Positions 1-64,000 of a stretch of 64,000 bases of DNA are shown piece by piece. The DNA is from Synechococcus sp. UW140 (GTDB lineage: Bacteria; Bacteroidota; Ignavibacteria; UBA10030; UBA8401). Both the position numbers and the translations under genes were made by a program. How positions within the stretch are numbered: the stretch's first letter is position 1; every line of letters begins with the position of its first letter. The DNA is taken from contig CALRIY020000003.1 of the NCBI GenBank assembly GCA_943364975.1, positions 18,387 to 82,386 of the forward strand. The letters run 5' to 3'. Under the pieces are notes generated by a model that ran no database searches, was not told the DNA's origin, and saw only the letters and a list, made by a program, of their open reading frames with translations.

Positions 1-322
1 CGAGGACCTTCCCGTCGCCCGCCCGGATGATCTCCGTGTGGCGTTCAAAATAATTCTTCACGGTGGTTCCGACCCATGTCCGGGCAGTGATGATATCTCC
101 GGGACGCGCCGGGGAGAGATAGTCGATCTCATGTCGGACCACCACCCAGATCACAGCGGCATACTCCTCTTCGGTCGCTGCCGCGGTCCAATGAGCGACC
201 GCGGTCTCCTGAACCCATCGGAGATAAACGGTATTGTTTACATGACCGAGCTGGTCGATGTCGCCGGGCACAACGGGGATGGTAAGGTCAAATCGTTCGG
301 TGGAAGGATCAGCAGTCATCAT
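1..322 (-). CDS. acyl-CoA thioesterase, 4HBT/YbgC-like hotdog fold (N-terminal 107 aa only; gene continues past the left edge)
   Basis: Runs off the window edge, so it is absent from the ORF track. Minus-strand translation from ATG at 322 reads MMTADPSTERFDLTIPVVPGDIDQLGHVNNTVYLRWVQETAVAHWTAAATEEEYAAVIWVVVRHEIDYLSPARPGD... The D-x-D-x2-GHVNN-x2-Y block is the 4HBT/YbgC thioesterase signature. Confidence 0.8.
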   Translation of the reverse strand, partial: MMTADPSTERFDLTIPVVPGDIDQLGHVNNTVYLRWVQETAVAHWTAAATEEEYAAVIWVVVRHEIDYLSPARPGDIITARTWVGTTVKNYFERHTEIIRAGDGKVL

Positions 323-328
323 CGTTTC

Positions 329-1903
329 CTATCGCAGAAGCAGTGCAGGTATCGTCCGGTTACGGCCATTCTCCGTCAGGACAAAATAATATGTTCCGCT
401 CGATCGGCCTCTTCCGTTCCATGTAATGGAATGTGTTCCCGTATCCATCTCTCTGGAGATCAGTTCATCGATTTTCCGTCCCAGCTGATCGTACACTGAA
501 AGTGTTACGTGTGAACGCACCGGAATGTGAAATGAAACGGCGGCAGAAGGATTAAACGGATTCGGGTAAACAGAAAACAATCCGTACGACTGCAGCGTGC
601 TGTTCCGGTCGAACCGGACAGCTGCTGGGACATTGTTATAGAGGGCGGCGTGGACACGGTCATGATTCGATCCTTGTATCCGGCTCATCGCTGCAATGAA
701 CGGCGGCACTTCGGCGATCAGGTCGATGAATCTTCCGTTTAGGTTAAACTCCAACGGCGGGGCGGGAAGAAAACTCACTCCGCTGCGGGAGTACCGTACT
801 TTGGTGAGCATGCCGCCGTACCGGAACACGTCAAATGATCCTGATGCCGCTTCAGATATTTTTCCCCGGACAACGGTCTCGGTAAAGAGTGAATCGCGGT
901 ACATCGGCGTCAGTGAAGCAGAGAATACTAAAGTGTGGAACCGGTATTTCGGCGCAGTATACGTTTCATCCAGCAGCACCACTGAACCATCCGTGAGACG
1001 GCGAAGCGCACGGATTCCCTGCTGATTGGAATAGAGCGGTATCGTGCGGTAGGAGATCAGTTCACCGTTCGTCCTGAGTGCGACCACCGTGACCGCAACG
1101 GAATTCTCTCCCGGTTTCCACGGGGATCCGGCCGCATACAGCGTATCACCGCTGAGAACGAGATTGACGCCCCGTTCTTCGTAACAGGAAAGATTGAAGT
1201 TTCTGCTCCACACAACGGTACCGGACGGGTCCCACTTGATCACCGTTCCATGTGATGTATCTGCAATGAATGTGTTGTTCGTCAGCCCGTAGATATTGTC
1301 GGCGTCATCCAGAATAATGTCATGGACAGTGAAGAGGCCGTTCTCGAACGGCGCGGACTTCCGGGACCAGATCAGCTCTCCGGAAGGGGAGAATTTCAGC
1401 AGAAGATATTTGATCTCGTCAGACTGAGAGATCCCGCCGATGATAATATTCCCCTGCGAATCGAATTCGATATCCCTCGGCATCTCCATCGTGGTCATCC
1501 CGTCGTTGCCGAACGTGGTATCCCAGACGACCGTTCCGCTGTAGGTCAATTTGAGCAGACGAACATTGAAGGTACCGGTCTTGTCCTCCGAATGTCCGCA
1601 GACGATGAAATGCTGCTGATCGTACGGACGGATGAACAATCCCTTCTCTTCGAATCCTTTCGTGCGGAACAGTTCAAAGATTGTTTCCCCCGATGAGGAG
1701 ACGGCGGAGATCACCAATGCGATCGAATCGTTCACCCGCTGTCCGGTGGAATAGACCGTGCCGTTCGGACCGATGAAAAGATCGGTGATCTCCAGACGAG
1801 AGGTCGTGTCGCCGAGAATGAATTCTGCGGAAGGATGGATCTGTGCCGAGAGTTCCTGCACAGATCCGAGTGCGATGAAGAAGAGAACCAACGATCTGAT
1901 CAC
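329..1903 (-). CDS. secreted beta-propeller-like repeat protein with T9SS C-terminal sorting domain
   Basis: 524-aa ORF with a GTG start 2 nt after the aguA stop. Signal peptide MIRSLVLFFIALGSVQELSAQ. Recurring G(T/E)(V/L)(V/I)W(S/D) strand units. C-terminus VYPNPFNPSAAVSFHIP...GTYYFVLTENGRNRTIPALLLR is a T9SS tail. Confidence 0.8.
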   Translation of the reverse strand: MIRSLVLFFIALGSVQELSAQIHPSAEFILGDTTSRLEITDLFIGPNGTVYSTGQRVNDSIALVISAVSSSGETIFELFRTKGFEEKGLFIRPYDQQHFIVCGHSEDKTGTFNVRLLKLTYSGTVVWDTTFGNDGMTTMEMPRDIEFDSQGNIIIGGISQSDEIKYLLLKFSPSGELIWSRKSAPFENGLFTVHDIILDDADNIYGLTNNTFIADTSHGTVIKWDPSGTVVWSRNFNLSCYEERGVNLVLSGDTLYAAGSPWKPGENSVAVTVVALRTNGELISYRTIPLYSNQQGIRALRRLTDGSVVLLDETYTAPKYRFHTLVFSASLTPMYRDSLFTETVVRGKISEAASGSFDVFRYGGMLTKVRYSRSGVSFLPAPPLEFNLNGRFIDLIAEVPPFIAAMSRIQGSNHDRVHAALYNNVPAAVRFDRNSTLQSYGLFSVYPNPFNPSAAVSFHIPVRSHVTLSVYDQLGRKIDELISREMDTGTHSITWNGRGRSSGTYYFVLTENGRNRTIPALLLR

Positions 1904-1904
1904 T

Positions 1905-2945
1905 CTACACCGCCGGTTCCTGCTGGCTGATGCAGTGGAGTGTTCCGAGTCCCCATACCAGGTCCACGCAGTCGATGCCGATCACGGCACGGTCCGGGAA
2001 CTGTGCCTGGATGAAGTTGAGCGCTTTCAGGTCGTTCGGATGATTGAACACCGGCACGATCACAAATCCGTTGCCGATCAGAAAGTTCGCGTAACTGGCC
2101 GGGAGTCTCTGACCGTCGTACGCAACATACCCCGGCATCGGCAGTTCGACGATGGTGAACGGCTTGTTGTCCTGATCGGTCAGCGTGCGGAGAAGGTGCA
2201 GATTCTCCTGAAGGATCGCATAGTTCTCATCCTGCGGATCCTCTTCCACGCAGGTGACGATCGTTGTCGGATTGACGAAGCGGGAAAGATCATCGATGTG
2301 TCCGTCCGTATCGTCGCCGACGATCCCGTCATTCAGCCAGAGGATCTTTTCCTGCCCGTAATACTCTTTCAGGAATGTTTCGATCTGTTCCTGGTTCAGG
2401 TTCGGATTGCGGTTCTCGTTCAGCAGACATGCTTTCGTGGTGAGCAGACATCCTTTGCCGTTCACTTCGATGGAGCCCCCCTCCATCACGATACCGGGAT
2501 AGAAGACGGGAATATTATACTGCTCGGCGATCTTCGTCGGCACGATGTCATCCAGATCGAACGGCGGATATTTTCCGCCCCACGCGTTGTATCCCCAGTC
2601 CACGATCGCCAGTTTGTCCTTTGCGTTCGGATTTACGACAAATGCCGGACCGTGATCGCGGCACCATGCGTCATTGGTGGGGATGCGGTACAGCGTGAAC
2701 CTGTCCTCGGGAACGCCGGCAAGCGTCAGACGCGAGGTGACATCGTCGAACATCTCGTCATCCTTCACATTGATGTTCACATGCTGGAAGCGTGCGATGG
2801 TCTTCACGATGTTCGTATAGACGTGCGGGACCGGTTCGAATTTATCGGGCCAGGATTCCAGTTTGTGCGCCCAGCTGAGCCACGTCGCTTTTTGATTTTC
2901 CCATTCTGCGGGGAAACGGTAGCCGAGTTGTTTTGGTGTCTTCAT
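1905..2945 (-). CDS. aguA: agmatine deiminase
   Basis: ORF-track entry 1905..3410 trimmed to ATG 2945 (MKTPKQLGYRFPAEWENQ...). Family blocks WCRDHGP, GGSIEVNGKG and DGHIDD are present, with the C-terminal catalytic Cys in GTLHCISQQ. Adjacent to aguB. Confidence 0.9.
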   Translation of the reverse strand: MKTPKQLGYRFPAEWENQKATWLSWAHKLESWPDKFEPVPHVYTNIVKTIARFQHVNINVKDDEMFDDVTSRLTLAGVPEDRFTLYRIPTNDAWCRDHGPAFVVNPNAKDKLAIVDWGYNAWGGKYPPFDLDDIVPTKIAEQYNIPVFYPGIVMEGGSIEVNGKGCLLTTKACLLNENRNPNLNQEQIETFLKEYYGQEKILWLNDGIVGDDTDGHIDDLSRFVNPTTIVTCVEEDPQDENYAILQENLHLLRTLTDQDNKPFTIVELPMPGYVAYDGQRLPASYANFLIGNGFVIVPVFNHPNDLKALNFIQAQFPDRAVIGIDCVDLVWGLGTLHCISQQEPAV

Positions 2946-2957
2946 ACATTTAAAGGA

Positions 2958-3006
2958 AACCACAGATTCACAGATGTTTAAAAAAATAATCTGAGAATCT
3001 GTGGTT
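2958..3006. repeat. 12-bp inverted repeat with 8-nt periodic arm between aguB and aguA
   Basis: AACCACAGATTC (2958..2969) pairs with GAATCTGTGGTT (2995..3006). The left arm continues as CACAGATT CACAGATG. Confidence 0.75.
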
Positions 3007-3013
3007 AATATTA

Positions 3014-3889
3014 TTAATCGATAAATCGTTTGGTAATATCGGAATATGCGTCGATGCGTCTGTCGCGGAGGAAGGGCCAGTGAACGCGCGTGCTGTTGGC
3101 TCTGCCAAGATCCACAGTGACCACATTCACCTCTTCCTTGTCGTGCGATGCTTTGAAGAGGATCTCTCCCTGATTCCCGGCAACGAATGAACCGCCCCAG
3201 AATGTCTGGTTCCCTTCGTGTCCCACGCGGTTCACCGAAACAACGGGAATGCCGTTCGCAATGGCGTGGGAACGCTGGATCGTTTCCCAGGAATCGTGCT
3301 GGATCTTGTTCACAGCCGGATCCTCGCCGTCCGCCCAGCCGATGGCGGTGGGATAGAAGAGGATCTCCGCGCCGGTCAGCGCCGTCAGCCGCGCTGCTTC
3401 CGGATACCACTGGTCCCAGCAGATGAGCACGCCGAGTCTGCCGAATTTTGTGGGGAACGATTTGAATCCTAGATCGCCCGGAGTGAAATAGAATTTTTCG
3501 TAGTACGCCGGATCGTCGGGAATGTGCATCTTGCGGTATTTCCCGAGGTAAGAACCATCCGCATCGATCACCGCCGTGGTATTATGATAGATCCCTTCCG
3601 TCCGCTTCTCAAACAGCGAGGCAATGATCACTACCCCTAGCTCTTTCGCAAGCGGCTGAAGGATATCGGTCGTTTTTCCGGGGATGGATTCTGCCAATTG
3701 GAACGGAGCATAATCTTCCTTATCGCAAAAATAGAGCGAGGTGAAGAGCTCCTGCAGACAGACGATGTTCGCCCCTTTGCCCGCGGCTTCGCGGATCCCG
3801 GCGGCGGCTTTCGCAGTGTTGGATGCGGCATCGCTTGTGCAGGACATCTGCACAAGTCCGATATGGACATTACGGTGATTGCTCATCAT
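3014..3889 (-). CDS. aguB: N-carbamoylputrescine amidase (nitrilase superfamily)
   Basis: ORF-track entry 3014..4060 trimmed to ATG 3889 (MMSNHRNVHIGLVQM...). Shows the CN-hydrolase E/K/C context (CLQELF, YRKMHIP, VLICWDQWYPE). The start overlaps the stop of the upstream receiver gene (ATGATGA). Confidence 0.9.
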   Translation of the reverse strand: MMSNHRNVHIGLVQMSCTSDAASNTAKAAAGIREAAGKGANIVCLQELFTSLYFCDKEDYAPFQLAESIPGKTTDILQPLAKELGVVIIASLFEKRTEGIYHNTTAVIDADGSYLGKYRKMHIPDDPAYYEKFYFTPGDLGFKSFPTKFGRLGVLICWDQWYPEAARLTALTGAEILFYPTAIGWADGEDPAVNKIQHDSWETIQRSHAIANGIPVVSVNRVGHEGNQTFWGGSFVAGNQGEILFKASHDKEEVNVVTVDLGRANSTRVHWPFLRDRRIDAYSDITKRFID

Positions 3890-4281
3890 GATTGGTGTCG
3901 TTGTGTCTGAACAGCGTGAAAGTGATTGATGACGTCCGTGAGGGTCTCTTTCAGGATCGGTTTGGCGATGAACATATCTGCCGCGATACCGGAGGTAACG
4001 GCAGGTGTAAACATCTGCTGGTGTCCGGAGATCATAACACAGAACAATGAACTGTTCCATTCTTTCGCGATCGTGATGATTTGTCCGCCGTCCATTCCCG
4101 GCAGGACAAAATCGCAGAGAAGGATGTCGACTGTTTCGCTTTTGAGGATCTCCAGCGCTCCATGTTCACTCACCGCCAGAAAAACTCGATGACCTTCCTT
4201 CGTCAGCGCTTCTTTAAAGAAGAGCGAGAGCGATATATCGTCGTCCACCACCAGGAATGTCAAAGGTCTGTCCGTTATCAT
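3886..4281 (-). CDS. single-domain response regulator (CheY-like receiver)
   Basis: 131 aa. VVDDD acidic pocket, phospho-acceptor Asp in LLCDFVLPGMDG, Ser in VMISGH and Lys in FIAKP. No output domain. Confidence 0.85.
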   Translation of the reverse strand: MITDRPLTFLVVDDDISLSLFFKEALTKEGHRVFLAVSEHGALEILKSETVDILLCDFVLPGMDGGQIITIAKEWNSSLFCVMISGHQQMFTPAVTSGIAADMFIAKPILKETLTDVINHFHAVQTQRHQS

Positions 4282-4287
4282 CGCGTC

Positions 4288-5520
4288 CTACGCTTTTCCG
4301 AAACAGATGGTCGCATTAGTTCCGCCGAAACCGAATCCGTTCGACAGGGCGTACCGGATCTCCCGCTTCCTGGCAACATTCGGCACATAATCCAGATCAC
4401 ACTCGGGATCGGGATTGTCCAGATTGATTGTGGGCGGGATGATCCCTTCTTTCAGCGCGAGGATCGTCAATGCCGCTTCCACCGCACCGGCAGCGCCGAG
4501 CAGATGGCCGTGCATGGATTTGGTGGAACTGATCATCATCTTCTTTGCATGATCCCCGAAGAGACGCTTGATCGCTTTGGTCTCGGCCACATCACCGAGT
4601 CCTGTGGAAGTTCCGTGCGCATTCACATAATCGATATCTTCCGGTTTCAGTCCGGCGGACTTCACCGCCAGCTTCATCGCCCGCATCGCACCGTCGCCAT
4701 CCTCCGGAGGAGCGGTGAAATGGAACGCATCGGCGGTCATTCCCACGCCGAGGATGCGTCCGTAGATCTTCGCGCCCCGTTTCTTCGCATGTTCTTCTTC
4801 TTCAATAACGAATGCGCCGGCCCCTTCGCCGAGGACGAATCCGTCCCGGTCCTTGTCGAACGGACGGGAAGCGCGGTGCGGTTCGTCGTTCCGTTTGCTC
4901 ATCGCGCGCGCGGAACAGAATCCCGCCACGCCGATCTCGGTGATGGAAGCTTCCGCACCGCCGACGATCATGGCATCCACTTCGCCCCGCTGGATCGCGT
5001 GGTATCCGTCCGCAATGGCGTGATTGCTTGTTGCACAGGCGGAGACGACGCCGTAATTCAATCCTTTGGCACCGACACGGATCGCCAGAAGACCGGAGAC
5101 CATATTGATGATCACCGACGGGATGAAGAACGGAGAGACCTGTTTCGGTCCGCCCGCTTCCAGTTTCACGGAGGTGTGGCTGATACCGATCAGTCCCCCG
5201 ACACCCGAACCGATGATGATCCCGATACGTTCGGCATTCTCCGGAGTGATCGTGAGTCCTGAATCCTCCACGGCATCCAGACCTGCGCCGATGCCGAATT
5301 GAACGCAGAGATCCCACCGGCTGACCTCTTTCGCATCAAAGTACTTTTTGGGATCGAATCCCTTCACTTCTGCAGCGATCTGCGTAACAAAACGCTCTTT
5401 CTCAAATTTGGTAATGTATCCGACTCCGGACTTCCCGGCGATCGCGCTGTTCCACGATTCCTGCACGGTCAGTCCGAGGGGGGAGATCAGACCCATTCCT
5501 GTAATAACGACATTTCGCAT
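4288..5520 (-). CDS. fabF: beta-ketoacyl-ACP synthase II
   Basis: ORF trimmed to ATG 5520 (MRNVVITGMGLISPLG...). Active-site Cys in SACATS, His in NAHGTST and GHLLGAAG, C-terminal NGFGFGGTNA. Confidence 0.92.
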   Translation of the reverse strand: MRNVVITGMGLISPLGLTVQESWNSAIAGKSGVGYITKFEKERFVTQIAAEVKGFDPKKYFDAKEVSRWDLCVQFGIGAGLDAVEDSGLTITPENAERIGIIIGSGVGGLIGISHTSVKLEAGGPKQVSPFFIPSVIINMVSGLLAIRVGAKGLNYGVVSACATSNHAIADGYHAIQRGEVDAMIVGGAEASITEIGVAGFCSARAMSKRNDEPHRASRPFDKDRDGFVLGEGAGAFVIEEEEHAKKRGAKIYGRILGVGMTADAFHFTAPPEDGDGAMRAMKLAVKSAGLKPEDIDYVNAHGTSTGLGDVAETKAIKRLFGDHAKKMMISSTKSMHGHLLGAAGAVEAALTILALKEGIIPPTINLDNPDPECDLDYVPNVARKREIRYALSNGFGFGGTNATICFGKA

Positions 5521-5870
5521 AAAGGCACCTGCTGTAATTTGTGGTAGAAGATAGGGAAATTTTGCAAGTCGAACAAGAAGAGCTCTTCTGTCCGTTCCGA
5601 AGCGATCGGTCAATGTTTACGATGTCTCCGGTTCTTTGTGACAAACAAAATTTGGAACAGTCCGCGTTCCGTGAAAATGAAATCATTGCTGAATAGATTG
5701 AGTAATATGGAGACCGAGAGGTCCGAAACATGCATTTTCCCGAAATCGGCCGAAGAGGAAGACATCCGGCAGACAGGAACTAGACGTTTCGAGTCATCAT
5801 TTCTAATATTTTTGTATTTTGGTTCGGATCATTCCTTCATATTCGAACGTCCACAATCGAAGACCTGTAT

Positions 5871-7181
5871 ATGTCAACCCAACAAAAAAACCGATCGGCG
5901 GGGATCAGCGAATCATTCAAGGATTTTTTTCACAGCAGCACTTCCGGGGGGATCGTTCTTCTGGTTTGCACTGCTGCCGCACTGATCTGGGCGAATTCCC
6001 CGTGGTCCGAACAGTATTTTTCGCTGTGGGAGAAACATTTTTCCATTGGTATCGGCAGTGCCGTTCTCTCCAAAACGCTGCTGCATTGGATCAACGACGG
6101 ACTGATGGTGATCTTCTTCTTCTTTGTTGGATTGGAGATCAAACGGGAGATCCTTGTCGGCGAACTCTCGTCATTGAAGAAAGCGCTGCTCCCCATTCTT
6201 GCTGCCATCGGCGGAATGATCGGTCCTGCACTCATTTATCTCCTCTTCAATCCGGCCGGCTCCGACACGGCGCACGGATGGGGGATCCCGATGGCGACCG
6301 ATATCGCATTTGCCCTTGGCATCCTTGCACTGCTCGGCGACAAAGTGCCGCCGGGACTCAAGATCTTCCTTGCCGCACTCGCCATTGCGGATGATATGGG
6401 TGCGGTGCTCGTTATTGCATTCTTCTATACCAGTGAACTGTCATTGACAATGCTGGCGATCGGCGGAGGATTCATTCTGCTGCTTATTGCCGCCAACAGA
6501 TTCAATGTCCGTTCCTCTGCGATCTATACGATCCTCGGCATCGGTCTTTGGTTCTGCTTCCTGAAATCCGGCATCCATGCAACCATCGCCGGAGTACTGC
6601 TGGCGATGACCATCCCGGTGAGCAAAAAGATCAATAAGGAACAATTCGTCGAGGAGACGATCGGTACACTGCGGGAGCTGAAAAACAATACGGATCGGCA
6701 AAGCGTCAACGAATTGATCCACAAAGTGGCATCCTTAAGCGAAGAGGTACAGTCGCCGCTCCACCGGTTCGAGCACGCCCTCCATCCGTTCGTCTCATTC
6801 CTGATAATGCCGGTGTTCGCGATCGCGAATGCCGGTGTGAAGATCGAGGGAAATGTCATTGATGCACTGATGTCCCCGGTCGGTCTCGGCGTTGCCGTTG
6901 GCTTGATCGCCGGAAAGCAGATCGGCATCTTTTCGTTCGTCTGGATCGCCGTGAAGACAAAGACCGCCGCTCTGCCGGAGAACGTCTCGTGGGGAATGAT
7001 CTACGGAACGACGTGGCTCTGTGCGATCGGATTCACCATGGCAATCTTCATTGCCAGTCTTGCCTTTCCAACGGAAGAACCGCTCATCATCAGCAAGATC
7101 GCCATCCTCTTTGCCTCTGCTCTTTCGGCGGTGACCGGACTCATCATCCTGTCGCAGATGAAATACCGCGCACCGGAATAA
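5871..7181 (+). CDS. nhaA: Na+/H+ antiporter NhaA
   Basis: 436 aa. NhaA blocks WINDGLMVIFFFFVGLEIKRE, GWGIPMATDIAFALG and LAIADDMGAV. About 12 TM segments. Confidence 0.92.
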   Translation: MSTQQKNRSAGISESFKDFFHSSTSGGIVLLVCTAAALIWANSPWSEQYFSLWEKHFSIGIGSAVLSKTLLHWINDGLMVIFFFFVGLEIKREILVGELSSLKKALLPILAAIGGMIGPALIYLLFNPAGSDTAHGWGIPMATDIAFALGILALLGDKVPPGLKIFLAALAIADDMGAVLVIAFFYTSELSLTMLAIGGGFILLLIAANRFNVRSSAIYTILGIGLWFCFLKSGIHATIAGVLLAMTIPVSKKINKEQFVEETIGTLRELKNNTDRQSVNELIHKVASLSEEVQSPLHRFEHALHPFVSFLIMPVFAIANAGVKIEGNVIDALMSPVGLGVAVGLIAGKQIGIFSFVWIAVKTKTAALPENVSWGMIYGTTWLCAIGFTMAIFIASLAFPTEEPLIISKIAILFASALSAVTGLIILSQMKYRAPE

Positions 7182-7188
7182 ATAAAAA

Positions 7189-7211
7189 CGGCCGTTCATA
7201 ATGAACGGCCG
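7189..7211. terminator. hairpin between convergent nhaA and the Cys/His-repeat gene
   Basis: CGGCCGTTCAT-a-ATGAACGGCCG. The T-run follows on the minus strand (TTTTTATTT), so it fits best as the terminator of the 7240..7671 gene. Confidence 0.65.
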
Positions 7212-7239
7212 CACCGTGTCCGGCGGAAAGATAACGCTG

Positions 7240-7671
7240 TTATTGCGGTTTGCCGCTTTTCTTCATCTCGTCCTTCTTCATCCCCTGCTTGGCATGCATC
7301 TCACACATTTTTTCTTTGGTGCAGTGCGAACATTCCATCGCTTGTTTTTCTGACTCCGCTTTGGCATGCATCTCACATAGTTTATCGTTCGTACAGTGCG
7401 CACACATCTTCGCATCTGAACCGGATTTCTTTTCCATCACCTGCTTCGAATGCATCTCGCACAGTGTATCCTTCGTACAATGCGCACACGCTGCTCCATC
7501 TTTCGTCATTTCTTTCTTCATTCCCTCTTTTGCCGCTCCCTCATGTTTCATCTCATGCTTCTTTTCTGTTTTCATTTCCTCTTTCTTTTCCGCAACCTGT
7601 GCGGAGAGAAGGCTGAAACCGAAACAGAAGAGCGCTGTGAACATGGTAATTTTTGTGACTGCAGACCGCAT
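7240..7671 (-). CDS. secreted Lys/Glu/Met-rich protein with three C-x-H-C-T-x4-C-E-M-H repeats (unknown family, putative metal/redox binding)
   Basis: 143 aa. AAGGAG lies 6 nt upstream of the ATG. Signal peptide MRSAVTKITMFTALFCFGFSLLSAQ. Repeats are CAHCTKDTLCEMHS, CAHCTNDKLCEMHA and CSHCTKEKMCEMHA. A terminator hairpin follows at 7189..7211. Confidence 0.75.
   Translation of the reverse strand: MRSAVTKITMFTALFCFGFSLLSAQVAEKKEEMKTEKKHEMKHEGAAKEGMKKEMTKDGAACAHCTKDTLCEMHSKQVMEKKSGSDAKMCAHCTNDKLCEMHAKAESEKQAMECSHCTKEKMCEMHAKQGMKKDEMKKSGKPQ
7291..7488 (-). repeat. three in-frame 42-nt repeats encoding the C-x-H-C-T-x4-C-E-M-H unit
   Basis: Units at 7291..7332, 7363..7404 and 7447..7488. The shared plus-strand core is G(C/A)ATGCATCTC(A/G)CA...CA(G/A)TGCG(A/C)ACA. 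Confidence 0.9.
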
Positions 7672-7748
7672 GGTGAACTCCTTAATATAATTCGATAGAT
7701 CATCGTTGATGGAATGGTGTACGTGAACAGACTCTGTCTCCGAAACAT

Positions 7749-8267
7749 TTACGGATGTGCGTCATTCATTCTGGTGTAATCGATGCCGACGCCGTGGCAG
7801 CCGATGCATCCCGATCCTTTATTGGTAACGGGATACGTCGCCGTGCCGGAGGGAGACGTTTCCGCCCAGACCCATCCGTTCGCATCGGCATTCTTGTCAT
7901 TCCTTTTCTTAAAGAGGAACACATAGGTGGTGAGCACGTTGCCGGTGTAGAGTTCTTTGACGATCAGAGAGGAATCGGGAAACACCGTTCCGCTTTTCAC
8001 TTTCCCGTTCGCATCGAGAGAGTTGGCAGCGATAGTATTGTACCGGGTCCGCAGTTTTGCATCCGGATGCCCGGAGTTTCCCCCTTTCAGGATCGTGTCA
8101 GGAGAGTTCTTATAAAAGACGAATCCGGTGACGTTTTTGCCGAGCTGATACAGCTGCGATTCGGTGGTGGTGGATGCACCGGGAACCGCCGGAGTTGCCG
8201 GGGAATCTTCCTCATTGCAACCCGAGAGGATAAAAATTGACAGAACGAGCAGAACGGTATTTCTCAC
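7749..8267 (-). CDS. cytochrome P460-like haem lipoprotein
   Basis: ORF trimmed to GTG 8267, preceded by AGGAGAAAACCGC. Lipoprotein signal LLVLSIFILSGC. Family-like blocks SGHPDAKLRTRYN, FPDSSLIVKE and NGWVWAE, plus the C-terminal haem c site CIGCH. Confidence 0.8.
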   Translation of the reverse strand: MRNTVLLVLSIFILSGCNEEDSPATPAVPGASTTTESQLYQLGKNVTGFVFYKNSPDTILKGGNSGHPDAKLRTRYNTIAANSLDANGKVKSGTVFPDSSLIVKELYTGNVLTTYVFLFKKRNDKNADANGWVWAETSPSGTATYPVTNKGSGCIGCHGVGIDYTRMNDAHP

Positions 8268-8317
8268 GCGGTTTTCTCCTTTATTGGTGATTGAACATAG
8301 TTGAAGATACAAGAAAG

Positions 8318-8336
8318 GTATCACAGAACTATCACG
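8318..8336 (-). promoter_or_regulatory. candidate response-regulator box (direct repeat TATCAC-N5-TATCAC) upstream of the P460-like gene
   Basis: Plus strand GTATCACAGAACTATCACG, 17/19 identical to 10701..10719. 11-bp periodicity as in OmpR/PhoB-type boxes. It lies in the 75-nt gap between the HK stop and the P460-like GTG. Confidence 0.45.
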
Positions 8337-8342
8337 CACAGA

Positions 8343-9833
8343 TCAATTCACTGTGATGTTCTCCGTTGGGGAATACACCGGAAGCGAGAAGGAGAATGCC
8401 GTTCCTTCGTTCTTGACACTCGAAACGGCAATGGAGATCCCGTGCACTTCCAGGATCTTCTTGACGATCGCCAAGCCGAGTCCGGCACCGTCATTCCGGA
8501 ACATATTTTTCTGACTCCCTTTGTTGTACCGGCCGAAGATCAGCGGAATATCCTCCTGCGCGATCCCCGCTCCGGTATCCGCAACTCGCACTTCCACAGT
8601 TCGCTCCGCCGGACGAAGATCGATCGACACGGTGCCGCCGGCGGGAGTGAATTTGACGGCGTTGTCAGTCAGATTCTGGATCACCCGGTCGATCATCGCG
8701 ATATCCGCAACCACCAGCGGAAGATCGTGCGGGATCCGGCACTGCAGACGGATCCCTTTCTCTTCGGTGATGAGCAGATACTTTTGCGAGATATCCTGCA
8801 CCAGCTCCGAAAGTGAGAACGGTTCGGGTTCCGGCTTCGTTTGTTTCGCCTCCAGCTTGGAGAGTTCGAACAGCTCTTCCACCAGCCTGCGCAGCCGGTC
8901 TGTGGAGGAGAGAACGGTCTTCAGATATTTTTCCCGTTCTTCCGGATCCAGCGTGCCGGATTTGATCAGCAGTGTTTCGATGTATCCGTGAATGGTCGCC
9001 AGCGGCGTCCGCAGATCGTGAGAGACATTCGCCACCAGTTCACGGCGCAGATTGTCCATAGATTTCATCTCATCGAGATTCCGGACGATGGTATCGGCCA
9101 TTTCGTTGAAGGAGGTCGCCAATTCCGTCAATTCTCCGGACGAAGAAAAACGGATCCGCGCCTGATGATTCCCCTTCTGAAAATCCCGCACAGTGCTGAT
9201 GATGGTACGGAGATTCCGTGTAATGAACAGCAGCGAGATCAATCCGATCAGCGCCGCGGCGATGAGCGTGATGGTCATGGCCCGCGTACCGATCGTAAGG
9301 ATGTAACTGCCGGCGAGCATCTTAAAATTATTGTCAAACTCCTCGCTGCCGAGGATCACATAGAGATATCCGATCACGCGCTGACCGTCCTTGATCTCCG
9401 CCGCGGAAAAGGTCTTCTCTCCCTTCACCATCTTCGGATCGTCACCCATGACAAATCCGGGTCCTTTCTGCGTGACGAACCGTTTCACCGGACCGATCGA
9501 GACCGATGCGCGGCAGATGCCGGTGTTCGTAGGACAATGGGAAAGGACCGTTCCTGCAGTATCCAGCACATACACTTCAATGCTCGGGTTGAACAGTTTC
9601 TGGATCGTGTAGATCTCCTCGAGCCGGGATGAATCCAGCTTGTGATCCACCACCGGCTGATAATGACTCAGCAGCCGCTGAGCGATGGGAATGCTCAGAC
9701 GCTGGTTCGCTTCCTGGAAATACATCTCTGCAGAAAAGACGATAAAGTAGATATAGACCGCCGAGAGCACGATCAGCAGCGCAAGGAATGTTGCGGAGAT
9801 CTTCCAGTATAATGAATTGAAGAATTTTTTCAT
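8343..9833 (-). CDS. sensor histidine kinase (periplasmic sensor, HAMP, HisKA, HATPase_c)
   Basis: 496 aa. Two TM segments flank a ~150-aa periplasmic domain. H-box VSHDLRTPL; N/G boxes DNAVKFTP, DTGAGI and GAGLGLAIV. Confidence 0.9.
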   Translation of the reverse strand: MKKFFNSLYWKISATFLALLIVLSAVYIYFIVFSAEMYFQEANQRLSIPIAQRLLSHYQPVVDHKLDSSRLEEIYTIQKLFNPSIEVYVLDTAGTVLSHCPTNTGICRASVSIGPVKRFVTQKGPGFVMGDDPKMVKGEKTFSAAEIKDGQRVIGYLYVILGSEEFDNNFKMLAGSYILTIGTRAMTITLIAAALIGLISLLFITRNLRTIISTVRDFQKGNHQARIRFSSSGELTELATSFNEMADTIVRNLDEMKSMDNLRRELVANVSHDLRTPLATIHGYIETLLIKSGTLDPEEREKYLKTVLSSTDRLRRLVEELFELSKLEAKQTKPEPEPFSLSELVQDISQKYLLITEEKGIRLQCRIPHDLPLVVADIAMIDRVIQNLTDNAVKFTPAGGTVSIDLRPAERTVEVRVADTGAGIAQEDIPLIFGRYNKGSQKNMFRNDGAGLGLAIVKKILEVHGISIAVSSVKNEGTAFSFSLPVYSPTENITVN

Positions 9834-9877
9834 CGGAACAGTATTGGGAATGTTGGATCAGCGATGTTTGGACAGGT

Positions 9878-10594
9878 CTACCGTACGACTTCTTCCAATT
9901 CGGCGAATCGGTACCCCACTCCCCATGCGGTCAGGATATATTTCGGTTTGGACATATCCTGTTCGATCTTGGCGCGGAGCCTGTTGATATGCGAATTCAC
10001 CGTATGGTCGTATCCGTTGAACTGATATCCCCACACGAGTTCCAGCAATTGTTCCCGCGTGTAGGTCTTGCCGGGATGTGTCGCAAACAGCAGCAGCAGA
10101 TCGAATTCCTTCGCCGTCAGCTCGAGACGCTTTCCTTTCAGCTGCACCTTCCTCCGCTCACGATCGATCTCCAGATCACCGAAGTTGATCACCGCAGAAT
10201 TGTCGGATGCAGCGGACCCATTCCGCAGTGCTTCGGTCCGCCGGAAGATCGCTTTCACCCGTGCGATGAACTCCCGCACGCCGAACGGCTTCGTCAGATA
10301 ATCATCCGCACCGACCTCCAGTCCGAGCACTTTGTCCAGCTCTTCGGATTTTGCGGTCAGCATCAGGATCGGCGTGTTGTTCTTGTCTGCGCGGACACGC
10401 CGGCAGACTTCCAGACCGTCCATCCCGGGAAGCATCAGGTCCAGCACGATCAGATCGATGCTCCCCTTCTGCGTCAGCGCATATCCCTTTTCGCCGTCGA
10501 TCGCCGTGGTCACCCGGCAGTGAAGATCCTTCAGATGGATCTTCAGCAGTTCGGTGATATCCTTGTCATCTTCGATCACCAATACATGTTTCAT
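9878..10594 (-). CDS. OmpR/PhoB-family DNA-binding response regulator
   Basis: 238 aa. Receiver domain (IEDD, LDLMLPGMDG, LTAKS, LTKPF) plus a winged-helix output (LTAKEFDLLLLF, VDSHINRLR-like NSHINRLRAKI, WGVGYRF). Confidence 0.92.
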   Translation of the reverse strand: MKHVLVIEDDKDITELLKIHLKDLHCRVTTAIDGEKGYALTQKGSIDLIVLDLMLPGMDGLEVCRRVRADKNNTPILMLTAKSEELDKVLGLEVGADDYLTKPFGVREFIARVKAIFRRTEALRNGSAASDNSAVINFGDLEIDRERRKVQLKGKRLELTAKEFDLLLLFATHPGKTYTREQLLELVWGYQFNGYDHTVNSHINRLRAKIEQDMSKPKYILTAWGVGYRFAELEEVVR

Positions 10595-10700
10595 TCACTT
10601 CCCTTGATTTTCTATCGCGGAGAGTTACCGCGCAGATTTTTGAAAAGGATCGCTTTCCTGATTCCTCTGTGACCTCTGTGGCTCCCAACATACCGGAAAA

Positions 10701-10719
10701 GTATCACAAAATTATCACG
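10701..10719 (-). promoter_or_regulatory. candidate response-regulator box (direct repeat TATCAC-N5-TATCAC) upstream of the RR-HK operon
   Basis: Plus strand GTATCACAAAATTATCACG. It lies between the upstream terminator (10724..10758) and the RR start (10594). Confidence 0.45.
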
Positions 10720-10723
10720 GCAC

Positions 10724-10758
10724 AATAAAAAATCCCCGGGAAGATGCTCCCCGGGGAT
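10724..10758 (-). terminator. rho-independent terminator of the duplicated membrane-protein gene
   Basis: Minus strand ATCCCCGGG-gagcatctt-CCCGGGGAT followed by TTTTTTATT. Confidence 0.75.
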
Positions 10759-10783
10759 CCGATCATTTCCGTATGGAAACGCG

Positions 10784-11578
10784 TCACTCTTTTTCGTGTT
10801 CGGTGTCGTTCTCCATGAAGGACTGGAGTTTCTCTCCCAGCCATCCGCCGACGAGCGACAGGATGAATCCGCCGATGAGCAGTTCCACCACATACATCAT
10901 TTCGTCCATCATCAGCAGCGAGAATGAATAGAGGAAGAGTGCATTCAGCACAACGCTCAGTACGCCGGCGATACCGGCTTCCATGATGGTGACTCCCGGC
11001 GAGAAATATCCGACCAGCAGACCGGCCAGCAGGAAACTTGCACCGAGCGCGATCACGATTCCGCCCATGCCGAATTTCAGAAGGGCGAATCCGCCGATCA
11101 CAAAGAATGCATTGAAGATGAATGCGATCACCGTTCCGGCGATGATCCAGCCCCATTGCAGCTTCCCTTTTTTGTCATCTTCCAGTTCTTTCACAAGCTC
11201 TTCCGGCGTGATCTGGATCTGTTCGCCGACCCATCCGCCGATCAATCCCAGGATCAGTCCGATCACCGGTGCGGCGATCATTTCCATAGTGGAGAATGTC
11301 ATTCCGAAGCCGAATGCCAGGATGTTACCGACGAGCAGCAGCGTGACGAAACCGCCGATCGCAGGTTCTTTCAGCGTATACCCTTCGGATTTGAAACCGA
11401 TGATGATACCCATGACGACAAACCCCAGCAGCGACATGAATGTCGGGATAAGGGGAATGTGGAATGTTTTCGCGATCATGAGATAAAGTGATAGGCAGAG
11501 CGCAGTCCCGGCCAGGATTCCGGTAATGATCCACTTCCACTCCAATCCTCCTTTGGATGCGGTGGCTTCTGTCGTCAT
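10784..11578 (-). CDS. integral membrane protein of unknown function, internally duplicated (2 x 4 TM)
   Basis: 264 aa with AAGGAG upstream. The halves align: LEWKWIITGILAG / LQWGWIIAGTVIA and ILGLIGGWVGEQIQ / ILSLVGGWLGEKLQ. Its own terminator is at 10724..10758. Confidence 0.75.
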   Translation of the reverse strand: MTTEATASKGGLEWKWIITGILAGTALCLSLYLMIAKTFHIPLIPTFMSLLGFVVMGIIIGFKSEGYTLKEPAIGGFVTLLLVGNILAFGFGMTFSTMEMIAAPVIGLILGLIGGWVGEQIQITPEELVKELEDDKKGKLQWGWIIAGTVIAFIFNAFFVIGGFALLKFGMGGIVIALGASFLLAGLLVGYFSPGVTIMEAGIAGVLSVVLNALFLYSFSLLMMDEMMYVVELLIGGFILSLVGGWLGEKLQSFMENDTEHEKE

Positions 11579-11678
11579 TGAATAACTCCTTTTACTATTA
11601 TGATATGGTGGGAAATAACTGCGAGAATTTCCGCAATTCTACTTTCAAAGTCAAGAAACAACACCGAAACGAGAATTA

Positions 11679-12791
11679 TTACGTTCCGGTGTTGTCGACG
11701 ATGCTCATCAGGTCCTGAATTTCACCGAAACTCCAGTTCACTTTATTGCAGAGGATGATGATGGTGGTGTGATCGTTCAGACGGCGGACAAACAGGGAAT
11801 TATATCCCCTCCACCATCCGCCGTGATAGACGATCCTGCTTCCGTCCGAAAGTGTATCGAGACGGAAACCGAAGCCGTAATTATTATCCCGTTTGTAATC
11901 GTAGCTGACCGGCGTGAATGCCTCGTCCAGCGTGGTTTGTTTCACGATCTTCTCGGTATAGAGGGCCTGGTCCCATGCAAACATATCTTCCACTGTCGAG
12001 AAGATCCCTTTATCGCCTGTCACACCGTCAAGAAAATCAACGTACGATTTCCGGCGGTTCTTATTATACCCTTTTGTCTCGTATTCGGTCGTTTTACTGT
12101 TGTCCGGATTGTACACGAACGTGCTGGTCATGCCGATCGGATGGAAAACATTCTTCTCCATGAATTCATGGAACGGCAGTCCGGAGAGTCTCTCCACGAT
12201 CAGCGCCAGCATCGCATAGCCGGTATTGCTGTATTTATAGCGGCGGTCGGGGGCGAATTCGGGACGGGGTTTATACTGGATCATCTGGGCCAGCACATCT
12301 TCGTTGGAGAGATATTCCTTCTTTTTCTTCCAGTATTTCGGGGAAAAATACATGTAATTCGGAAGTCCGGAACGGTGCGCCAGAAGCTGTTTGATGGTGA
12401 TATTCTTGTACGGGAAGTCGGGAATGAATTTCTGGATGGTATCGGAATATTCCAATTTCCCCTGCTCGTGCAGCATCATGATCGCAACGGCGGTGAATTG
12501 TTTGGTAACGGAGGCGATCTGAAAGACCGACTTCACATTCAGCGGTTCCTTCGTTTTCAGATTGGAATATCCGAAAGCGTTCTTATAGATGATGTTGCCG
12601 TATAATCCCACCAGCACATTGCCGTTGAATCCTTTTTTCTGAGAAATGGAACGGAAGAGCGAATCGAACCGCGTAGCGATCACCACGGAACGGGGTTCAA
12701 TACTATGGTCATTCGGGGGAACGGAACGCGACGGGTCTTCGGCGCAAACGATCGATGTAACGATGAAGAAAATTGCGGCTATGCGATTCAT
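11679..12791 (-). CDS. serine hydrolase, class C beta-lactamase/PBP-like family
   Basis: 370 aa with a signal peptide. S-x-x-K (ASVTKQF) and Y-x-N (YSNTGY) motifs. Confidence 0.85.
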   Translation of the reverse strand: MNRIAAIFFIVTSIVCAEDPSRSVPPNDHSIEPRSVVIATRFDSLFRSISQKKGFNGNVLVGLYGNIIYKNAFGYSNLKTKEPLNVKSVFQIASVTKQFTAVAIMMLHEQGKLEYSDTIQKFIPDFPYKNITIKQLLAHRSGLPNYMYFSPKYWKKKKEYLSNEDVLAQMIQYKPRPEFAPDRRYKYSNTGYAMLALIVERLSGLPFHEFMEKNVFHPIGMTSTFVYNPDNSKTTEYETKGYNKNRRKSYVDFLDGVTGDKGIFSTVEDMFAWDQALYTEKIVKQTTLDEAFTPVSYDYKRDNNYGFGFRLDTLSDGSRIVYHGGWWRGYNSLFVRRLNDHTTIIILCNKVNWSFGEIQDLMSIVDNTGT

Positions 12792-12810
12792 TCTGTCCTT
12801 AACTGTTCAT

Positions 12811-12840
12811 ACAAAAAAGCACCCTGTTTTCGGGGTGCTT
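12811..12840 (-). terminator. rho-independent terminator of ilvD
   Basis: Minus strand AGCACCC-cgaaaaca-GGGTGCT followed by TTTTTTGT. It lies downstream of the two REP-like palindromes. Confidence 0.7.
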
Positions 12841-12900
12841 TCACACTACAAAAATACAATTCTCACGAGGAACTTCCAATATCTTCTTTTCTGCTTCATC

Positions 12901-12927
12901 GTAGGACACCTTAGCAAGGTGTCCTAC
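12901..12927. repeat. GTAG-headed REP-like palindrome, copy 1
   Basis: GTAGGACACCTT-agc-AAGGTGTCCTAC. Confidence 0.8.
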
Positions 12928-12955
12928 ACTGCAGCTGACTGTCACTTCGATAGAT

Positions 12956-12980
12956 GTAGGACACCTTCAAGGTGTCCTAC
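12956..12980. repeat. GTAG-headed REP-like palindrome, copy 2
   Basis: GTAGGACACCTT-c-AAGGTGTCCTAC, 28 nt after copy 1. Both lie in the ilvD 3' untranslated region. Confidence 0.8.
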
Positions 12981-12993
12981 ATCTCGGTTAGTA

Positions 12994-14670
12994 TCAATCC
13001 GTCACCGCGCCGAGCGAACTGGCAGAGACGAGTTTTGCATACTTCGCCATCACGCCGCGGTCGTAGCGGACGGGACGCGGCTTCCATGCTTCTCTCCGCT
13101 TCGCGATCTCCGCATCATCCACATTCAGCGTCAGCAGATTTTTGGTGGAGTCGATGGTGACCGAATCACCTTCGTTAACGAGCGCGATCGTTCCGCCGAC
13201 CGCCGCTTCCGGTGAAACGTGACCGACCACCATGCCGTACGTGCCGCCGGAGAATCGTCCGTCCGTCACGAGACCGACCTTATCGCCGAGTCCCCGTCCG
13301 ATAATGGCGGAGGTCGGTGCGAGCATCTCCCGCATTCCCGGTCCCCCTTTCGGACCTTCGTAGCGGATGACGACAACGTCGCCGGCGTTGATCTTATTTC
13401 CGGTGATCGCTTCCATCGCCAGCTCTTCGGAGTCGAACACACGCGCAGGACCGGTGATGGAAGGATTCTTCACTCCGGTCACTTTTGCAACCGCCCCTTC
13501 CGTTGCCAGATTTCCTTTTAAGATGACGAGGTGTCCTTCTTTATAGAGCGGCTTATCGAACGGATGGATCACCTGCTGATCCGCACGCGGTTCATTCGAA
13601 ACATCTTTTAACACTTCTGCAATGGTTTGTCCGGTGACCGTCAGACAATCGCCGTGGAGCAGTCCGTTCACCAGGAGCATCTTCATCACCTGCGGAACTC
13701 CTCCCGCCTTATGGAAATCGACCACGAGATATTTTCCGCTCGGCTTCAGATCGCAGAGCACCGGAACTTTTTTGCGGAGTGTTTCGAAATCGTCGATGGT
13801 GAGCGGTATCTTCGCCGAATGGGCGATCGCCAGAAAATGGAGCACCGCATTCGTCGATCCGCCGATGGCGTTGATGACGGTGATGGCGTTCTCGATGGAC
13901 TTCCGCGTGATGATATCGAGCGGACGGATATTCTTTTTCACGGCGTTCATCAGCACTCTGCCGGACTCGTTCGCACTCTCCGCTTTCTCCTTGTCCTCTG
14001 CGGACATGGTGGAAGAATACATCAGACTCATACCCATCGCTTCGAACGCACTGCTCATAGTGTTCGCCGTATACATTCCCCCGCACGAACCGGCACCGGG
14101 ACAGGAGAAGCATTCCACTTCCTTCAATTCCGCTTCCGAAATTTTTCCTGCACTGTATTGCCCCACCGCTTCGAACGCGCTGACAATGTTCAGGTCCCGC
14201 CCGTCCTTCGGATGCTTTCCCGGTTTGATCGTTCCGCCGTACACATAGATGGCGGGGATGTTCATCCGCGCCATGGCGATCATTCCGCCGGGCATATTCT
14301 TGTCGCATCCGCCGACGGCGATCACGCCGTCCATACACTGCGCGTTGCACGCCGTCTCGATGGAATCCGCGATCACTTCGCGGGAAACAAGGGAGAATTT
14401 CATCCCTTCGGTCCCCATCGCAATGCCGTCGCTGGCGGTGATGGTGCCGAAGGACTGAGGCATGCCCCCGGAGCCTTTGATCCCCTGTTCCGCTTCCGCC
14501 GTCAGCAGGTTCAATCCCATATTGCATGGGGTGATGGTGGAAAATCCGTTTGCCACGCCGATGATCGGTTTGGAGAAATCGTCATCCCCGAATCCGACGG
14601 CGCGGAGCATGGCCCGGTTGGGGGTTCTGTTGGTCCCTTGCGTGATGATCTTACTGCGGTCGTTATTCAT
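12994..14670 (-). CDS. ilvD: dihydroxy-acid dehydratase
   Basis: 558 aa. IlvD/Edd blocks [24 protein letters not shown] and [11 protein letters not shown]. Confidence 0.95.
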
Positions 14671-15065
14671 AGAAAAAGAGATTGGTCAGGAATTCAGGAC
14701 AAAAAACGCTTGATTTGAGGAAGATTTTCTTCAAGAATGTATCGTTTTTTGAGCGAAATTCAAAGAATTCGGGATTGACAAAAAAATATTTATTATTTGG
14801 TTAGGAAATATGAATTCGATGGTGTATTTTACACACGTCAATTAACAGTACACCGTAATAACTCCTTCGGGGGTCTTCTGCTCAGTAGCGTTGTATGAGC
14901 CGCTAGTTTTACAGTTTGATGGATCGTTACTCCTGTTTCTACAGAACACACCATCATCGAGAAGCCGCTTTGAAGTTTAAAGCGAACACGTAACTAAGTC
15001 GGTATTCTCGGGGTACACCAGTCCGGAGGTCTTTGCCGGACAACATAAATGAAAGGATGTGTTCC

Positions 15066-15266
15066 ATGGAAAAAGGAACAGTCAAATGGTTCAACGGAAC
15101 AAAAGGTTTCGGTTTTATTTCACGCCCTAACGGAGAAGATGTATTCGTACACTTCAAAGCTATCGTCGGTGAAGGATACAAAAACCTGAACGAAGGCGAC
15201 AAAGTCGAATTCGACGTTGAACAGGGACCGAAAGGTCTTCAGGCTGCAAACGTTCGTACGATCTAA
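15066..15266 (+). CDS. csp: cold-shock protein, CspA family
   Basis: ORF trimmed to ATG 15066: [30 protein letters not shown]... RNP1 (KGFGFI) and RNP2 (VFVHF) are present. 66 aa, followed by a strong terminator. Confidence 0.93.
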
Positions 15267-15295
15267 TCGTCCGAAATAGTTTTGTAACTTCAGTG

Positions 15296-15325
15296 CACCC
15301 CGCCTCGCGCGGGGTGTTCTGTTTT
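15296..15325 (+). terminator. rho-independent terminator of csp
   Basis: CACCCCGC-ctcgc-GCGGGGTG followed by TTCTGTTTT. Confidence 0.8.
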
Positions 15326-15335
15326 AAACATGAAT

Positions 15336-15374
15336 AGAAGATGCCACGCACCTTTGAGGTGCGTGGCATCTTCT
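15336..15374. repeat. 39-nt perfect palindrome (18-bp arms, 3-nt loop)
   Basis: AGAAGATGCCACGCACCT-ttg-AGGTGCGTGGCATCTTCT, bracketed by the 12-nt direct repeat TTCTGTTTTAAA (15317..15328 and 15376..15387). Confidence 0.85.
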
Positions 15375-15493
15375 ATTCTGTTTTAAATCCTCCGTGATCT
15401 CCGTGGTGAAAAGAGACGAGGTGTCATCGTTGACTTTTCGTTCTGATTTTGGTAACCTATGGGCCAGGGGAGCACCGCACACACCGCACGACC

Positions 15494-18232
15494 ATGGAAT
15501 CACACGACCTACATATTCAGGGGATCCGTCAGGCACTGACGGAAGAGATCACTGCATTATCACAAACACCGAACTCGTCCGTTCTCAGCAACGGTACGCG
15601 GGTTGCGCTGTTTGGGGATTCTGCGGTCTATCGTTTTGAGATCCCCGAGAATTATTTCTTCACTCCGTCCGCTTCCGTACGCTGTTCGTTCGGAACGACC
15701 GTCCGTTTTTCCCTGACCGCTGTTGTTGCCGATATTCAGAGCCAGTTCCTGTATCTGCTTTTCCCATGCAACGCCGGAGAGATCGTACCGGAGATGGACT
15801 GCCAGTGGAATCCGGCGGAGGGCGCGGAACATCTGAATACCTGCTGGAACTCGTTCGCGGAGAACACCATCGCCCACGACCTCTTTGAACGGAAATTCCG
15901 GGAGAACTCATCTCCGGCAAAGAAAGATGCGGTCTTCCCCTCCTACTTCACCGCTTCGCAGCAGCAGGCGATCAAACAATCGCTGAACCGGAAGATCTCG
16001 TTCGTGATCGGCGAACGGAAACGGGGAAAGACCGGCGTGGCATCATCGCTGGTGCTGAACTCGCTCCGCGAAGGGAAACGGATCCTGTATCTCGCCGGCA
16101 GTTCCGGAAGTCTGCACGGTTGTCTGAAAGAGATCACTGAGGTGAATCCGGTCGCTGTGGAAGAATCCACCGCGGTGCTGAACGAAGGACTGTATCTTCG
16201 CTCCGAACTCTCCCCCGACCTTTTTCCCCGGGCCGCTTCGCTGGACGAAGAGACCAGGAACGGATTGACAAAACTCTTCTCCGTGATCAATGCCGAGCAT
16301 GACTATACGCGCATCCATGAACTGCAGGAGAAACTGAAGGAGAAGGAACAGCAGATCACCGATGCCAATGAAGAGGTCCGCGCCGCTAAGGAAGAAGCGG
16401 CCAGGATGCAGAATGCATCCATGATCGAACGGATGCGCCTGGGAAAGAAAGCGCTCGACGATGCGCAGAATGCCGTGAAGGAGAAACAGGCGCTGGCGGA
16501 CAGGCTGAATCAGCATCTCTCCGCACTGACCAAAGAATTGTTCAAGAAAGAGACATCCGTACCGGTATTGCTTCGGGAGAAGAAGAAGATCGAACAGTTT
16601 GCCGCGATGACGTTCCCTCCGGTGAACCGGACGGAGATCGAATCTGCCATTCAGTCCAGACAATGTCTCGCAACGACCGTCAATAATGCCGTCACTCTGT
16701 CGCCGCAGCTCCTCGCTTCCTTCGATGTTGTCTGCATTGACGATGCCCACGCATTGGGCCTTGCGCAGTTCTTCTTCTTTGCTTCATTGGCGAAGGAACG
16801 GTGTTTCATCCTTGCCGATGTCACCGAACAGCCGCCGCAGTCCGCTTCGCAGCTCGATGCCGCACGGACGTGGCTGCAGAAGAATTATTTTGCCTATTAT
16901 CAGAACGAGGACAGCGAGTACTACCGGTTCATGATCAATCTGCTGCCGCATGACGTGGTGAGCGAATTGACGCTGGACGAAACCTCCACGAACATTTTCG
17001 AAGCGTGTCTCCTCTCCGCGCTGGATGAGACGCCGATCCCTCCGGGTTCCAAAGGACGCATCTTCTTCATCAACACCGAGGATCAGCGTGCCACCTCGCC
17101 CCAGTTCATCGGAAAGAAAAAGATCCTGCCGTTCAACGAAGCGAATGCAAAAAAAGTGGCGGACTGTGTGAAACACGCGCTGCTGAACGGCGCCACCGCT
17201 GTCTCCGACATCCTTGTGGTTGCACCGCCGAGCGGACAGACGATGTTCCTTCGCGAGCATCTGAAAGCGCATCAGCTGGGCGAAGTGGAAGTGACACCGC
17301 TCGGTGCGATCCGTCTCTGCTCCAAACGCGCCGTCATCTTCGATCTGACCGCCGCCGGCATCGACTTCACGCTCCGTTCGCTGGACGACAAGAAGATCGG
17401 ACTGGTGACCGTTGCCGATACGTTCAACACATTGTTCTCCACCGTCACGGACGATCTGTACGTTGTCGGCGATCTCGCACACTTCCGTACGAAGTACAAA
17501 GGACGGTTCATCGCAACACTGCTGGAGAAGATCGTCAGCGTCAAGGAGAATGAAGCAGCGGTGATCAGCGCCACCCGGAGATTCGACGATCTGACGAATG
17601 AAGTCCGGACCAAAGTGATCACTGCAACCGAAGAGGAAAAACTTTCGCCGGAGTACAAGAGCAAGCTGGAACAGTCCAAACCGAGCGCCATGGATTCGGC
17701 GAAAACCGGATCAAGCAATACGGTGGCAGCCGCGGACCGGAAACTGAAGCAGGAGATCCGTCTCGCCTCGCTGCGAGTACTGGCGCGCCGCGAGATGATC
17801 AATCTGATCGCACGGTATCTCGGAGCTTTCCCGCTCTACAAGACGACCGTCGAAACACAGAAATTTTCCGCCGTCATTCCGGAGTACGACTGCGAGAATG
17901 AGAATGATTTCAAGAATGTGATGGATATGTGGAATCTGCTCATCTATGAGACGAGCGACGTGCAGAAAGCGGAGCATCCGCTCTTCCAGAAAGCGAAAGT
18001 GGACTCCAAAGTGCCGATCGACCTTCAGCAGATCCATTCTTTCTACCATTCCGACCTCGAGATGGTGGTGGAAGAAGGAAAACACCGCCTCGCACAAAGC
18101 ATCCAAAAGATCTTTAACGACTGCATCGGCAAGAAACCGGTCACCCCGATCGAGTGGATGAACGCTTACATCGTTTTTTTGAACCGCATGTCCAAATACC
18201 TCGATACGATCATCAATCAGATCCGCGCGTAA
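15494..18232 (+). CDS. Upf1-like SF1 helicase homologue (AAA_11/AAA_12-type) with degenerate motifs, coiled-coil insert and unknown terminal domains
   Basis: ORF trimmed to ATG 15494 (MESHDLHIQG...). Walker A GERKRGKT (16010..16033). Motif II CIDDAH (16733..16750). Motif III-like FILADVTEQPP. Motif VI position reads VTVADTFNTLF, without Arg. Terminator at 18294..18324. Confidence 0.8.
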   Translation: MESHDLHIQGIRQALTEEITALSQTPNSSVLSNGTRVALFGDSAVYRFEIPENYFFTPSASVRCSFGTTVRFSLTAVVADIQSQFLYLLFPCNAGEIVPEMDCQWNPAEGAEHLNTCWNSFAENTIAHDLFERKFRENSSPAKKDAVFPSYFTASQQQAIKQSLNRKISFVIGERKRGKTGVASSLVLNSLREGKRILYLAGSSGSLHGCLKEITEVNPVAVEESTAVLNEGLYLRSELSPDLFPRAASLDEETRNGLTKLFSVINAEHDYTRIHELQEKLKEKEQQITDANEEVRAAKEEAARMQNASMIERMRLGKKALDDAQNAVKEKQALADRLNQHLSALTKELFKKETSVPVLLREKKKIEQFAAMTFPPVNRTEIESAIQSRQCLATTVNNAVTLSPQLLASFDVVCIDDAHALGLAQFFFFASLAKERCFILADVTEQPPQSASQLDAARTWLQKNYFAYYQNEDSEYYRFMINLLPHDVVSELTLDETSTNIFEACLLSALDETPIPPGSKGRIFFINTEDQRATSPQFIGKKKILPFNEANAKKVADCVKHALLNGATAVSDILVVAPPSGQTMFLREHLKAHQLGEVEVTPLGAIRLCSKRAVIFDLTAAGIDFTLRSLDDKKIGLVTVADTFNTLFSTVTDDLYVVGDLAHFRTKYKGRFIATLLEKIVSVKENEAAVISATRRFDDLTNEVRTKVITATEEEKLSPEYKSKLEQSKPSAMDSAKTGSSNTVAAADRKLKQEIRLASLRVLARREMINLIARYLGAFPLYKTTVETQKFSAVIPEYDCENENDFKNVMDMWNLLIYETSDVQKAEHPLFQKAKVDSKVPIDLQQIHSFYHSDLEMVVEEGKHRLAQSIQKIFNDCIGKKPVTPIEWMNAYIVFLNRMSKYLDTIINQIRA

Positions 18233-18293
18233 TAAAAAGCAAAATCATTCACCGCGGAGGGCACAGAGAACACGGAGAAGAACAATTCTTAAT

Positions 18294-18324
18294 GGGGCGG
18301 ACAATTGTCCGCCCCTGTTTTTTT
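18294..18324 (+). terminator. rho-independent terminator of the helicase-like gene
   Basis: GGGGCGGAC-aatt-GTCCGCCCC followed by TGTTTTTTT. Confidence 0.85.
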
Positions 18325-18384
18325 AAACAAAAGAATAAGATCGGACGGGAAAAAGGATTGATGCGGTAAAAGATGGCGGGTAGA

Positions 18385-18433
18385 AAACCTTGCGAAGGTT
18401 TCAGAAGATTTACGATTAACCTTCGCAAGGTTT
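18385..18433. repeat. 16-bp perfect inverted repeat with 17-nt spacer
   Basis: AAACCTTGCGAAGGTT...AACCTTCGCAAGGTTT. Each arm is itself nearly palindromic (ACCTT-gcg-AAGGT). Confidence 0.8.
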
Positions 18434-18577
18434 ACTATATCATTCCATGTGACTACTTGTCCGCTCTACGAGTCGTAGACCAGTTCTGTGGCGGATGTGT
18501 TTAATACTTTCTGTTTGGAAACGTTTATTATGTGAAACTCCGTTTCTTTTTTGTGAAGCAGAGCTTCAAAAGATTGC

Positions 18578-18600
18578 GTTCCCAAACGGAGTTTGGGAAC
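18578..18600 (-). terminator. hairpin just downstream of the M1 peptidase stop
   Basis: GTTCCCAAAC-gga-GTTTGGGAAC. On the minus strand it is followed by GCAATCTTTTG, so the T-tract is weak. Confidence 0.5.
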
Positions 18601-18608
18601 AAGATATC

Positions 18609-20591
18609 TCACTTTACAAGCGCCAGCTTTTTCACCGCCGAATATTTCCCAGCACTCATTTTCGCAAAATATGTTCCGGTTGAAAATGAAGAAGCGTTCC
18701 ACGTCATTGTATAACGTCCGACATCCATATCTTCGTCCACTAATGTCTCAAGCTCCCTTCCGGTGACATCGTATATTTTTAACGAAACGCGGCACCGCTC
18801 CGGTAATTGATAACTGATCGTTGTGGAAGGATTAAATGGATTGGGATAATTGTCCATACCAAATTCGAGCGGAATCATCTCATCCGGAACGCTCATGATC
18901 TGTGTCAGCTTCATCAGGACCCAGGCATCCGGATCGATCTTGTATGATGCGCCTGCAGGAATCGTAATATGGCCGATACCATTTGTCATGTTCACCCGCA
19001 GAGTGTCAGCACCAATTTGAACGTCTACCGGTAAGGAAAAAGGTACATTGTTCGGTGTTACCCACTGCAATGTGAGCATCGTGTCCACTTTGCTATACTG
19101 CAGTTCCGGAACTTTTGCCTGACGAAGATATACTGCAAAAAACCAATCCAGTGTTAGACCTGTGTGCTGCTCGGCGAGCCGAAGAATATCGTCCGTTGTT
19201 GCGTACCGGCATTGTTTTCCGTCGGTGAGTGTTTCCATGACAGAGTCGGGGTAGGCAATCTTTCTGTAAAGATCAAAGAATGTCTTATCGCCGAGATAAT
19301 GTCGAAGCGTGTGAAGGATCCAGGCGCCTTTAAAATAGATATCGTTCGATGAGAACATTTTGGCTGCTGTTGTCGCTTCCAGCGGTGCAACAGGTTTCGT
19401 ATTTAATATTTGCCGGCTAAGATCGAACATATAATTTTTATATTTTGTAACACCGAGAGTCCGCTCGACGAAGAGTGCCTCCATATATGTTGCGAATCCT
19501 TCGTGGATCCACACATCGCTCCAATCCTTGGCGGTAACAAGATTGCCCCACCATTCGTGTGCCAACTCGTGGAGATGGATATAATCAAACCCATAGGAAT
19601 TAAGTCGAAAATTGTTTCCATACGCAATAATCGTCTGGTGTTCCATTCCATAATATGGCGCGTCGGCTAGCCCATATTTCTCCGACCTGAAGGGGTAGGG
19701 ACCGCACACTTCTTCAAAGAACCGAAGATCTTTTAAGAATGTTGTTGAATATTGCTTTGCCTTTTCAACGTTATAGGGTAAAAACCAATATTCGCTCGGG
19801 ATCATCTCCCCTGTCACGCTCTGATATGTGATAGGTATTTTTTGATACGGCCCCAGATAAAATGTAATGGCGTAGTTACTGATCGGCTCGGAAACGTTCC
19901 AATGCAATGTTTTTGAACTTCCCCGCACAATTTCCTCAAGCAGACGTCCGTTTGATACGCATGTAAGAGACGCGGGAACGGTGAAATAGAGATCGACAGA
20001 ATCCGGTTCGTCGGAGGGATGGTCCTTGCACGGCCACCACATATCGGCACCTTCTGCTTCGCAAGCAACGCCAGCCCATATTTCTCCCGTCTTCGTATAT
20101 TTCCAGACAAACCCGGATTCCCATGGGGGATTCGATGCGACTTTCGGAACACCGTGATACCATACGGTCACAAAAATAGTGTCTTCTTTTTGCTGTACGG
20201 AAGGAAGGATGATCCACAGCCTGTCAGAATGTTGGCTGAATGGTAATGCTTTATTATTTGCCTGATATCCCTGCCACTTGACCGAATCCACAATAAAGTG
20301 AGAGCTTAGGTCCAGAACATATGTGCTTATCGTATCCATAACGAGGGAGCGGGAAAACAAATCCGCTCTAATTGACCGCGTGGTTGTGTCTATCGACAGG
20401 TTCAGTCTATAATAAAGCACATCATATGCCGCCTGCTCTCTGATGATAGGTCCGCCGGAATCCAGTGCTCGGTAAAAATGTTTTTCAAAATTCAGCTGGG
20501 CTTTCAGCATCACAATGTTCGCGATACAAAATAGTACTAAATATTTGAAATATCGAAACGTGCCATAATTTGCATTCATAGACCAACTCAT
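18609..20591 (-). CDS. M1-family zinc aminopeptidase with T9SS C-terminal sorting domain
   Basis: 660 aa. HELAHEWWGN-x18-E zinc site and YGMEHQ exopeptidase-type motif. C-terminus NYPNPFNPSTTISYQLP...KKLALVK. The start is 20591 or 20579. Confidence 0.88.
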   Translation of the reverse strand: MSWSMNANYGTFRYFKYLVLFCIANIVMLKAQLNFEKHFYRALDSGGPIIREQAAYDVLYYRLNLSIDTTTRSIRADLFSRSLVMDTISTYVLDLSSHFIVDSVKWQGYQANNKALPFSQHSDRLWIILPSVQQKEDTIFVTVWYHGVPKVASNPPWESGFVWKYTKTGEIWAGVACEAEGADMWWPCKDHPSDEPDSVDLYFTVPASLTCVSNGRLLEEIVRGSSKTLHWNVSEPISNYAITFYLGPYQKIPITYQSVTGEMIPSEYWFLPYNVEKAKQYSTTFLKDLRFFEEVCGPYPFRSEKYGLADAPYYGMEHQTIIAYGNNFRLNSYGFDYIHLHELAHEWWGNLVTAKDWSDVWIHEGFATYMEALFVERTLGVTKYKNYMFDLSRQILNTKPVAPLEATTAAKMFSSNDIYFKGAWILHTLRHYLGDKTFFDLYRKIAYPDSVMETLTDGKQCRYATTDDILRLAEQHTGLTLDWFFAVYLRQAKVPELQYSKVDTMLTLQWVTPNNVPFSLPVDVQIGADTLRVNMTNGIGHITIPAGASYKIDPDAWVLMKLTQIMSVPDEMIPLEFGMDNYPNPFNPSTTISYQLPERCRVSLKIYDVTGRELETLVDEDMDVGRYTMTWNASSFSTGTYFAKMSAGKYSAVKKLALVK

Positions 20592-20967
20592 TTCTTCATG
20601 TTCTCATTCTCCGCATTCATGGTCATTTAATAAGTCGAATGAGAACTTTGATTCGAATTCGCTCGCAAATTGAGCTTGGATGCGAGATGTGATTCGGATG
20701 AAAAGTATAGATTATATTGTTAGTCAGCAATCACGGAAAAGGGTGTTATTTCAATATCCGGTACTTGCTGCTCTATGAAACTCCGTTTCTCTTGGCGCTC
20801 TACATTTTTTCCTATGTGTCTATGTGTTTAAGGCTTTCCTCTATACTACGTTGCATTTCACTTTGATTTGTGCTACTTTGAAACGACATTTTATCATTTT
20901 ATCGCCGATTTTCCCCGATTTTTGAAGTTGGTTCGGAGCAGGGTGCCGCCACACACCAATAATTACA

Positions 20968-22314
20968 GTGGATGAACAATCCGGGAAGAAGGCCAAAAGA
21001 GCAGGAGTTATGGCAGAAGAAACACCCGAGCAGCAGCCGGAACAACAGCCGGAGCCGCAGAATACCAACAATCCCAAACGGGATAACCCCTTCCGCAGAA
21101 AGAATTTCCGCGGAAAATACCCGCGCCCCCAGCGCAAACCGGAATCCGAATTCCCCTCCCTAGAAAAAGTGGATGAGCTTCCGGCAACAATATTCGGTGA
21201 AGAAGCGGTCACCGCAGAGAAACAACCGCAGGAAGAGACACCGGCACAGCCCCCGGTGCAGCAGAACCGTCCTCAGCATCAGCAGAGACAACCGCAGCAG
21301 TCAAGATCCCAGCAGCAGCCCCGTCCGCAGCGCGAACCGAGAGAACAACGTGAACCTCGCGAACAACAGCAGCGAAATTCCGGCGGAGGCATCACCGTTT
21401 CCGTGGTGATCCCGCTCCTGAACGAAGAGGAATCACTGCGCGATCTGCATGAACAGCTGAAGAATTCCCTCTCCCGCGTGAACGGGAATTATGAATTGAT
21501 CTTTGTGGATGACGGCTCGACCGACAATTCCTTCAAAGTGCTCCGCGAACTGAAATCACGCAACCCGCGCGTGAAAGCGATCCGCTTCCGCCGCAACTAC
21601 GGCAAGAGCGCGGCGCTCCAGGTAGGATTCCAAAAAGCGCAGGGGGAATTCGTCATCACAATGGATGCGGACCTGCAGGACGATCCGGCAGAGATCTCGA
21701 ACATTCTGAAAGAACTCCGCGGCGGCTACGACGTCGTCTCCGGCTGGAAGAAGAAACGGAAAGATCCTCTCGGCAAGACCATCCCGTCCAAATTCTTCAA
21801 CTTCGTCACCGCGAAGGTCACCGGCATCAACATTCACGACTTCAACTGCGGACTCAAAGGATACCGGAACGATGTGGTGAAGAGTGTGAACGTGTACGGC
21901 GAACTGCACCGCTACATTCCCGCACTGGCGCACTGGCTCGGTTTCCGTGTCGGCGAGACTGTGGTGAACCACCGTCCACGCAAGTACGGAAAGACTAAAT
22001 TCGGCATGGCGCGGTACTCGCGCGGATTCCTGGATCTGCTCACCGTCGTCTTCACGACACGCTACGTCACCCGTCCGCTCCACTTGTTCGGCGGCTGGGG
22101 GATCCTCTCCACGCTCGCGGGACTCATCACTAGCGCGTGGCTTGTTTATGAAAAATACATCAACGGTCAGCCGTTGAGCAACCGTCCTCTCTTCATCGTT
22201 GCGCTGATCATGATCATTGTCGGCGTGCAGTTCGTCTCCATGGGACTGCTCGGTGAACTGATCACGAAGAATCAGCAGCTGGAAAAAGAGTATTCCATCC
22301 GTGAAGAGCTGTAA
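20968..22314 (+). CDS. GT2 glycosyltransferase (GtrB/polyprenyl-phosphate type) with ~130-aa Gln/Pro/Glu/Arg-rich N-terminal extension
   Basis: 448 aa. GT-A blocks VVIPLLNEEESL, FVDDGSTDNS and MDADLQDDP, with two C-terminal TM helices. The start is uncertain (GTG 20968 or ATG 21010). Confidence 0.85.
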   Translation: MDEQSGKKAKRAGVMAEETPEQQPEQQPEPQNTNNPKRDNPFRRKNFRGKYPRPQRKPESEFPSLEKVDELPATIFGEEAVTAEKQPQEETPAQPPVQQNRPQHQQRQPQQSRSQQQPRPQREPREQREPREQQQRNSGGGITVSVVIPLLNEEESLRDLHEQLKNSLSRVNGNYELIFVDDGSTDNSFKVLRELKSRNPRVKAIRFRRNYGKSAALQVGFQKAQGEFVITMDADLQDDPAEISNILKELRGGYDVVSGWKKKRKDPLGKTIPSKFFNFVTAKVTGINIHDFNCGLKGYRNDVVKSVNVYGELHRYIPALAHWLGFRVGETVVNHRPRKYGKTKFGMARYSRGFLDLLTVVFTTRYVTRPLHLFGGWGILSTLAGLITSAWLVYEKYINGQPLSNRPLFIVALIMIIVGVQFVSMGLLGELITKNQQLEKEYSIREEL

Positions 22315-23457
22315 ATGAAGATCACGCTGATCGGACCTGCGTACCCGCTTCGCGGCGGGAACGCACTCTTTGTCGCCCATCTGTACGAGGCGCTCTCCGC
22401 TCATCACTCGGTGGATGTGGTGTCGTTCTCCCGTTTGTACCCCTCCATTCTTTTCCCCGGTGTCCGTCAGAACGATATCAGCAGTTCCCCGCTCAAGAAA
22501 CATCCTGCGCGCGCACTGCTGGACAGCGTGAATCCGTTCACATGGATCTCCGCCGCAAAAGATATCCGTTCGAAACGTCCTGATGTTGTCATCTTCACCT
22601 GGTGGAATCCGTTCTTCGGTCCGCTCGTGCGTACCGCTGCATCGATCATCCGGAAAGCGGGGATCCCTGTGGTGATCGTTGCGGAGAATGTGATCTCCCA
22701 TGAAGGACGAGCGGTGGACCATGCGCTGACGAAGATCGCGCTGGACACTGCCGATGCGTTCCTCGTTCTCTCCAAAGTGGTAGAAGAGACCGTGCAGCAG
22801 CTCTATCCGAAGGTTCCGCTCTTCCGTTCCACCCTGCCCGTGTATGACTGCTACCAGTCCGGCGATATCCTGCCGCAGGCGGCCGCCAAAGAACGGCTGA
22901 ATCTGGCGGGGAAAGAGGTGATCCTGTTCTTCGGATACATCCGTGAATACAAGGGATTGATGAACCTGATCGAGGCCTTCCCGAAGGTGAAGCAGCATAT
23001 TCCGAACGCGCATCTGCTGATCGTCGGGGAATTCTATAAGAATCCGAAAGAATATTACGACGCGATCGAACGGCAGAACTTGAAGAACGATGTGACCATT
23101 GTGGCGGAATATGTGGCGAACGAGGAAGTGCACAAATATTTCACTGCGTCGAATGTGGTCGTTCTTCCCTACAATGAAGCGACGCAGAGCGGCATCATGA
23201 GCATTGCTCAGTCCTTCGGCACGCCGGCGATCGTCACCAACGTCGGTGGACTCGGAGAACTGCTGGAGGACGGGAAGACCGGATTCATTGTGGAACCGAG
23301 AAATGTTCCGGAGCTTGCCGATTCCATCATCCGCTATTTCAAAGAGGGACGGGAAAAAGAATTTTCCGCCGAAGTGGTGAGGAGAAGCAGAGCGAATAGT
23401 TTTAACACGATCACCGATGTGTTCAGCAATATCTTTGCGGCGTTGAAAATTAAGTAA
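22315..23457 (+). CDS. GT4 (GT-B fold) glycosyltransferase
   Basis: 380 aa. The ATG directly follows the GT2 stop (TAAATG). C-terminal E-x7-E region EATQSGIMSIAQSFGTPAIVTNVGGLGELLEDGKTGFIV. Confidence 0.88.
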   Translation: MKITLIGPAYPLRGGNALFVAHLYEALSAHHSVDVVSFSRLYPSILFPGVRQNDISSSPLKKHPARALLDSVNPFTWISAAKDIRSKRPDVVIFTWWNPFFGPLVRTAASIIRKAGIPVVIVAENVISHEGRAVDHALTKIALDTADAFLVLSKVVEETVQQLYPKVPLFRSTLPVYDCYQSGDILPQAAAKERLNLAGKEVILFFGYIREYKGLMNLIEAFPKVKQHIPNAHLLIVGEFYKNPKEYYDAIERQNLKNDVTIVAEYVANEEVHKYFTASNVVVLPYNEATQSGIMSIAQSFGTPAIVTNVGGLGELLEDGKTGFIVEPRNVPELADSIIRYFKEGREKEFSAEVVRRSRANSFNTITDVFSNIFAALKIK

Positions 23458-23469
23458 AAGTCTATGCCA

Positions 23470-23538
23470 GTCATGCCTCGGCTCCGCTCGGCATGACAAA
23501 GCGAGGGTGTCATACTGAGCGAAGCCGAAGTATGACAC
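23470..23538. repeat. pair of GTCAT...ATGAC-type hairpins
   Basis: GTCATGCC-tcggctccgctc-GGCATGAC (23470..23497) and GTGTCATA-ctgagcgaagccgaag-TATGACAC (23507..23538). Confidence 0.75.
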
Positions 23539-23561
23539 TCGATTCACACAAGATAGATCCA

Positions 23562-24689
23562 ATGATCATTAAATACGACTGCACATATTTTCCCGGGGAC
23601 AGGCCGTGTCACTTCCATAAGACCGAAGGGGTGAAGTGCGACAACTGCACGCACTATGCTGTTGCGGAAAAACGGATCCTCATCATCAAACTTGATGCGA
23701 CCGGCGATGTGCTGCGCACAACATCGGTCCTGCATGGATTGAAGGAACGGTATCCCTCCTCCGAGATCACTTGGATCACCCGGAATGCCGCTGTACCGAT
23801 CTTCAAGCACAACACATTTGTTCACCGCACATTCGCTTATGAGTCGACCGAAACAACAGCATTGATCGCCGTTGAGCAGTTCGACCTTGTCTACAATTTC
23901 GATGCATCGTTTTCCAGTGCCGTCCTCGCATCACAGTCCAAAGGAATTGCAAAATTCGGATACGGAGTGAATGAACGGGGGGATGTCTATCCGCTCAACA
24001 CCGCTGCGGAAGAATGGTTCGAGATGGGGGCGTTCGACGATGTGAAGAAGAAGAATACGCGGACGTATCAGGACCACATGCTTGCAATCGCAGGACTGAC
24101 CACGCAGAAGAAAGAGATCATCATCACTCTTTCGGATACCGAGAAAAAATTCGCTGCGGATTTTGCGGCACGGCACGGACTCATCGGAACTTCGGCGAAG
24201 ATCGGACTGAACACCGGCGCCAGCGACCGATGGCAGTATAAACAGTGGACGCTCGACGGATTCACTTCGCTGATCACAACGATCCTGACCACGACCGATG
24301 CGCTCGTTCTTTTGTACGGCGGTCCGCTCGAGGCGAAACGGAACGAAGAGCTTGCATCGATCGACCCGAAGCGGGTGATCAACATGGGGACGAACAATAC
24401 GCTCCGTGAGTTCTTTGCGCTCATCGAACTGTGCGATGTCTTCGTCACCGGAGACACGCTGGCACTCCATGCGGCGACGGCAATGAAGAAAAAAGTGCTC
24501 GCCTATTTCGGTCCCACATCGGCTGCGGAGATCGAGACCTACGGCGGACAGATCACCAAGATCCTTTCGGATCTGGAGTGTCTCTGCTGCTATAAGATGA
24601 CGTGCGACTTCGAACCGAACTGCATGAATTCCATCACGCCGGAATTCATGTTCGGACAGATCCGGAATATTCTCTCATCCAAACGATAA
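23562..24689 (+). CDS. GT9 (heptosyltransferase-like) glycosyltransferase with Cys-rich N- and C-terminal segments
   Basis: ORF trimmed to ATG 23562, because earlier in-frame starts lie inside intergenic palindromes. GT9-like blocks ILIIKLDATGDVLRTTSVL and TGDTLALHAATAMKKKV. Confidence 0.82.
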   Translation: MIIKYDCTYFPGDRPCHFHKTEGVKCDNCTHYAVAEKRILIIKLDATGDVLRTTSVLHGLKERYPSSEITWITRNAAVPIFKHNTFVHRTFAYESTETTALIAVEQFDLVYNFDASFSSAVLASQSKGIAKFGYGVNERGDVYPLNTAAEEWFEMGAFDDVKKKNTRTYQDHMLAIAGLTTQKKEIIITLSDTEKKFAADFAARHGLIGTSAKIGLNTGASDRWQYKQWTLDGFTSLITTILTTTDALVLLYGGPLEAKRNEELASIDPKRVINMGTNNTLREFFALIELCDVFVTGDTLALHAATAMKKKVLAYFGPTSAAEIETYGGQITKILSDLECLCCYKMTCDFEPNCMNSITPEFMFGQIRNILSSKR

Positions 24690-24694
24690 TCACC

Positions 24695-25504
24695 ATGCAT
24701 TACGATCCCATCAAAGATTCCATCGGAAACGTCGTCCGCACAGCACCGGTCCTTCGCCGCCTCTTCTATTTTACACTTGGTATGATGTTCCTGCGGACGT
24801 GGTATGTGAAACGCGAGCTGAAGAATCTTCTGTCCCGGCACAAAGGACCGTTCGAACTGTTCGACGCCGGCAGCGGATTCGGGCAGTATTCCTACTATTT
24901 GGCGAAAAAATTCCCGAATGTCTCCATTCACGCGATCGATGTGAAGGAGGATTACATTGCGGACTGCAAGCAGTTCTTCGCGGCATCCGGACTGAAGAAT
25001 GTCCATTTCGGCGTGGAGGATCTGACCGTCCCAACCCATACGAACCGGTTCGATTTCATCCTGTCTGTGGACGTGATGGAACACATCGTCGAGGATGTCA
25101 CGGTCTTCAAGAACTTCTATGCCGCGCTGAAACCGGGCGGAATGGTGCTGATCAACACTCCTTCGAATCTCGGCGGATCGGATGTGCACGGCGAGGATGA
25201 GGAGAGTTTCATCGGCGAGCATGCGCGGGACGGATATTCCGTTGAGGACATTACGGCAAAACTGAAGAGCGTCGGTTTCAACGTCCTCTTTGCAAAATAC
25301 TCTTATGGACCGGTCGGTTCCGCCGCCTGGCGGCTCGGCATCAAATATCCGATGCTGATGCTCAATGTGTCCAAAGCATTCTTCATCGTGCTCCCCTTCT
25401 ATTATCTTGCGACACTCTGGCTCACCCTCATTCTGATGTGGATCGATTTCCATTCCAACAATACTGCAGGGACCGGATTGATCGTGGCGGCGGAGAAAAA
25501 ATAA
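24695..25504 (+). CDS. class I SAM-dependent methyltransferase with C-terminal membrane segments
   Basis: ORF trimmed to ATG 24695 (MHYDPIKDS...). Motif I LFDAGSGFGQYS. Hydrophobic C-terminus (FFIVLPFYYLATLWLTLILMWI). Confidence 0.85.
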   Translation: MHYDPIKDSIGNVVRTAPVLRRLFYFTLGMMFLRTWYVKRELKNLLSRHKGPFELFDAGSGFGQYSYYLAKKFPNVSIHAIDVKEDYIADCKQFFAASGLKNVHFGVEDLTVPTHTNRFDFILSVDVMEHIVEDVTVFKNFYAALKPGGMVLINTPSNLGGSDVHGEDEESFIGEHARDGYSVEDITAKLKSVGFNVLFAKYSYGPVGSAAWRLGIKYPMLMLNVSKAFFIVLPFYYLATLWLTLILMWIDFHSNNTAGTGLIVAAEKK

Positions 25505-25520
25505 TTTTCGCTTGTATCCA

Positions 25521-25551
25521 GTTGTAGGACACCTTAAAGGTGTCCTACAAC
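25521..25551. repeat. GTAG-headed REP-like palindrome, copy 3 (arms extended by GTT/AAC)
   Basis: GTTGTAGGACACCTT-a-AAGGTGTCCTACAAC, 17 nt after the methyltransferase stop. Confidence 0.8.
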
Positions 25552-25561
25552 TGCGCATTAT

Positions 25562-25581
25562 AATTGTCCGCCCCTACAATT
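25562..25581. repeat. half-copy of the GGGGCGGACAATT palindrome with adjacent GTAG
   Basis: The reverse complement reads AATTGTAGGGGCGGACAATT. GGGGCGGACAATT is identical to 18294..18306. GTCCGCCCCTACA is 12/13 identical to the RAYT-proximal GTCCGCACCTACA (40828..40840). Confidence 0.6.
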
Positions 25582-25685
25582 ATTCCCCGTATTCTCAGTG
25601 GTGAATGTTTTTCGTTTTTCACCGAAAATCTCCGTACCTTTCAGTGTTATCCCGCTGTTTACTCACTTAAGACCTCTATTGTTCT

Positions 25686-27341
25686 ATGGAATCTTTCATA
25701 TCACTGTTGGCGGCGAATAAGCTGCTTCTGCTCTTCAGCGTGATCGGTATCGGCTTTTTGCTCGGTCAGATCCGCATCTTCGGTTTTAATTTCGGCGTCT
25801 CAGCAGTTCTGTTCATCGGGATCGCATTCGGCGCGCTGGACAAACGGCTCCACATGCCGGAAGAGATCTACATTGTCGGTCTTGTCCTGTTCGTCTATAC
25901 GATCGGTCTGCAGTCCGGACCGAGTTTCTTCTCCTCGTTCAACAGGAAATCACTCCGGGCGAACCTGTTCGTTGTGCTTCTGCTGATCACCGGCGCCGGT
26001 CTTGCGGCGCTCTTCACACAATTGTTCGGATTCGATATTCCTCACGGTGTGGGGATCTTCTGCGGCGCGCTGACGAACACTCCCGCATTGGCCGCTTCGG
26101 TAGAGGCGGTAAAATCCTATACAATGCAGTACCCGGCCGAGCTCCGCGAGACGATGATGAATGCTCCAGTCATCACGTACGGATTGACCTATCCCTTCGG
26201 CGTGCTGGGAGTGATCCTCTGGTTCTACATCTTCACAAAATGGTACAAGATCGACTTCGTCAAAGAGGAGGCGAACCGTGCCAGTGAATCCGGCATCAGT
26301 TCCATTCAGACGCAGACATTCCGCATCGTCAATCCCGCCGTGATCGGAAAGAAAGCAATGGATGTACTGAATCTGATCGAACACCGCAGGTTCGTCCTGA
26401 GCCGGTTCAAGCGGGAGGGCGCCATCAATATTATCCTGCCGGATACAGTGTTCGAACAGAATGATCTTGTTGCCGCGGTCGGTTCAGCGGAGGATCTGAA
26501 GCGTGCGCAGCTGGTGCTCGGCGAGCCGTGCGATGAGCAGATCACGATGGATAATGCCGGATTCGAATACCGGCGTATCTTCGTCTCGAATGAGCATGCG
26601 GTGGGAAAAGCGATCCATGACCTTCATCTGGAAAAGGAATACGGAGCAACGATCACGCGTCTCCGTCGCGGTGATGTGGATTTCGTCCCTTCCCCGGACA
26701 CCAAACTGGAACTGGGTGACCGGGTCCGGGTTGTGACCCGCCATGAGAATATCCAGCGGATCACGGAATTCTTCGGCGATTCGATGAAGTCCATCTCGGA
26801 AACGGATTTTCTCTCTATTTCACTCGGGATCGTCATCGGCGTCTTTGTGGGAATGCTGCCGATACCGCTTCCGAACGGTTCCTCCTTCAAACTCGGATTT
26901 GCCGGCGGTCCGCTGATCGTTTCTCTGATCCTCGGCAGGCTGCAGAGGACCGGTTCCGTGACATGGACAATGCCGTTCAGCGCGAATCTGGTGCTGCGGC
27001 AGATCGGATTGGTCTTCTTTCTGGCGGGAATCGGCGTAAAAGCTGGACAGGGATTCGGGGCGACATTCCAATCCGAAGGGCTCATTGTAATGCTGGCGGG
27101 GGCATTGCTGACCACGATCATTTCGTTCTTGACATTGACGATCGGTTATAAATATCTTCATCTCCCGATGTCAGCCGTCATGGGGGTGACGAGCGCGCTC
27201 CACACGCAGCCCGCAGCGTTGGCGTATGCCAATCAGCAGGCCGGCAACGATCAGCCCAACATGTATTATGCGATGGTCTATCCTGCCTCGATGATCTCGA
27301 AGATCATCCTTGCTCAAATGCTCGTTTCAGCGTTATGGTAA
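25686..27341 (+). CDS. AspT/YidE/YbjL-family transporter with two central RCK_C (TrkA-C) domains
   Basis: 551 aa. An N-terminal and a C-terminal TM bundle are separated by two soluble repeats (RFVLSRFKREG..., ITRLRRGDVDFVP...). Confidence 0.85.
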   Translation: MESFISLLAANKLLLLFSVIGIGFLLGQIRIFGFNFGVSAVLFIGIAFGALDKRLHMPEEIYIVGLVLFVYTIGLQSGPSFFSSFNRKSLRANLFVVLLLITGAGLAALFTQLFGFDIPHGVGIFCGALTNTPALAASVEAVKSYTMQYPAELRETMMNAPVITYGLTYPFGVLGVILWFYIFTKWYKIDFVKEEANRASESGISSIQTQTFRIVNPAVIGKKAMDVLNLIEHRRFVLSRFKREGAINIILPDTVFEQNDLVAAVGSAEDLKRAQLVLGEPCDEQITMDNAGFEYRRIFVSNEHAVGKAIHDLHLEKEYGATITRLRRGDVDFVPSPDTKLELGDRVRVVTRHENIQRITEFFGDSMKSISETDFLSISLGIVIGVFVGMLPIPLPNGSSFKLGFAGGPLIVSLILGRLQRTGSVTWTMPFSANLVLRQIGLVFFLAGIGVKAGQGFGATFQSEGLIVMLAGALLTTIISFLTLTIGYKYLHLPMSAVMGVTSALHTQPAALAYANQQAGNDQPNMYYAMVYPASMISKIILAQMLVSALW

Positions 27342-27362
27342 TCATTTTTTAAGGGGTGTTCC

Positions 27363-28634
27363 ATGGTACGACGAATCATTCTTTTTCTGTTCCTCTTCAC
27401 CGCTCTCGTTTCCGCACAGAATCCGTTCGAAGCATATTATCTTTCCAAACAGCGTCTGCAGGAGAAGGATACCGCCGGATATTTCTATCTTGCCGAACAA
27501 GCATACACGCTTGCACCGTTCAATCTGGAGTTCACCGTCAACTATGCACGAGCGTGCGTCGTTGTCGGACGGCAGATCCGAGCGACAAATCTTCTGCAGA
27601 GCGTGGCGGATATCGGATTCGATTACAGTCTTGATAAGGATACGACCTTCGCTCCGCTGTGGAAGCAGAGCAAATTCAAACAGATCGTATCCAAAATGAA
27701 AATGAGTTCGAAACTGACGGCGAGCAATTACGCCTTTTCGCTCAAGGAGAAGGACCTGATCCCCGAAGGGATGACGTACGATCCGCGCCAGCAGAAATTC
27801 TATGTGAGCAGCATCTATAAACGGAAGATCGTCGGCATCAATCTGGACGGCACCTCGTTCGACTTCACCGGCGAAGCTCAGGACGGCCTCTACAGCACGC
27901 TCGGCATGAAGGTGGACGCGGCGCGGAACCATCTTTGGGTGATGGGAGTGCTCAACACACCGAAAGCCAAAGTGATGAATGCATCGGACTTCGGGAAAGC
28001 GGCTGTGTTCCAGTACGATCTTGAGACAAGGAAGCTCCTGAAAAAATATACACTGAACGACACGCTGAAGCATCTCTTCAATGACCTGGTGATCGTGAAC
28101 GGTTCGGTGTATCTGACGGACAGCGAGAACGGCGCGGTCTATCGGATCGACAAGGAATCCGGTTCATTCACTCCGTTCTACCAGTGGGACTGGCTGTTCT
28201 ATCCGAACGGTATCACCGTGTCGCAGGACCAGCAGTATCTGTTCATTGCACATTGGGCGGGGATCAGCAGAGTGTCGCTGGCCGACACTCAGATGGTGAT
28301 GCTGCAGTGCAAGCCGAACACCACACTGACCGGTGTGGACGGATTATATTCCTATGAGAACAATTTGATCGCCGTCCAGAATGCAGCGGGTCCCCAATCC
28401 CGCATCATGCTGTTCGAACTGAACAAGACGATGGACGCGGTCGCAAAGTCGACCGTGCTCGAATCGCAGAATCCTCTGTATAATATCCCGACCACCGGCG
28501 CGGTCGTGGATGATGAGTTCTTCTTCATTGCCAACAGTCAGCTGCAGAATTTCGATGCGCAGGGGAATATCTTCCCGCCGGAAAAGATGCAGCCGACGTA
28601 TATCCTGAAGCTGAAGTTGAATGCAAAGGAATAA
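27363..28634 (+). CDS. secreted protein, helical N-terminal region plus probable six-bladed propeller (SMP-30/gluconolactonase-like)
   Basis: 423 aa. Signal peptide MVRRIILFLFLFTALVSAQ. Strand-rich repeats (PEGMTYDP, LYSTLGMKVD, FNDLVIVNG, PNGITVS, GVDGLY). Confidence 0.7.
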   Translation: MVRRIILFLFLFTALVSAQNPFEAYYLSKQRLQEKDTAGYFYLAEQAYTLAPFNLEFTVNYARACVVVGRQIRATNLLQSVADIGFDYSLDKDTTFAPLWKQSKFKQIVSKMKMSSKLTASNYAFSLKEKDLIPEGMTYDPRQQKFYVSSIYKRKIVGINLDGTSFDFTGEAQDGLYSTLGMKVDAARNHLWVMGVLNTPKAKVMNASDFGKAAVFQYDLETRKLLKKYTLNDTLKHLFNDLVIVNGSVYLTDSENGAVYRIDKESGSFTPFYQWDWLFYPNGITVSQDQQYLFIAHWAGISRVSLADTQMVMLQCKPNTTLTGVDGLYSYENNLIAVQNAAGPQSRIMLFELNKTMDAVAKSTVLESQNPLYNIPTTGAVVDDEFFFIANSQLQNFDAQGNIFPPEKMQPTYILKLKLNAKE

Positions 28635-28683
28635 ACCTGCCGATGTTCCGGTACAGAACATCGACCGCATGAATACAGTACAT

Positions 28684-28718
28684 AAAAAAACCCCGAAGAG
28701 TGCTCTTCGGGGTTTTTT
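28684..28718. terminator. bidirectional terminator between convergent genes
   Basis: AAAAAAA-CCCCGAAGAG-tg-CTCTTCGGGG-TTTTTT. Confidence 0.85.
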
Positions 28719-28738
28719 GCGTACGGACGATCTGCAAA

Positions 28739-30910
28739 TTACTGGTTATCGACTGCGCTTTCGATCACGGTTTGGATCGTCGGTGATACTTTTCCGAGGA
28801 AATCATACCCGGTCGATGCTTCAACGGCATCGACGCTGACACGGAATGTCTTCCAGTCCGCCGTGCGGCTGATAAGTGCATCGCTGTTCGGCATCACTAC
28901 GGCGATCACACGCGTAGCGGAGGTGACGCGCGAAAGATCATTAGATCCTTCAGGGATGACGACAACAACTTTCCATGTGTGCGTGGGAATATTTACACGC
29001 CCTGCGTCGACCGTCCCCTGCGAGCCGTATCCGCCGGAGTAGATATATAATTCATTTCCTGCGGTGACAAGCGTGCGCAGATAATTTTCCATATTCGCCC
29101 ACGGTCCCTGATTGTTGTTCGGCGCCTGCGGAACCATATTGGTCATCAGGAATGTGGATGAGTTGTCGGCCACTGTTGCCGTTCTGTCTGCTGAAGGGCA
29201 CATGTGTCCTCTATCGTATCCGCTGCCGCTGTAGCTCGTGGAGCCGACATGATACCACGATGATGGTAACGTTGCATCAGCACGGAAATCATCCTGCCGA
29301 GCCGTGCTGCCGATCCACGAAGAATTCAAATGCCATGCGACCCAGTTCGCCGTCCCTTTATCGCGGTGGTATGAAAGGACGTATTGCGCTTTTTCCATCA
29401 GATAATTCGTCGGAAGATTGATGTCCGCTGCGGCGTTGCTGGGATTTCCGAGGATAGTATGGACGCTGGTCGATGTGGTTGTATCCGTTCCTCCTCCGCC
29501 GTACGTGGAGAGATTCGCCGTCAGCGTATAGACTGTCGAAGTACTTGAGCCTGATGTTGAAAGAACTTCCACATAGTATATTTCGTTCGTCGTGGAATTA
29601 TATGAGATGTTTTCCGCAACGCCGGCGGCATTGGCGGAGCTCGCAACAGTCGCGCCTGCCGAATTCAGCAGCAGCAGGTCATAATTCACTCCGGCCGGTA
29701 CTGACAAGCCGAGCGCAATGGTCTGAGTGGATGTTGCGGACAAAGAATAGAAATCAACATCGGATACTGCGCTGATCAATCCGGTGTGTGTTGCCGGGAC
29801 TGCGCCGACTGCCGTGGATGTGCCGACGGTGTTATTCGGTTCCACTTCTGTGACGGTCGGTGTCGTTGCATAATCCGAAATATTGATCTCGTCGATGTTC
29901 AGACGGATGGATGTCGTTCCGGTCGTCTTTCTGATCTCGAAGCGGACTGCTCCGGAGACATTCACGGTGAATGTTGCGGTGGTGAGCGTCGTTGATGTCG
30001 TTGTGATCGTTGCACCGTTCTGTGTCCACGATGTTCCTGCATTCGTGGAGTACCAAAGCTGCCAGGAACTGTTCGCATCGGTCCCGTATTTCGCATGCTG
30101 GATCGTGACCGTTCCTGCGCCGGTCGGTTTGTCGAACATCATTGTCAGTTTGCCGGTGCTTTGGATGCGAGCACTCTTCGTTGCAACCTTGCGGTCGCTC
30201 GTGGAAGTACCGAGCAGTGCATTATTGAAACTCCACACTCCGGATGCCAGGGTGACATTCGCTGTTGTGTATGAGGTCTTTGTTCCTGTTTCAAATGATT
30301 CCCATGCCGTGGCGCCGCCGCCTGTGCCGGCATAGTCGTTGATCACAAAATCGTCAAAGTTGACACGTGCTGCTGTCCCATCTGTTTTGCGGATCTCAAA
30401 CCGGATCGTGCCGGTGACATTCACGGTGAATGATGCGGTGGCCAGTGTTGTGGATGAGGTCGTGATCGTTGCACCGGTCTGCGTCCACGTCGATCCGCTG
30501 TTGGTGGAATACCACAGCTGCCAGGTGGAATTCGCGTCGGTCCCGTACTTCGCATGCTTCACAGTGACCACTCCCGCTCCGTCGGTCCGGTTGAATTTCA
30601 TGGTCAGTTTTCCGCTGTTGCGCGTTCTCACGCTTTTCGTTCCATTCTTCGGATCGCTTGTCGAAGTTCCAATCAGCGCTTCATCCAGCGTCCACACACC
30701 CGAGGTCAATGTCACATCGCCGACAGCATAGGACGTTTTTGATCCGGCTTCAAAATCTTCGGAGACTGTGACTTTGTTCAGAGAAAGTTCGTTGGAGGTG
30801 TTAGAATTGTTGTTGGAGGTTGGCGCGGTGGGTGTTTCTTGACACGATTGGAGAGCGAGAAGCATAACGGCAATTAATGTTGCCGTTAGAGAGCGCAATG
30901 TAACTTTCAT
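28739..30910 (-). CDS. lipoprotein DNA/RNA non-specific endonuclease (NucA/Endonuclease_NS) with two tandem ~143-aa beta-rich domains and a PPC-like domain
   Basis: 723 aa. Lipobox LLALQSC. PPC-like EVEPNNT...DVDFYSL...YYVEV. Catalytic block SGYDRGHMCPSADR...TNMVPQAPNNNQGPW. Confidence 0.88.
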   Translation of the reverse strand: MKVTLRSLTATLIAVMLLALQSCQETPTAPTSNNNSNTSNELSLNKVTVSEDFEAGSKTSYAVGDVTLTSGVWTLDEALIGTSTSDPKNGTKSVRTRNSGKLTMKFNRTDGAGVVTVKHAKYGTDANSTWQLWYSTNSGSTWTQTGATITTSSTTLATASFTVNVTGTIRFEIRKTDGTAARVNFDDFVINDYAGTGGGATAWESFETGTKTSYTTANVTLASGVWSFNNALLGTSTSDRKVATKSARIQSTGKLTMMFDKPTGAGTVTIQHAKYGTDANSSWQLWYSTNAGTSWTQNGATITTTSTTLTTATFTVNVSGAVRFEIRKTTGTTSIRLNIDEINISDYATTPTVTEVEPNNTVGTSTAVGAVPATHTGLISAVSDVDFYSLSATSTQTIALGLSVPAGVNYDLLLLNSAGATVASSANAAGVAENISYNSTTNEIYYVEVLSTSGSSTSTVYTLTANLSTYGGGGTDTTTSTSVHTILGNPSNAAADINLPTNYLMEKAQYVLSYHRDKGTANWVAWHLNSSWIGSTARQDDFRADATLPSSWYHVGSTSYSGSGYDRGHMCPSADRTATVADNSSTFLMTNMVPQAPNNNQGPWANMENYLRTLVTAGNELYIYSGGYGSQGTVDAGRVNIPTHTWKVVVVIPEGSNDLSRVTSATRVIAVVMPNSDALISRTADWKTFRVSVDAVEASTGYDFLGKVSPTIQTVIESAVDNQ
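29870..30757 (-). repeat. tandem duplication of a ~143-aa domain inside the large nuclease gene
   Basis: aa 52-193 (30332..30757) and aa 205-347 (29870..30298) share long identical runs: KYGTDAN, WQLWYSTN, TFTVNV.G..RFEIRKT. Confidence 0.9.
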
Positions 30911-31036
30911 ACATACCTCTTTTGGTTAATGGGGTTGTTTAAGTCACGCGTTGCAAATATAGGCATTTCAACAGGTTTTGTAAAGGGGTGGGACGTAATT
31001 TTAATGTTACGCTTCCGTCAATGTGGGTAAGGAGTG

Positions 31037-31843
31037 TTATTCGGAATCGACGATATTTTCAAGAGAGGACTGCAGTGTGAGCGGAAGTGCCGGGAAAAGA
31101 TCAAAACCGGTCAGGGATTCGATCTGATCGATGCTGACGCGGTACGATCTCCAATCATCACTTTTGGAGATAAGCGCATTATTGTTGGGCATGAGCACGG
31201 CGATCGTTCGCGATGAAATCGTTACGCGGTTCAGATCATCATCCCCTGCATCAAGAATGAGGATCGCTTTCCATGTCTGTTCCGGAATCTGCACGCGGCC
31301 GCTGTCGATAAATCCGGACTCACCATTGCCTCCGCAGTAGATATAGACCTCTTTCCCCTGCTTCACCAGATCGCGGCAGTAGATCTCCAATGCAGCCCAC
31401 GGTCCCTGATTATTGTTCGGCGCCTGCGGGATCATATTCGTCATAGAGAATGTAGCGGAATTGTCCGAAGCGTTGTTCGTCCTGTCCCCCGACGGACACA
31501 TATGCCCGCGATCGTATCCGCTTCGTCGGTAACTTTTTTCGTGTACTCTATACCATGGAAACGGCAGAGAGGTGTCCGCCCGGAAATCGTTGCTGCGCTG
31601 TACTTCGCCGAGCCAGCTGCTGTCCGTATGCCACGCGACCCAGTTCGGGATCCCCGTGAACCGGTTGTAGGAAAGTACGAATTGCGGTTTGACCATCAGA
31701 TAATTCTGCGGGGAGGTAACATCGGCTGCGGCGCGGCTGGGATTTCCCAGGGCAAGATGTTCGGCAAGGGAACGGGCATCCGCGCCGGATTGTGCCTGCA
31801 GCGAAACAACAAGAATACATACGAATGCAAAGATCTTTTTCAT
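31037..31843 (-). CDS. secreted DNA/RNA non-specific endonuclease (NucA/Endonuclease_NS), short paralogue
   Basis: ORF trimmed to ATG 31843 (MKKIFAFVCILVVSLQAQ). SGYDRGHMCPSGDR...TNMIPQAPNNNQGPW. Collinear with the C-terminal 260 aa of the neighbouring nuclease. Confidence 0.9.
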   Translation of the reverse strand: MKKIFAFVCILVVSLQAQSGADARSLAEHLALGNPSRAAADVTSPQNYLMVKPQFVLSYNRFTGIPNWVAWHTDSSWLGEVQRSNDFRADTSLPFPWYRVHEKSYRRSGYDRGHMCPSGDRTNNASDNSATFSMTNMIPQAPNNNQGPWAALEIYCRDLVKQGKEVYIYCGGNGESGFIDSGRVQIPEQTWKAILILDAGDDDLNRVTISSRTIAVLMPNNNALISKSDDWRSYRVSIDQIESLTGFDLFPALPLTLQSSLENIVDSE

Positions 31844-31854
31844 CGGTCCTCGTC

Positions 31855-32628
31855 TTAGATCAATCCCATACCCAACGCCGAAGCGATCACGATCAGCATC
31901 ACGGCAACGGTCTTTTGAATGAATGCGATCGTCACTTTTTTCAAGAAGTGGTTTCCCGCATATGCTCCTGCAAACGCGGAGAGGACCGCCGCTGCGACGA
32001 CATCCCAATGCTCTATGGTACCGGAAGAAAGGAAGCGCGTTGAATACAGCGACAGCCGTGTCAGATCCACGAAGCAGGCGATCACAATTCCGGTCGCAAG
32101 GAAACGTTCTTTCGAAAGTCCGTACGTGATGAGAAATGCTGAACGGAGCGCCCCCTGATGACCGGATAATCCCCCGAAGAATCCGCTCAGGAAACCGCCG
32201 AACGGCAGCGAACGCATCGATGGCTTGAACGACTGCAGTGCAGGAATAAGCTCAGCCAGTGAAAAATAGACCATCACAACGGCGATCAGCAGCTTCATCG
32301 GTTGCACGGTGAATACTTTCCCCGAAATAGAATACTCAGCGATCGGCTGCAGTCCTGTCAGCATCAGCAGCAGTACGGCGCCGGTCACGGCACCGATCAC
32401 TGCCGATAATCCGAATGCAGCGATGATCTTCCGGTCTGCATATTTCCCGAGCAGTCCGAGTTTGAAGATATTGTTGGAGAGATGAACGATCCCCGTCATT
32501 GCGATGGCGATCTCTATAGGAAAGAAGAGCGCGAAGACCGGCGTGAGGATCGTTCCAAGCCCGAATCCCGAAAAGAGCGTGATGAGCGATGCCGCCGCCG
32601 ATGCGATGATGATGATCGTCAGTTCCAA
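31855..32628 (-). CDS. TauE/SafE (DUF81) family anion exporter
   Basis: 257 aa with a TTG start 2 nt after the upstream stop. About 8 TM segments with Gly-rich helices (FGLGTILTP, GGLSGHQGALRS). Confidence 0.82.
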   Translation of the reverse strand: MELTIIIIASAAASLITLFSGFGLGTILTPVFALFFPIEIAIAMTGIVHLSNNIFKLGLLGKYADRKIIAAFGLSAVIGAVTGAVLLLMLTGLQPIAEYSISGKVFTVQPMKLLIAVVMVYFSLAELIPALQSFKPSMRSLPFGGFLSGFFGGLSGHQGALRSAFLITYGLSKERFLATGIVIACFVDLTRLSLYSTRFLSSGTIEHWDVVAAAVLSAFAGAYAGNHFLKKVTIAFIQKTVAVMLIVIASALGMGLI

Positions 32629-32630
32629 TA

Positions 32631-33200
32631 TCAGACGGACCCTTCCGCTGCGATCGGACCGCTTCCGTCATCTTCATAGACATAGCACCCGGCGTTCTCC
32701 GGATGATCCTCCACCATAGCATTCCACGGTGCTGAACGGATGAGCCAAATGATCAGAAAATCCCCTACGGCCGCAAAGGTAAAAAGGACGCCGAAGATCA
32801 TGATCCAGCCGTTACCGCTGTACAGGGAATATGCGAACGGAGCGAAGCCCATTAATACTGCCGGCATCACCGTGCCGAAGACGTACTGACTCTTTTTGAT
32901 CGGAACGGTGCAGTGTGCATACGGTGTGAGCGATTTCCACTGCACTCCGAACTTCATTTGTGTGAAGGAAAGTCTTCCCGCAGCCATCCAGGAGAAGGCG
33001 TGGATCAGTTCGTGGATCACAATACCGACGGCGAAGATCGGAAGGAAATACCACGGCATCAGAATATCGGCTGCCGCTTTGATGGGAGCGCCGCCCCACA
33101 CCGCCGCAAACACAACCACTTCGGCGACAGCAAAAAGAGCGAACGGAAGCGATGCGGTCTGCGCTTTGAGCATGGAGACGGAATAATCTTTTTTGTTCAT
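32631..33200 (-). CDS. DUF3267-like membrane protein with HExxH motif (putative zincin)
   Basis: 189 aa with 4-5 TM segments. Contains IVIHELIHAFSW. Confidence 0.72.
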   Translation of the reverse strand: MNKKDYSVSMLKAQTASLPFALFAVAEVVVFAAVWGGAPIKAAADILMPWYFLPIFAVGIVIHELIHAFSWMAAGRLSFTQMKFGVQWKSLTPYAHCTVPIKKSQYVFGTVMPAVLMGFAPFAYSLYSGNGWIMIFGVLFTFAAVGDFLIIWLIRSAPWNAMVEDHPENAGCYVYEDDGSGPIAAEGSV

Positions 33201-33254
33201 TTCGTTATTGATAAAATTGATCTTTTCTGTCTTCTGACCTCTGTTCTCTGCTCT

Positions 33255-34403
33255 TCAGATCTTTACAAACCATTTTTTCTGATACATCACCCATACCACA
33301 AGGTACATCACCGTGATCCAGACGATGGCGTGCATCAACGATGCATTGAGCGGAGAGAAATACGGTTCGAACAAATTCTGCATGATGATGGTTTTGATGG
33401 AAACATCCTTGAATGTTCCGTCGCTCAGCATCACATTGAACTTCCAGAGTCCCATAGCCCGCGCGGCAACACCCGACAGGACGAACACAAAGATCGCATT
33501 CATGCCGTACACCACGAACGGCTGCGCCCATCGCTTGATCCCTTTTGCATCGATGAGAAAATAGAAGATCCCGAAGATGCAGAGCGCCCATCCGGCCATG
33601 AAGAGCGTATACGAAACGGTCCAGAGACTCTTGTTGATCGGTATCCACATATCAAGGACCGCACCGAGAAGAAGCAGACCGGACCCGAAGACGAACATCC
33701 AGGTAGATTTTTCTGTCTTGTCCTGAGCGGACTGGCGCAGATAATCCCCTGTCACTGCTCCAATCAATGATGATGCGATCGCCGGAAGCGTAGAGAAGAG
33801 TCCTTCCGGATCCCATGTTTTGGTGGCGCTCCACATATGTCCGGTCAGGAACATCGAATCGATATACGCCGCAAAATTCCTCCCCTTCTCGAACAGTCCG
33901 GCGCCGATCTCCGGTACCGGATAATAGAACATGAAGAGCCAGTATGTGACGAACAGTGCGCCGACCGCAATGATCACACCCCGCATGGATGTGTTCAGAT
34001 AGATCACGGATGAGATCAGATAACAGACGGCGATCCGCTGCAGCACGCCGGGAATGCGGATCGAGGCCCATTCAAAGTGGTGTCCCCACAGCAGACCGAA
34101 CGGAAATCCCGCCAAAAATATTCCCAGTCCGAACATGATCGCCGAACGGCGGAGCACGCCGAGCAGCAGTTTCGTGTTGTCGTCCCCTTTGGACCGGCGC
34201 ACGGCGAACGAGAAGGTCATCGACACGCCGACGATCCACAGGAAGAACGGGAAGATAAAATCGGTGAAGGTCCAACCGTGCCACGCGGCATGCGCCAGCT
34301 GCGGATAGATGCTGCTCCACGAACCGGGGTTATTCACAAGGATCATTCCTGCGATGGTAAAACCGCGGAATGCATCGAGCGAGACGAGGCGTTCAGGTTT
34401 CAT
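33255..34403 (-). CDS. DUF5009 / heparan-alpha-glucosaminide N-acetyltransferase-like membrane acyltransferase
   Basis: 382 aa with about 11 TM segments. N-terminal block SLDAFRGFTIAGMILVNNPGSW. Confidence 0.8.
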   Translation of the reverse strand: MKPERLVSLDAFRGFTIAGMILVNNPGSWSSIYPQLAHAAWHGWTFTDFIFPFFLWIVGVSMTFSFAVRRSKGDDNTKLLLGVLRRSAIMFGLGIFLAGFPFGLLWGHHFEWASIRIPGVLQRIAVCYLISSVIYLNTSMRGVIIAVGALFVTYWLFMFYYPVPEIGAGLFEKGRNFAAYIDSMFLTGHMWSATKTWDPEGLFSTLPAIASSLIGAVTGDYLRQSAQDKTEKSTWMFVFGSGLLLLGAVLDMWIPINKSLWTVSYTLFMAGWALCIFGIFYFLIDAKGIKRWAQPFVVYGMNAIFVFVLSGVAARAMGLWKFNVMLSDGTFKDVSIKTIIMQNLFEPYFSPLNASLMHAIVWITVMYLVVWVMYQKKWFVKI

Positions 34404-34415
34404 AGGTGTCTTTCG

Positions 34416-35765
34416 TTACTGCGCGATCCAGAGCGCATATCCATACTGCGGCACGTGAAGTGATCCGCTCTTTGTTCCATCAATTTTTTTACCGGTGAAG
34501 GCATCGACGAATTTTTTGGACCTCAGATTCTCCGGCAGTTCGATCTTTACATGCTGTTCTTCCTTTGCAAAGTTCAGCACGACCAGAACGGTGTTCGTTC
34601 CCGCAGTGCGGAAATAGGAATAGACCCGTTCTGCGCGGTCATTCGAAACACGGTGAAATTCTCCCGAAGTCAACGCCTGATTCTTATTGCGGACCGCGAA
34701 GAGCTTTGCATAGAATTCACGGTATTCTTTTCCTTTGGTCCAGTCGATCTCGTATTTTTCAAAGAGTCCGAGTTTCACATCGTTGCCGGCTTCCTGTCCG
34801 TTGTAGAGGAGCGATGCACCGGGAAATGTATGCGTCAGAACAGCCGCGAGTTTTGCGCCGGCTGCTCCGAACTTTTCCACATCCGGTTTGTCCCACGCAT
34901 TCTCATCGTGATTGGAGCTGAAGCGGAGACGGAGCGACCCTTTCGGATACGCTGCCGCTTCGCGGGAAAGGACGGTGTCGAATTCCGCGACCGTTTTTTC
35001 TCCGTTCACCACCGGACCGATGATGCCGTAGAAATTCCATGCATACGTCACATCGAATGCTTTCAGATGATGTTCGGGATATTGTCCTTCGGCAAGCATC
35101 AGTACCGGTTTGATGGAGTCGAGCGCTGCACGCGCATCATTCCAGAAATCGGTCGGCACCATTTCCGCAACATCGCAGCGGAAACCGTCCAGCCCTATGT
35201 CGCGGACCCAATACTTCATCATCTCGATCATATAGCGGCGCATTTCTTTGCTGTCGTAGTTCAGGTCCACAACGTCGGACCAGTCCGCCACCGGAGGGAC
35301 GAAATTCCCCGAGGAATCTTTCGTGAACCATTCCGGGTGTTCCTTGAACATCTTACTGTCCCACGATGTATGATTCGCCACAAGGTCGATCACGATCTTG
35401 AGTCCCTGCTCATGCGTTTTTCGGACCAATCGTTTGAAATCTTCCAGAGTACCGAACTCCGGATTGATGCCGTAATAGTCCTGAATGGAATATGGCGAAC
35501 CGAGCGAACCTTTCCGTTTCTCACTGCCGATCGGATGGATCGGCATCAGCCATATAGTAGTGATCCCGAGTTTTTTCAGTTCGGGAAGCTTTTTCTCGAT
35601 GCCGGCGAAATTCCCCTCTTTGCTGAATGAACGGGGATAGATCTCATAGATGATCCCGTTCGTTACCCACGGTTCGGAGGGACGGGCGGATTCACGCGCA
35701 TACGGCGACGGCAGCTGTGCAGACAGCGGAGCAGCCAACAGAACGAGCAGAAGGAATTTTCTCAT
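34416..35765 (-). CDS. secreted GH13 alpha-amylase-family glycoside hydrolase
   Basis: ORF trimmed to ATG 35765 (MRKFLLLVLLAAPLSAQ). GH13 regions DLVANHTS, GFRCDVAEM, MLAEG and FSSNHDE. Confidence 0.9.
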   Translation of the reverse strand: MRKFLLLVLLAAPLSAQLPSPYARESARPSEPWVTNGIIYEIYPRSFSKEGNFAGIEKKLPELKKLGITTIWLMPIHPIGSEKRKGSLGSPYSIQDYYGINPEFGTLEDFKRLVRKTHEQGLKIVIDLVANHTSWDSKMFKEHPEWFTKDSSGNFVPPVADWSDVVDLNYDSKEMRRYMIEMMKYWVRDIGLDGFRCDVAEMVPTDFWNDARAALDSIKPVLMLAEGQYPEHHLKAFDVTYAWNFYGIIGPVVNGEKTVAEFDTVLSREAAAYPKGSLRLRFSSNHDENAWDKPDVEKFGAAGAKLAAVLTHTFPGASLLYNGQEAGNDVKLGLFEKYEIDWTKGKEYREFYAKLFAVRNKNQALTSGEFHRVSNDRAERVYSYFRTAGTNTVLVVLNFAKEEQHVKIELPENLRSKKFVDAFTGKKIDGTKSGSLHVPQYGYALWIAQ

Positions 35766-35973
35766 ACGATTTGGAGTTGGTGATTGATATTGACAGGTTG
35801 GAATGCAGGAAAGTAACGAAAGATCTTTCGCAAAGCAATCCGCGATGAGGGTCAACAATTGTTTACCAACGGACTGCCGTCACTGCTTTCTCCGTTCACT
35901 CTATAATAGAATTATAGTATATTACACCGATCAGCATTATTGACGGTCCAATGTGAATTTGAACCTATCCCTT

Positions 35974-37023
35974 ATGAAGAACACACAGACGATCCTATTC
36001 ATTCTTTCCATCGGCACAATTTTCTTCCTCGCATCCTGTGCTTCGAAATCCCCCGGTGAAGTTCCAAAGAACTCTTCTCGGGGGGGAATGCTGACCGTGA
36101 ACGGCGTGATCGTTCAGCCGCAGCCGCTGGACAATGTCGTCCGCTCTTCCGGAACGGTTCTCGCCTCCGAATCGGTCGATCTGGTAACCGAAGCGGCCGG
36201 ACGGATCGAAAAGATCGCGTTCACCGAAGGAACGCACGTGAAGAAGAACGAACTGCTGGTGAAGATCAATGATGACGACCTTCGCGCACAACTAAAGAAG
36301 ACGGAACTGCAGATCCAGCTCGCGTCCGAACAGGAGAAACGGCAGAAACAGCTCTTTGAGATCAACGGCATCAGCAAGGAACAGTACGACATCGCGTTGA
36401 ACCAGGTGAACACGCTGAAGGCGGACAAGGAGAATCTGGTCACCTCCATCCGTAAACGGGAGATCCGTTCACCATTCGACGGCATCATCGGACTCCGCTA
36501 CATCAGCGAAGGAAGTTATGTCTCGCAGACCACCCGCATCGCCTCCATTCAGAAGATCAATCCTCTGAAGGTCGATTTCTCCATCCCCGAAAAATATGCG
36601 GATGATGTCGCTGTCGGCGATCCGGTGGAATTCTCCAGCGATGAAGCCAACCTCAATTTTTCCGGCAGACTGTATGCGATAGAACCGAAGATCGATCCGG
36701 TCACCCGCACGCTGCAGCTGCGCGCGATGTGCGACAATAAGAACGAAAAGATCTTCCCCGGCGCGTATGTGCAGATCGCACTGCGGCTGAAGAAGATCCC
36801 CGATGCCTTGATGGTCCCCTCCCAGTCGATCATTCCGGTGCTGAAAGGACAATCGATCCTGGTGAAACGGCGCGGCGTGGTCGTGTCACTGCCGGTCCAG
36901 ACCGGGATCCGCACTGCGTCGAACGTCCAGATCCTGAGCGGACTCAATGCGGGCGACACCGTTCTCACCACCGGATTGATGCAGGCGCAGCCGGGAGCTC
37001 CGGTGAATGTGGTTGTAAAATAA
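35974..37023 (+). CDS. RND efflux periplasmic adaptor (membrane fusion protein)
   Basis: ORF trimmed to ATG 35974, with lipobox FFLASC. Shows HlyD/AcrA-type architecture with an alpha-hairpin (LRAQLKKTELQIQLASEQEKRQKQL). Confidence 0.88.
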   Translation: MKNTQTILFILSIGTIFFLASCASKSPGEVPKNSSRGGMLTVNGVIVQPQPLDNVVRSSGTVLASESVDLVTEAAGRIEKIAFTEGTHVKKNELLVKINDDDLRAQLKKTELQIQLASEQEKRQKQLFEINGISKEQYDIALNQVNTLKADKENLVTSIRKREIRSPFDGIIGLRYISEGSYVSQTTRIASIQKINPLKVDFSIPEKYADDVAVGDPVEFSSDEANLNFSGRLYAIEPKIDPVTRTLQLRAMCDNKNEKIFPGAYVQIALRLKKIPDALMVPSQSIIPVLKGQSILVKRRGVVVSLPVQTGIRTASNVQILSGLNAGDTVLTTGLMQAQPGAPVNVVVK

Positions 37024-37198
37024 ACAATTGTATGTTTCAGGTTTCATGAATTGAGAAGAGAATGGAAGAGGGATATCAAAAATTGAACTGGATGATATTT
37101 CAAACTATTTAATGGAACCGGATCCATGCTATCACACCACTATTGTTATATCGTCACTTCCATCTGAACCGTGAAACCTGAACCTTGAATCTGCACTT

Positions 37199-40100
37199 AT
37201 GAGTCTTGCATCCGTCAGCATACAGCGTCCCGTACTTGCGATCGTCATGTCGCTGGGGATCATTCTGTTCGGGATCATCAGTTTCCAATTCCTCGGCATC
37301 CGGGAATATCCGGCGATCGATCCGCCGGTCATCTCCGTCCGCACCAGCTACACCGGTGCAAATGCGGATGTGATCGAATCGCAGATCACCGAACCGCTGG
37401 AGAAGGCGATCAACGGCATCTCGGGTGTGCGCAACATCTCCAGCAGCAGCAGTCAGGGAACGAGCAACATCACCGTCGAATTCAACCTGGATGCGAATCT
37501 GGAAGCGGCGGCGAACGATGTGCGGGACAAGGTCTCGGGCGCCACGCGGCAGCTTCCGCAGGACATCGATTCCCCGCCCGTCGTCACGAAGAGCGATGCG
37601 AATTCGGACGCGATCATTTCGCTGACCGTGCAGAGCGAGACGAAGAACATCCTGGAGCTGAGTGATTTTGCGGAGAATGTGATCGCACAGAACCTGCAGA
37701 CGATCCCCGGGGTCAGTTCCACGCAGATCTGGGGACAGAAACGGTACGCGATGCGCATCTGGATGGATCCGTCGAAGTTCGCGGCGTACGGACTCACGCC
37801 GCTCGATGTGAAGAGTGCGCTGGGGAAAGAGAACATCGAACTCCCCTCCGGGAAGATCGCCGGAAATCAGACCGAACTGATCGTCAACACGAAAGGACGA
37901 CTGAAAACGGTCGATGATTTCAACAATCTCATCATCAAATCGGACGGCACGAAGACCATCCGTCTGAGCGACGTGGGATACGCGAATCTCGGTCCGGAGA
38001 ACGAAGAGACCTTGCTGAAGATCAACGGCACGCCGATGGTCGCCGTCGCCGTCATCCCGCAGCCGGGAAGCAATTATGTTGAGATCGCCGATGCGTTCTT
38101 CAAACGGGTGGAGCAGATCAAGAAGGACCTTCCGGCGGACTATACGCTCGACATCGCCATGGACAACACCCGGTTCATCCGCCAATCCATCGGCGAGGTG
38201 CAGGAGACGATCTTCATCGCCATCCTGCTCGTCATTCTGATCATCTTCCTCTTCTTCCGCGACTGGCTGATCGCATTCCGTCCCCTGATCGACATTCCCG
38301 TCTCCCTGATCGGCGCATTCTTCATCATGTATCTGATGGGATATTCCATCAACGTGCTGACGCTGCTGGCGATCGTTCTGGCGACCGGCTTGGTCGTGGA
38401 TGACGGTATCGTCGTCACGGAGAATATCTTCAAAAAGGTCGAAGGGGGACTGCCGCCGCTCGAGGCGGCATACGCAGGATCAAAAGAGATCTTCTTCGCC
38501 GTCATTTCCACCTCCGTCACACTGGTGGCGGTGTTCCTTCCGGTGATCTTTCTGCAGGGATTCGTCGGCCGGCTGTTCCGCGAATTCGGCGTGGTGATCG
38601 CCGGCGCCGTGCTCATCTCCGCGTTCGTTTCCCTTTCCCTCACACCGATGCTCAATGCGCGGCTCATCCGCCGGGAGCAGAAACACAGCAGATTCTACGA
38701 AATGACCGAGCCGTTCTTCGTCCGGATGAACCAGATCTATGAACAGTTCCTCGGCTCATTCATGCAGCACCGCTGGGCCGCAACAGCGATCATCCTCGCC
38801 TCTATCGGAGCGATCATCGGCATCGGCACAACGCTGCAGACAGAGTTGTCGCCGCTGGATGACCGTTCGTTCCTGCGGATCTCCGCCACGGCGCCCGAAG
38901 GAGCATCCTTCGAATACACCGATGCGGTCATGGAAAAATTGAATGCGCTTGTCAACGATTCGATTCCGGAGAAGAGGATCTTTCTCACAGTTACTGCGCC
39001 GGGATTCGCCGGTTCGGGGGCCGTCAACACCGGGTCGGGACGATTGATGCTGGTCGATCCTTCCGATCGGAATCGGTCGCAGCAGGATGTCGCAGAGTAT
39101 CTCACCGCAAAGACCCGACGGATGACGGAAGCCCGCGTCTTCATCCTGCAGGAGCAGACGATCTCGGCCGGAGGGGGCGGTGCACGAGGAGGACTTCCCG
39201 TGCAATACGTTCTGCAGAATCAGAATTTCGATAAGCTCCGCGAGTTCGTTCCGAAGTTCCAGGAAGAGGTGAACAAGAGCAGCGTCTTTTTGAACTCCGA
39301 TGTGAATCTGAAATTCAACAAACCGCAGCTTGACCTTACCATTGACCGGGACAGGGCGCGGAGTCTCGGCGTGTCCGTGATCGATATCGCGCAGACCTTG
39401 CAGCTGGCGTTCAGCGGACAGCGCTTCTCCTATTTCGAGATGAACGGTTTCCAATATCAGGTGATCGGACAGGTCAGCCGGTCGGACCGAGATGAGCCGC
39501 TTGATCTCACCTCGCTGTATGTGCGGAACAATACCGGACAGCTTATCCAGCTGGACAATCTCATCACCCTGAAGGAACAAAGCGCACCGCCGCAGCTGTA
39601 TCACTTCAACAGATTCAAATCCGCAACGGTCTCCGCCGGTCTCGCTCCGGGAAAGACGATCGGCGACGGCATCGCGGAGATGGACAGGATCGCCAAACAA
39701 GTACTGGACGAATCCTTCACCACCGCACTCAGCGGACCGTCCCGCGATTACGCGGAAAGCACCTCCAACATCTTCTTCGCCTTCATCCTTGCATTGATCC
39801 TGATCTATCTTGTGCTGGCGGCGCAGTTCGAAAGTTTCGTCGATCCGTTCACCATCATGCTCACTGTGCCGCTGGCGCTGGCCGGCGCGCTCCTTTCACT
39901 CTGGATCTTCGGAAAGACCCTCAACATCTTCAGCGAGATCGGCATCATTATGCTGGTCGGCCTGGTGACGAAAAACGGAATTTTGATCGTGGAATTCGCG
40001 AATCAGCAGAAAGAGAAAGGATTGAAACTGATGGAAGCCGCGCAGGTCGCCGCCGTCGCCCGGTTCCGTCCCATCTTAATGACGAGTCTCGCAACGATGC

Positions 40101-40285
40101 TCGGCGCTCTTCCCATCGCGCTGGCGCTCGGCAACGGCGCAAAGAGCCGCGTCTCCATGGGTATCGTCGTCATCGGCGGATTGTTCTTCTCCCTTATCCT
40201 GACCCTCTTCGTCATTCCCGCGATGTATACGTTCTTCTCGAAAGAGGCGAAAACGGCGGAGATCGAATCTGTGTCGAAAATGTAA
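37199..40285 (+). CDS. RND efflux permease (AcrB/HAE1 family)
   Basis: 1028 aa with 12 TM segments and two large periplasmic loops. N-terminus MSLASVSIQRPVLAIVMSL... is typical of AcrB-like pumps. Confidence 0.95.
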   Translation: MSLASVSIQRPVLAIVMSLGIILFGIISFQFLGIREYPAIDPPVISVRTSYTGANADVIESQITEPLEKAINGISGVRNISSSSSQGTSNITVEFNLDANLEAAANDVRDKVSGATRQLPQDIDSPPVVTKSDANSDAIISLTVQSETKNILELSDFAENVIAQNLQTIPGVSSTQIWGQKRYAMRIWMDPSKFAAYGLTPLDVKSALGKENIELPSGKIAGNQTELIVNTKGRLKTVDDFNNLIIKSDGTKTIRLSDVGYANLGPENEETLLKINGTPMVAVAVIPQPGSNYVEIADAFFKRVEQIKKDLPADYTLDIAMDNTRFIRQSIGEVQETIFIAILLVILIIFLFFRDWLIAFRPLIDIPVSLIGAFFIMYLMGYSINVLTLLAIVLATGLVVDDGIVVTENIFKKVEGGLPPLEAAYAGSKEIFFAVISTSVTLVAVFLPVIFLQGFVGRLFREFGVVIAGAVLISAFVSLSLTPMLNARLIRREQKHSRFYEMTEPFFVRMNQIYEQFLGSFMQHRWAATAIILASIGAIIGIGTTLQTELSPLDDRSFLRISATAPEGASFEYTDAVMEKLNALVNDSIPEKRIFLTVTAPGFAGSGAVNTGSGRLMLVDPSDRNRSQQDVAEYLTAKTRRMTEARVFILQEQTISAGGGGARGGLPVQYVLQNQNFDKLREFVPKFQEEVNKSSVFLNSDVNLKFNKPQLDLTIDRDRARSLGVSVIDIAQTLQLAFSGQRFSYFEMNGFQYQVIGQVSRSDRDEPLDLTSLYVRNNTGQLIQLDNLITLKEQSAPPQLYHFNRFKSATVSAGLAPGKTIGDGIAEMDRIAKQVLDESFTTALSGPSRDYAESTSNIFFAFILALILIYLVLAAQFESFVDPFTIMLTVPLALAGALLSLWIFGKTLNIFSEIGIIMLVGLVTKNGILIVEFANQQKEKGLKLMEAAQVAAVARFRPILMTSLATMLGALPIALALGNGAKSRVSMGIVVIGGLFFSLILTLFVIPAMYTFFSKEAKTAEIESVSKM

Positions 40286-40912
40286 GAACGGACGCAAGTC
40301 CGTTCTTACTATTGTTTCTTTCCATCTATCTCCCACCGCAGCGGATTGTCCAAAATATATTTCCTTATTCTCTGTAATTCCTGATCATTTCGAATGATTC
40401 TGTCAAAAAATCTGGACTGCCAGAGATCTATCGCTGGTCGTATTTTTCGGGCATTGGCTGTTGCCGCCGCCTTGAATGTGCGCATAACCACCGAAAGCGT
40501 TCTTTTCCTCATTTCAAATTTAACCTCGGCTACATCGGATTCATTCGGGTTATCGATCAAAATAATTCCATGTACATGATTAGGCATAATAACAAATTCA
40601 TCTAACGACGCGAAAGGCGAACTGATAGGAATATATTTCCATGACCGTTCAATTGCTTCGCCAATGTCGCTAAGAATCACCCTACCGTCCTGAATGGTTG
40701 AAAATATTTCTTCTCTATGATGGGAACAGATCGTTACAAAATAATATCCCGATCTTGCGTAATTGAAATGATGTAATCGGTATTGCTTTTTGGTTTTGTA
40801 TTCCATGTTGGTGTTGTGCGGACTGGCGTCCGCACCTACATATATTCTTGAAATGTAGGAACGCTGGCAACACCGCTCTCCGAACATATTTAGTGCGGAC
40901 TGGTGTCTGTGC
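40282..40912 (-). mobile_element. solo RAYT locus: HUH transposase gene bracketed by GGAC-N4-GTCC-core hairpins
   Basis: Downstream hairpin at 40282..40309 (GTAAGAACGGAC gcaa GTCCGTTCTTAC). Upstream, the minus strand 40840..40816 reads TGTAG-GTGCGGAC-gcca-GTCCGCAC. A degenerate second copy lies at 40893..40912. CCTACAT-N11-ATGTAGG lies at 40835..40859. Confidence 0.5.
40309..40806 (-). CDS. rayT: IS200-like HUH tyrosine transposase of the REP-associated (RAYT) type
   Basis: ORF trimmed to ATG 40806 (MEYKTKKQYRL...). YFVTICS block, HUH motif in VIMPNHVHGIILI, WQSRFFDRIIRN, and catalytic Tyr in RKYILDNP. No TnpB partner. Composition is AT-richer than the neighbours. Confidence 0.88.
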   Translation of the reverse strand: MEYKTKKQYRLHHFNYARSGYYFVTICSHHREEIFSTIQDGRVILSDIGEAIERSWKYIPISSPFASLDEFVIMPNHVHGIILIDNPNESDVAEVKFEMRKRTLSVVMRTFKAAATANARKIRPAIDLWQSRFFDRIIRNDQELQRIRKYILDNPLRWEIDGKKQ

Positions 40913-40980
40913 CATTATTTCTGTCATTATAACGGACAAATTATTACGACACCATAAAATTCTCTTGTTCTTTAAAATGC

Positions 40981-41010
40981 AAAACGCGGACCGAGATCCG
41001 CGTTTTTTTA
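40981..41010. terminator. hairpin downstream of the DEAD-box helicase gene
   Basis: ACGCGGA-ccgaga-TCCGCGT flanked by AAA and TTTTTTT. The minus-strand tail is TTTTGCATTTT. Confidence 0.65.
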
Positions 41011-41022
41011 TTTCGTCATCTG

Positions 41023-42633
41023 TTATGACCGTCGGCGTGGAGGGGGCCGGCGGGTGTTCGAACGGCGGTGCGAGTCGCGGCGTTCGGTCTTTTCCTTCTT
41101 TTGTTCGTAGCGGGGAAACACTTCGGGCACGGGGGCCAGCAGCGTTTCGTCCGGATAGATGCAGTCGATCTTCCGTTTCATGTACTCTTCCAGTTTCGGG
41201 ATCTCGTATGAATCCTCCTCGTCCGCAAAGCTGATCGCGATACCGCTCGCTCCCGCGCGGCCCGTGCGGCCGATGCGGTGGACGAACTCTTCGGCATCCT
41301 GCGGAAGATTGTAATTGATGACGTGCGAGATCGCATCCACATGGAGTCCGCGGGATGCGACATCGGTCGCGACGAGCACGCGCACTTTTCCTTCGCGGAA
41401 ATTCTCCAGACGCTTGATCCTCTGACGCTGATCGACATCGCCGGACAAGAGCGTGCAGCCGATGCCGTATGTCTCCAGTTTTTCTTTCAGGTCGCGTCCC
41501 ACATCGCGTCTGTTCACGAAGATGAGTACGCGTTCGAGCTGTTTCTGCTGCATCAAATTATAGAGCAGCGGGAATTTTTCATCCTTGGTGGTGATGTAGG
41601 TGATCTGTTCGATCGCGGAGACCGCCATCGTGTCCGGCGTGACCGTGACTTCGATCGCCTGTCGTGTCCACGATTCAGCGAGACGTTTCACTTCGCTGTT
41701 CATGGTGGCGGTGAAGAACATTGTCTGCCGTTCGGATTTCTGCGGAGTGCTCAGGACGATGCTTCGCACCGCGGGAATGAACCCCATATCAAGCATCCGG
41801 TCCGCTTCGTCGATGACGAGGATCTCCGTCTTCCCGAGATCTACGAATTTCTGTTTCTTGAAATCGATCAGACGCCCCGGCGTCGCAACAACAACATCCA
41901 CCGTTTCGTGCTTAAGATTCTCCATCTGCTTGTTGTAATCGATACCGCCGACAAGCGACAGCACCGTGCACGGCGCATAGGTGCTGAGAAGTTTTGCATC
42001 TTTTTCGATCTGCATCACCAGTTCGCGCGTGGGAGCAAGAATCAGTGCGCGCGGTGTTCCCTTTTTCTGATCTTTGATGGGATTGCGGAGGATGTGCGAA
42101 AAAATGGTGATAAGGAATGCGGCGGTCTTTCCTGTTCCTGTCTGTGCCTGGGCTGTAACATCGTCGCCGCGCATGGCGATCGGTAGGACTTGCGCCTGCA
42201 CTTCGGTGCAGTATTGAAAATTCAGATCGGCGACGGAATGCATGATCTCCTGCGGAAGATCGAAATCCTGAAAACGTGTCTTACCGTCCACCACCGGCAC
42301 TTTGAATGACGACGCATCCCACGGTTCGGTGGAAATGATGCGCTTCGTACGTTCCTTCGGTTTCTCATTCGCCGTTTCAACGATCACCTGATTTCGGACA
42401 ATTCCCTTTTCTTTATCCTCGCGTTCGTGGCGCAGGCGGTATTCTTCGCGTGTCTCCCGTTTCCGTCCTTCGCGCGGATGACGCGTACCGGTCGGTTTTT
42501 CACCGGCGGGTTTTCGCTGTGCATGGGGATGCTGTTTGGGAGAATCTTTTTGCTGGGAAGGTTTGGGGGGAACGACGGTCTTCGGTTTGGCACCGAAGAG
42601 CGATTTGAGTTTTGAGACGAAATTCTTAAGCAA
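41023..42633 (-). CDS. DEAD-box ATP-dependent RNA helicase with basic N-terminal extension
   Basis: Q motif (FQDFDL...TEVQ), AQTGTGKT, DEAD, TAT and HRIGRTGRAG. The only candidate starts are TTG codons. I prefer 42633 (GGAAG 6 nt upstream) over the ORF-track start at 42684. Confidence 0.9.
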   Translation of the reverse strand: MLKNFVSKLKSLFGAKPKTVVPPKPSQQKDSPKQHPHAQRKPAGEKPTGTRHPREGRKRETREEYRLRHEREDKEKGIVRNQVIVETANEKPKERTKRIISTEPWDASSFKVPVVDGKTRFQDFDLPQEIMHSVADLNFQYCTEVQAQVLPIAMRGDDVTAQAQTGTGKTAAFLITIFSHILRNPIKDQKKGTPRALILAPTRELVMQIEKDAKLLSTYAPCTVLSLVGGIDYNKQMENLKHETVDVVVATPGRLIDFKKQKFVDLGKTEILVIDEADRMLDMGFIPAVRSIVLSTPQKSERQTMFFTATMNSEVKRLAESWTRQAIEVTVTPDTMAVSAIEQITYITTKDEKFPLLYNLMQQKQLERVLIFVNRRDVGRDLKEKLETYGIGCTLLSGDVDQRQRIKRLENFREGKVRVLVATDVASRGLHVDAISHVINYNLPQDAEEFVHRIGRTGRAGASGIAISFADEEDSYEIPKLEEYMKRKIDCIYPDETLLAPVPEVFPRYEQKKEKTERRDSHRRSNTRRPPPRRRS

Positions 42634-42763
42634 GATATACTTCCGATTATGGATCTGATTGTGAATTGCTTGAATAATATACAAAATTCATTGATTGCAT
42701 CATACAATTGAAACCGCCCGAGGACTGCAACGTAAAAAACAGTTCATTTTACGGAGATTTACC

Positions 42764-43615
42764 ATGGTACAGCGAATTTTCCTGCCGGTCCTGATGTTTT
42801 TGCTCTGCGGCTGCGGACCCATCTGGCGCTCCCCCGCCTATTTCACTGATTATCAGCACATTCCGCTGTCAGAACCGGTGCTGACGATGGAGCAGTATTC
42901 TCAGAGAGCGGGGGATCATCCGCGTCCTTATATCGTTGCGCTGTCCGATACACTGATCCTCTTCGGCGCTGAACACACGAAAGATCCTAAAGATCCGCAG
43001 ATCGATTCCATTGCGGCGGCGTGGCGGAGATTCTCCCCCACCGTAGCGTTGGTTGAAAGCCGGCTTGGATTTCTATTCCGCTGGGTTTCAGATCCCGTTG
43101 AACAGTACGGTGAAAGCGGATTTGTCCTGGATCTTGCCAAGAAGGATGGGATTCCCTGTTACTCCTGGGAACCGCCGCCGAATAAGGAGGTCGCGTGGAT
43201 GCTGGAACGGCATTCACGGCAGCGGACGGCGCTCTTCTATATATTGCGTCCCTATTTCGGACAGGTGAAATTCGGGAAACCGGAGGATCCGGACAACATT
43301 GTTGAAGGATTGATCAAAAAAAGGACCGCCGTTCCGGGGCTTGAAGGATCGATCACATCCGTGACCGCGATTGATTCCATTTGGAAAGTTGATTTTACCG
43401 GTTTAAAGGATTGGCGCGACACGGATGACCGTTTCGGCTGGCCGGGTTATTTGAATGGTCTTGCCGCGGAGTCGAATGCGTTCCGGGATGAACATTTTGC
43501 TCAGGTGATCATCCGGCTGGTCAGCCAGGGAGAACGGGTCTTTGCCGTCTGCGGATCGAGTCATGCAGTAAAATTAGAGTCTGCTGTCCGCTCCACTTTG
43601 TTGAGGAAACCGTAA
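42764..43615 (+). CDS. lipoprotein of unknown function (possible Tiki/ChaN/TraB-like fold)
   Basis: ORF trimmed to ATG 42764, with lipobox MFLLCGC. LILFGAEHT and VCGSSHAVKL blocks loosely resemble Tiki-superfamily GxxH motifs. Confidence 0.6.
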   Translation: MVQRIFLPVLMFLLCGCGPIWRSPAYFTDYQHIPLSEPVLTMEQYSQRAGDHPRPYIVALSDTLILFGAEHTKDPKDPQIDSIAAAWRRFSPTVALVESRLGFLFRWVSDPVEQYGESGFVLDLAKKDGIPCYSWEPPPNKEVAWMLERHSRQRTALFYILRPYFGQVKFGKPEDPDNIVEGLIKKRTAVPGLEGSITSVTAIDSIWKVDFTGLKDWRDTDDRFGWPGYLNGLAAESNAFRDEHFAQVIIRLVSQGERVFAVCGSSHAVKLESAVRSTLLRKP

Positions 43616-43692
43616 GATCCGAAGGGTCTGTACAACTGTTGATTGAAAACATTCCTCCTTTAATGTATATTCATCTTGAAGAAGGGATTTTT

Positions 43693-45729
43693 ATGAAGAA
43701 CCTGTTGACGATCCTCCTGACCATCTGTGCCGGTGTATTGGCCGGTTCCGGCCGGGCTGAAGCTCAAACTGCTGCACACAAGTATTGGATCTATTTTTCC
43801 TCCAAGGAAAATGCGATCCTGGCAAAATCTCCGTCGCAGACGGACGCAGCCCGTGCAGTCGGTCTCTCCGAGCGGGCGATCCTCCGGCGGTCAAAGATCT
43901 CCTCACAGATCATTTCGGAAGAGGACCTTCCGGTCTCCACGAATTATCTTTCAACCCTGGAACAAAAAGGTATCATCATTCTCAACCGGTCGCGGTGGTT
44001 CAATGCCGTTACCGCTGATCTCACTCCGGACCAGGTCGCTCGTGTTCAAGCGCACCCCTTCGTCCGTTCGGTGGAACCGGTGATGACCTTTAAACGAAAA
44101 GAACTTCCCCGCACGGATGCTCCCCTCCAGAAGTCCGCCGTCACCTCCGCCGATCCGGATTCGCAGATGTACGGCAACTCCATTACACACATGAAGATGA
44201 TCAATGCGATCGCCGTCCACAAGATCGGCATCAAAGGACGCGGAGTACTGGTGGGAATGCTCGACAACGGATTCCGCTGGAAGACACACGAAGCGCTCCA
44301 GAACATGAACATCATCGCGGAGTACGATTTTATCCAGCGTGACAATAATACGGCGAACGAAGGGAATGACGCAGGTTCGCAGGATGGTCACGGAACAGGA
44401 ACGCTCTCCCTTGTCGGCGGCTACAAAGAGGGACAGCTTGTCAGTCCGGCATATCACGCAAGTTTCCTTCTCGGCAAAACAGAATACGATCCGACTGAGA
44501 CCAATGTGGAAGAAGCAAACTGGGTGGAAGGGATCGAATGGATGGAAAGCCAGGGTGTGGATATCGTCAGCAGTTCCCTGGGATACAAAGATTTTGATGC
44601 AGGACAAAAAAGTTATGTGTATGCGGATATGAACGGCCGCACCGCAACAACATCCAGAGCGGCGGTGCTTGCAGCGCGGCGCGGTGTCGTCGTGGTCAAT
44701 TCCATGGGAAACGAAGGAGCCGGAAAGAATCCGCCGTCGATCACATCCCCGGCTGATGCGGACAGCATCATATCCGTCGGCGCGGTGAACGGCAGCGGGA
44801 ATCTTGCGACCTTCAGCGGCAACGGACCGACATCGGACGGACGGATCAAACCGGATGTGATGGCGCACGGTGTCGGTACATATTGGGCGGTACCGGGAAA
44901 CAAAGGTTCATACAGTTCTCTGTTCCAGGGAACATCCCTCGCTGCACCGCAGGTATCGGGAGTCGCCGCAATGATCCTTTCCGCGCGGCCTGAATTGACT
45001 CCGATACAAGTGCGGGATGCACTCCGCAATACAGCAGGTAATTCCGCTTCTCCGAACAGTGCGATCGGATGGGGGATCATCAATGCCTATCAGGCCGTAC
45101 TGTATCATGGAATGGTGATCAGCAGCGATCCGGAAGTGTCCTTGACGCAGGACAGTAATTTTTCCGTGAATCTCTTCGTCGTCTCTCCTTCCGTTGTCAA
45201 AAAGGATTCCATCCGTCTTTTTTACACCTATGACAACGGTGCAAATTTTACAATGCTGCCGATGTCGCCGGGACAGCTCGTTGACTCATCGACAAATTCC
45301 GGAAAGTACAGCGCCGTCATCCCGAAACTGAACGGCACACCGAAATTCTATGTGAGAGCCGTCGATGCATCGAACATCGCGCGGACCAGTCCCTACACGG
45401 CGCCGGCGGAACTGTATGATGCGAAGACGGGAACAACCGGGATCCCTCAGCCGAATCCTGTCCCTTCTGCGTATGCATTGAATCAGAATTTTCCGAATCC
45501 ATTCAATCCTGCTACGATCATCAGTTTCGATGTGCCGCGGAAAGGATTTGTTTCACTGAAGATCTATGACGTACTCGGAAAAGAGATCGCAACATTGGTG
45601 AACGAAGAGCTCCCGTTCGGCAGGCGTTCCGTACAGTTCAACGCGAACGGACTGGCGAGCGGCGTGTATTTCTACCGCCTGCAGAGCGGTGACTTCGTGC
45701 AGACCAAACGGATGATGCTCTTGAGATAA
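43693..45729 (+). CDS. S8 subtilisin-like serine protease with T9SS C-terminal sorting domain
   Basis: ORF trimmed to ATG 43693 (MKNLLTILLTICAGVLAG). D/H/S triad blocks VGMLDNGF, GHGTGTLS and GTSLAAPQVSG. C-terminus NFPNPFNPATIISF...VYFYRL...RMMLLR. Confidence 0.9.
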   Translation: MKNLLTILLTICAGVLAGSGRAEAQTAAHKYWIYFSSKENAILAKSPSQTDAARAVGLSERAILRRSKISSQIISEEDLPVSTNYLSTLEQKGIIILNRSRWFNAVTADLTPDQVARVQAHPFVRSVEPVMTFKRKELPRTDAPLQKSAVTSADPDSQMYGNSITHMKMINAIAVHKIGIKGRGVLVGMLDNGFRWKTHEALQNMNIIAEYDFIQRDNNTANEGNDAGSQDGHGTGTLSLVGGYKEGQLVSPAYHASFLLGKTEYDPTETNVEEANWVEGIEWMESQGVDIVSSSLGYKDFDAGQKSYVYADMNGRTATTSRAAVLAARRGVVVVNSMGNEGAGKNPPSITSPADADSIISVGAVNGSGNLATFSGNGPTSDGRIKPDVMAHGVGTYWAVPGNKGSYSSLFQGTSLAAPQVSGVAAMILSARPELTPIQVRDALRNTAGNSASPNSAIGWGIINAYQAVLYHGMVISSDPEVSLTQDSNFSVNLFVVSPSVVKKDSIRLFYTYDNGANFTMLPMSPGQLVDSSTNSGKYSAVIPKLNGTPKFYVRAVDASNIARTSPYTAPAELYDAKTGTTGIPQPNPVPSAYALNQNFPNPFNPATIISFDVPRKGFVSLKIYDVLGKEIATLVNEELPFGRRSVQFNANGLASGVYFYRLQSGDFVQTKRMMLLR

Positions 45730-45913
45730 TATCTGCCCGCACCTGCTGCACAAACAGTCAGCTGCTCGTAAAGCGAGCACACTTTCATAGAAAAATTCTT
45801 TTTTTGGATATTCTCTGCGGCTTTGTGTGAAATTATCACAAAGAATGTTCACTGCCGTTTTTCCCTCCCCAATGCATTGGTCTTGGGGATTTTTATTGTA
45901 CATTTATCAACGT

Positions 45914-48073
45914 ATGAACCTTTTTGTTCAGGTCCCTTTTGCTCTTCTCCTTCTTCTGACGGTCTGCGGTTATACGGCGGCGTACTTCATGTACCGTTTT
46001 ACCGTTCCGCAGGTCTCTGCGTCCAAACGGACAGTGCTCATTCTGCTCCGCGGAACGGCGATCGCGCTGATCCTGCTGGCGCTGTGTGAACCGCTGCTGC
46101 AGTTCGTTTCTCGCGAGGACCGCAAACCGGTGATCGCGCTGCTGGCGGACAATTCCCTCAGCATGTCGCAAAAGGACGGCGCAGGGGACCGCGCGCAGAT
46201 CCTCACATCGCTCATCAAAGGAACTGCTGTCGAGCTTCTTTCGGAAAAAGCCGATCTGAAATTGTTCACTTTTTCCTCCTCGGCGGAACCGCTGACCGCA
46301 GAATCGCTCGCTGTGAACGGCGGCGCAACCAATATTTCTTCCGCTCTGCAATCCTCGCTCCGGTCGATCGACGATCTTCGGGGGATCATTCTGATCTCGG
46401 ATGGAAATTACAATGCCGGTTCGAATCCGCTGTACGATGCGGAGAAGAGCCGAATCCCGGTCTTCACGGTCGGTATCGGCGACACGAACGACCAGAAGGA
46501 CATCGCCGTTGCAAAGCTGCTCACGAATTCCGTCGGCTACGTTGATGCTTCCATTCCCGTCGAAGCTTCCATCCGCGCATCGGGAGTTTCGCCCCGCTCC
46601 GTCACCGTAACACTGCGGGAAGATGGGACGAAGATCGACGAACAGCGGGTGACGATCTCCGCGCAGAACGGACCGTCCGATCTTCCGGTGAAATTCTCGT
46701 ACACTCCCGGCAATGACGGGATGAAGAAACTGACCGTTTCCGTTGAAGGGATCGACGGCGAGATCACCGCGAAGAACAACAGCCGCTCATCGCTCATCAA
46801 AGTACTGAAGAATAAGATACTCATCTCGGTGGTCACCGGAACGGTCGGTCCGGATGTGGCGGCAGTGATGCAGACGATGAACGCGGACAAGAATATCCAA
46901 GCCGATCTTTTTTATCAGCTGCCGAACGGGGAATTCAAACCTCAGAAGGACGGGGCCGAACTGCGCACAACGATGATGAAGTGCGATGCGGTGATCCTGA
47001 TCGGATTCCCGACAGCACAAACCACCGCTGCTTCGCTCCAATCCGTCGCACAGGCGGTCGAGCAGCGCTCGCTGCCGCTTCTGTTCATAGCCGGAAGGAT
47101 GCTCGATCTTCAAAAGGTGCGTACACTGGAACGGTTCCTTCCATTCACCGTTTCGTCCGAACGGATGGATGAACAGACGGTGCTCCCGTTTGTCCAGGAA
47201 CGGCACCGGTATCATCAGCTGATCCAGCAGGAAGGAACGGCGTGGGAAAAACTTCCGCCCGTCTATTATTCACTCACTGCATTTACCGCAAAACCGGAAG
47301 CGCAGAACCTTCTCTCCGTGAAGATCCAGAATGTTCCGTTGACCAATCCGCTCTTTATTGTGCGGAGCATCGGCAGCAGCAAGTCCGCTGCGGTCCTCTG
47401 TTACGGTCTGCACCGGTGGAAAGTGCTGGCCGGTTCCTCGGACGATACGAAGCAGCATTTTGACCTCTGGTTCTCGTCGCTGATACGGTGGCTGAGTGTG
47501 CGTGAGAAGGATAAATTCCTCCGCGTTGAGCCTGCGAAAGAATTCTATTCACAGGGTGAGCAGATCGACTTCACGGCACAAGTGTATAACGAAAGTTATC
47601 AGCCGATGGACAATGCGGAAGTGTTCGTCTCCGTCCGTCCTCACGGCAAACAGAGCGGCGGAGAACGGATCGAAGCGCTTCTCTCCTCTTCCGGCACGGG
47701 ATTGTACGAAGGAAACATCGCCGGTCTGAGCGAAGGGGAATTCACTTACACCGCGTCCGCTACAGTGAACGGCGACACGGTCGGCACGGCTGCCGGAAGG
47801 ATCTCCGTCGGCGAACAATCCGTGGAGTTTGCGGAAACGAAGATGAACAAACCGCTGATGCAGCAGCTCGCATCATCCTCAGGCGGAGAGTATGTTGACG
47901 CATCGGAGTTCAGCCTGCTAACCGAAAGGATCCTCGCGCGTCAGGAGATGTCCCTGCGGGAACAGACTCACACGGAGGAATTTCAGCTGTGGAATCTTCC
48001 CTCCTTCCTTGCGGTGATCGTCCTATTGTTCGGCGTGGAATGGTTCGTGCGGAAGCAGAGCGGGATGTTGTAG
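45914..48073 (+). CDS. membrane protein with N-terminal double-TM anchor and vWA-like domain (BatA/BatB-related)
   Basis: ORF trimmed to ATG 45914 (MNLFVQVPFALLLLL...). MIDAS-like LADNSLSMS. ILISDGNYN...FTVGIGD. C-terminal TM segment. Confidence 0.78.
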   Translation: MNLFVQVPFALLLLLTVCGYTAAYFMYRFTVPQVSASKRTVLILLRGTAIALILLALCEPLLQFVSREDRKPVIALLADNSLSMSQKDGAGDRAQILTSLIKGTAVELLSEKADLKLFTFSSSAEPLTAESLAVNGGATNISSALQSSLRSIDDLRGIILISDGNYNAGSNPLYDAEKSRIPVFTVGIGDTNDQKDIAVAKLLTNSVGYVDASIPVEASIRASGVSPRSVTVTLREDGTKIDEQRVTISAQNGPSDLPVKFSYTPGNDGMKKLTVSVEGIDGEITAKNNSRSSLIKVLKNKILISVVTGTVGPDVAAVMQTMNADKNIQADLFYQLPNGEFKPQKDGAELRTTMMKCDAVILIGFPTAQTTAASLQSVAQAVEQRSLPLLFIAGRMLDLQKVRTLERFLPFTVSSERMDEQTVLPFVQERHRYHQLIQQEGTAWEKLPPVYYSLTAFTAKPEAQNLLSVKIQNVPLTNPLFIVRSIGSSKSAAVLCYGLHRWKVLAGSSDDTKQHFDLWFSSLIRWLSVREKDKFLRVEPAKEFYSQGEQIDFTAQVYNESYQPMDNAEVFVSVRPHGKQSGGERIEALLSSSGTGLYEGNIAGLSEGEFTYTASATVNGDTVGTAAGRISVGEQSVEFAETKMNKPLMQQLASSSGGEYVDASEFSLLTERILARQEMSLREQTHTEEFQLWNLPSFLAVIVLLFGVEWFVRKQSGML

Positions 48074-48090
48074 CGGGGTCGGGATATAAA

Positions 48091-48126
48091 ATTACAGGAT
48101 TACAAGATTACAGGATTGCACGATTC
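48091..48126. repeat. 8-nt tandem repeat, 4.5 units (ATTACAGG-like)
   Basis: ATTACAGG ATTACAAG ATTACAGG ATTGCACG ATTC, starting 18 nt after the vWA-gene stop. Confidence 0.8.
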
Positions 48127-48165
48127 TTTGACGGTTGGAAGGTTCAAAAGCAAAAAAGTATTAAA

Positions 48166-48296
48166 AGAGACTTCTGAAAAAGTCATTGCGAGGAGCGAAG
48201 CGACGAAGCAATCTTTTCAAAATACCAGTAAAAACAAGATTGCTTCGCCAAAAACGGCTCGCAATGACTCATATTTTGAATATTTTAGAAGTCTCT
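48166..48296. repeat. 131-nt nested imperfect palindrome (GTCAT...ATGAC type)
   Basis: Outer arms AGAGACTTCT / AGAAGTCTCT. Inner arms GTCATTGCGAggagcgaagcgacGAAGCAATC / GATTGCTTCgccaaaaacggcTCGCAATGAC. Confidence 0.8.
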
Positions 48297-48374
48297 AAAA
48301 TTTAATCACTTACTTCTCCGGCAGACCTTCACACATTTCGACTTTCTAAACATTGTAACAACAAGTATTCTCTT

Positions 48375-48749
48375 ATGAAACGCTCTCTTCTTCTTCTCGG
48401 CTCTTTGTTTGCTTTCTTCGGTGTGGCGCTCGGCGCGTTCGGAGCGCATGGTCTGAAATCGTACCTTGCTCCGGATATGCTGGCAATATTTGAAACGGCA
48501 GTCCGGTATCAGATGTATCATGTCTTCGGCATCTTCATCGCTGCCGTGCTTGCGGATTCGATCCCGGCTGCCGGAACGGCAGGCAGGCTCTTCGGCGCGG
48601 GGATCGTGCTGTTCAGCGGGAGTTTGATGGTCCTGTCGCTGACCGGAATTCGCACATTCGGACTGGTGACACCGTTCGGCGGACTCTGCTTTCTTGCCGG
48701 GTGGTCGCTGCTCGGTTATGGAGTATTTAAAATGAAGAAGGAGAGCTGA
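48375..48749 (+). CDS. DUF423 (YgdD/TMEM256) membrane protein
   Basis: 124 aa with 4 TM segments. Contains GVALGAFGAHGLK and the VRYQMYH block. Confidence 0.85.
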   Translation: MKRSLLLLGSLFAFFGVALGAFGAHGLKSYLAPDMLAIFETAVRYQMYHVFGIFIAAVLADSIPAAGTAGRLFGAGIVLFSGSLMVLSLTGIRTFGLVTPFGGLCFLAGWSLLGYGVFKMKKES

Positions 48750-48770
48750 ACAACACTCTCCTTCTTTTGG
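48735..48770 (+). terminator. terminator overlapping the DUF423 stop codon
   Basis: AAGAAGGAGAG-ctgaacaaca-CTCTCCTTCTT followed by TTGG. Confidence 0.65.
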
Positions 48771-48792
48771 ATCAGTATCTCAATGCATCCGC

Positions 48793-49299
48793 TTATTTTG
48801 CTGCAAGCATTGCCGAAACTTCTGCGCTGGTATAGCTGGTCAGAACATTTCCTTTTGCATCAACAACATTCATGTTCCCGTTCGCATCGCTCACGGCAAC
48901 GGCAAGCACGTTTCCTTCAGCATCCTTCACGGTGGACTTTCCGTCCTCACGTGTGATGGTGAACGATTTGCCGGCATATGACACGGTCATTTCGTTCTTC
49001 TCTTTGTTGAAGGCGACGGTCGTTCCGTCCTCGGAGGTGACATTCGATGCAACCGGATTGCTTCCGGTCCAGAATTCGAGCGAGTTCAGGATGACAACAT
49101 CGATGAATCCGGCAATACCGTAGACCGGAACAACGTAGCACGCCAGGAATACCAGTTCAACCACCCATTTGTTGCCGAGCGATCCGTTCCAGTTGTACAC
49201 TTTCTTCGTCAGATTGAATGAACCGTAGCAGCCGACGGACATCAACGCCATCGTCGCGACAAGCATTGCAACAACGATCTGTTTGAACATTTTATTCAT
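48793..49299 (-). CDS. DUF3332-like lipoprotein
   Basis: 168 aa with AGGAG upstream. Lipobox LMSVGC followed by YGSFNLTKKVYNWNGSLGNKWV...NSLEFW. Confidence 0.78.
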   Translation of the reverse strand: MNKMFKQIVVAMLVATMALMSVGCYGSFNLTKKVYNWNGSLGNKWVVELVFLACYVVPVYGIAGFIDVVILNSLEFWTGSNPVASNVTSEDGTTVAFNKEKNEMTVSYAGKSFTITREDGKSTVKDAEGNVLAVAVSDANGNMNVVDAKGNVLTSYTSAEVSAMLAAK

Positions 49300-49460
49300 G
49301 GGAACTCCTGTAGATTGGTGAAGGGATATGTGGGTTAGTCACTGATGCGAGTATATGGTTTTTTTTTATCGATGGCAAGTAGTTGAATACAATTATTAAT
49401 TTTGGTACTCTGATATCAGTTGGACAATATTCTATTCATGCAACAACAATCCCTGAACTC

Positions 49461-50813
49461 ATGACCGTGTGCCGTAGCATCGCCCTCATCTTCATCATGC
49501 TCTCCGTCGGCGCAGCACAACAGCCGTTGTCATGGAAGAAGACGAACTTCGATTACGCCGGAAACTCTTCCCGCATCAACGACCTGATCTTTGTGGATCC
49601 GCTCCTCGGATTCGCGGTGAACGGTATCGGCCAGATCCACCGGACGACAGACGGCGGTGTTTCCTGGACCCGTCAGCTGAACAAAGGGACCTTCACCCAC
49701 TTCCGGTCGGTCGGATTCTTCGATGCAATGAACGGTTATGCCGGCGCACTCGGATGGGGCGATGTGAACAATCCCAACGCCAAAGATACGGTGATCCTTT
49801 ATCGAACGACGAACGGCGGACTCAATTGGAATCCGGAGCATCAATTGACCAGCAGGGTGATCGAGCGGGGATTCTGCGGTATGCATGTGGTGAGCGATTC
49901 GATCATCTATGGTGTCGGCCGCGTACGCGGACCGGCGTGGTTCTACAAAACAACGGACCGCGGCGCAACATGGACCGCGAAAGATATGACGCCGTATGCC
50001 GCAGGACTGATCGATGTCCGTTTCTTCACGAAAGATTCCGGGATCACCGTCGGGCTGACGGATACGACGCATGAAAAGTCGCGCGCCATCATCCTCTCCA
50101 CTGCCGATGCAGGCGAAACGTGGGACACGGTCTACGTTACCACTCGGACGAATGAATGGGCGTGGAAGATCACCTTCCCGTCACGGATGACCGGCTACGT
50201 CAGTCTTCAGCGCAACAGCAATGTCGCTCCGGTCTTCATCCTGAAAACAACCGACGGCGGCTCGAGCTGGACACCGAAAGAATTCTCCTCAACCGGATAT
50301 TTTGTTCAGGGACTCGGGTTTTTGAATGATACACTCGGCTGGGCCGGCGGAACTTCCCTCGCACCGAAACAGACAACGGACGGCGGGAACACCTGGACCT
50401 CCCTGGCGATCGGGAACAGCCTGAACCGTTTCCGGAAGGTGAATGACTCTCTGATGTATGTCTCCGGTGCCGGTGTGTGGAAATATTCCCCCGGAGTGTC
50501 GCTCGGAGCGGAAACTAAACCGTCCTCCGCTGCGTTCAACTATACACTACAGCAGAATTATCCGAATCCGTTCAATCCGCAGACGACGATCGAATTTTCG
50601 CTGCCGGAGGAGGGTTTCACCACCGTTTCCGTATACGATCTCACCGGCGCATGGATCAGAACCTTGTTCAGCGGCCATGCACAGAAAGGGACCTTCACTG
50701 TATCGTGGGACGGACGGATCGAAAGTGATGAAGAAGCTGCATCGGGCACTTATTTCTACCGGCTGGAAACAAAAAATAATACACAAACTAAAAAAATGAT
50801 CCTATTACGTTAA
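49461..50813 (+). CDS. secreted BNR/Asp-box repeat protein (Ycf48-like propeller) with T9SS C-terminal sorting domain
   Basis: ORF trimmed to ATG 49461. Six Asp-box repeats (TTDGGVSWT, TTNGGLNWN, TTDRGATWT, TADAGETWD, TTDGGSSWT, TTDGGNTWT). C-terminus NYPNPFNPQTTIEF...TYFYRL...KMILLR. Confidence 0.82.
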   Translation: MTVCRSIALIFIMLSVGAAQQPLSWKKTNFDYAGNSSRINDLIFVDPLLGFAVNGIGQIHRTTDGGVSWTRQLNKGTFTHFRSVGFFDAMNGYAGALGWGDVNNPNAKDTVILYRTTNGGLNWNPEHQLTSRVIERGFCGMHVVSDSIIYGVGRVRGPAWFYKTTDRGATWTAKDMTPYAAGLIDVRFFTKDSGITVGLTDTTHEKSRAIILSTADAGETWDTVYVTTRTNEWAWKITFPSRMTGYVSLQRNSNVAPVFILKTTDGGSSWTPKEFSSTGYFVQGLGFLNDTLGWAGGTSLAPKQTTDGGNTWTSLAIGNSLNRFRKVNDSLMYVSGAGVWKYSPGVSLGAETKPSSAAFNYTLQQNYPNPFNPQTTIEFSLPEEGFTTVSVYDLTGAWIRTLFSGHAQKGTFTVSWDGRIESDEEAASGTYFYRLETKNNTQTKKMILLR

Positions 50814-50832
50814 TCAAGGAGGAACACACACA

Positions 50833-51573
50833 ATGATGCGCACAGCAAATCCCGCGTTGAACGACAAAACGTTCGAACAGATCGGTACCGGACAATATTC
50901 CGATACCATGACCCTTCAGGGGACGGTCAACAAGACCGGTATGATGCTTCTGCTGCTGGTGGCCGGAGCTGCGTACACCTGGAGTCTCTTTTTGGAACAG
51001 GATCCATCCGTGACCATGTGGATGATGGTCGGTGTCATCGGAGGACTGGTCGTTTCGTTCGTCACCGTCTTTAAAAAAGAATGGTCTCCGGTCACAGCAC
51101 CCTTGTATTCAGTACTGCAGGGTTTTGCACTCGGCGGTATTTCGGTGATGATGGAGTCCCTGTATCCCGGCATCGTCATGCAGGCCGTTGCACTGACCTT
51201 CGGAACCGCCGGCTGTCTGCTGATCGCGTACAAATCCGGTGTGATCAAAGCGACCGAGAATTTCAAGCTGGGGATCTTCGCCGCTACGGGCGGTATCGCC
51301 GTGATCTATCTTGTCGGCTGGATCATGAGCTTCTTCGGCACCTCCATCCCCTATATCCATGAGAACGGATTGATCGGGATCGGATTCAGTCTTGTCGTGG
51401 TCGTGATCGCGGCGCTGAATCTCGTCCTGGATTTCGACTTCATCGAAAAAGGAGCGGAACACGGTGCTCCGAAATTCATGGAATGGTATGCGGCGTTCGG
51501 ATTAATGGTAACCTTGATCTGGCTTTACATCGAGATCCTGCGTCTGCTGGCGAAACTGAACAGCAGAAAATAA
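50833..51573 (+). CDS. Bax inhibitor-1/YccA-family membrane protein
   Basis: 246 aa with AAGGAGG upstream. N-terminus MMRTANPAL and about 7 TM segments, as in the BaxI_1 family. Confidence 0.82.
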   Translation: MMRTANPALNDKTFEQIGTGQYSDTMTLQGTVNKTGMMLLLLVAGAAYTWSLFLEQDPSVTMWMMVGVIGGLVVSFVTVFKKEWSPVTAPLYSVLQGFALGGISVMMESLYPGIVMQAVALTFGTAGCLLIAYKSGVIKATENFKLGIFAATGGIAVIYLVGWIMSFFGTSIPYIHENGLIGIGFSLVVVVIAALNLVLDFDFIEKGAEHGAPKFMEWYAAFGLMVTLIWLYIEILRLLAKLNSRK

Positions 51574-51651
51574 GAGCGGGAACCGTCATCGGGACCGTTC
51601 CGGCTCGGAACTGAACCGTCGATGGTCTATTTCGTTATAAAATTCTCATTG

Positions 51652-51680
51652 AAAGGCGGCGAACAAGCCGCCTTTTTCTT
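51652..51680 (+). terminator. rho-independent terminator of the BaxI-family gene
   Basis: AAAGGCGGC-gaacaa-GCCGCCTTT followed by TTCTTTC. Confidence 0.8.
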
Positions 51681-51766
51681 TCGTCCAATGGGAAGGAGAC
51701 TGTTCCATTGTAACTCCCTCCAAGTTTTTTTATCTTTCATGATCCAACGAAAGGAAAGTCCGCTGT

Positions 51767-53491
51767 ATGATGAAGCGCTGTTTATGGTTCTGTGCCGCAG
51801 GTATGCTTGCTGTGCTCGCAGGATGCTCGTCCGCTAAAGAAGGTTCGGAAAAGTCGCCGGTTCAGGACCCGCATGTTCAGGCGCAGGTAATGCAGAAAGA
51901 CCGTTCGGCGGCGATGCAGCTGTTCATCGACGGTTCGCTGAAGGAAAGCAAAGGACAGTTCGCTGAAGCGATCCTCGATTATCAGGATGCGCTCCGGTAT
52001 GACCATGATCCGGCCATTTTCTTTGCCATGGCGAAATGTTATGCACAGATCCGCCGTTTCACTCCCGCAGCCGAGAATGCGCTGCTCGCGGTCAAACACG
52101 AACCGGCCAAAGTGGAATACCGCGAACTGCTGTCGCAGATCTATCTCAGCGCCGGACAATTCGACAAAGCTGCCGAAGAGCTGCGGACGATCCTGTCGAT
52201 CGATCCATCCAACACCAATGCCGCTTTCACTTTAGCGCAGCTGCTGGAACGGGTGAAACCTCTCGAGTCACTGGAATTATACAACGGCATCATCGCCCGG
52301 CAGGGACCGACCTGGGAAGTGCTCATGCAGATCGCGCAGCTGAGTTCCATGCTTCTGCGGTACGACGACTCCGAAGCAGCACTGGAAGCGATGCTGAAAC
52401 TCGATCCGGCCAACATCGCCGTCAAACAGAATCTCGCCGAAGTCTATATCCGCACAAAAAAATTCGACAAAGCGCTCTCCTCTTTGAACGAGGTGCTGGA
52501 AAAGAATCCTGACAACGTACTGCTCCGCGCAACACTGGCGGATGTCTATCTTCAGCAGAACGACTGGAAGTCCGCACAGAAGGAACTCCTGACCGTACTA
52601 AAATCGGACTCACTCGATCCGGACACACATCTTCGGATCGGTGTGGCCTTCTATGCTCAGACGCTGAAGGATACGCTCATCATTCCGGAGGCGATCAACG
52701 TCTTCAAGCAGTATGAAAAGAATTATCCGACCGATGCCCGCTCCTTTGTCTATCTGGGTGTGCTGCACCGCGGCATCAAGAAGGATTCCATCGCAGAGCA
52801 ATACTTCACCCGCGCTACCCAGTCCGCCAACTGGAACGGCGATGCCTGGTGGCAGCTCGGCTGGATGTATTTCGACAAACAGGATTTCATGGAGGCGATC
52901 AGCATCCTCAGCAAAGCGAAACAGTATGTGCAGGATGATTTCCGCATCTACATGCTGCTCGGCATCGCATACAACCGCGCCGGACTGCAGCAGGATTCCC
53001 GTGTTGCACTCGAACGTGCGGTGGAACTGAATCCGACGGATGTCAACACGCTCTCCTCGCTCGGATTGACCTATGATGCTCTGAAGATGCACACCGAATC
53101 GGATTCGGCGTACGAACGAGCGCTGCGGATCGATCCCAAATCCGCTCTCGTACTGAATAATTACGCGTACAGTCTCTCCGAACGGGGGCTTCAATTGGAC
53201 CGCGCCGAGAAGATGTCCCGCGAATCACTGCAGAGCGATTCCCTCAACTCCTCCTATCTGGATACATACGGCTGGATCCTTTTTCAGAAAGGGAAATACT
53301 CTGAGGCGCTTCCGCACATTCAGCGTGCGGTGGATCTCGGCGATGCAAGCGCCGTTGTGCTGGAACATCTCGGTGATGTCTATTCCAAGCTGAACCGGCC
53401 GGAGGAAGCAAAGAAGTATTGGATGAAAGCATTGGAGAAGGATGAAAAGAACGGTCTCCTGAAAGAGAAACTGTCGCGGGGCACACTGTGA
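51767..53491 (+). CDS. TPR-repeat lipoprotein
   Basis: 574 aa with lipobox VLAGCSS. Carries more than 10 TPR-like 34-aa repeats. Confidence 0.85.
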   Translation: MMKRCLWFCAAGMLAVLAGCSSAKEGSEKSPVQDPHVQAQVMQKDRSAAMQLFIDGSLKESKGQFAEAILDYQDALRYDHDPAIFFAMAKCYAQIRRFTPAAENALLAVKHEPAKVEYRELLSQIYLSAGQFDKAAEELRTILSIDPSNTNAAFTLAQLLERVKPLESLELYNGIIARQGPTWEVLMQIAQLSSMLLRYDDSEAALEAMLKLDPANIAVKQNLAEVYIRTKKFDKALSSLNEVLEKNPDNVLLRATLADVYLQQNDWKSAQKELLTVLKSDSLDPDTHLRIGVAFYAQTLKDTLIIPEAINVFKQYEKNYPTDARSFVYLGVLHRGIKKDSIAEQYFTRATQSANWNGDAWWQLGWMYFDKQDFMEAISILSKAKQYVQDDFRIYMLLGIAYNRAGLQQDSRVALERAVELNPTDVNTLSSLGLTYDALKMHTESDSAYERALRIDPKSALVLNNYAYSLSERGLQLDRAEKMSRESLQSDSLNSSYLDTYGWILFQKGKYSEALPHIQRAVDLGDASAVVLEHLGDVYSKLNRPEEAKKYWMKALEKDEKNGLLKEKLSRGTL

Positions 53492-54261
53492 GATCATCGG
53501 CCGTTCTTTTTTTTGCCGCGGCTCTGTTCGCTGCCGGCTGCGCTACGGCGCCGAAACCGGTGAGCAATGGAGCGATGAGCGCCGAAGAACTGCAGGACCA
53601 TCTGCTGCGCGCAACGATCTCCTCCGGAAATTTTTCCGCCGAAGGGAGCATTACCATCAGCTCTCCTTCCATGAATCAGTCCGCCGGATTTGAACTGATG
53701 ACGCGCGGCACCGATTCCGTGAAGATGTCCGTCTATGGACCGTTCGGCATCAACGTCGGCACCGCTCTGTTCACACGCCGGACATTCACCGCGTATAACG
53801 CTCTGAACAATACGGTCTATCAAGGCGATCCATCCAGACAGATGGAGTCCCTTCCGTTCCTCAAGGATATTCCGTTCGAACTGATGATCAGCGCACTGCA
53901 GGGGAATCATCCGCTGCTCCGCTCGGCCGTCATGGACAGCTTCACCGTGCAGAGCAATGGATCCTATACTTTCACTTCTGCCGTCAACGACACTGTGTAT
54001 GACAAATACCGCGCCGACGAAAGTTTCCTGCGGATCACACACTGTGTCCGCAAAACCATTTCCGGGAAGACCTTGTGGAGGGTCGAGTATTCGTACAAAA
54101 GGAATGCGGAAGGCGCAGTCCTTCCCGAACAGGTAGAGGTTGCAATCCCCTCCAAAAATTCATCGCTGCTGCTGGAATACGGGAACATCTCGTTCGACTC
54201 TTCTTCCTCCGGCATGACCATCAATTATCCGGACGACGCCGAGATCATCACCTTCGAATGA
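53488..54261 (+). CDS. DUF4292 (LolB-like) lipoprotein
   Basis: 257 aa. The GTG start overlaps the upstream stop (GTGA). Lipobox LFAAGC. Confidence 0.75.
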   Translation: MRSSAVLFFAAALFAAGCATAPKPVSNGAMSAEELQDHLLRATISSGNFSAEGSITISSPSMNQSAGFELMTRGTDSVKMSVYGPFGINVGTALFTRRTFTAYNALNNTVYQGDPSRQMESLPFLKDIPFELMISALQGNHPLLRSAVMDSFTVQSNGSYTFTSAVNDTVYDKYRADESFLRITHCVRKTISGKTLWRVEYSYKRNAEGAVLPEQVEVAIPSKNSSLLLEYGNISFDSSSSGMTINYPDDAEIITFE

Positions 54262-55637
54262 CGCGGATCCTATTATATTGTCTGGCAGCGCTCCTCTTCC
54301 TTCCGCTCGGTATGGCAAACCAGCAGTCCGACATCAAACGGAAGGACCAGCAGCTGCGTCGCCTCCGCGCCGAGATCCAGCAGTACGAGCAGCAGATCGA
54401 AGAGAGCGAAAAGAAGGAAAAAGCAACTCTCAGCCGGCTGGAGCTGATCGAAAAGAAGGCCAATCTCGTCCGAACGCTCCTGAACGAACTCCGCACTGAA
54501 GAGCAGCTCATCCGTTCGTCCATCCTCGCCACCAGACAGAATGTGGACCAGCTGGAGCAGCAGCTGGCCTTCCTGAAGAATCATTACGCACAGTATGTCT
54601 CCTCCGTGTACAAGTACGGAAAAGTATACGACCTGGAGACGATCCTCTCCTCCAATTCCATCAATCAGCTCTACATCCGCATTGAATACATGAAGCGGTT
54701 CTCGGACCAGAGGAAACGGGATCTGGAAAAGATCGTCGCAAAAAAAGGACAGATCGAGATCGAACACAGCACGCTGCAGGAAAAACTCTCCACCGAACAA
54801 CAGCTGATCTCGGAGAAGATCAAAGAAGAGAACACGCTCAATAAGACCAAAGAACGCAGGAGCAATGTTCTGAAGGATATCCGCGAGGACAAGTCGCAGC
54901 TGAAAAAGGAATTGACACGCAAGATCTCCGCCGCAAAGGAACTGGAGAACATCGTCGCCAATTTGATCGAGCAGGAACGGATCCGGAAAGAGAAAGCGGA
55001 ACGGGAAGAGAAGGAGCGGAAGGAACGGATCGCAAAGGAGCGCGCCGCGCGCAAAGAACGGGAACGCCTCGCAAAGATCGAACGGGAGAAGGAACTGGCC
55101 GACCTGAAGAAAAAGAACGATCTTGCCAAAGCACGCGAGAAGGAGCGGGAGATCGCCGAGGCGAACCGCCGCGCGGAAGAGCGCGACAAAGAGTACGAGA
55201 TAGAGACCGCGAAGGTGGAACTGATCCTCCGTCCGCTGTCGGAACGGAAAGGGAGACTCATCTGGCCTGTGTCCGGCGGACGGGTCATCGCGGAATTCGG
55301 CAACCAGGTCCATCCGGTCATGAAAACGATCACCACCAACACCGGTATCGATATCTCCACCAAAGAGAATGTCCCGGTCCGCACCGTGGCGGACGGCGAG
55401 GTCGCGCTGATCCATTGGCTCCCGTCATACGGAAATCTGATCATCATCAATCACGGACACGGATATCGGACCGTCTATGCGCATCTCTCCGAGATCTCCG
55501 TGATCAGCGGTCAGCAGATGAAAGAAGGGGCGGTCATCGCCAAGAGCGGGGAAACAGTCTCCGGGAATCTTCTCCACTTTGAAGTGTGGAAAGAGAAAGA
55601 CAAACAGAATCCCCGCGAGTGGCTTGTACGGAAATAA
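54258..55637 (+). CDS. M23 peptidase / murein hydrolase activator (EnvC-like) with long coiled coil
   Basis: ORF trimmed to ATG 54258, which overlaps the upstream stop (ATGA). Signal peptide present. Coiled coil, then M23 blocks GIDIST, IINHGHGYRTVYAHLS and LHFEVW. Confidence 0.88.
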   Translation: MTRILLYCLAALLFLPLGMANQQSDIKRKDQQLRRLRAEIQQYEQQIEESEKKEKATLSRLELIEKKANLVRTLLNELRTEEQLIRSSILATRQNVDQLEQQLAFLKNHYAQYVSSVYKYGKVYDLETILSSNSINQLYIRIEYMKRFSDQRKRDLEKIVAKKGQIEIEHSTLQEKLSTEQQLISEKIKEENTLNKTKERRSNVLKDIREDKSQLKKELTRKISAAKELENIVANLIEQERIRKEKAEREEKERKERIAKERAARKERERLAKIEREKELADLKKKNDLAKAREKEREIAEANRRAEERDKEYEIETAKVELILRPLSERKGRLIWPVSGGRVIAEFGNQVHPVMKTITTNTGIDISTKENVPVRTVADGEVALIHWLPSYGNLIIINHGHGYRTVYAHLSEISVISGQQMKEGAVIAKSGETVSGNLLHFEVWKEKDKQNPREWLVRK

Positions 55638-55666
55638 CGATATCGCTTCTGATATTTATTGTTTTT

Positions 55667-55733
55667 CGTCATGCCGAACTTGTTTCGGCATCTTCGTCAT
55701 TTTCGCAAGATGCTGACATTCGTCAGCATGACG
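55667..55733. repeat. compound GTCAT...ATGAC palindrome
   Basis: Outer arms CGTCATGC / GCATGACG. Inner hairpins ATGCCGAA-cttgt-TTCGGCAT and ATGCTGAC-attc-GTCAGCAT. Confidence 0.75.
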
Positions 55734-55801
55734 ATGTTTATGGCGGTATTATTTTTTATCTTTAATGTAATTATTCTGCATCTTTACAATGAGGCTAATG
55801 C

Positions 55802-56815
55802 GTGGCAAAAAAAATTGAGAAATCCGATCCGCTGAAACCGAACCGTTCGGACGTCGAAGCTGTCCGTGAACTGAATGCATCCTATCAGGCGCTGCGGACA
55901 GAGATCGCCAAAGTGATCGTCGGACAGGATACGGTGATCGAACAGCTGTTCATCTCCCTCCTTTCCCGCGGACATTGCCTGCTGGTCGGCGTCCCCGGTC
56001 TTGCCAAGACGCTGCTGATCAAAACGCTTGCCGATGTGCTCGATCTGAAGTTCAACCGCATCCAGTTCACACCGGACCTGATGCCGAGCGACATCACCGG
56101 CACCGAGATCATCGAAGAGGATAAGAAGAGCGGCGGAAAAGTATTCAAATTCGTCGAAGGACCGGTCTTCGCCAATATCGTTCTCGCAGATGAGATCAAC
56201 CGCACTCCCCCGAAAACACAAGCGGCACTTTTGGAATCGATGCAGGAGCACAAAGTAACGGCGGCGGGAAAGACATATACGCTCGACGAACCGTTCTTCG
56301 TCCTCGCTACACAGAATCCCATCGAACAGGAAGGGACCTATCCGCTTCCCGAAGCACAGCTGGACCGCTTCATGTTCAATCTCTGGCTGGAGTATCCTTC
56401 GTTCGAAGAAGAGAAGCAGATCGTCAAAGCGACCACCAGTCAGTATTCGCCGAAACTGAAACACGTGCTGAGCGCAGGTGACATCATCGACTATCAGGAC
56501 CTCGTCCGGCGTGTGCCGGTGGCGGACAACGTGATCGATTTCGCAGTCAGTCTGGTCGCCAAGACCCGGCCGAAGGATTCCCATTCACCGCAGTTCGTGA
56601 AGGACTGGCTCACATGGGGAGCAGGACCGCGTGCATCGCAGTATCTGATCCTCGGCGCGAAGACGAGGGCGATCCTCCACGGAAAATATACACCCGATAT
56701 GGAAGATGTACGCGCCGTCGCCGTACCTGTGCTCCGCCACCGCATTATTCCCAACTTCAACGCCGAAGCGGACGGGATCACGTCGGTGCAGATCGTGGAA
56801 AAACTACTCGCATAA
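55802..56815 (+). CDS. moxR: MoxR-like AAA+ ATPase
   Basis: 337 aa with a GTG start. Contains GHCLLVGVPGLAKT and LADEINRTPPKTQAALLE. Confidence 0.92.
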   Translation: MAKKIEKSDPLKPNRSDVEAVRELNASYQALRTEIAKVIVGQDTVIEQLFISLLSRGHCLLVGVPGLAKTLLIKTLADVLDLKFNRIQFTPDLMPSDITGTEIIEEDKKSGGKVFKFVEGPVFANIVLADEINRTPPKTQAALLESMQEHKVTAAGKTYTLDEPFFVLATQNPIEQEGTYPLPEAQLDRFMFNLWLEYPSFEEEKQIVKATTSQYSPKLKHVLSAGDIIDYQDLVRRVPVADNVIDFAVSLVAKTRPKDSHSPQFVKDWLTWGAGPRASQYLILGAKTRAILHGKYTPDMEDVRAVAVPVLRHRIIPNFNAEADGITSVQIVEKLLA

Positions 56816-56818
56816 TTT

Positions 56819-57067
56819 GTGAACACCGACAATACGTTCCGGTATAATCTCTATTCCATTTTCTGCGGGATGTTCTTTCTTCTCACCGGCTGGATCTGGA
56901 CCTACGGCATGAGTCTGTTCACGTCGTTCCCTTTTGGTGTCGCCGGATTGATCTTCTGGCTGAAAGGCCGGACGCCGCAGAAGAAGAACTCGTTGAACAA
57001 TACGGCGCTCACCGTATTGATCCTCGGCGCGGCTGTTTCACTTTCTTCACTTTTATTCCACCGTTAG
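56819..57067 (+). CDS. small membrane protein (3 TM), unknown function
   Basis: 82 aa with a GTG start 3 nt after the moxR stop. Hydrophobic segments only, so coding status is not certain. Confidence 0.45.
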   Translation: MNTDNTFRYNLYSIFCGMFFLLTGWIWTYGMSLFTSFPFGVAGLIFWLKGRTPQKKNSLNNTALTVLILGAAVSLSSLLFHR

Positions 57068-57187
57068 ACCCCGCTTTTTCCAGGATTCTGACACCGCTTT
57101 ATCGCTGTTCATCCCAACGCTGTTGATACATTCCGGTCTATTCTGTAGCTTTTTTATCATCAATACACCACATCGCTGGGAGAGAAC

Positions 57188-58084
57188 ATGAACAGGATCT
57201 TTTTTTGCTGCGCCGCTCTATTCCTGATGACCCGTCCGGCTGCTGCCGAACGGAGCATCCCGATGTTCGTCTCCACCCAATGGCTGGCAGACCATATGAA
57301 TGATAAGGATCTTGTCATTCTTCAGGTCGGCTTCAGCCGGAATGAATATAAATTCGCCCACCTGCCGAATGCACGGTTCATCTGGTTCAACTCTCTCGCC
57401 GTCTCCAATCCGGACCTGAACACCGAGATGCCGAGCGTCGATGAAGCGAAAAAAGTGCTTGAAGAAGCCGGGATCGAACAGTCATCAAAGATCGTGGTCG
57501 TCTTTGCAGGACAGAACGTTTCAACCACCACGCGGATCATTCTTGCCCTGAGCTATTTCGGATTTGGGGATCAGACCGCGCTGTTGGATGGAGGATTGGA
57601 AGCCTGGAAGAACGAGGGACGGCCGGTCTCCAAAGAGATGCCAATTGTAAAACGGTCTACATTGAAACTGTCGGTGGATCCATCGGTCATCACCGATGCG
57701 GAATGGGTGAAGGAACATCTCTCTTCCTCCGCTGTAACGATCGTGGATGCTCGGGCAAAAAATTTCTATGACGGCAACGGCGGAGGTGTGGCGAGGCAGG
57801 GTCATATCACAGGAGCGAAGAGCATCCCGTTCAGTATGATCCTCGATTCTGCAAACAGAATAAAATCCCCCGCCGATCTTCAAAAACTGTTCAATGAAGC
57901 GGGGATCAGGAAAGGAACAACTGTCGTCTCCTATTGTCACGTAGGACAGCAGGCAACGGTTGTCTATGTTGCGGCAAAACTGCTCGGTTACGACGCGAAA
58001 GTTTATGACGGAAGTTTCGAGGATTGGAATGTGCGCGATGAGAGTTATCCGGTGGAGAAGATCGAGGTAACCAGAAAACCATGA
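57188..58084 (+). CDS. periplasmic tandem-rhodanese sulfurtransferase
   Basis: 298 aa with a signal peptide. Two rhodanese domains, with the active-site loop CHVGQQA in the second. Confidence 0.88.
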   Translation: MNRIFFCCAALFLMTRPAAAERSIPMFVSTQWLADHMNDKDLVILQVGFSRNEYKFAHLPNARFIWFNSLAVSNPDLNTEMPSVDEAKKVLEEAGIEQSSKIVVVFAGQNVSTTTRIILALSYFGFGDQTALLDGGLEAWKNEGRPVSKEMPIVKRSTLKLSVDPSVITDAEWVKEHLSSSAVTIVDARAKNFYDGNGGGVARQGHITGAKSIPFSMILDSANRIKSPADLQKLFNEAGIRKGTTVVSYCHVGQQATVVYVAAKLLGYDAKVYDGSFEDWNVRDESYPVEKIEVTRKP

Positions 58085-58085
58085 G

Positions 58086-58152
58086 AGTTGTTGAGTATAT
58101 GAGTCATTGAGATAACAACACAATTTCTCAACTACTCATATACTCAACGACT
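58086..58152. repeat. long hairpin between convergent rhodanese and trkA genes
   Basis: Perfect 15-bp arms GTTGAGTATATGAGT (58090..58104) and ACTCATATACTCAAC (58134..58148), with an inner TTGAGA/TCTCAA stem. Confidence 0.8.
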
Positions 58153-58166
58153 TATCTGCTCATGCG

Positions 58167-58859
58167 CTACGCAGAAGCAAGTTTTTCCAGCTCTTTTTTT
58201 CGTCCGAATACCACGAGCACATCTCCCCGCTCAATATGCGTATCACTGCTCGGAATGCCGAGAATCGTTGCCACTTTCTTCTTCTGCAATCCGAACATCG
58301 TCTGTTTTTCCTGCTGCCGTTTAATGGTGATCAGGTTCACATTGTATGTCTGCCGCAGTTCCAGTTCGGTCACCGATCTGCCGATGAACGGTTCCGGAGC
58401 AGAGATCTCCGCTATACTGTAATCGCTGGAAAGTTCGAACGAGTCGATCACATTCTCAAAGATCAGATTTGTGGCCAGCCGTTCTGCGGCCTCTTCTGCC
58501 GGCAGGATCACTTCCTTGATGCCGAGATGGTTCAGGATCCGTTCGTGAGTGGAGGTGGTTCCGCGGACAACGATCCGTTTCGCGCCGATGTTCTGCAGTG
58601 CAGCGATGGTGAGCAGCGCTGCTTCAAAGTGGTCGCCGATGCCGACGATCACCACATCCATGTCCTGCACTCCCTGCGCTTTCAATGCTGTTTCGTCGGT
58701 GGAATCGATCCGGACGGCATGCGCAACATGCTCTTTCACATCATCCAGCCGCTCCATATCGTTGTCCAGAGCTATCACGTCCGCCCCTTTCCGGCTCAAC
58801 TCGATCGCCACGCGGATCCCAAATACTCCAAGTCCGATAACCGCAATTTTTTTTGCCAT
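58167..58859 (-). CDS. trkA: Trk potassium uptake NAD-binding subunit
   Basis: 230 aa. Rossmann GxGxxG (VIGLGVFG) plus an RCK_C domain. Directly downstream of trkH. Confidence 0.9.
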   Translation of the reverse strand: MAKKIAVIGLGVFGIRVAIELSRKGADVIALDNDMERLDDVKEHVAHAVRIDSTDETALKAQGVQDMDVVIVGIGDHFEAALLTIAALQNIGAKRIVVRGTTSTHERILNHLGIKEVILPAEEAAERLATNLIFENVIDSFELSSDYSIAEISAPEPFIGRSVTELELRQTYNVNLITIKRQQEKQTMFGLQKKKVATILGIPSSDTHIERGDVLVVFGRKKELEKLASA

Positions 58860-58871
58860 ATGTTTTCCTGA

Positions 58872-60686
58872 TTAGGTGATCAATACTTCTTCTGTGATAT
58901 GTTCGTATTCCGGCTGCTGTCGTTTCGGGATCAATGCAAGAATGAAAGCCAGGAATCCGATCCTTCCCACGATCATCGACGCAATAATGATGTACTTCCC
59001 TTCCGTGGTCAGCTGTGCGGTGATCCCGGCGGAAAGTCCGACCGTGCTCATGGCGGAAACCACTTCGAACAATAGAAGCTCGAACGGATGCTGTTCTGTG
59101 ATCAACAATGCGAACAGCGCCGCGACCATGTACAGCAATGACAACAACACTGTGCTGAAGGCTTTGGTTGTGACGTGTGCAGGTATCTGTTTTCCGAAAA
59201 CTTCCACATGCCTTCTTCCGGTAACGATAGAGCGGAGATTCAGCAGGGCGACTGCAAAAGTGGTTGTTTTGATCCCTCCTCCTGTGGAGGCCGGCGACGC
59301 ACCGATCCACATCAGCAGGATGATCAGAAAAAGCGAGGGGAGGGTCAACGACGCAATATCCACTGAATTGAAACCGGCAGTGCGCGCAATGGCGGAATGA
59401 AAAAAGGAGATCACCCACTGCTCTGCCGGTGAATAGACGGAGAATGCCGATCCCTGTTCCAACCGGAACAATCCCGCTGTTCCGATCAACAGTAATGCTG
59501 CGCTGGTCACCAATACTAATTTTGTGTGAATAGAAAGGCGAAAGAGTGTCCGCTGTTTCAGCAGCAGACGATTGATGCCGTCAATAATGTTGGTGAACAC
59601 AGGAAACCCAACTCCTCCCAGAATGACCAGAACGGAAATGATCATCAGGAGCGGCAGATTGGTCTGCAGTGCCGGATGCATCAAATTCTCAGTTGTGAGG
59701 GTGAAACCGGCATTACAGAATGCGGACACCGAATGGAAGAGGGAAAAATACCAAGGATGATACGCTTCGATCGCTGTGCCCCCGATGGCGTAATAGATCA
59801 GGATCGCCCCTCCTGCTTCGATCACCAGTGTGATCAATGCTATCAGAGTGAGGGTCATTTTTATTCGGCCCAGACTTTCTTCGCCCAGCAGGGACTGCAT
59901 GGTCGAGTATTCTTTCAGCTTACCGGATCCGCTGATCACAAAGGCGAAGAATGTCGTCAGCGTCATGATCCCCAGCCCGCCGATCTGAATGAGGAACAGA
60001 ATGACATCATGACCGAGCGAAGAAAAATAATGGTTCGTGTCGACAACGATCAGTCCGGTCACACACACGGCGCTTGTGGCGGTAAAGAGAGCATCCACGA
60101 ACGTCATGGATTGCGTGACGGTCGCCTTCGGCAGCAGCAGCAGCAGTGTTCCGACCGCAATAAGGAAAAGAAAACTTGCCAGCAGCAGGAACGAGGGCTG
60201 AACATTTTTGGACATCACTCCCTGGCTTGCCCGGAGGGCGGACGGAATGAGCGCAGTTAAGAAGAGAACCTGCGAGATACCGAAGTACAATCCGGTCAGC
60301 GACACCGGGGTCAGGCGGGGATCGATCCACAGCAGCAGCGATTCTATCGGACCGGGGAACATCAGATGAAGCAGGATCATGGTCACCATACCGTATTCCG
60401 CCCAGCGGACCCGGATAAAGCGCAGTTTTTTATGGACCACGGTAAGTTTTATCAGTGCCTGCACTGCAAAACCGAGCAGCAGTAGGCGCGAATAATCTGC
60501 GATCGATCGCTGCAAGTCTTCTGACAGATAGAATCCATATTGCGCGGCGAGACCGGCCATAGCGCCAAGTGCGCAGACCAGCAGCAGGATATTCGCTATA
60601 CCGTACAGGAATTGACGGATTCCCGTTACTTCATCGGTCTGTTTGCGAGGATCGAGTGCATTCAGTGTCTGCAGGATTTTAGCCAT
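58872..60686 (-). CDS. trkH: TrkH-family potassium transporter
   Basis: 604 aa, polytopic. Repeated selectivity-filter-like segments (TGGGIKTTT, SAGIT, NAGFT). Confidence 0.9.
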   Translation of the reverse strand: MAKILQTLNALDPRKQTDEVTGIRQFLYGIANILLLVCALGAMAGLAAQYGFYLSEDLQRSIADYSRLLLLGFAVQALIKLTVVHKKLRFIRVRWAEYGMVTMILLHLMFPGPIESLLLWIDPRLTPVSLTGLYFGISQVLFLTALIPSALRASQGVMSKNVQPSFLLLASFLFLIAVGTLLLLLPKATVTQSMTFVDALFTATSAVCVTGLIVVDTNHYFSSLGHDVILFLIQIGGLGIMTLTTFFAFVISGSGKLKEYSTMQSLLGEESLGRIKMTLTLIALITLVIEAGGAILIYYAIGGTAIEAYHPWYFSLFHSVSAFCNAGFTLTTENLMHPALQTNLPLLMIISVLVILGGVGFPVFTNIIDGINRLLLKQRTLFRLSIHTKLVLVTSAALLLIGTAGLFRLEQGSAFSVYSPAEQWVISFFHSAIARTAGFNSVDIASLTLPSLFLIILLMWIGASPASTGGGIKTTTFAVALLNLRSIVTGRRHVEVFGKQIPAHVTTKAFSTVLLSLLYMVAALFALLITEQHPFELLLFEVVSAMSTVGLSAGITAQLTTEGKYIIIASMIVGRIGFLAFILALIPKRQQPEYEHITEEVLIT

Positions 60687-60704
60687 GGGGGAGTATACGG
60701 AATT

Positions 60705-61355
60705 TTATCTTCGATACCTCTTGATATACTCCGGAACAGGAATGGTGTCCGGCAAAGGGTCGTCCTTCACCGGCTCGCCGAAGGTCATCCGCACCGGCAG
60801 AACTCCCGCCCAGACCGGCAGCGCGTAATCCTCTTCGTCATCCTTCGCCGGACCCGTTCGTACTTTTGCCGATGCGGTTTCGATCTCGACAGCGATGATC
60901 TGCGTGCTTTTGTCTTCGGATTCGTTCGGATGGCGGGCATCCTTCCACCGGCCTTTTGCGATATGTTCCGTCAGCGCTTCGAAGACCTTCCATTTCTCTT
61001 CATATGTCTCAACAACGCGTCCTTTCCCGAACAGCACTGCGGAACGGTAATTCATGCTGTGATGGAACACCGATCGCGCAAAGACGATCCCGTCCACCAG
61101 CGTCATATTCAAGCAGACACTGTTCCCCGCTTTGATATGATTGAGCATCCGATTCGCCACGGCGCCGTGAAGATAGACCGTATCGCCGATCCTCGTATGG
61201 ATCGTCGGCATCACGAACGGCTGACCCTCAACGGTAAATCCGACGTGACAGATCAACGTTTCATCGACGATATCATAAACGGTCTTCTTATCATACTCAC
61301 CCCTCTTCGGGAGTCGTTTCACTTTGTTCAGATCGGTTTGCGGAAATTCACCCAT
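60705..61355 (-). CDS. pyridoxamine 5'-phosphate oxidase-family FMN-binding protein (Pyridox_ox_2 type)
   Basis: 216 aa. The blocks LCHVGF...GQPFVMPT...YLHGA...R and SAVLFG match the split-barrel flavoprotein family. Confidence 0.82.
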   Translation of the reverse strand: MGEFPQTDLNKVKRLPKRGEYDKKTVYDIVDETLICHVGFTVEGQPFVMPTIHTRIGDTVYLHGAVANRMLNHIKAGNSVCLNMTLVDGIVFARSVFHHSMNYRSAVLFGKGRVVETYEEKWKVFEALTEHIAKGRWKDARHPNESEDKSTQIIAVEIETASAKVRTGPAKDDEEDYALPVWAGVLPVRMTFGEPVKDDPLPDTIPVPEYIKRYRR

Positions 61356-61479
61356 AAAGCTCTCTCATTAATATTGTTCACCGCGGAGAACGCTGAGTCC
61401 GCTGAGGATTTAAAATAATAACGCCACAGCTTACACTGGATCAATATAAATAAATCTGCAGAGAAGAAAAAAGATGGGG

Positions 61480-62370
61480 TTACAAACGAACAGCGCCGTT
61501 GTTCTCAACGGACATTATTTCAGAGGTTGATGTCTGGCCATTCCTGCGGAAGGCATCCTGCATTGCGGAAGCGATCTCTGTCTCGCTGCTGACAGCGAAC
61601 GCGAAGACCGTTGGTCCTGCTCCGCTTATATTGAATGACAATGCGCCGGCATCAAGTGCGGCTTTTTTCACTTCGTCGTATCCGGGAATGAGTGTTGCGC
61701 GGTATTGTTCATGGAGCCGCTCTTTGGTAACGTAGCGGAGGGCTTCGTAATCGCCGTTCATCATCGCTGCGACCAGTGACGCGGCATTCTCGATATTCGT
61801 GACGGCATCCTTCAGCGGTACCTGCTGCGGAAGGATCTTCCGTGCTTCTTTCGTCTGCACTTGAAAATGCGGAGAACACGCGACCACAGACAGTCTCTTT
61901 TCGATCTTCACGCTTGTACAATGGACGTTCCGTTCCGCATCAAAACAATTAATAGTAAGACCGCCGAAGATCGCGGCGGAAACATTGTCCGGATGCCCTT
62001 CGATCTCAACGGCTATGTTCAGCATGTCTTCCCGTGACAATCCGATGTTCAATAATTGGTCTGCAAGAAAAACGCCCCCTGCAATCGCCGCACCGCTTCC
62101 GCCGAGTCCGCCGTATGCCGGGACACCGTTATTGATATGCAGAAGCAACGGGGGCAATGTCCTTCCGACTTTTTGCGCCGTTGCTGTCATTGCCGAGTAG
62201 ACAAGATTGGTCGTATCGGTGGCAATATGATCTTTTCCATTACCTTCAACGGAAATGATCAATCCGTTCGATTCTTCGGCAGAAAGAATAAGATAACGGT
62301 TCAGCGCAAGACCGAGTGTATCGAAGCCGGGGCCGAGATTGGAGGTAGAGCAAGGGATCTTGATGGTCAT
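61480..62370 (-). CDS. thrB: homoserine kinase
   Basis: 296 aa. N-terminus PCSTSNLGPGFDTLG and GHMP motif GGLGGSGAA. Confidence 0.92.
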   Translation of the reverse strand: MTIKIPCSTSNLGPGFDTLGLALNRYLILSAEESNGLIISVEGNGKDHIATDTTNLVYSAMTATAQKVGRTLPPLLLHINNGVPAYGGLGGSGAAIAGGVFLADQLLNIGLSREDMLNIAVEIEGHPDNVSAAIFGGLTINCFDAERNVHCTSVKIEKRLSVVACSPHFQVQTKEARKILPQQVPLKDAVTNIENAASLVAAMMNGDYEALRYVTKERLHEQYRATLIPGYDEVKKAALDAGALSFNISGAGPTVFAFAVSSETEIASAMQDAFRRNGQTSTSEIMSVENNGAVRL

Positions 62371-62395
62371 AAAGAGTAAGGGCTCAAGAAAAATT

Positions 62396-62470
62396 GAGTA
62401 GTTGAGTAGATGAGTAGATGAGTAGATGAGAAAAGGCGCTGTATCTCAAATACTCAACGACTCAACTACT
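62396..62470. repeat. hairpin built from 8-nt tandem units (GAGTAGTT GAGTAGAT x3) between thrC and thrB
   Basis: The left arm 62397..62422 pairs at 22/26 positions with the right arm 62445..62470. GTTGAGTAGATGAGT is 14/15 identical to 58090..58104, and TACTCAACGACT is shared with 58141..58152. Confidence 0.8.
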
Positions 62471-62484
62471 TATATACTATCAGA

Positions 62485-63756
62485 TTACAAATGTTGTTTT
62501 AGTTCATCGATCGTTGCGTTAATGTCGTGCGGCGGATTTGCATGTTCCGTCTTCCTGTTGAAGTGATAATCCACGATCACCTGCGGATCTTTCAGGATGT
62601 TTCCCGTCAGGATTCCGACCACGGTCTCATTCGCTTTGATCTCTCCGGATCCGATTAACTTTTTGATCCCCGCAACCGTTGCGCACGACGCCGGTTCTGC
62701 TCCGATCCCTGCTGCATCTACGCGTGCTTTTGCTTCGAGGATCTCCTCATCGGTCACCGATTCAACAACGCCGTTCGTCCACTTCATCGCACGGACCGCT
62801 TTCGGATAATTCACCGGATCGCCGATCTTGATGGCGGTGGCGATCGTTTCCGCTTTCTCCGTCTTCAATTCCCTGAAATCGTTCTTATACGCTTTGTAGA
62901 ACGGACTCGCTCCCTCCGCCTGGATCACTGCGAACCGCGGCATCCGGTCGATCCAGCCGAGCTCTTTTGCTTCATACAGCGCTTTCCCAAATGCGCTGGT
63001 ATTCCCGAGATTTCCTCCGGGGAAAACGATCCAATCAGGTATCTGCCAATTCAGCTGCATCAGCATCTCCCAGATGATCGTCTTTTGTCCTTCCAGTCTG
63101 AACGGATTGATGGAGTTGAGCGGATACGCTGATAATTTTTCCTGCGCTTCACGGATGAGCCGCATGCAGTCATCGAAATCGCCGTTCACGACCAATGTTC
63201 GCGTTCCGTATGCCAGCGCCTGTGAGATCTTGCCGACCGCAACATTACCTTTCGGGATGAGCACCAGTCCGGTCAATTCTGCTTCGGATGCGTACGCCGC
63301 AAGCGATGCCGATGTGTTTCCGGTGGAGGCACAGGTCACCGCCTTTTGACGGAGCGCTTTGGCCTGTGTGATGGCAACGGTCATACCGCGGTCCTTAAAC
63401 GAACCGGTGGGATTCTCCCCTTCATGTTTCAGGAAGAATTTCTCTGCGGAAAGTCCAAGCCATGCGGAGATCTTTTTACTTCGATAGAGCCGGGTATTCC
63501 CTTCCTGCTTTGAAACAACATCCTGTTCAGGAATATCGGGGAGGACAAGATCCTTGAAATGCCACACTCCTCCGCTCGGCTGTCCGTTGATCGAAGAATG
63601 CTTGGTGGAGAAATGGTCGCGTGAGATATTGCGGGAGCTCTTCAATGCATCAACATTGTGAACAACATCGAGCAGTTCGCCGTTGTCCGAGGTGAAGCGG
63701 ACCTCGTTCAGAGGATATTCTTTTCCGGAGGTGATGCTTTTAAGGATCGAGTTCAT
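62485..63756 (-). CDS. thrC: threonine synthase
   Basis: ORF trimmed to ATG 63756 (MNSILKSITSGKEYPL...). PLP-lysine block NPTGSFKDRG and ASTGNTSAS. Confidence 0.93.
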   Translation of the reverse strand: MNSILKSITSGKEYPLNEVRFTSDNGELLDVVHNVDALKSSRNISRDHFSTKHSSINGQPSGGVWHFKDLVLPDIPEQDVVSKQEGNTRLYRSKKISAWLGLSAEKFFLKHEGENPTGSFKDRGMTVAITQAKALRQKAVTCASTGNTSASLAAYASEAELTGLVLIPKGNVAVGKISQALAYGTRTLVVNGDFDDCMRLIREAQEKLSAYPLNSINPFRLEGQKTIIWEMLMQLNWQIPDWIVFPGGNLGNTSAFGKALYEAKELGWIDRMPRFAVIQAEGASPFYKAYKNDFRELKTEKAETIATAIKIGDPVNYPKAVRAMKWTNGVVESVTDEEILEAKARVDAAGIGAEPASCATVAGIKKLIGSGEIKANETVVGILTGNILKDPQVIVDYHFNRKTEHANPPHDINATIDELKQHL

Positions 63757-63757
63757 A

Positions 63758-64000
63758 TCAGCAAATATTGTCGCCCGAAGGGCTGTTGACCGCAAGGCCG
63801 TTAATGGAAACAAGATGATCGAGACGGATCACCGTGCCGCTGTTCAGTTTCAGATACTCCGCGCCGTCCCGCGCAAACAGATCGACGATGACCCCTCCCT
63901 CGGTCTTTTCTATTCCGTCATTATAAAGAATGGAACAGTTCGTCCTGTTCGTTGCAAACGCTTCGAGCCGGTCATAATAGGAGCAGTTGATATTCTGATA
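63758..64000 (-). CDS. Rof (YaeO)-like Rho-binding antiterminator family protein (C-terminal 80 aa; a few N-terminal residues lie beyond the right edge)
   Basis: Absent from the ORF track because it runs off the edge. Minus-strand translation: YQNINCSYYDRLEAFATNRTNCSILYNDGIEKTEGGVIVDLFARDGAEYLKLNSGTVIRLDHLVSINGLAVNSPSGDNIC*. It aligns by eye with E. coli Rof (YQPINCDDYDNLELAC...DL...EYL...LRLDKI). Stop TGA is 1 nt before the thrC ATG. Confidence 0.7.
   Translation of the reverse strand, partial: YQNINCSYYDRLEAFATNRTNCSILYNDGIEKTEGGVIVDLFARDGAEYLKLNSGTVIRLDHLVSINGLAVNSPSGDNIC

Follow-up and report, generated by a model that had tools for sequence, protein, structure and literature searches.

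A repeated Cys/His/Met module in a secreted Ignavibacteria protein, a candidate periplasmic metal buffer occupying the operon slot of a bufferin-type pathway

A 143-residue secreted protein encoded in a 64-kb window of Ignavibacteria DNA (the whole stretch analysed here, 64,000 nucleotides) carries three copies of a Cys/His/Met unit, and we lean towards reading it as a gene-encoded periplasmic buffer for a soft metal, probably Cu(I), induced by envelope stress. We take an unmodified periplasmic metal buffer to be its most likely role because the same regulated slot in relatives encodes a copper-chelating peptide pathway. More tentatively, and with somewhat less than even confidence, we propose that the C-x2-C-x5-C-x-M-H module represents an undescribed, self-sufficient metal site (Cys3-His plus Met) present in one to five copies on a disordered scaffold; that it displaced a bufferin RiPP pathway within the same stress-controlled operon in one Ignavibacteria lineage; and that its partner is a new haem lipoprotein, encoded at the head of the operon in either version. 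This would amount to the non-homologous replacement of a modified peptide metallophore by an unmodified metalloprotein.

Results

The gene (7240..7671, minus strand; stop codon 7240-7242) translates to the 143-residue sequence that an earlier, sequence-only reading of this DNA had quoted. It is preceded by the good ribosome-binding site claimed for it, AAGGAG at 7678..7683 (minus strand), which is visible in the sequence itself, 6 nt ahead of the ATG. The signal peptide claimed at the N-terminus is also apparent from sequence features: judged by eye, residues 1-24 (7600..7671, minus strand) comprise a basic n-region (MRSAVTK), a hydrophobic core and an LLSA-Q end, with Sec-type cleavage predicted between LSA and Q, so that the mature protein would be Q25-Q143. 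The sequence [SA]-A-Q at the end of the hydrophobic segment is common to all 17 family members, and the N-terminus contains no twin-arginine motif. Residues 25-61 (7489..7599, minus strand) form the Lys/Glu/Met/His-rich linker described earlier on the basis of composition, and AlphaFold2 predicted it to be disordered. Beyond residue 25, Lys accounts for 22%, Glu for 14% and Met for 11% of the protein. Just 3' of the stop codon, a strong intrinsic-terminator-like hairpin (7188..7212, minus strand; an 11-pair stem with 7 G-C pairs, then TTTTTATTTAT, with a T-run after the stem) would mark the operon end; it also faces the convergent nhaA gene.

The three near-identical 14-residue units noted previously were recovered by motif pattern and by a repeat finder: unit 1, CAHCTKDTLCEMHS (residues 62-75; 7447..7488), unit 2, CAHCTNDKLCEMHA (residues 90-103; 7363..7404), and unit 3, CSHCTKEKMCEMHA (residues 114-127; 7291..7332), all on the minus strand; EMACPHCTKDKKCEMHAK is an example of a single repeat unit. 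At the DNA level the repeat finder aligned three 60-nt copies in register with 72-77% identity. The back-translated DNA pattern of C-x-H-C-T-x4-C-E-M-H matched exactly three times in the window, always on the minus strand of this gene, compared to 0.00 matches expected from 100 shuffles. Counted after residue 25, all nine Cys and six of the eight His fall inside the units, in agreement with the placement reported before.

Searches of billions of proteins and of 185,579 species genomes found ~17 relatives, all in metagenome-assembled genomes of Ignavibacteria/Bacteroidota. Across 34 distinct units from 17 proteins, the family-wide invariant core was C-x2-C-x5-C-x-M-H, with C1, C10 and M12 present in every unit, C4 in 33/34 and H13 in 31/34. 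Of the Cys/His pattern first proposed, homologues conserve this core; neither the His in CxHC nor the Glu in CEMH is kept across the family. Position 3 was His in 19 and Met in 11 of the 34 units; His and Met are interchangeable ligands of Cu(I)/Ag(I). The 15-residue consensus of the module reads C-x-[H/M]-C-T-x-D/E-K-x-C-x-M-H-x-K. The residue after the second Cys was Thr in 27/34 units and His in none, so the C-x-x-C-H attachment motif of haem c, which defines c-type cytochromes, is absent from the units (0/34), as had been maintained.

Throughout the family the Cys of the mature protein all lie inside units, and their number is a multiple of three in 16/17 proteins. Only L016 departs from this, with 14 Cys over five units, because one unit has Gly at C4. 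The number of units per protein ranges from one to five, and single-unit proteins were found. Judged from sequence, an odd number of Cys per unit speaks more for metal ligation than for structural disulfides, and a variable number of units, single ones included, is expected of a stoichiometric binder and not of an enzyme. Many units have Met at position -2, giving M-x-C-x-x-C (e.g. EMACPHC, AMECSHC), the classic Cu(I) chaperone motif.

The gene is carried by GCA_049317705.1, GCA_943369855.1 and UBA8401. In an orthologue that is 69-71% identical (P0001), reading frame, signal peptide and all nine Cys are preserved. Compared with this orthologue, dN/dS was 0.30 for the whole gene, 0.13 for the units and 0.45 for the rest of the mature part (the linkers). 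Between genomes the repeat protein is 38-71% identical and the neighbouring genes are 72-95% identical; the greater divergence of the repeat protein, together with the lowest dN/dS in the units, indicates that only the units are held. A second subfamily (B; L009-L019) has 22-residue repeats and stands alone in unrelated contexts with no regulator, its neighbours being a mixture of glyoxalase, HDOD and T9SS cargo genes and, in one case, a multihaem cytochrome gene.

The repeat protein belongs to no named family that our searches covered, as the sequence-only reading had suspected. No Pfam or NCBIfam model reached its cutoff; the best hits of a PDB profile search were Elf1 zinc ribbons at a non-significant E of ~0.4; and neither Foldseek of the model against the PDB nor tblastn against 72,556 plasmids returned a match. 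The AlphaFold2 model of the repeat protein had a low overall pLDDT of 59, with values <50 for residues 20-57 in the linker and block means of ~67-81 over the unit regions. In each unit a loop is followed by a helix that begins at C-E-M-H; the modelled helices start at residue 72 (unit 1) and span residues 100-113 (unit 2) and 124-138 (unit 3).

Upstream of the repeat-protein gene lies a gene for a 172-residue lipoprotein (7749..8267, minus strand), assigned by Pfam and homologue alignment, with the lipobox LSGC and a C-terminal CIGCH haem-c motif. We placed its start at the GTG at 8267, not at the mechanical ORF start at 8339; the L003 copy is called as 172 residues. The P460-like character previously given to this neighbour stands in part: CIGCH is present and PF16694 (Cytochrome_P460) scores above its cutoff, but at 27.9 bits versus 27 the match is marginal. 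Precomputed P460 matches on the homologues of the lipoprotein are mostly 'weak' or 'faint'. Haem proteins of the P460/c'-beta type are noted for their chemistry with NO and hydroxylamine (PMC10318465). C16, C153, C156 and H157 of the lipoprotein are invariant in 43 homologues, as are K103 and K119; a haem-Lys cross-link is a feature of P460 proteins and a Phe cap one of the c'-beta group. The confident AlphaFold2 model (pLDDT 84.8) found no PDB match by Foldseek at E <= 0.001, and phmmer against the PDB found none. The lipoprotein is widespread, with >300 homologues, always beside a signalling system.

Further upstream, Pfam identified a sensor histidine kinase (8343..9833, minus strand) with two transmembrane segments, a periplasmic domain and HAMP-HisKA-HATPase, and an OmpR/PhoB-type response regulator with Response_reg and Trans_reg_C (9878..10594, minus strand). 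An alignment of six orthologues showed a conserved Cys pair, SHCP(T/S)N...C, in the periplasmic domain of the kinase (the H-C...C patch). Against the heavy-metal subfamily models TIGR01386/TIGR01387, the kinase scored 150.5 bits versus a cutoff of 292.55 and the regulator 178.7 versus 279.2. By these scores the two are a generic OmpR/PhoB-type pair, below the cutoffs of the CusRS/SilRS/CopRS subfamily.

A direct-repeat box, GTGATAGTTCTGTGATA (GTGATA-N5-GTGATA; 8319..8335, minus strand), lies ~50 nt upstream of the lipoprotein start, with a third, degenerate half-site reaching 8346 and a -10-like hexamer, TATCTT, 9 nt downstream. Pattern matching placed a second exact box, GTGATAATTTTGTGATA (10702..10718, minus strand), followed by TATGTT, upstream of the regulator gene; these two are the only exact matches in the 64 kb. 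In L004, L005, L007/L008, L012 and L021 the box is found at the equivalent position before the lipoprotein gene, and in L005, L007, L012 and L023 it precedes the regulator gene. We infer that it is a candidate binding site of the adjacent OmpR-type regulator, and the copy ahead of the regulator gene suggests autoregulation. Gene order and the shared box bear out the earlier claim that the repeat-protein gene is the last of a cluster linked to a two-component system. At one locus (L010) no two-component system precedes the lipoprotein and repeat-protein pair; its place is taken by an ECF sigma factor and an HxxxCxxC anti-sigma factor.

A survey of the neighbours of the motif relatives found the lipoprotein and the kinase/regulator in several loci, and a bufferin-type cluster in the corresponding slot of sister genomes. 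In L021 and L023, the kinase is 71-78%, the regulator 81-84% and the lipoprotein 61-71% identical to those in the window. L021 has an exact box immediately ahead of the lipoprotein gene; L023 has an exact box ahead of the regulator gene and a version with two mismatches, GTGATG-N5-GTGACA, ahead of the lipoprotein gene. The slot after the lipoprotein holds a signal-peptide Cys-repeat precursor, an MNIO (342.5 bits to NF050167 BufB, cutoff 310), HvfC/DUF2063 and DoxX at both loci, and L028 has the same arrangement. Bufferins are exported by the Sec route, chelate copper in the periplasm and are induced under metal stress (PMC11626156, PMC12452194).

With the L021 proteins as tblastn queries, we found no MNIO, HvfC or DoxX in the 64-kb window or in the loci bearing the repeat protein, and the MNIO-bearing loci that we read have no repeat protein. 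In the loci read, the two cargos are mutually exclusive. NCBIfam models of BufA1, BufA2 and HvfA gave no match to the repeat protein at E <= 1, Pfam found no DUF2282 in it, and hhalign with the sister-locus precursors aligned the signal peptide only, at a probability of 3%. By sequence comparison, then, the two cargos are judged not to be homologous. The shared slot could mean an insertion hot spot and not a common function.

Discussion

We envisage the repeat protein as Sec-exported and largely disordered, with the 15-residue modules as its working parts. Its gene would be co-transcribed with the c-haem lipoprotein from the promoter carrying GTGATA-N5-GTGATA, and the kinase, which has a conserved periplasmic His-Cys...Cys patch, would drive the OmpR-type regulator to act on the box. 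As modelled, a CxxC knuckle in each module may lead into a helix with C-x-M-H in its first turn, which could gather three thiolates and a His (and Met) into a soft or borderline metal site, most likely for Cu(I), with Ag, Cd or Zn possible. In the periplasm the protein would take up excess metal stoichiometrically, and the number of units, from one to five, would reflect evolutionary tuning of metal capacity. With no post-translational modification, the protein would therefore do the same job as the bufferin-type RiPP cluster in that operon slot of the sister genomes.

The closest parallels are with bufferin, oxazolin and HvfA RiPPs (BufA-BufB(MNIO)-BufC(DUF2063)-DoxX; PMC11626156, PMC11252979, PMC12452194), which are likewise small, Sec-exported, Cys-bearing and periplasmic, and often have repeated Cys motifs. 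Bufferins are stress-regulated, by an ECF sigma factor or a two-component system, as the repeat protein would be, and the sister-genome cluster fills precisely this slot of the operon, following the same haem lipoprotein and box. The repeat protein differs in sharing no sequence homology with bufferins, in having no MNIO/DUF2063/DoxX nearby and in carrying its own His and Met ligands in the motif, which implies that metal binding would use unmodified side chains. The SilE/PcoE sponges (PMC5008109) also resemble it: they are small, Sec-exported, intrinsically disordered and Met/His-rich (the SilE precursor has ~143 residues), and are encoded beside, and controlled by, a two-component system. 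They are stoichiometric Cu(I)/Ag(I) binders, to which we liken the repeat protein by analogy only. SilE/PcoE contain HxxM/MxxH motifs and no Cys, whereas the repeat protein has three Cys per unit and nine in total, and there is no detectable homology; their two-component partners are metal-responsive, whereas the present kinase and regulator fall below the heavy-metal subfamily cutoffs.

Other likenesses are more limited. Many units share M-x-C-x-x-C with Atx1/CopZ/HMA sites, but the model has no ferredoxin-like fold (no beta-alpha-beta-beta-alpha-beta), there is no Pfam HMA match at E <= 1, and the repeat protein has an additional invariant C-x-M-H and is periplasmic, not cytosolic. As modelled, the units recall zinc-knuckle/treble-clef mini fingers in having a C-P-x-C knuckle, with the first helical turn then supplying further ligands (C-x2-H), which might provide a tetrahedral C3H site. 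The loop of the units is much shorter (5 residues), however, they give no significant sequence or fold match and are periplasmic, and neither the invariant Met nor the alternation of His and Met is a feature of zinc fingers. The MXKDX pentapeptide proteins (TIGR02953) are also small, have a signal peptide and are rich in Met, Lys and Asp/Glu, but lack Cys units, and the repeat protein scores 13 bits against their cutoff of 41 (E = 0.077).

By analogy, the metal chaperone or sponge proposed in the sequence-only reading draws circumstantial support from the bufferin slot, the one to five units, His/Met at position 3 and the invariant Met12; the persistence of the lipoprotein and repeat-protein pair under a different regulator in L010 counts in its favour, and the H-C...C patch of the kinase and M-x-C-x-x-C in many units are minor hints. 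Against a metal buffer stand the absence of CopA, CusCBA or multicopper oxidase genes beside the cassette, the solitary occurrence of subfamily B in unrelated contexts, the fact that neither copper systems nor the bufferin clusters described are known to include a P460-like haem protein, and the chance that the Cys might form disulfides in the oxidising periplasm. A Pfam survey of 20 other genes of the window found no copper-specific gene. Instead of a buffer, the protein might be a thiol/thioether redox protein. Either it would be spent in scavenging oxidants, electrophiles or NO, or it would serve the haem lipoprotein as electron or thiol partner, with a CxxC cycling between dithiol and disulfide. 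The family consensus CPHC is the tetrapeptide of the DsbA active site, 11% of the protein is Met, and an ECF/ZAS-type anti-sigma factor is encoded in L010 and L021, ZAS-type anti-sigma factors being known thiol-stress sensors. That the gene would share a transcript with a P460/c'-beta-type c-haem lipoprotein (NO/hydroxylamine chemistry, PMC10318465) points the same way. We nevertheless hold a redox role unlikely: there is no thioredoxin fold, nor any fold match whatever, conservation of the CxxC pair is matched by that of the third Cys, the Met and the His, a variable copy number on a disordered scaffold suits a binder more than a catalyst, and the alternative cargo of the slot is a demonstrated copper chelator.

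Use of the slot by a bufferin-type cluster in sister genomes would also suit a bufferin-like RiPP precursor, whose Cys would be converted (e.g. to thiooxazoles) by an unlinked MNIO or other maturase to give a modified product acting as metallophore. In the bufferin/oxazolin class, Cys is changed to 5-thiooxazole or to oxazolone/thioamide. The Sec signal peptide and Cys-repeat core are like those of bufferin and oxazolin precursors, sizeable proportions of which, in the bufferin case, have no genetically linked MNIO gene (PMC12452194). The absence of MNIO/HvfC/DoxX from the window and from every locus bearing the repeat protein, the mutual exclusion of the two cargos, the lack of any BufA1/BufA2/HvfA match and the profile alignment confined to the signal peptide make such a precursor improbable, and, to judge by the invariant Met-His and the alternation of His and Met, ligation would be by the side chains themselves. 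We give equally little weight to a periplasmic protein that assists the kinase or regulates it by feedback, like ZraP/CpxP, with the units as structural Zn knuckles or a sensing surface. In favour of such a role, the protein is a small periplasmic one of helical or disordered character, its gene lies with the two-component system, which seems to control it, and its predicted knuckle-plus-helix is like small zinc-finger modules; the weak Elf1 matches could be added. Those matches are not significant, however; the lipoprotein pair occurs in L010 with an ECF sigma factor and without the kinase, subfamily B has no regulator at all, and one to five units would be odd for a specific protein-protein interface. 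A chance ORF or non-functional repeat relic, suggested by small size and low-complexity composition and nothing more, is hardly credible given three exact motif matches versus none expected, a ribosome-binding site and terminator, 17 relatives that keep the signal peptide and Cys, and the dN/dS in the units; on sequence grounds we regard it as already refuted by the conservation data.

If the modules do bind Cu(I) or other soft metals, they would constitute a compact gene-encoded metal-binding tag of 15 residues that needs no maturase. Bufferin-type RiPP metallophores and plain Cys/His/Met proteins would then be interchangeable outputs of one envelope-stress circuit, the widespread, uncharacterised haem lipoprotein would gain its first functional handle, and GTGATA-N5-GTGATA, as a defined regulator box, would make the circuit directly testable. 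The rarity of the repeat family (~17 proteins) and its narrow taxonomic range limit its general importance.

P460 has no mention in the bufferin paper PMC12452194, and literature pairing P460 with bufferin, or with two-component and cysteine-rich terms, yielded nothing relevant. Rfam and tRNA scans of the 64-kb window were empty. An RND pump at 35953-40285, 28 kb away, was judged unrelated. Matches of the repeat protein to WRC, Hok, Zn_ribbon_IS1595, TatA and MXKDX models in Pfam and NCBIfam were sub-threshold noise, as we judged a faint precomputed Pfam 'Opy2' match on one relative (P0006) to be. No ORF fits the single Micrarchaeota match of the genome pattern scan (L020), and we discounted it as chance. 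A plus-strand ORF at 7250..7690 overlaps the repeat-protein gene and is its shadow. A scan of metagenome contigs re-found only the UBA8401-type locus.

The repeat protein and its predicted fold

The 143-aa Cys/His/Met-repeat protein (MRSAVTKITMFTALFCFGFSLLSAQVAEKKEEMKTEKKHEMKHEGAAKEGMKKEMTKDGAACAHCTKDTLCEMHSKQVMEKKSGSDAKMCAHCTNDKLCEMHAKAESEKQAMECSHCTKEKMCEMHAKQGMKKDEMKKSGKPQ) is encoded at 7240..7671 on the reverse strand, with an AAGGAG ribosome-binding site 6 nt 5′ of its ATG and an 11-pair, G+C-rich hairpin followed by a T-run 3′ of its stop codon (7212->7188, reverse strand). Past the signal peptide, all 9 Cys and 6 of the 8 His lie within its three C-x-H-C-T-x4-C-E-M-H units, and Lys, Glu and Met make up 22%, 14% and 11% of the residues. 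When back-translated, this pattern matched three times in the 64-kb window, always within this gene, compared to 0.00 matches expected from shuffles; a repeat finder aligned three 60-nt copies with 72–77% identity. Translation, pattern count and composition thus bore out what the sequence-only reading had said of the ORF, its ribosome-binding site, its units and the placement of Cys and His. That reading had also recognized no named family, and the searches agree: neither Pfam nor NCBIfam models matched the protein, and the PDB contained no significant sequence match and no fold match to its model.

Between this gene and its closest orthologue, P0001, the overall dN/dS was 0.30; the units alone had 0.13 and the rest of the mature part 0.45. 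The protein is 38–71% identical, with an altered number of units, between genomes whose flanking genes are 72–95% identical. Selection thus acts on the units and not on a global fold. The ORF is a real gene under selection, belonging to a very rare family.

The proposed structure prediction, an AlphaFold2 model from a 12-sequence alignment, had low overall confidence (pLDDT 59), with residues 20–57 disordered and block means of about 67–81 in the unit regions. In the model of each unit, the loop C-x-H-C-T-x4 leads into a helix that starts at C-E-M-H (residues 72–84, 100–113 and 124–138). The CxxC knuckle beside C-x2-H in the first helical turn would correspond to the layout of small metal-binding knuckles.

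A rare family with a conserved unit core

Relatives were few: a word-indexed search turned up a single one among 5.8 billion clusters (P0001, 69% identical), HMMER run exhaustively over 1.84 billion representatives with a repeat-region profile gave 5, and a profile search gave 11. The motif search across genomes suggested by the earlier reading, run as a DNA-pattern scan of one genome for each of 185,579 species, yielded 9 true loci, all in MAGs labeled Ignavibacteriae, Bacteroidota or Chitinophagaceae; one further match was set aside as chance. Relatives are 78–182 aa long and carry 1–5 units, a low-complexity linker and, in all cases, a predicted signal peptide ending in [SA]-A-Q.

Across 34 distinct units, Cys at positions 1 and 10 and Met at position 12 were invariant (34/34 each), followed by Cys at position 4 and Asp or Glu at position 7 (33/34 each), Lys at 15 (32/34), His at 13 (31/34) and Thr at 5 (27/34). 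Position 3 was His in 19 units, Met in 11, Lys in 3 and Asn in 1, and position 11 varied (E, D, A, P, G, T, L). The family-wide core is therefore C-x2-C-x5-C-x-M-H, and two residues of the motif first proposed, His in 'CxHC' and Glu in 'CEMH', are confined to the lineage of the window protein. His was found at position 5 in 0 of the 34 units, so the unit is not a haem c site, as had been argued from the lack of a CXXCH pattern. In many units Met stands at –2, which gives M-x-C-x-x-C.

Subfamily A, which includes the window protein, has a Lys/Glu/Met-rich linker and units spaced 24–35 residues apart. In subfamily B the linker is rich in Pro, Ala and Val, and the repeats are strictly 22 residues long, C-K-M-C-T-K-D-K-K-C-x-M-H-x-K-G-E-M-K-E-A-D. 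Its members (L009, L011, L013, L015, L016, L019) have 2–5 repeats, with Met and not His at position 3 and a degenerate last unit; they are solitary genes in unrelated contexts, the one in L019 adjoining a multihaem cytochrome/cytochrome b fusion.

A shared box in the two operons

Upstream of the repeat protein gene, on the same strand, lie genes for a 172-aa lipoprotein (7749..8267; lipobox LSGC, C-terminal CIGCH; Pfam Cytochrome_P460 27.9 bits, cutoff 27), a HAMP-HisKA-HATPase sensor kinase (8343..9833) and an OmpR/PhoB-type regulator (9878..10594). Kinase and regulator are generic, both below heavy-metal subfamily cutoffs. A convergent nhaA lies downstream. The lipoprotein starts at GTG 8267 behind an AAGGAG ribosome-binding site; the mechanical ORF (7749–8339, 196 aa, GTG 8339) is overextended, and a regulatory box sits in its surplus 5′ stretch.

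Aligning intergenic regions across loci revealed this box, GTGATA-N5-GTGATA, with a TAT(C/G)TT hexamer 9 nt on. Exactly two perfect copies occur in the window, both on the reverse strand: one about 50 nt 5′ of the lipoprotein start (8319–8335) and one 5′ of the regulator gene (10702–10718). By our own arithmetic (12 specified bases, 128 kb over both strands), about 0.008 would be expected by chance. In other genomes the box precedes the lipoprotein gene in L004, L005, L007/L008, L012 and L021 and the regulator gene in L005, L007, L012 and L023 (L004 7323–7339; L005 4687–4703 and 7295–7311; L021 5929–5945; L023 3366–3382), and it is absent from loci without the OmpR-type two-component system. 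It is probably the binding site of the adjacent regulator. OmpR/PhoB-type activators typically have, where a –35 element would stand, a direct repeat phased at 11 bp; we infer that the regulator drives both its own operon and the lipoprotein-repeat protein operon. Same-strand neighbors and the shared box support the earlier placement of the repeat protein gene as the last of a two-component-linked cluster. Since the 77-nt gap between it and the lipoprotein gene contains neither box nor terminator, the two are probably co-transcribed up to the 7212->7188 terminator. L005, L007 and L012 have a degenerate extra box 5′ of the repeat protein gene.

In the periplasmic domain of the kinase (residues about 97–107), S-H-C-P-(T/S)-N and a second Cys 6–7 residues on are kept in six orthologues; this H-C...C patch may act in thiol or metal sensing. 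The gene at 10784–11578 (reverse strand), syntenic 5′ of the regulator in L005, L007 and L012 but not in L004 or L021, encodes a multi-pass membrane protein of 264 aa without Pfam or NCBIfam match; a strong terminator (10760->10730) separates it from the regulator operon.

Alternative cargo behind the lipoprotein gene

The lipoprotein, with more than 300 homologues in Ignavibacteriales, Bacteroidota and Gemmatimonadota, always adjoins a signaling system: the OmpR-type pair, an NtrC-type pair (L024/L025) or an ECF sigma/anti-sigma pair (L010, L021, L026). In L010, genes for a DUF6789 protein and for an ECF sigma factor with its HxxxCxxC anti-sigma factor take the place of the two-component system ahead of the lipoprotein-repeat protein pair, so the tightest link is that of the lipoprotein with the repeat protein. 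The ECF modules with their DUF6789 membrane protein (L010 2436–3771; L021 4587–5913) lie 5′ of the lipoprotein gene; their short H-x3-C-x2-C anti-sigma factor has no obvious membrane segment, and L021 carries a two-component system as well.

L021 and L023 resemble the window (kinase 71–78%, regulator 81–84%, lipoprotein 61–71% identical). An exact box lies immediately 5′ of the lipoprotein gene in L021; L023 has one 5′ of the regulator gene and, before the lipoprotein gene, only a 2-mismatch box. Behind the lipoprotein gene, both encode a 219–224-aa unknown protein, a 103–112-aa predicted signal-peptide protein built of KDGCKGKDGCSGK repeats, an MNIO enzyme (NF050167 'bufferin maturase', 342.5 bits, cutoff 310), HvfC/DUF2063 and DoxX. 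Such a gene set specifies bufferin-type RiPP metallophores, Sec-exported, metal-stress-induced periplasmic copper chelators (PMC11626156, PMC12452194, PMC11252979). The Cys-repeat KDGCKG precursor reached no curated precursor model (BufA2 20.6 bits, cutoff 60). Operons of this type headed by the P460-like haem lipoprotein occur in Ignavibacteriales MAGs (L021 6001–9975; L023 6001–9983; L028 220–4336). The association seems not to be described in the MNIO landscape paper (PMC12452194), whose main text does not contain 'P460'.

L026 (6001–6513) and L028 (220–732) encode a 100% identical lipoprotein (P0051); fabF follows it directly in L026, where the slot is empty, and in L028 a complete cluster of the bufferin type does. 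This is a presence/absence polymorphism of cargo between very close relatives. MNIO, HvfC and DoxX genes were found neither in the 64-kb window nor in any locus bearing the repeat protein, and no member of its family was found in MNIO-bearing loci. Homology between the family and the bufferin-type precursors was rejected (hhalign probability 3%, signal peptide only). As the cargos never occur together in the loci compared and are not homologous, the lipoprotein-fabF slot is either empty or filled by a bufferin-type cluster or by the Cys-repeat protein.

Small predicted signal-peptide proteins (74–78 aa, Lys/Glu/His/Met-rich, no Cys) lie just 5′ of fabF, 3′ of the repeat protein gene or of the bufferin cluster (L007 6008–6241; L010 4815–5039; L021 11184–11420; L012 about 2130–2240, reverse strand). 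They resemble the repeat protein's linker minus its Cys units; the window has nhaA in that place.

A candidate periplasmic metal buffer

On balance, we lean toward the repeat protein being a gene-encoded periplasmic buffer that takes up a soft metal, with Cu(I) the likeliest. It would have one Cys3-His(-Met) metal site per unit, be induced by an envelope-stress circuit and stand in functionally for the bufferin RiPP. Consistent with this are the three Cys per unit, the invariant Met with its His, the His/Met alternation at position 3, the frequent M-x-C-x-x-C, the 1–5 units, the shared regulated slot, the kinase H-C...C patch and the disordered Met/His-rich scaffold, in which the protein resembles SilE (PMC5008109). 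Counting against it are the solitary subfamily B genes in unrelated contexts (including L009–L019). A survey of the window genes found no classical copper genes nearby, and the lipoprotein/fabF slot may be a mere insertion hot spot.

The protein could instead be a RiPP precursor matured by an unlinked enzyme, but the absence of MNIO, HvfC and DoxX from the window and from loci bearing the family makes this quite improbable. A thiol-redox or scavenger protein tied to the haem protein is unlikely, and we give little credence to a ZraP/CpxP-like regulatory accessory; the chance that the ORF is fortuitous is negligible. Under the buffer reading, the protein would belong to a known kind of system, in which envelope stress controls a small exported metal binder. 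As far as the libraries and literature searched extend, the motif and family, the apparent interchange with a bufferin cluster and the haem lipoprotein heading both operon versions are undescribed. The protein is a well-defined, testable candidate from a rare, taxonomically narrow family.

Other genes in the window

Four ORFs of 524–927 aa had no Pfam hit at E ≤ 1e-5 (15449–18232 and 45827–48073, forward; 21556–23562 and 329–1903, reverse). T9SS C-terminal sorting domains occur in several other proteins, at 18609–20591, 43639–45729 and 49383–50813, as would fit a host from the FCB group.
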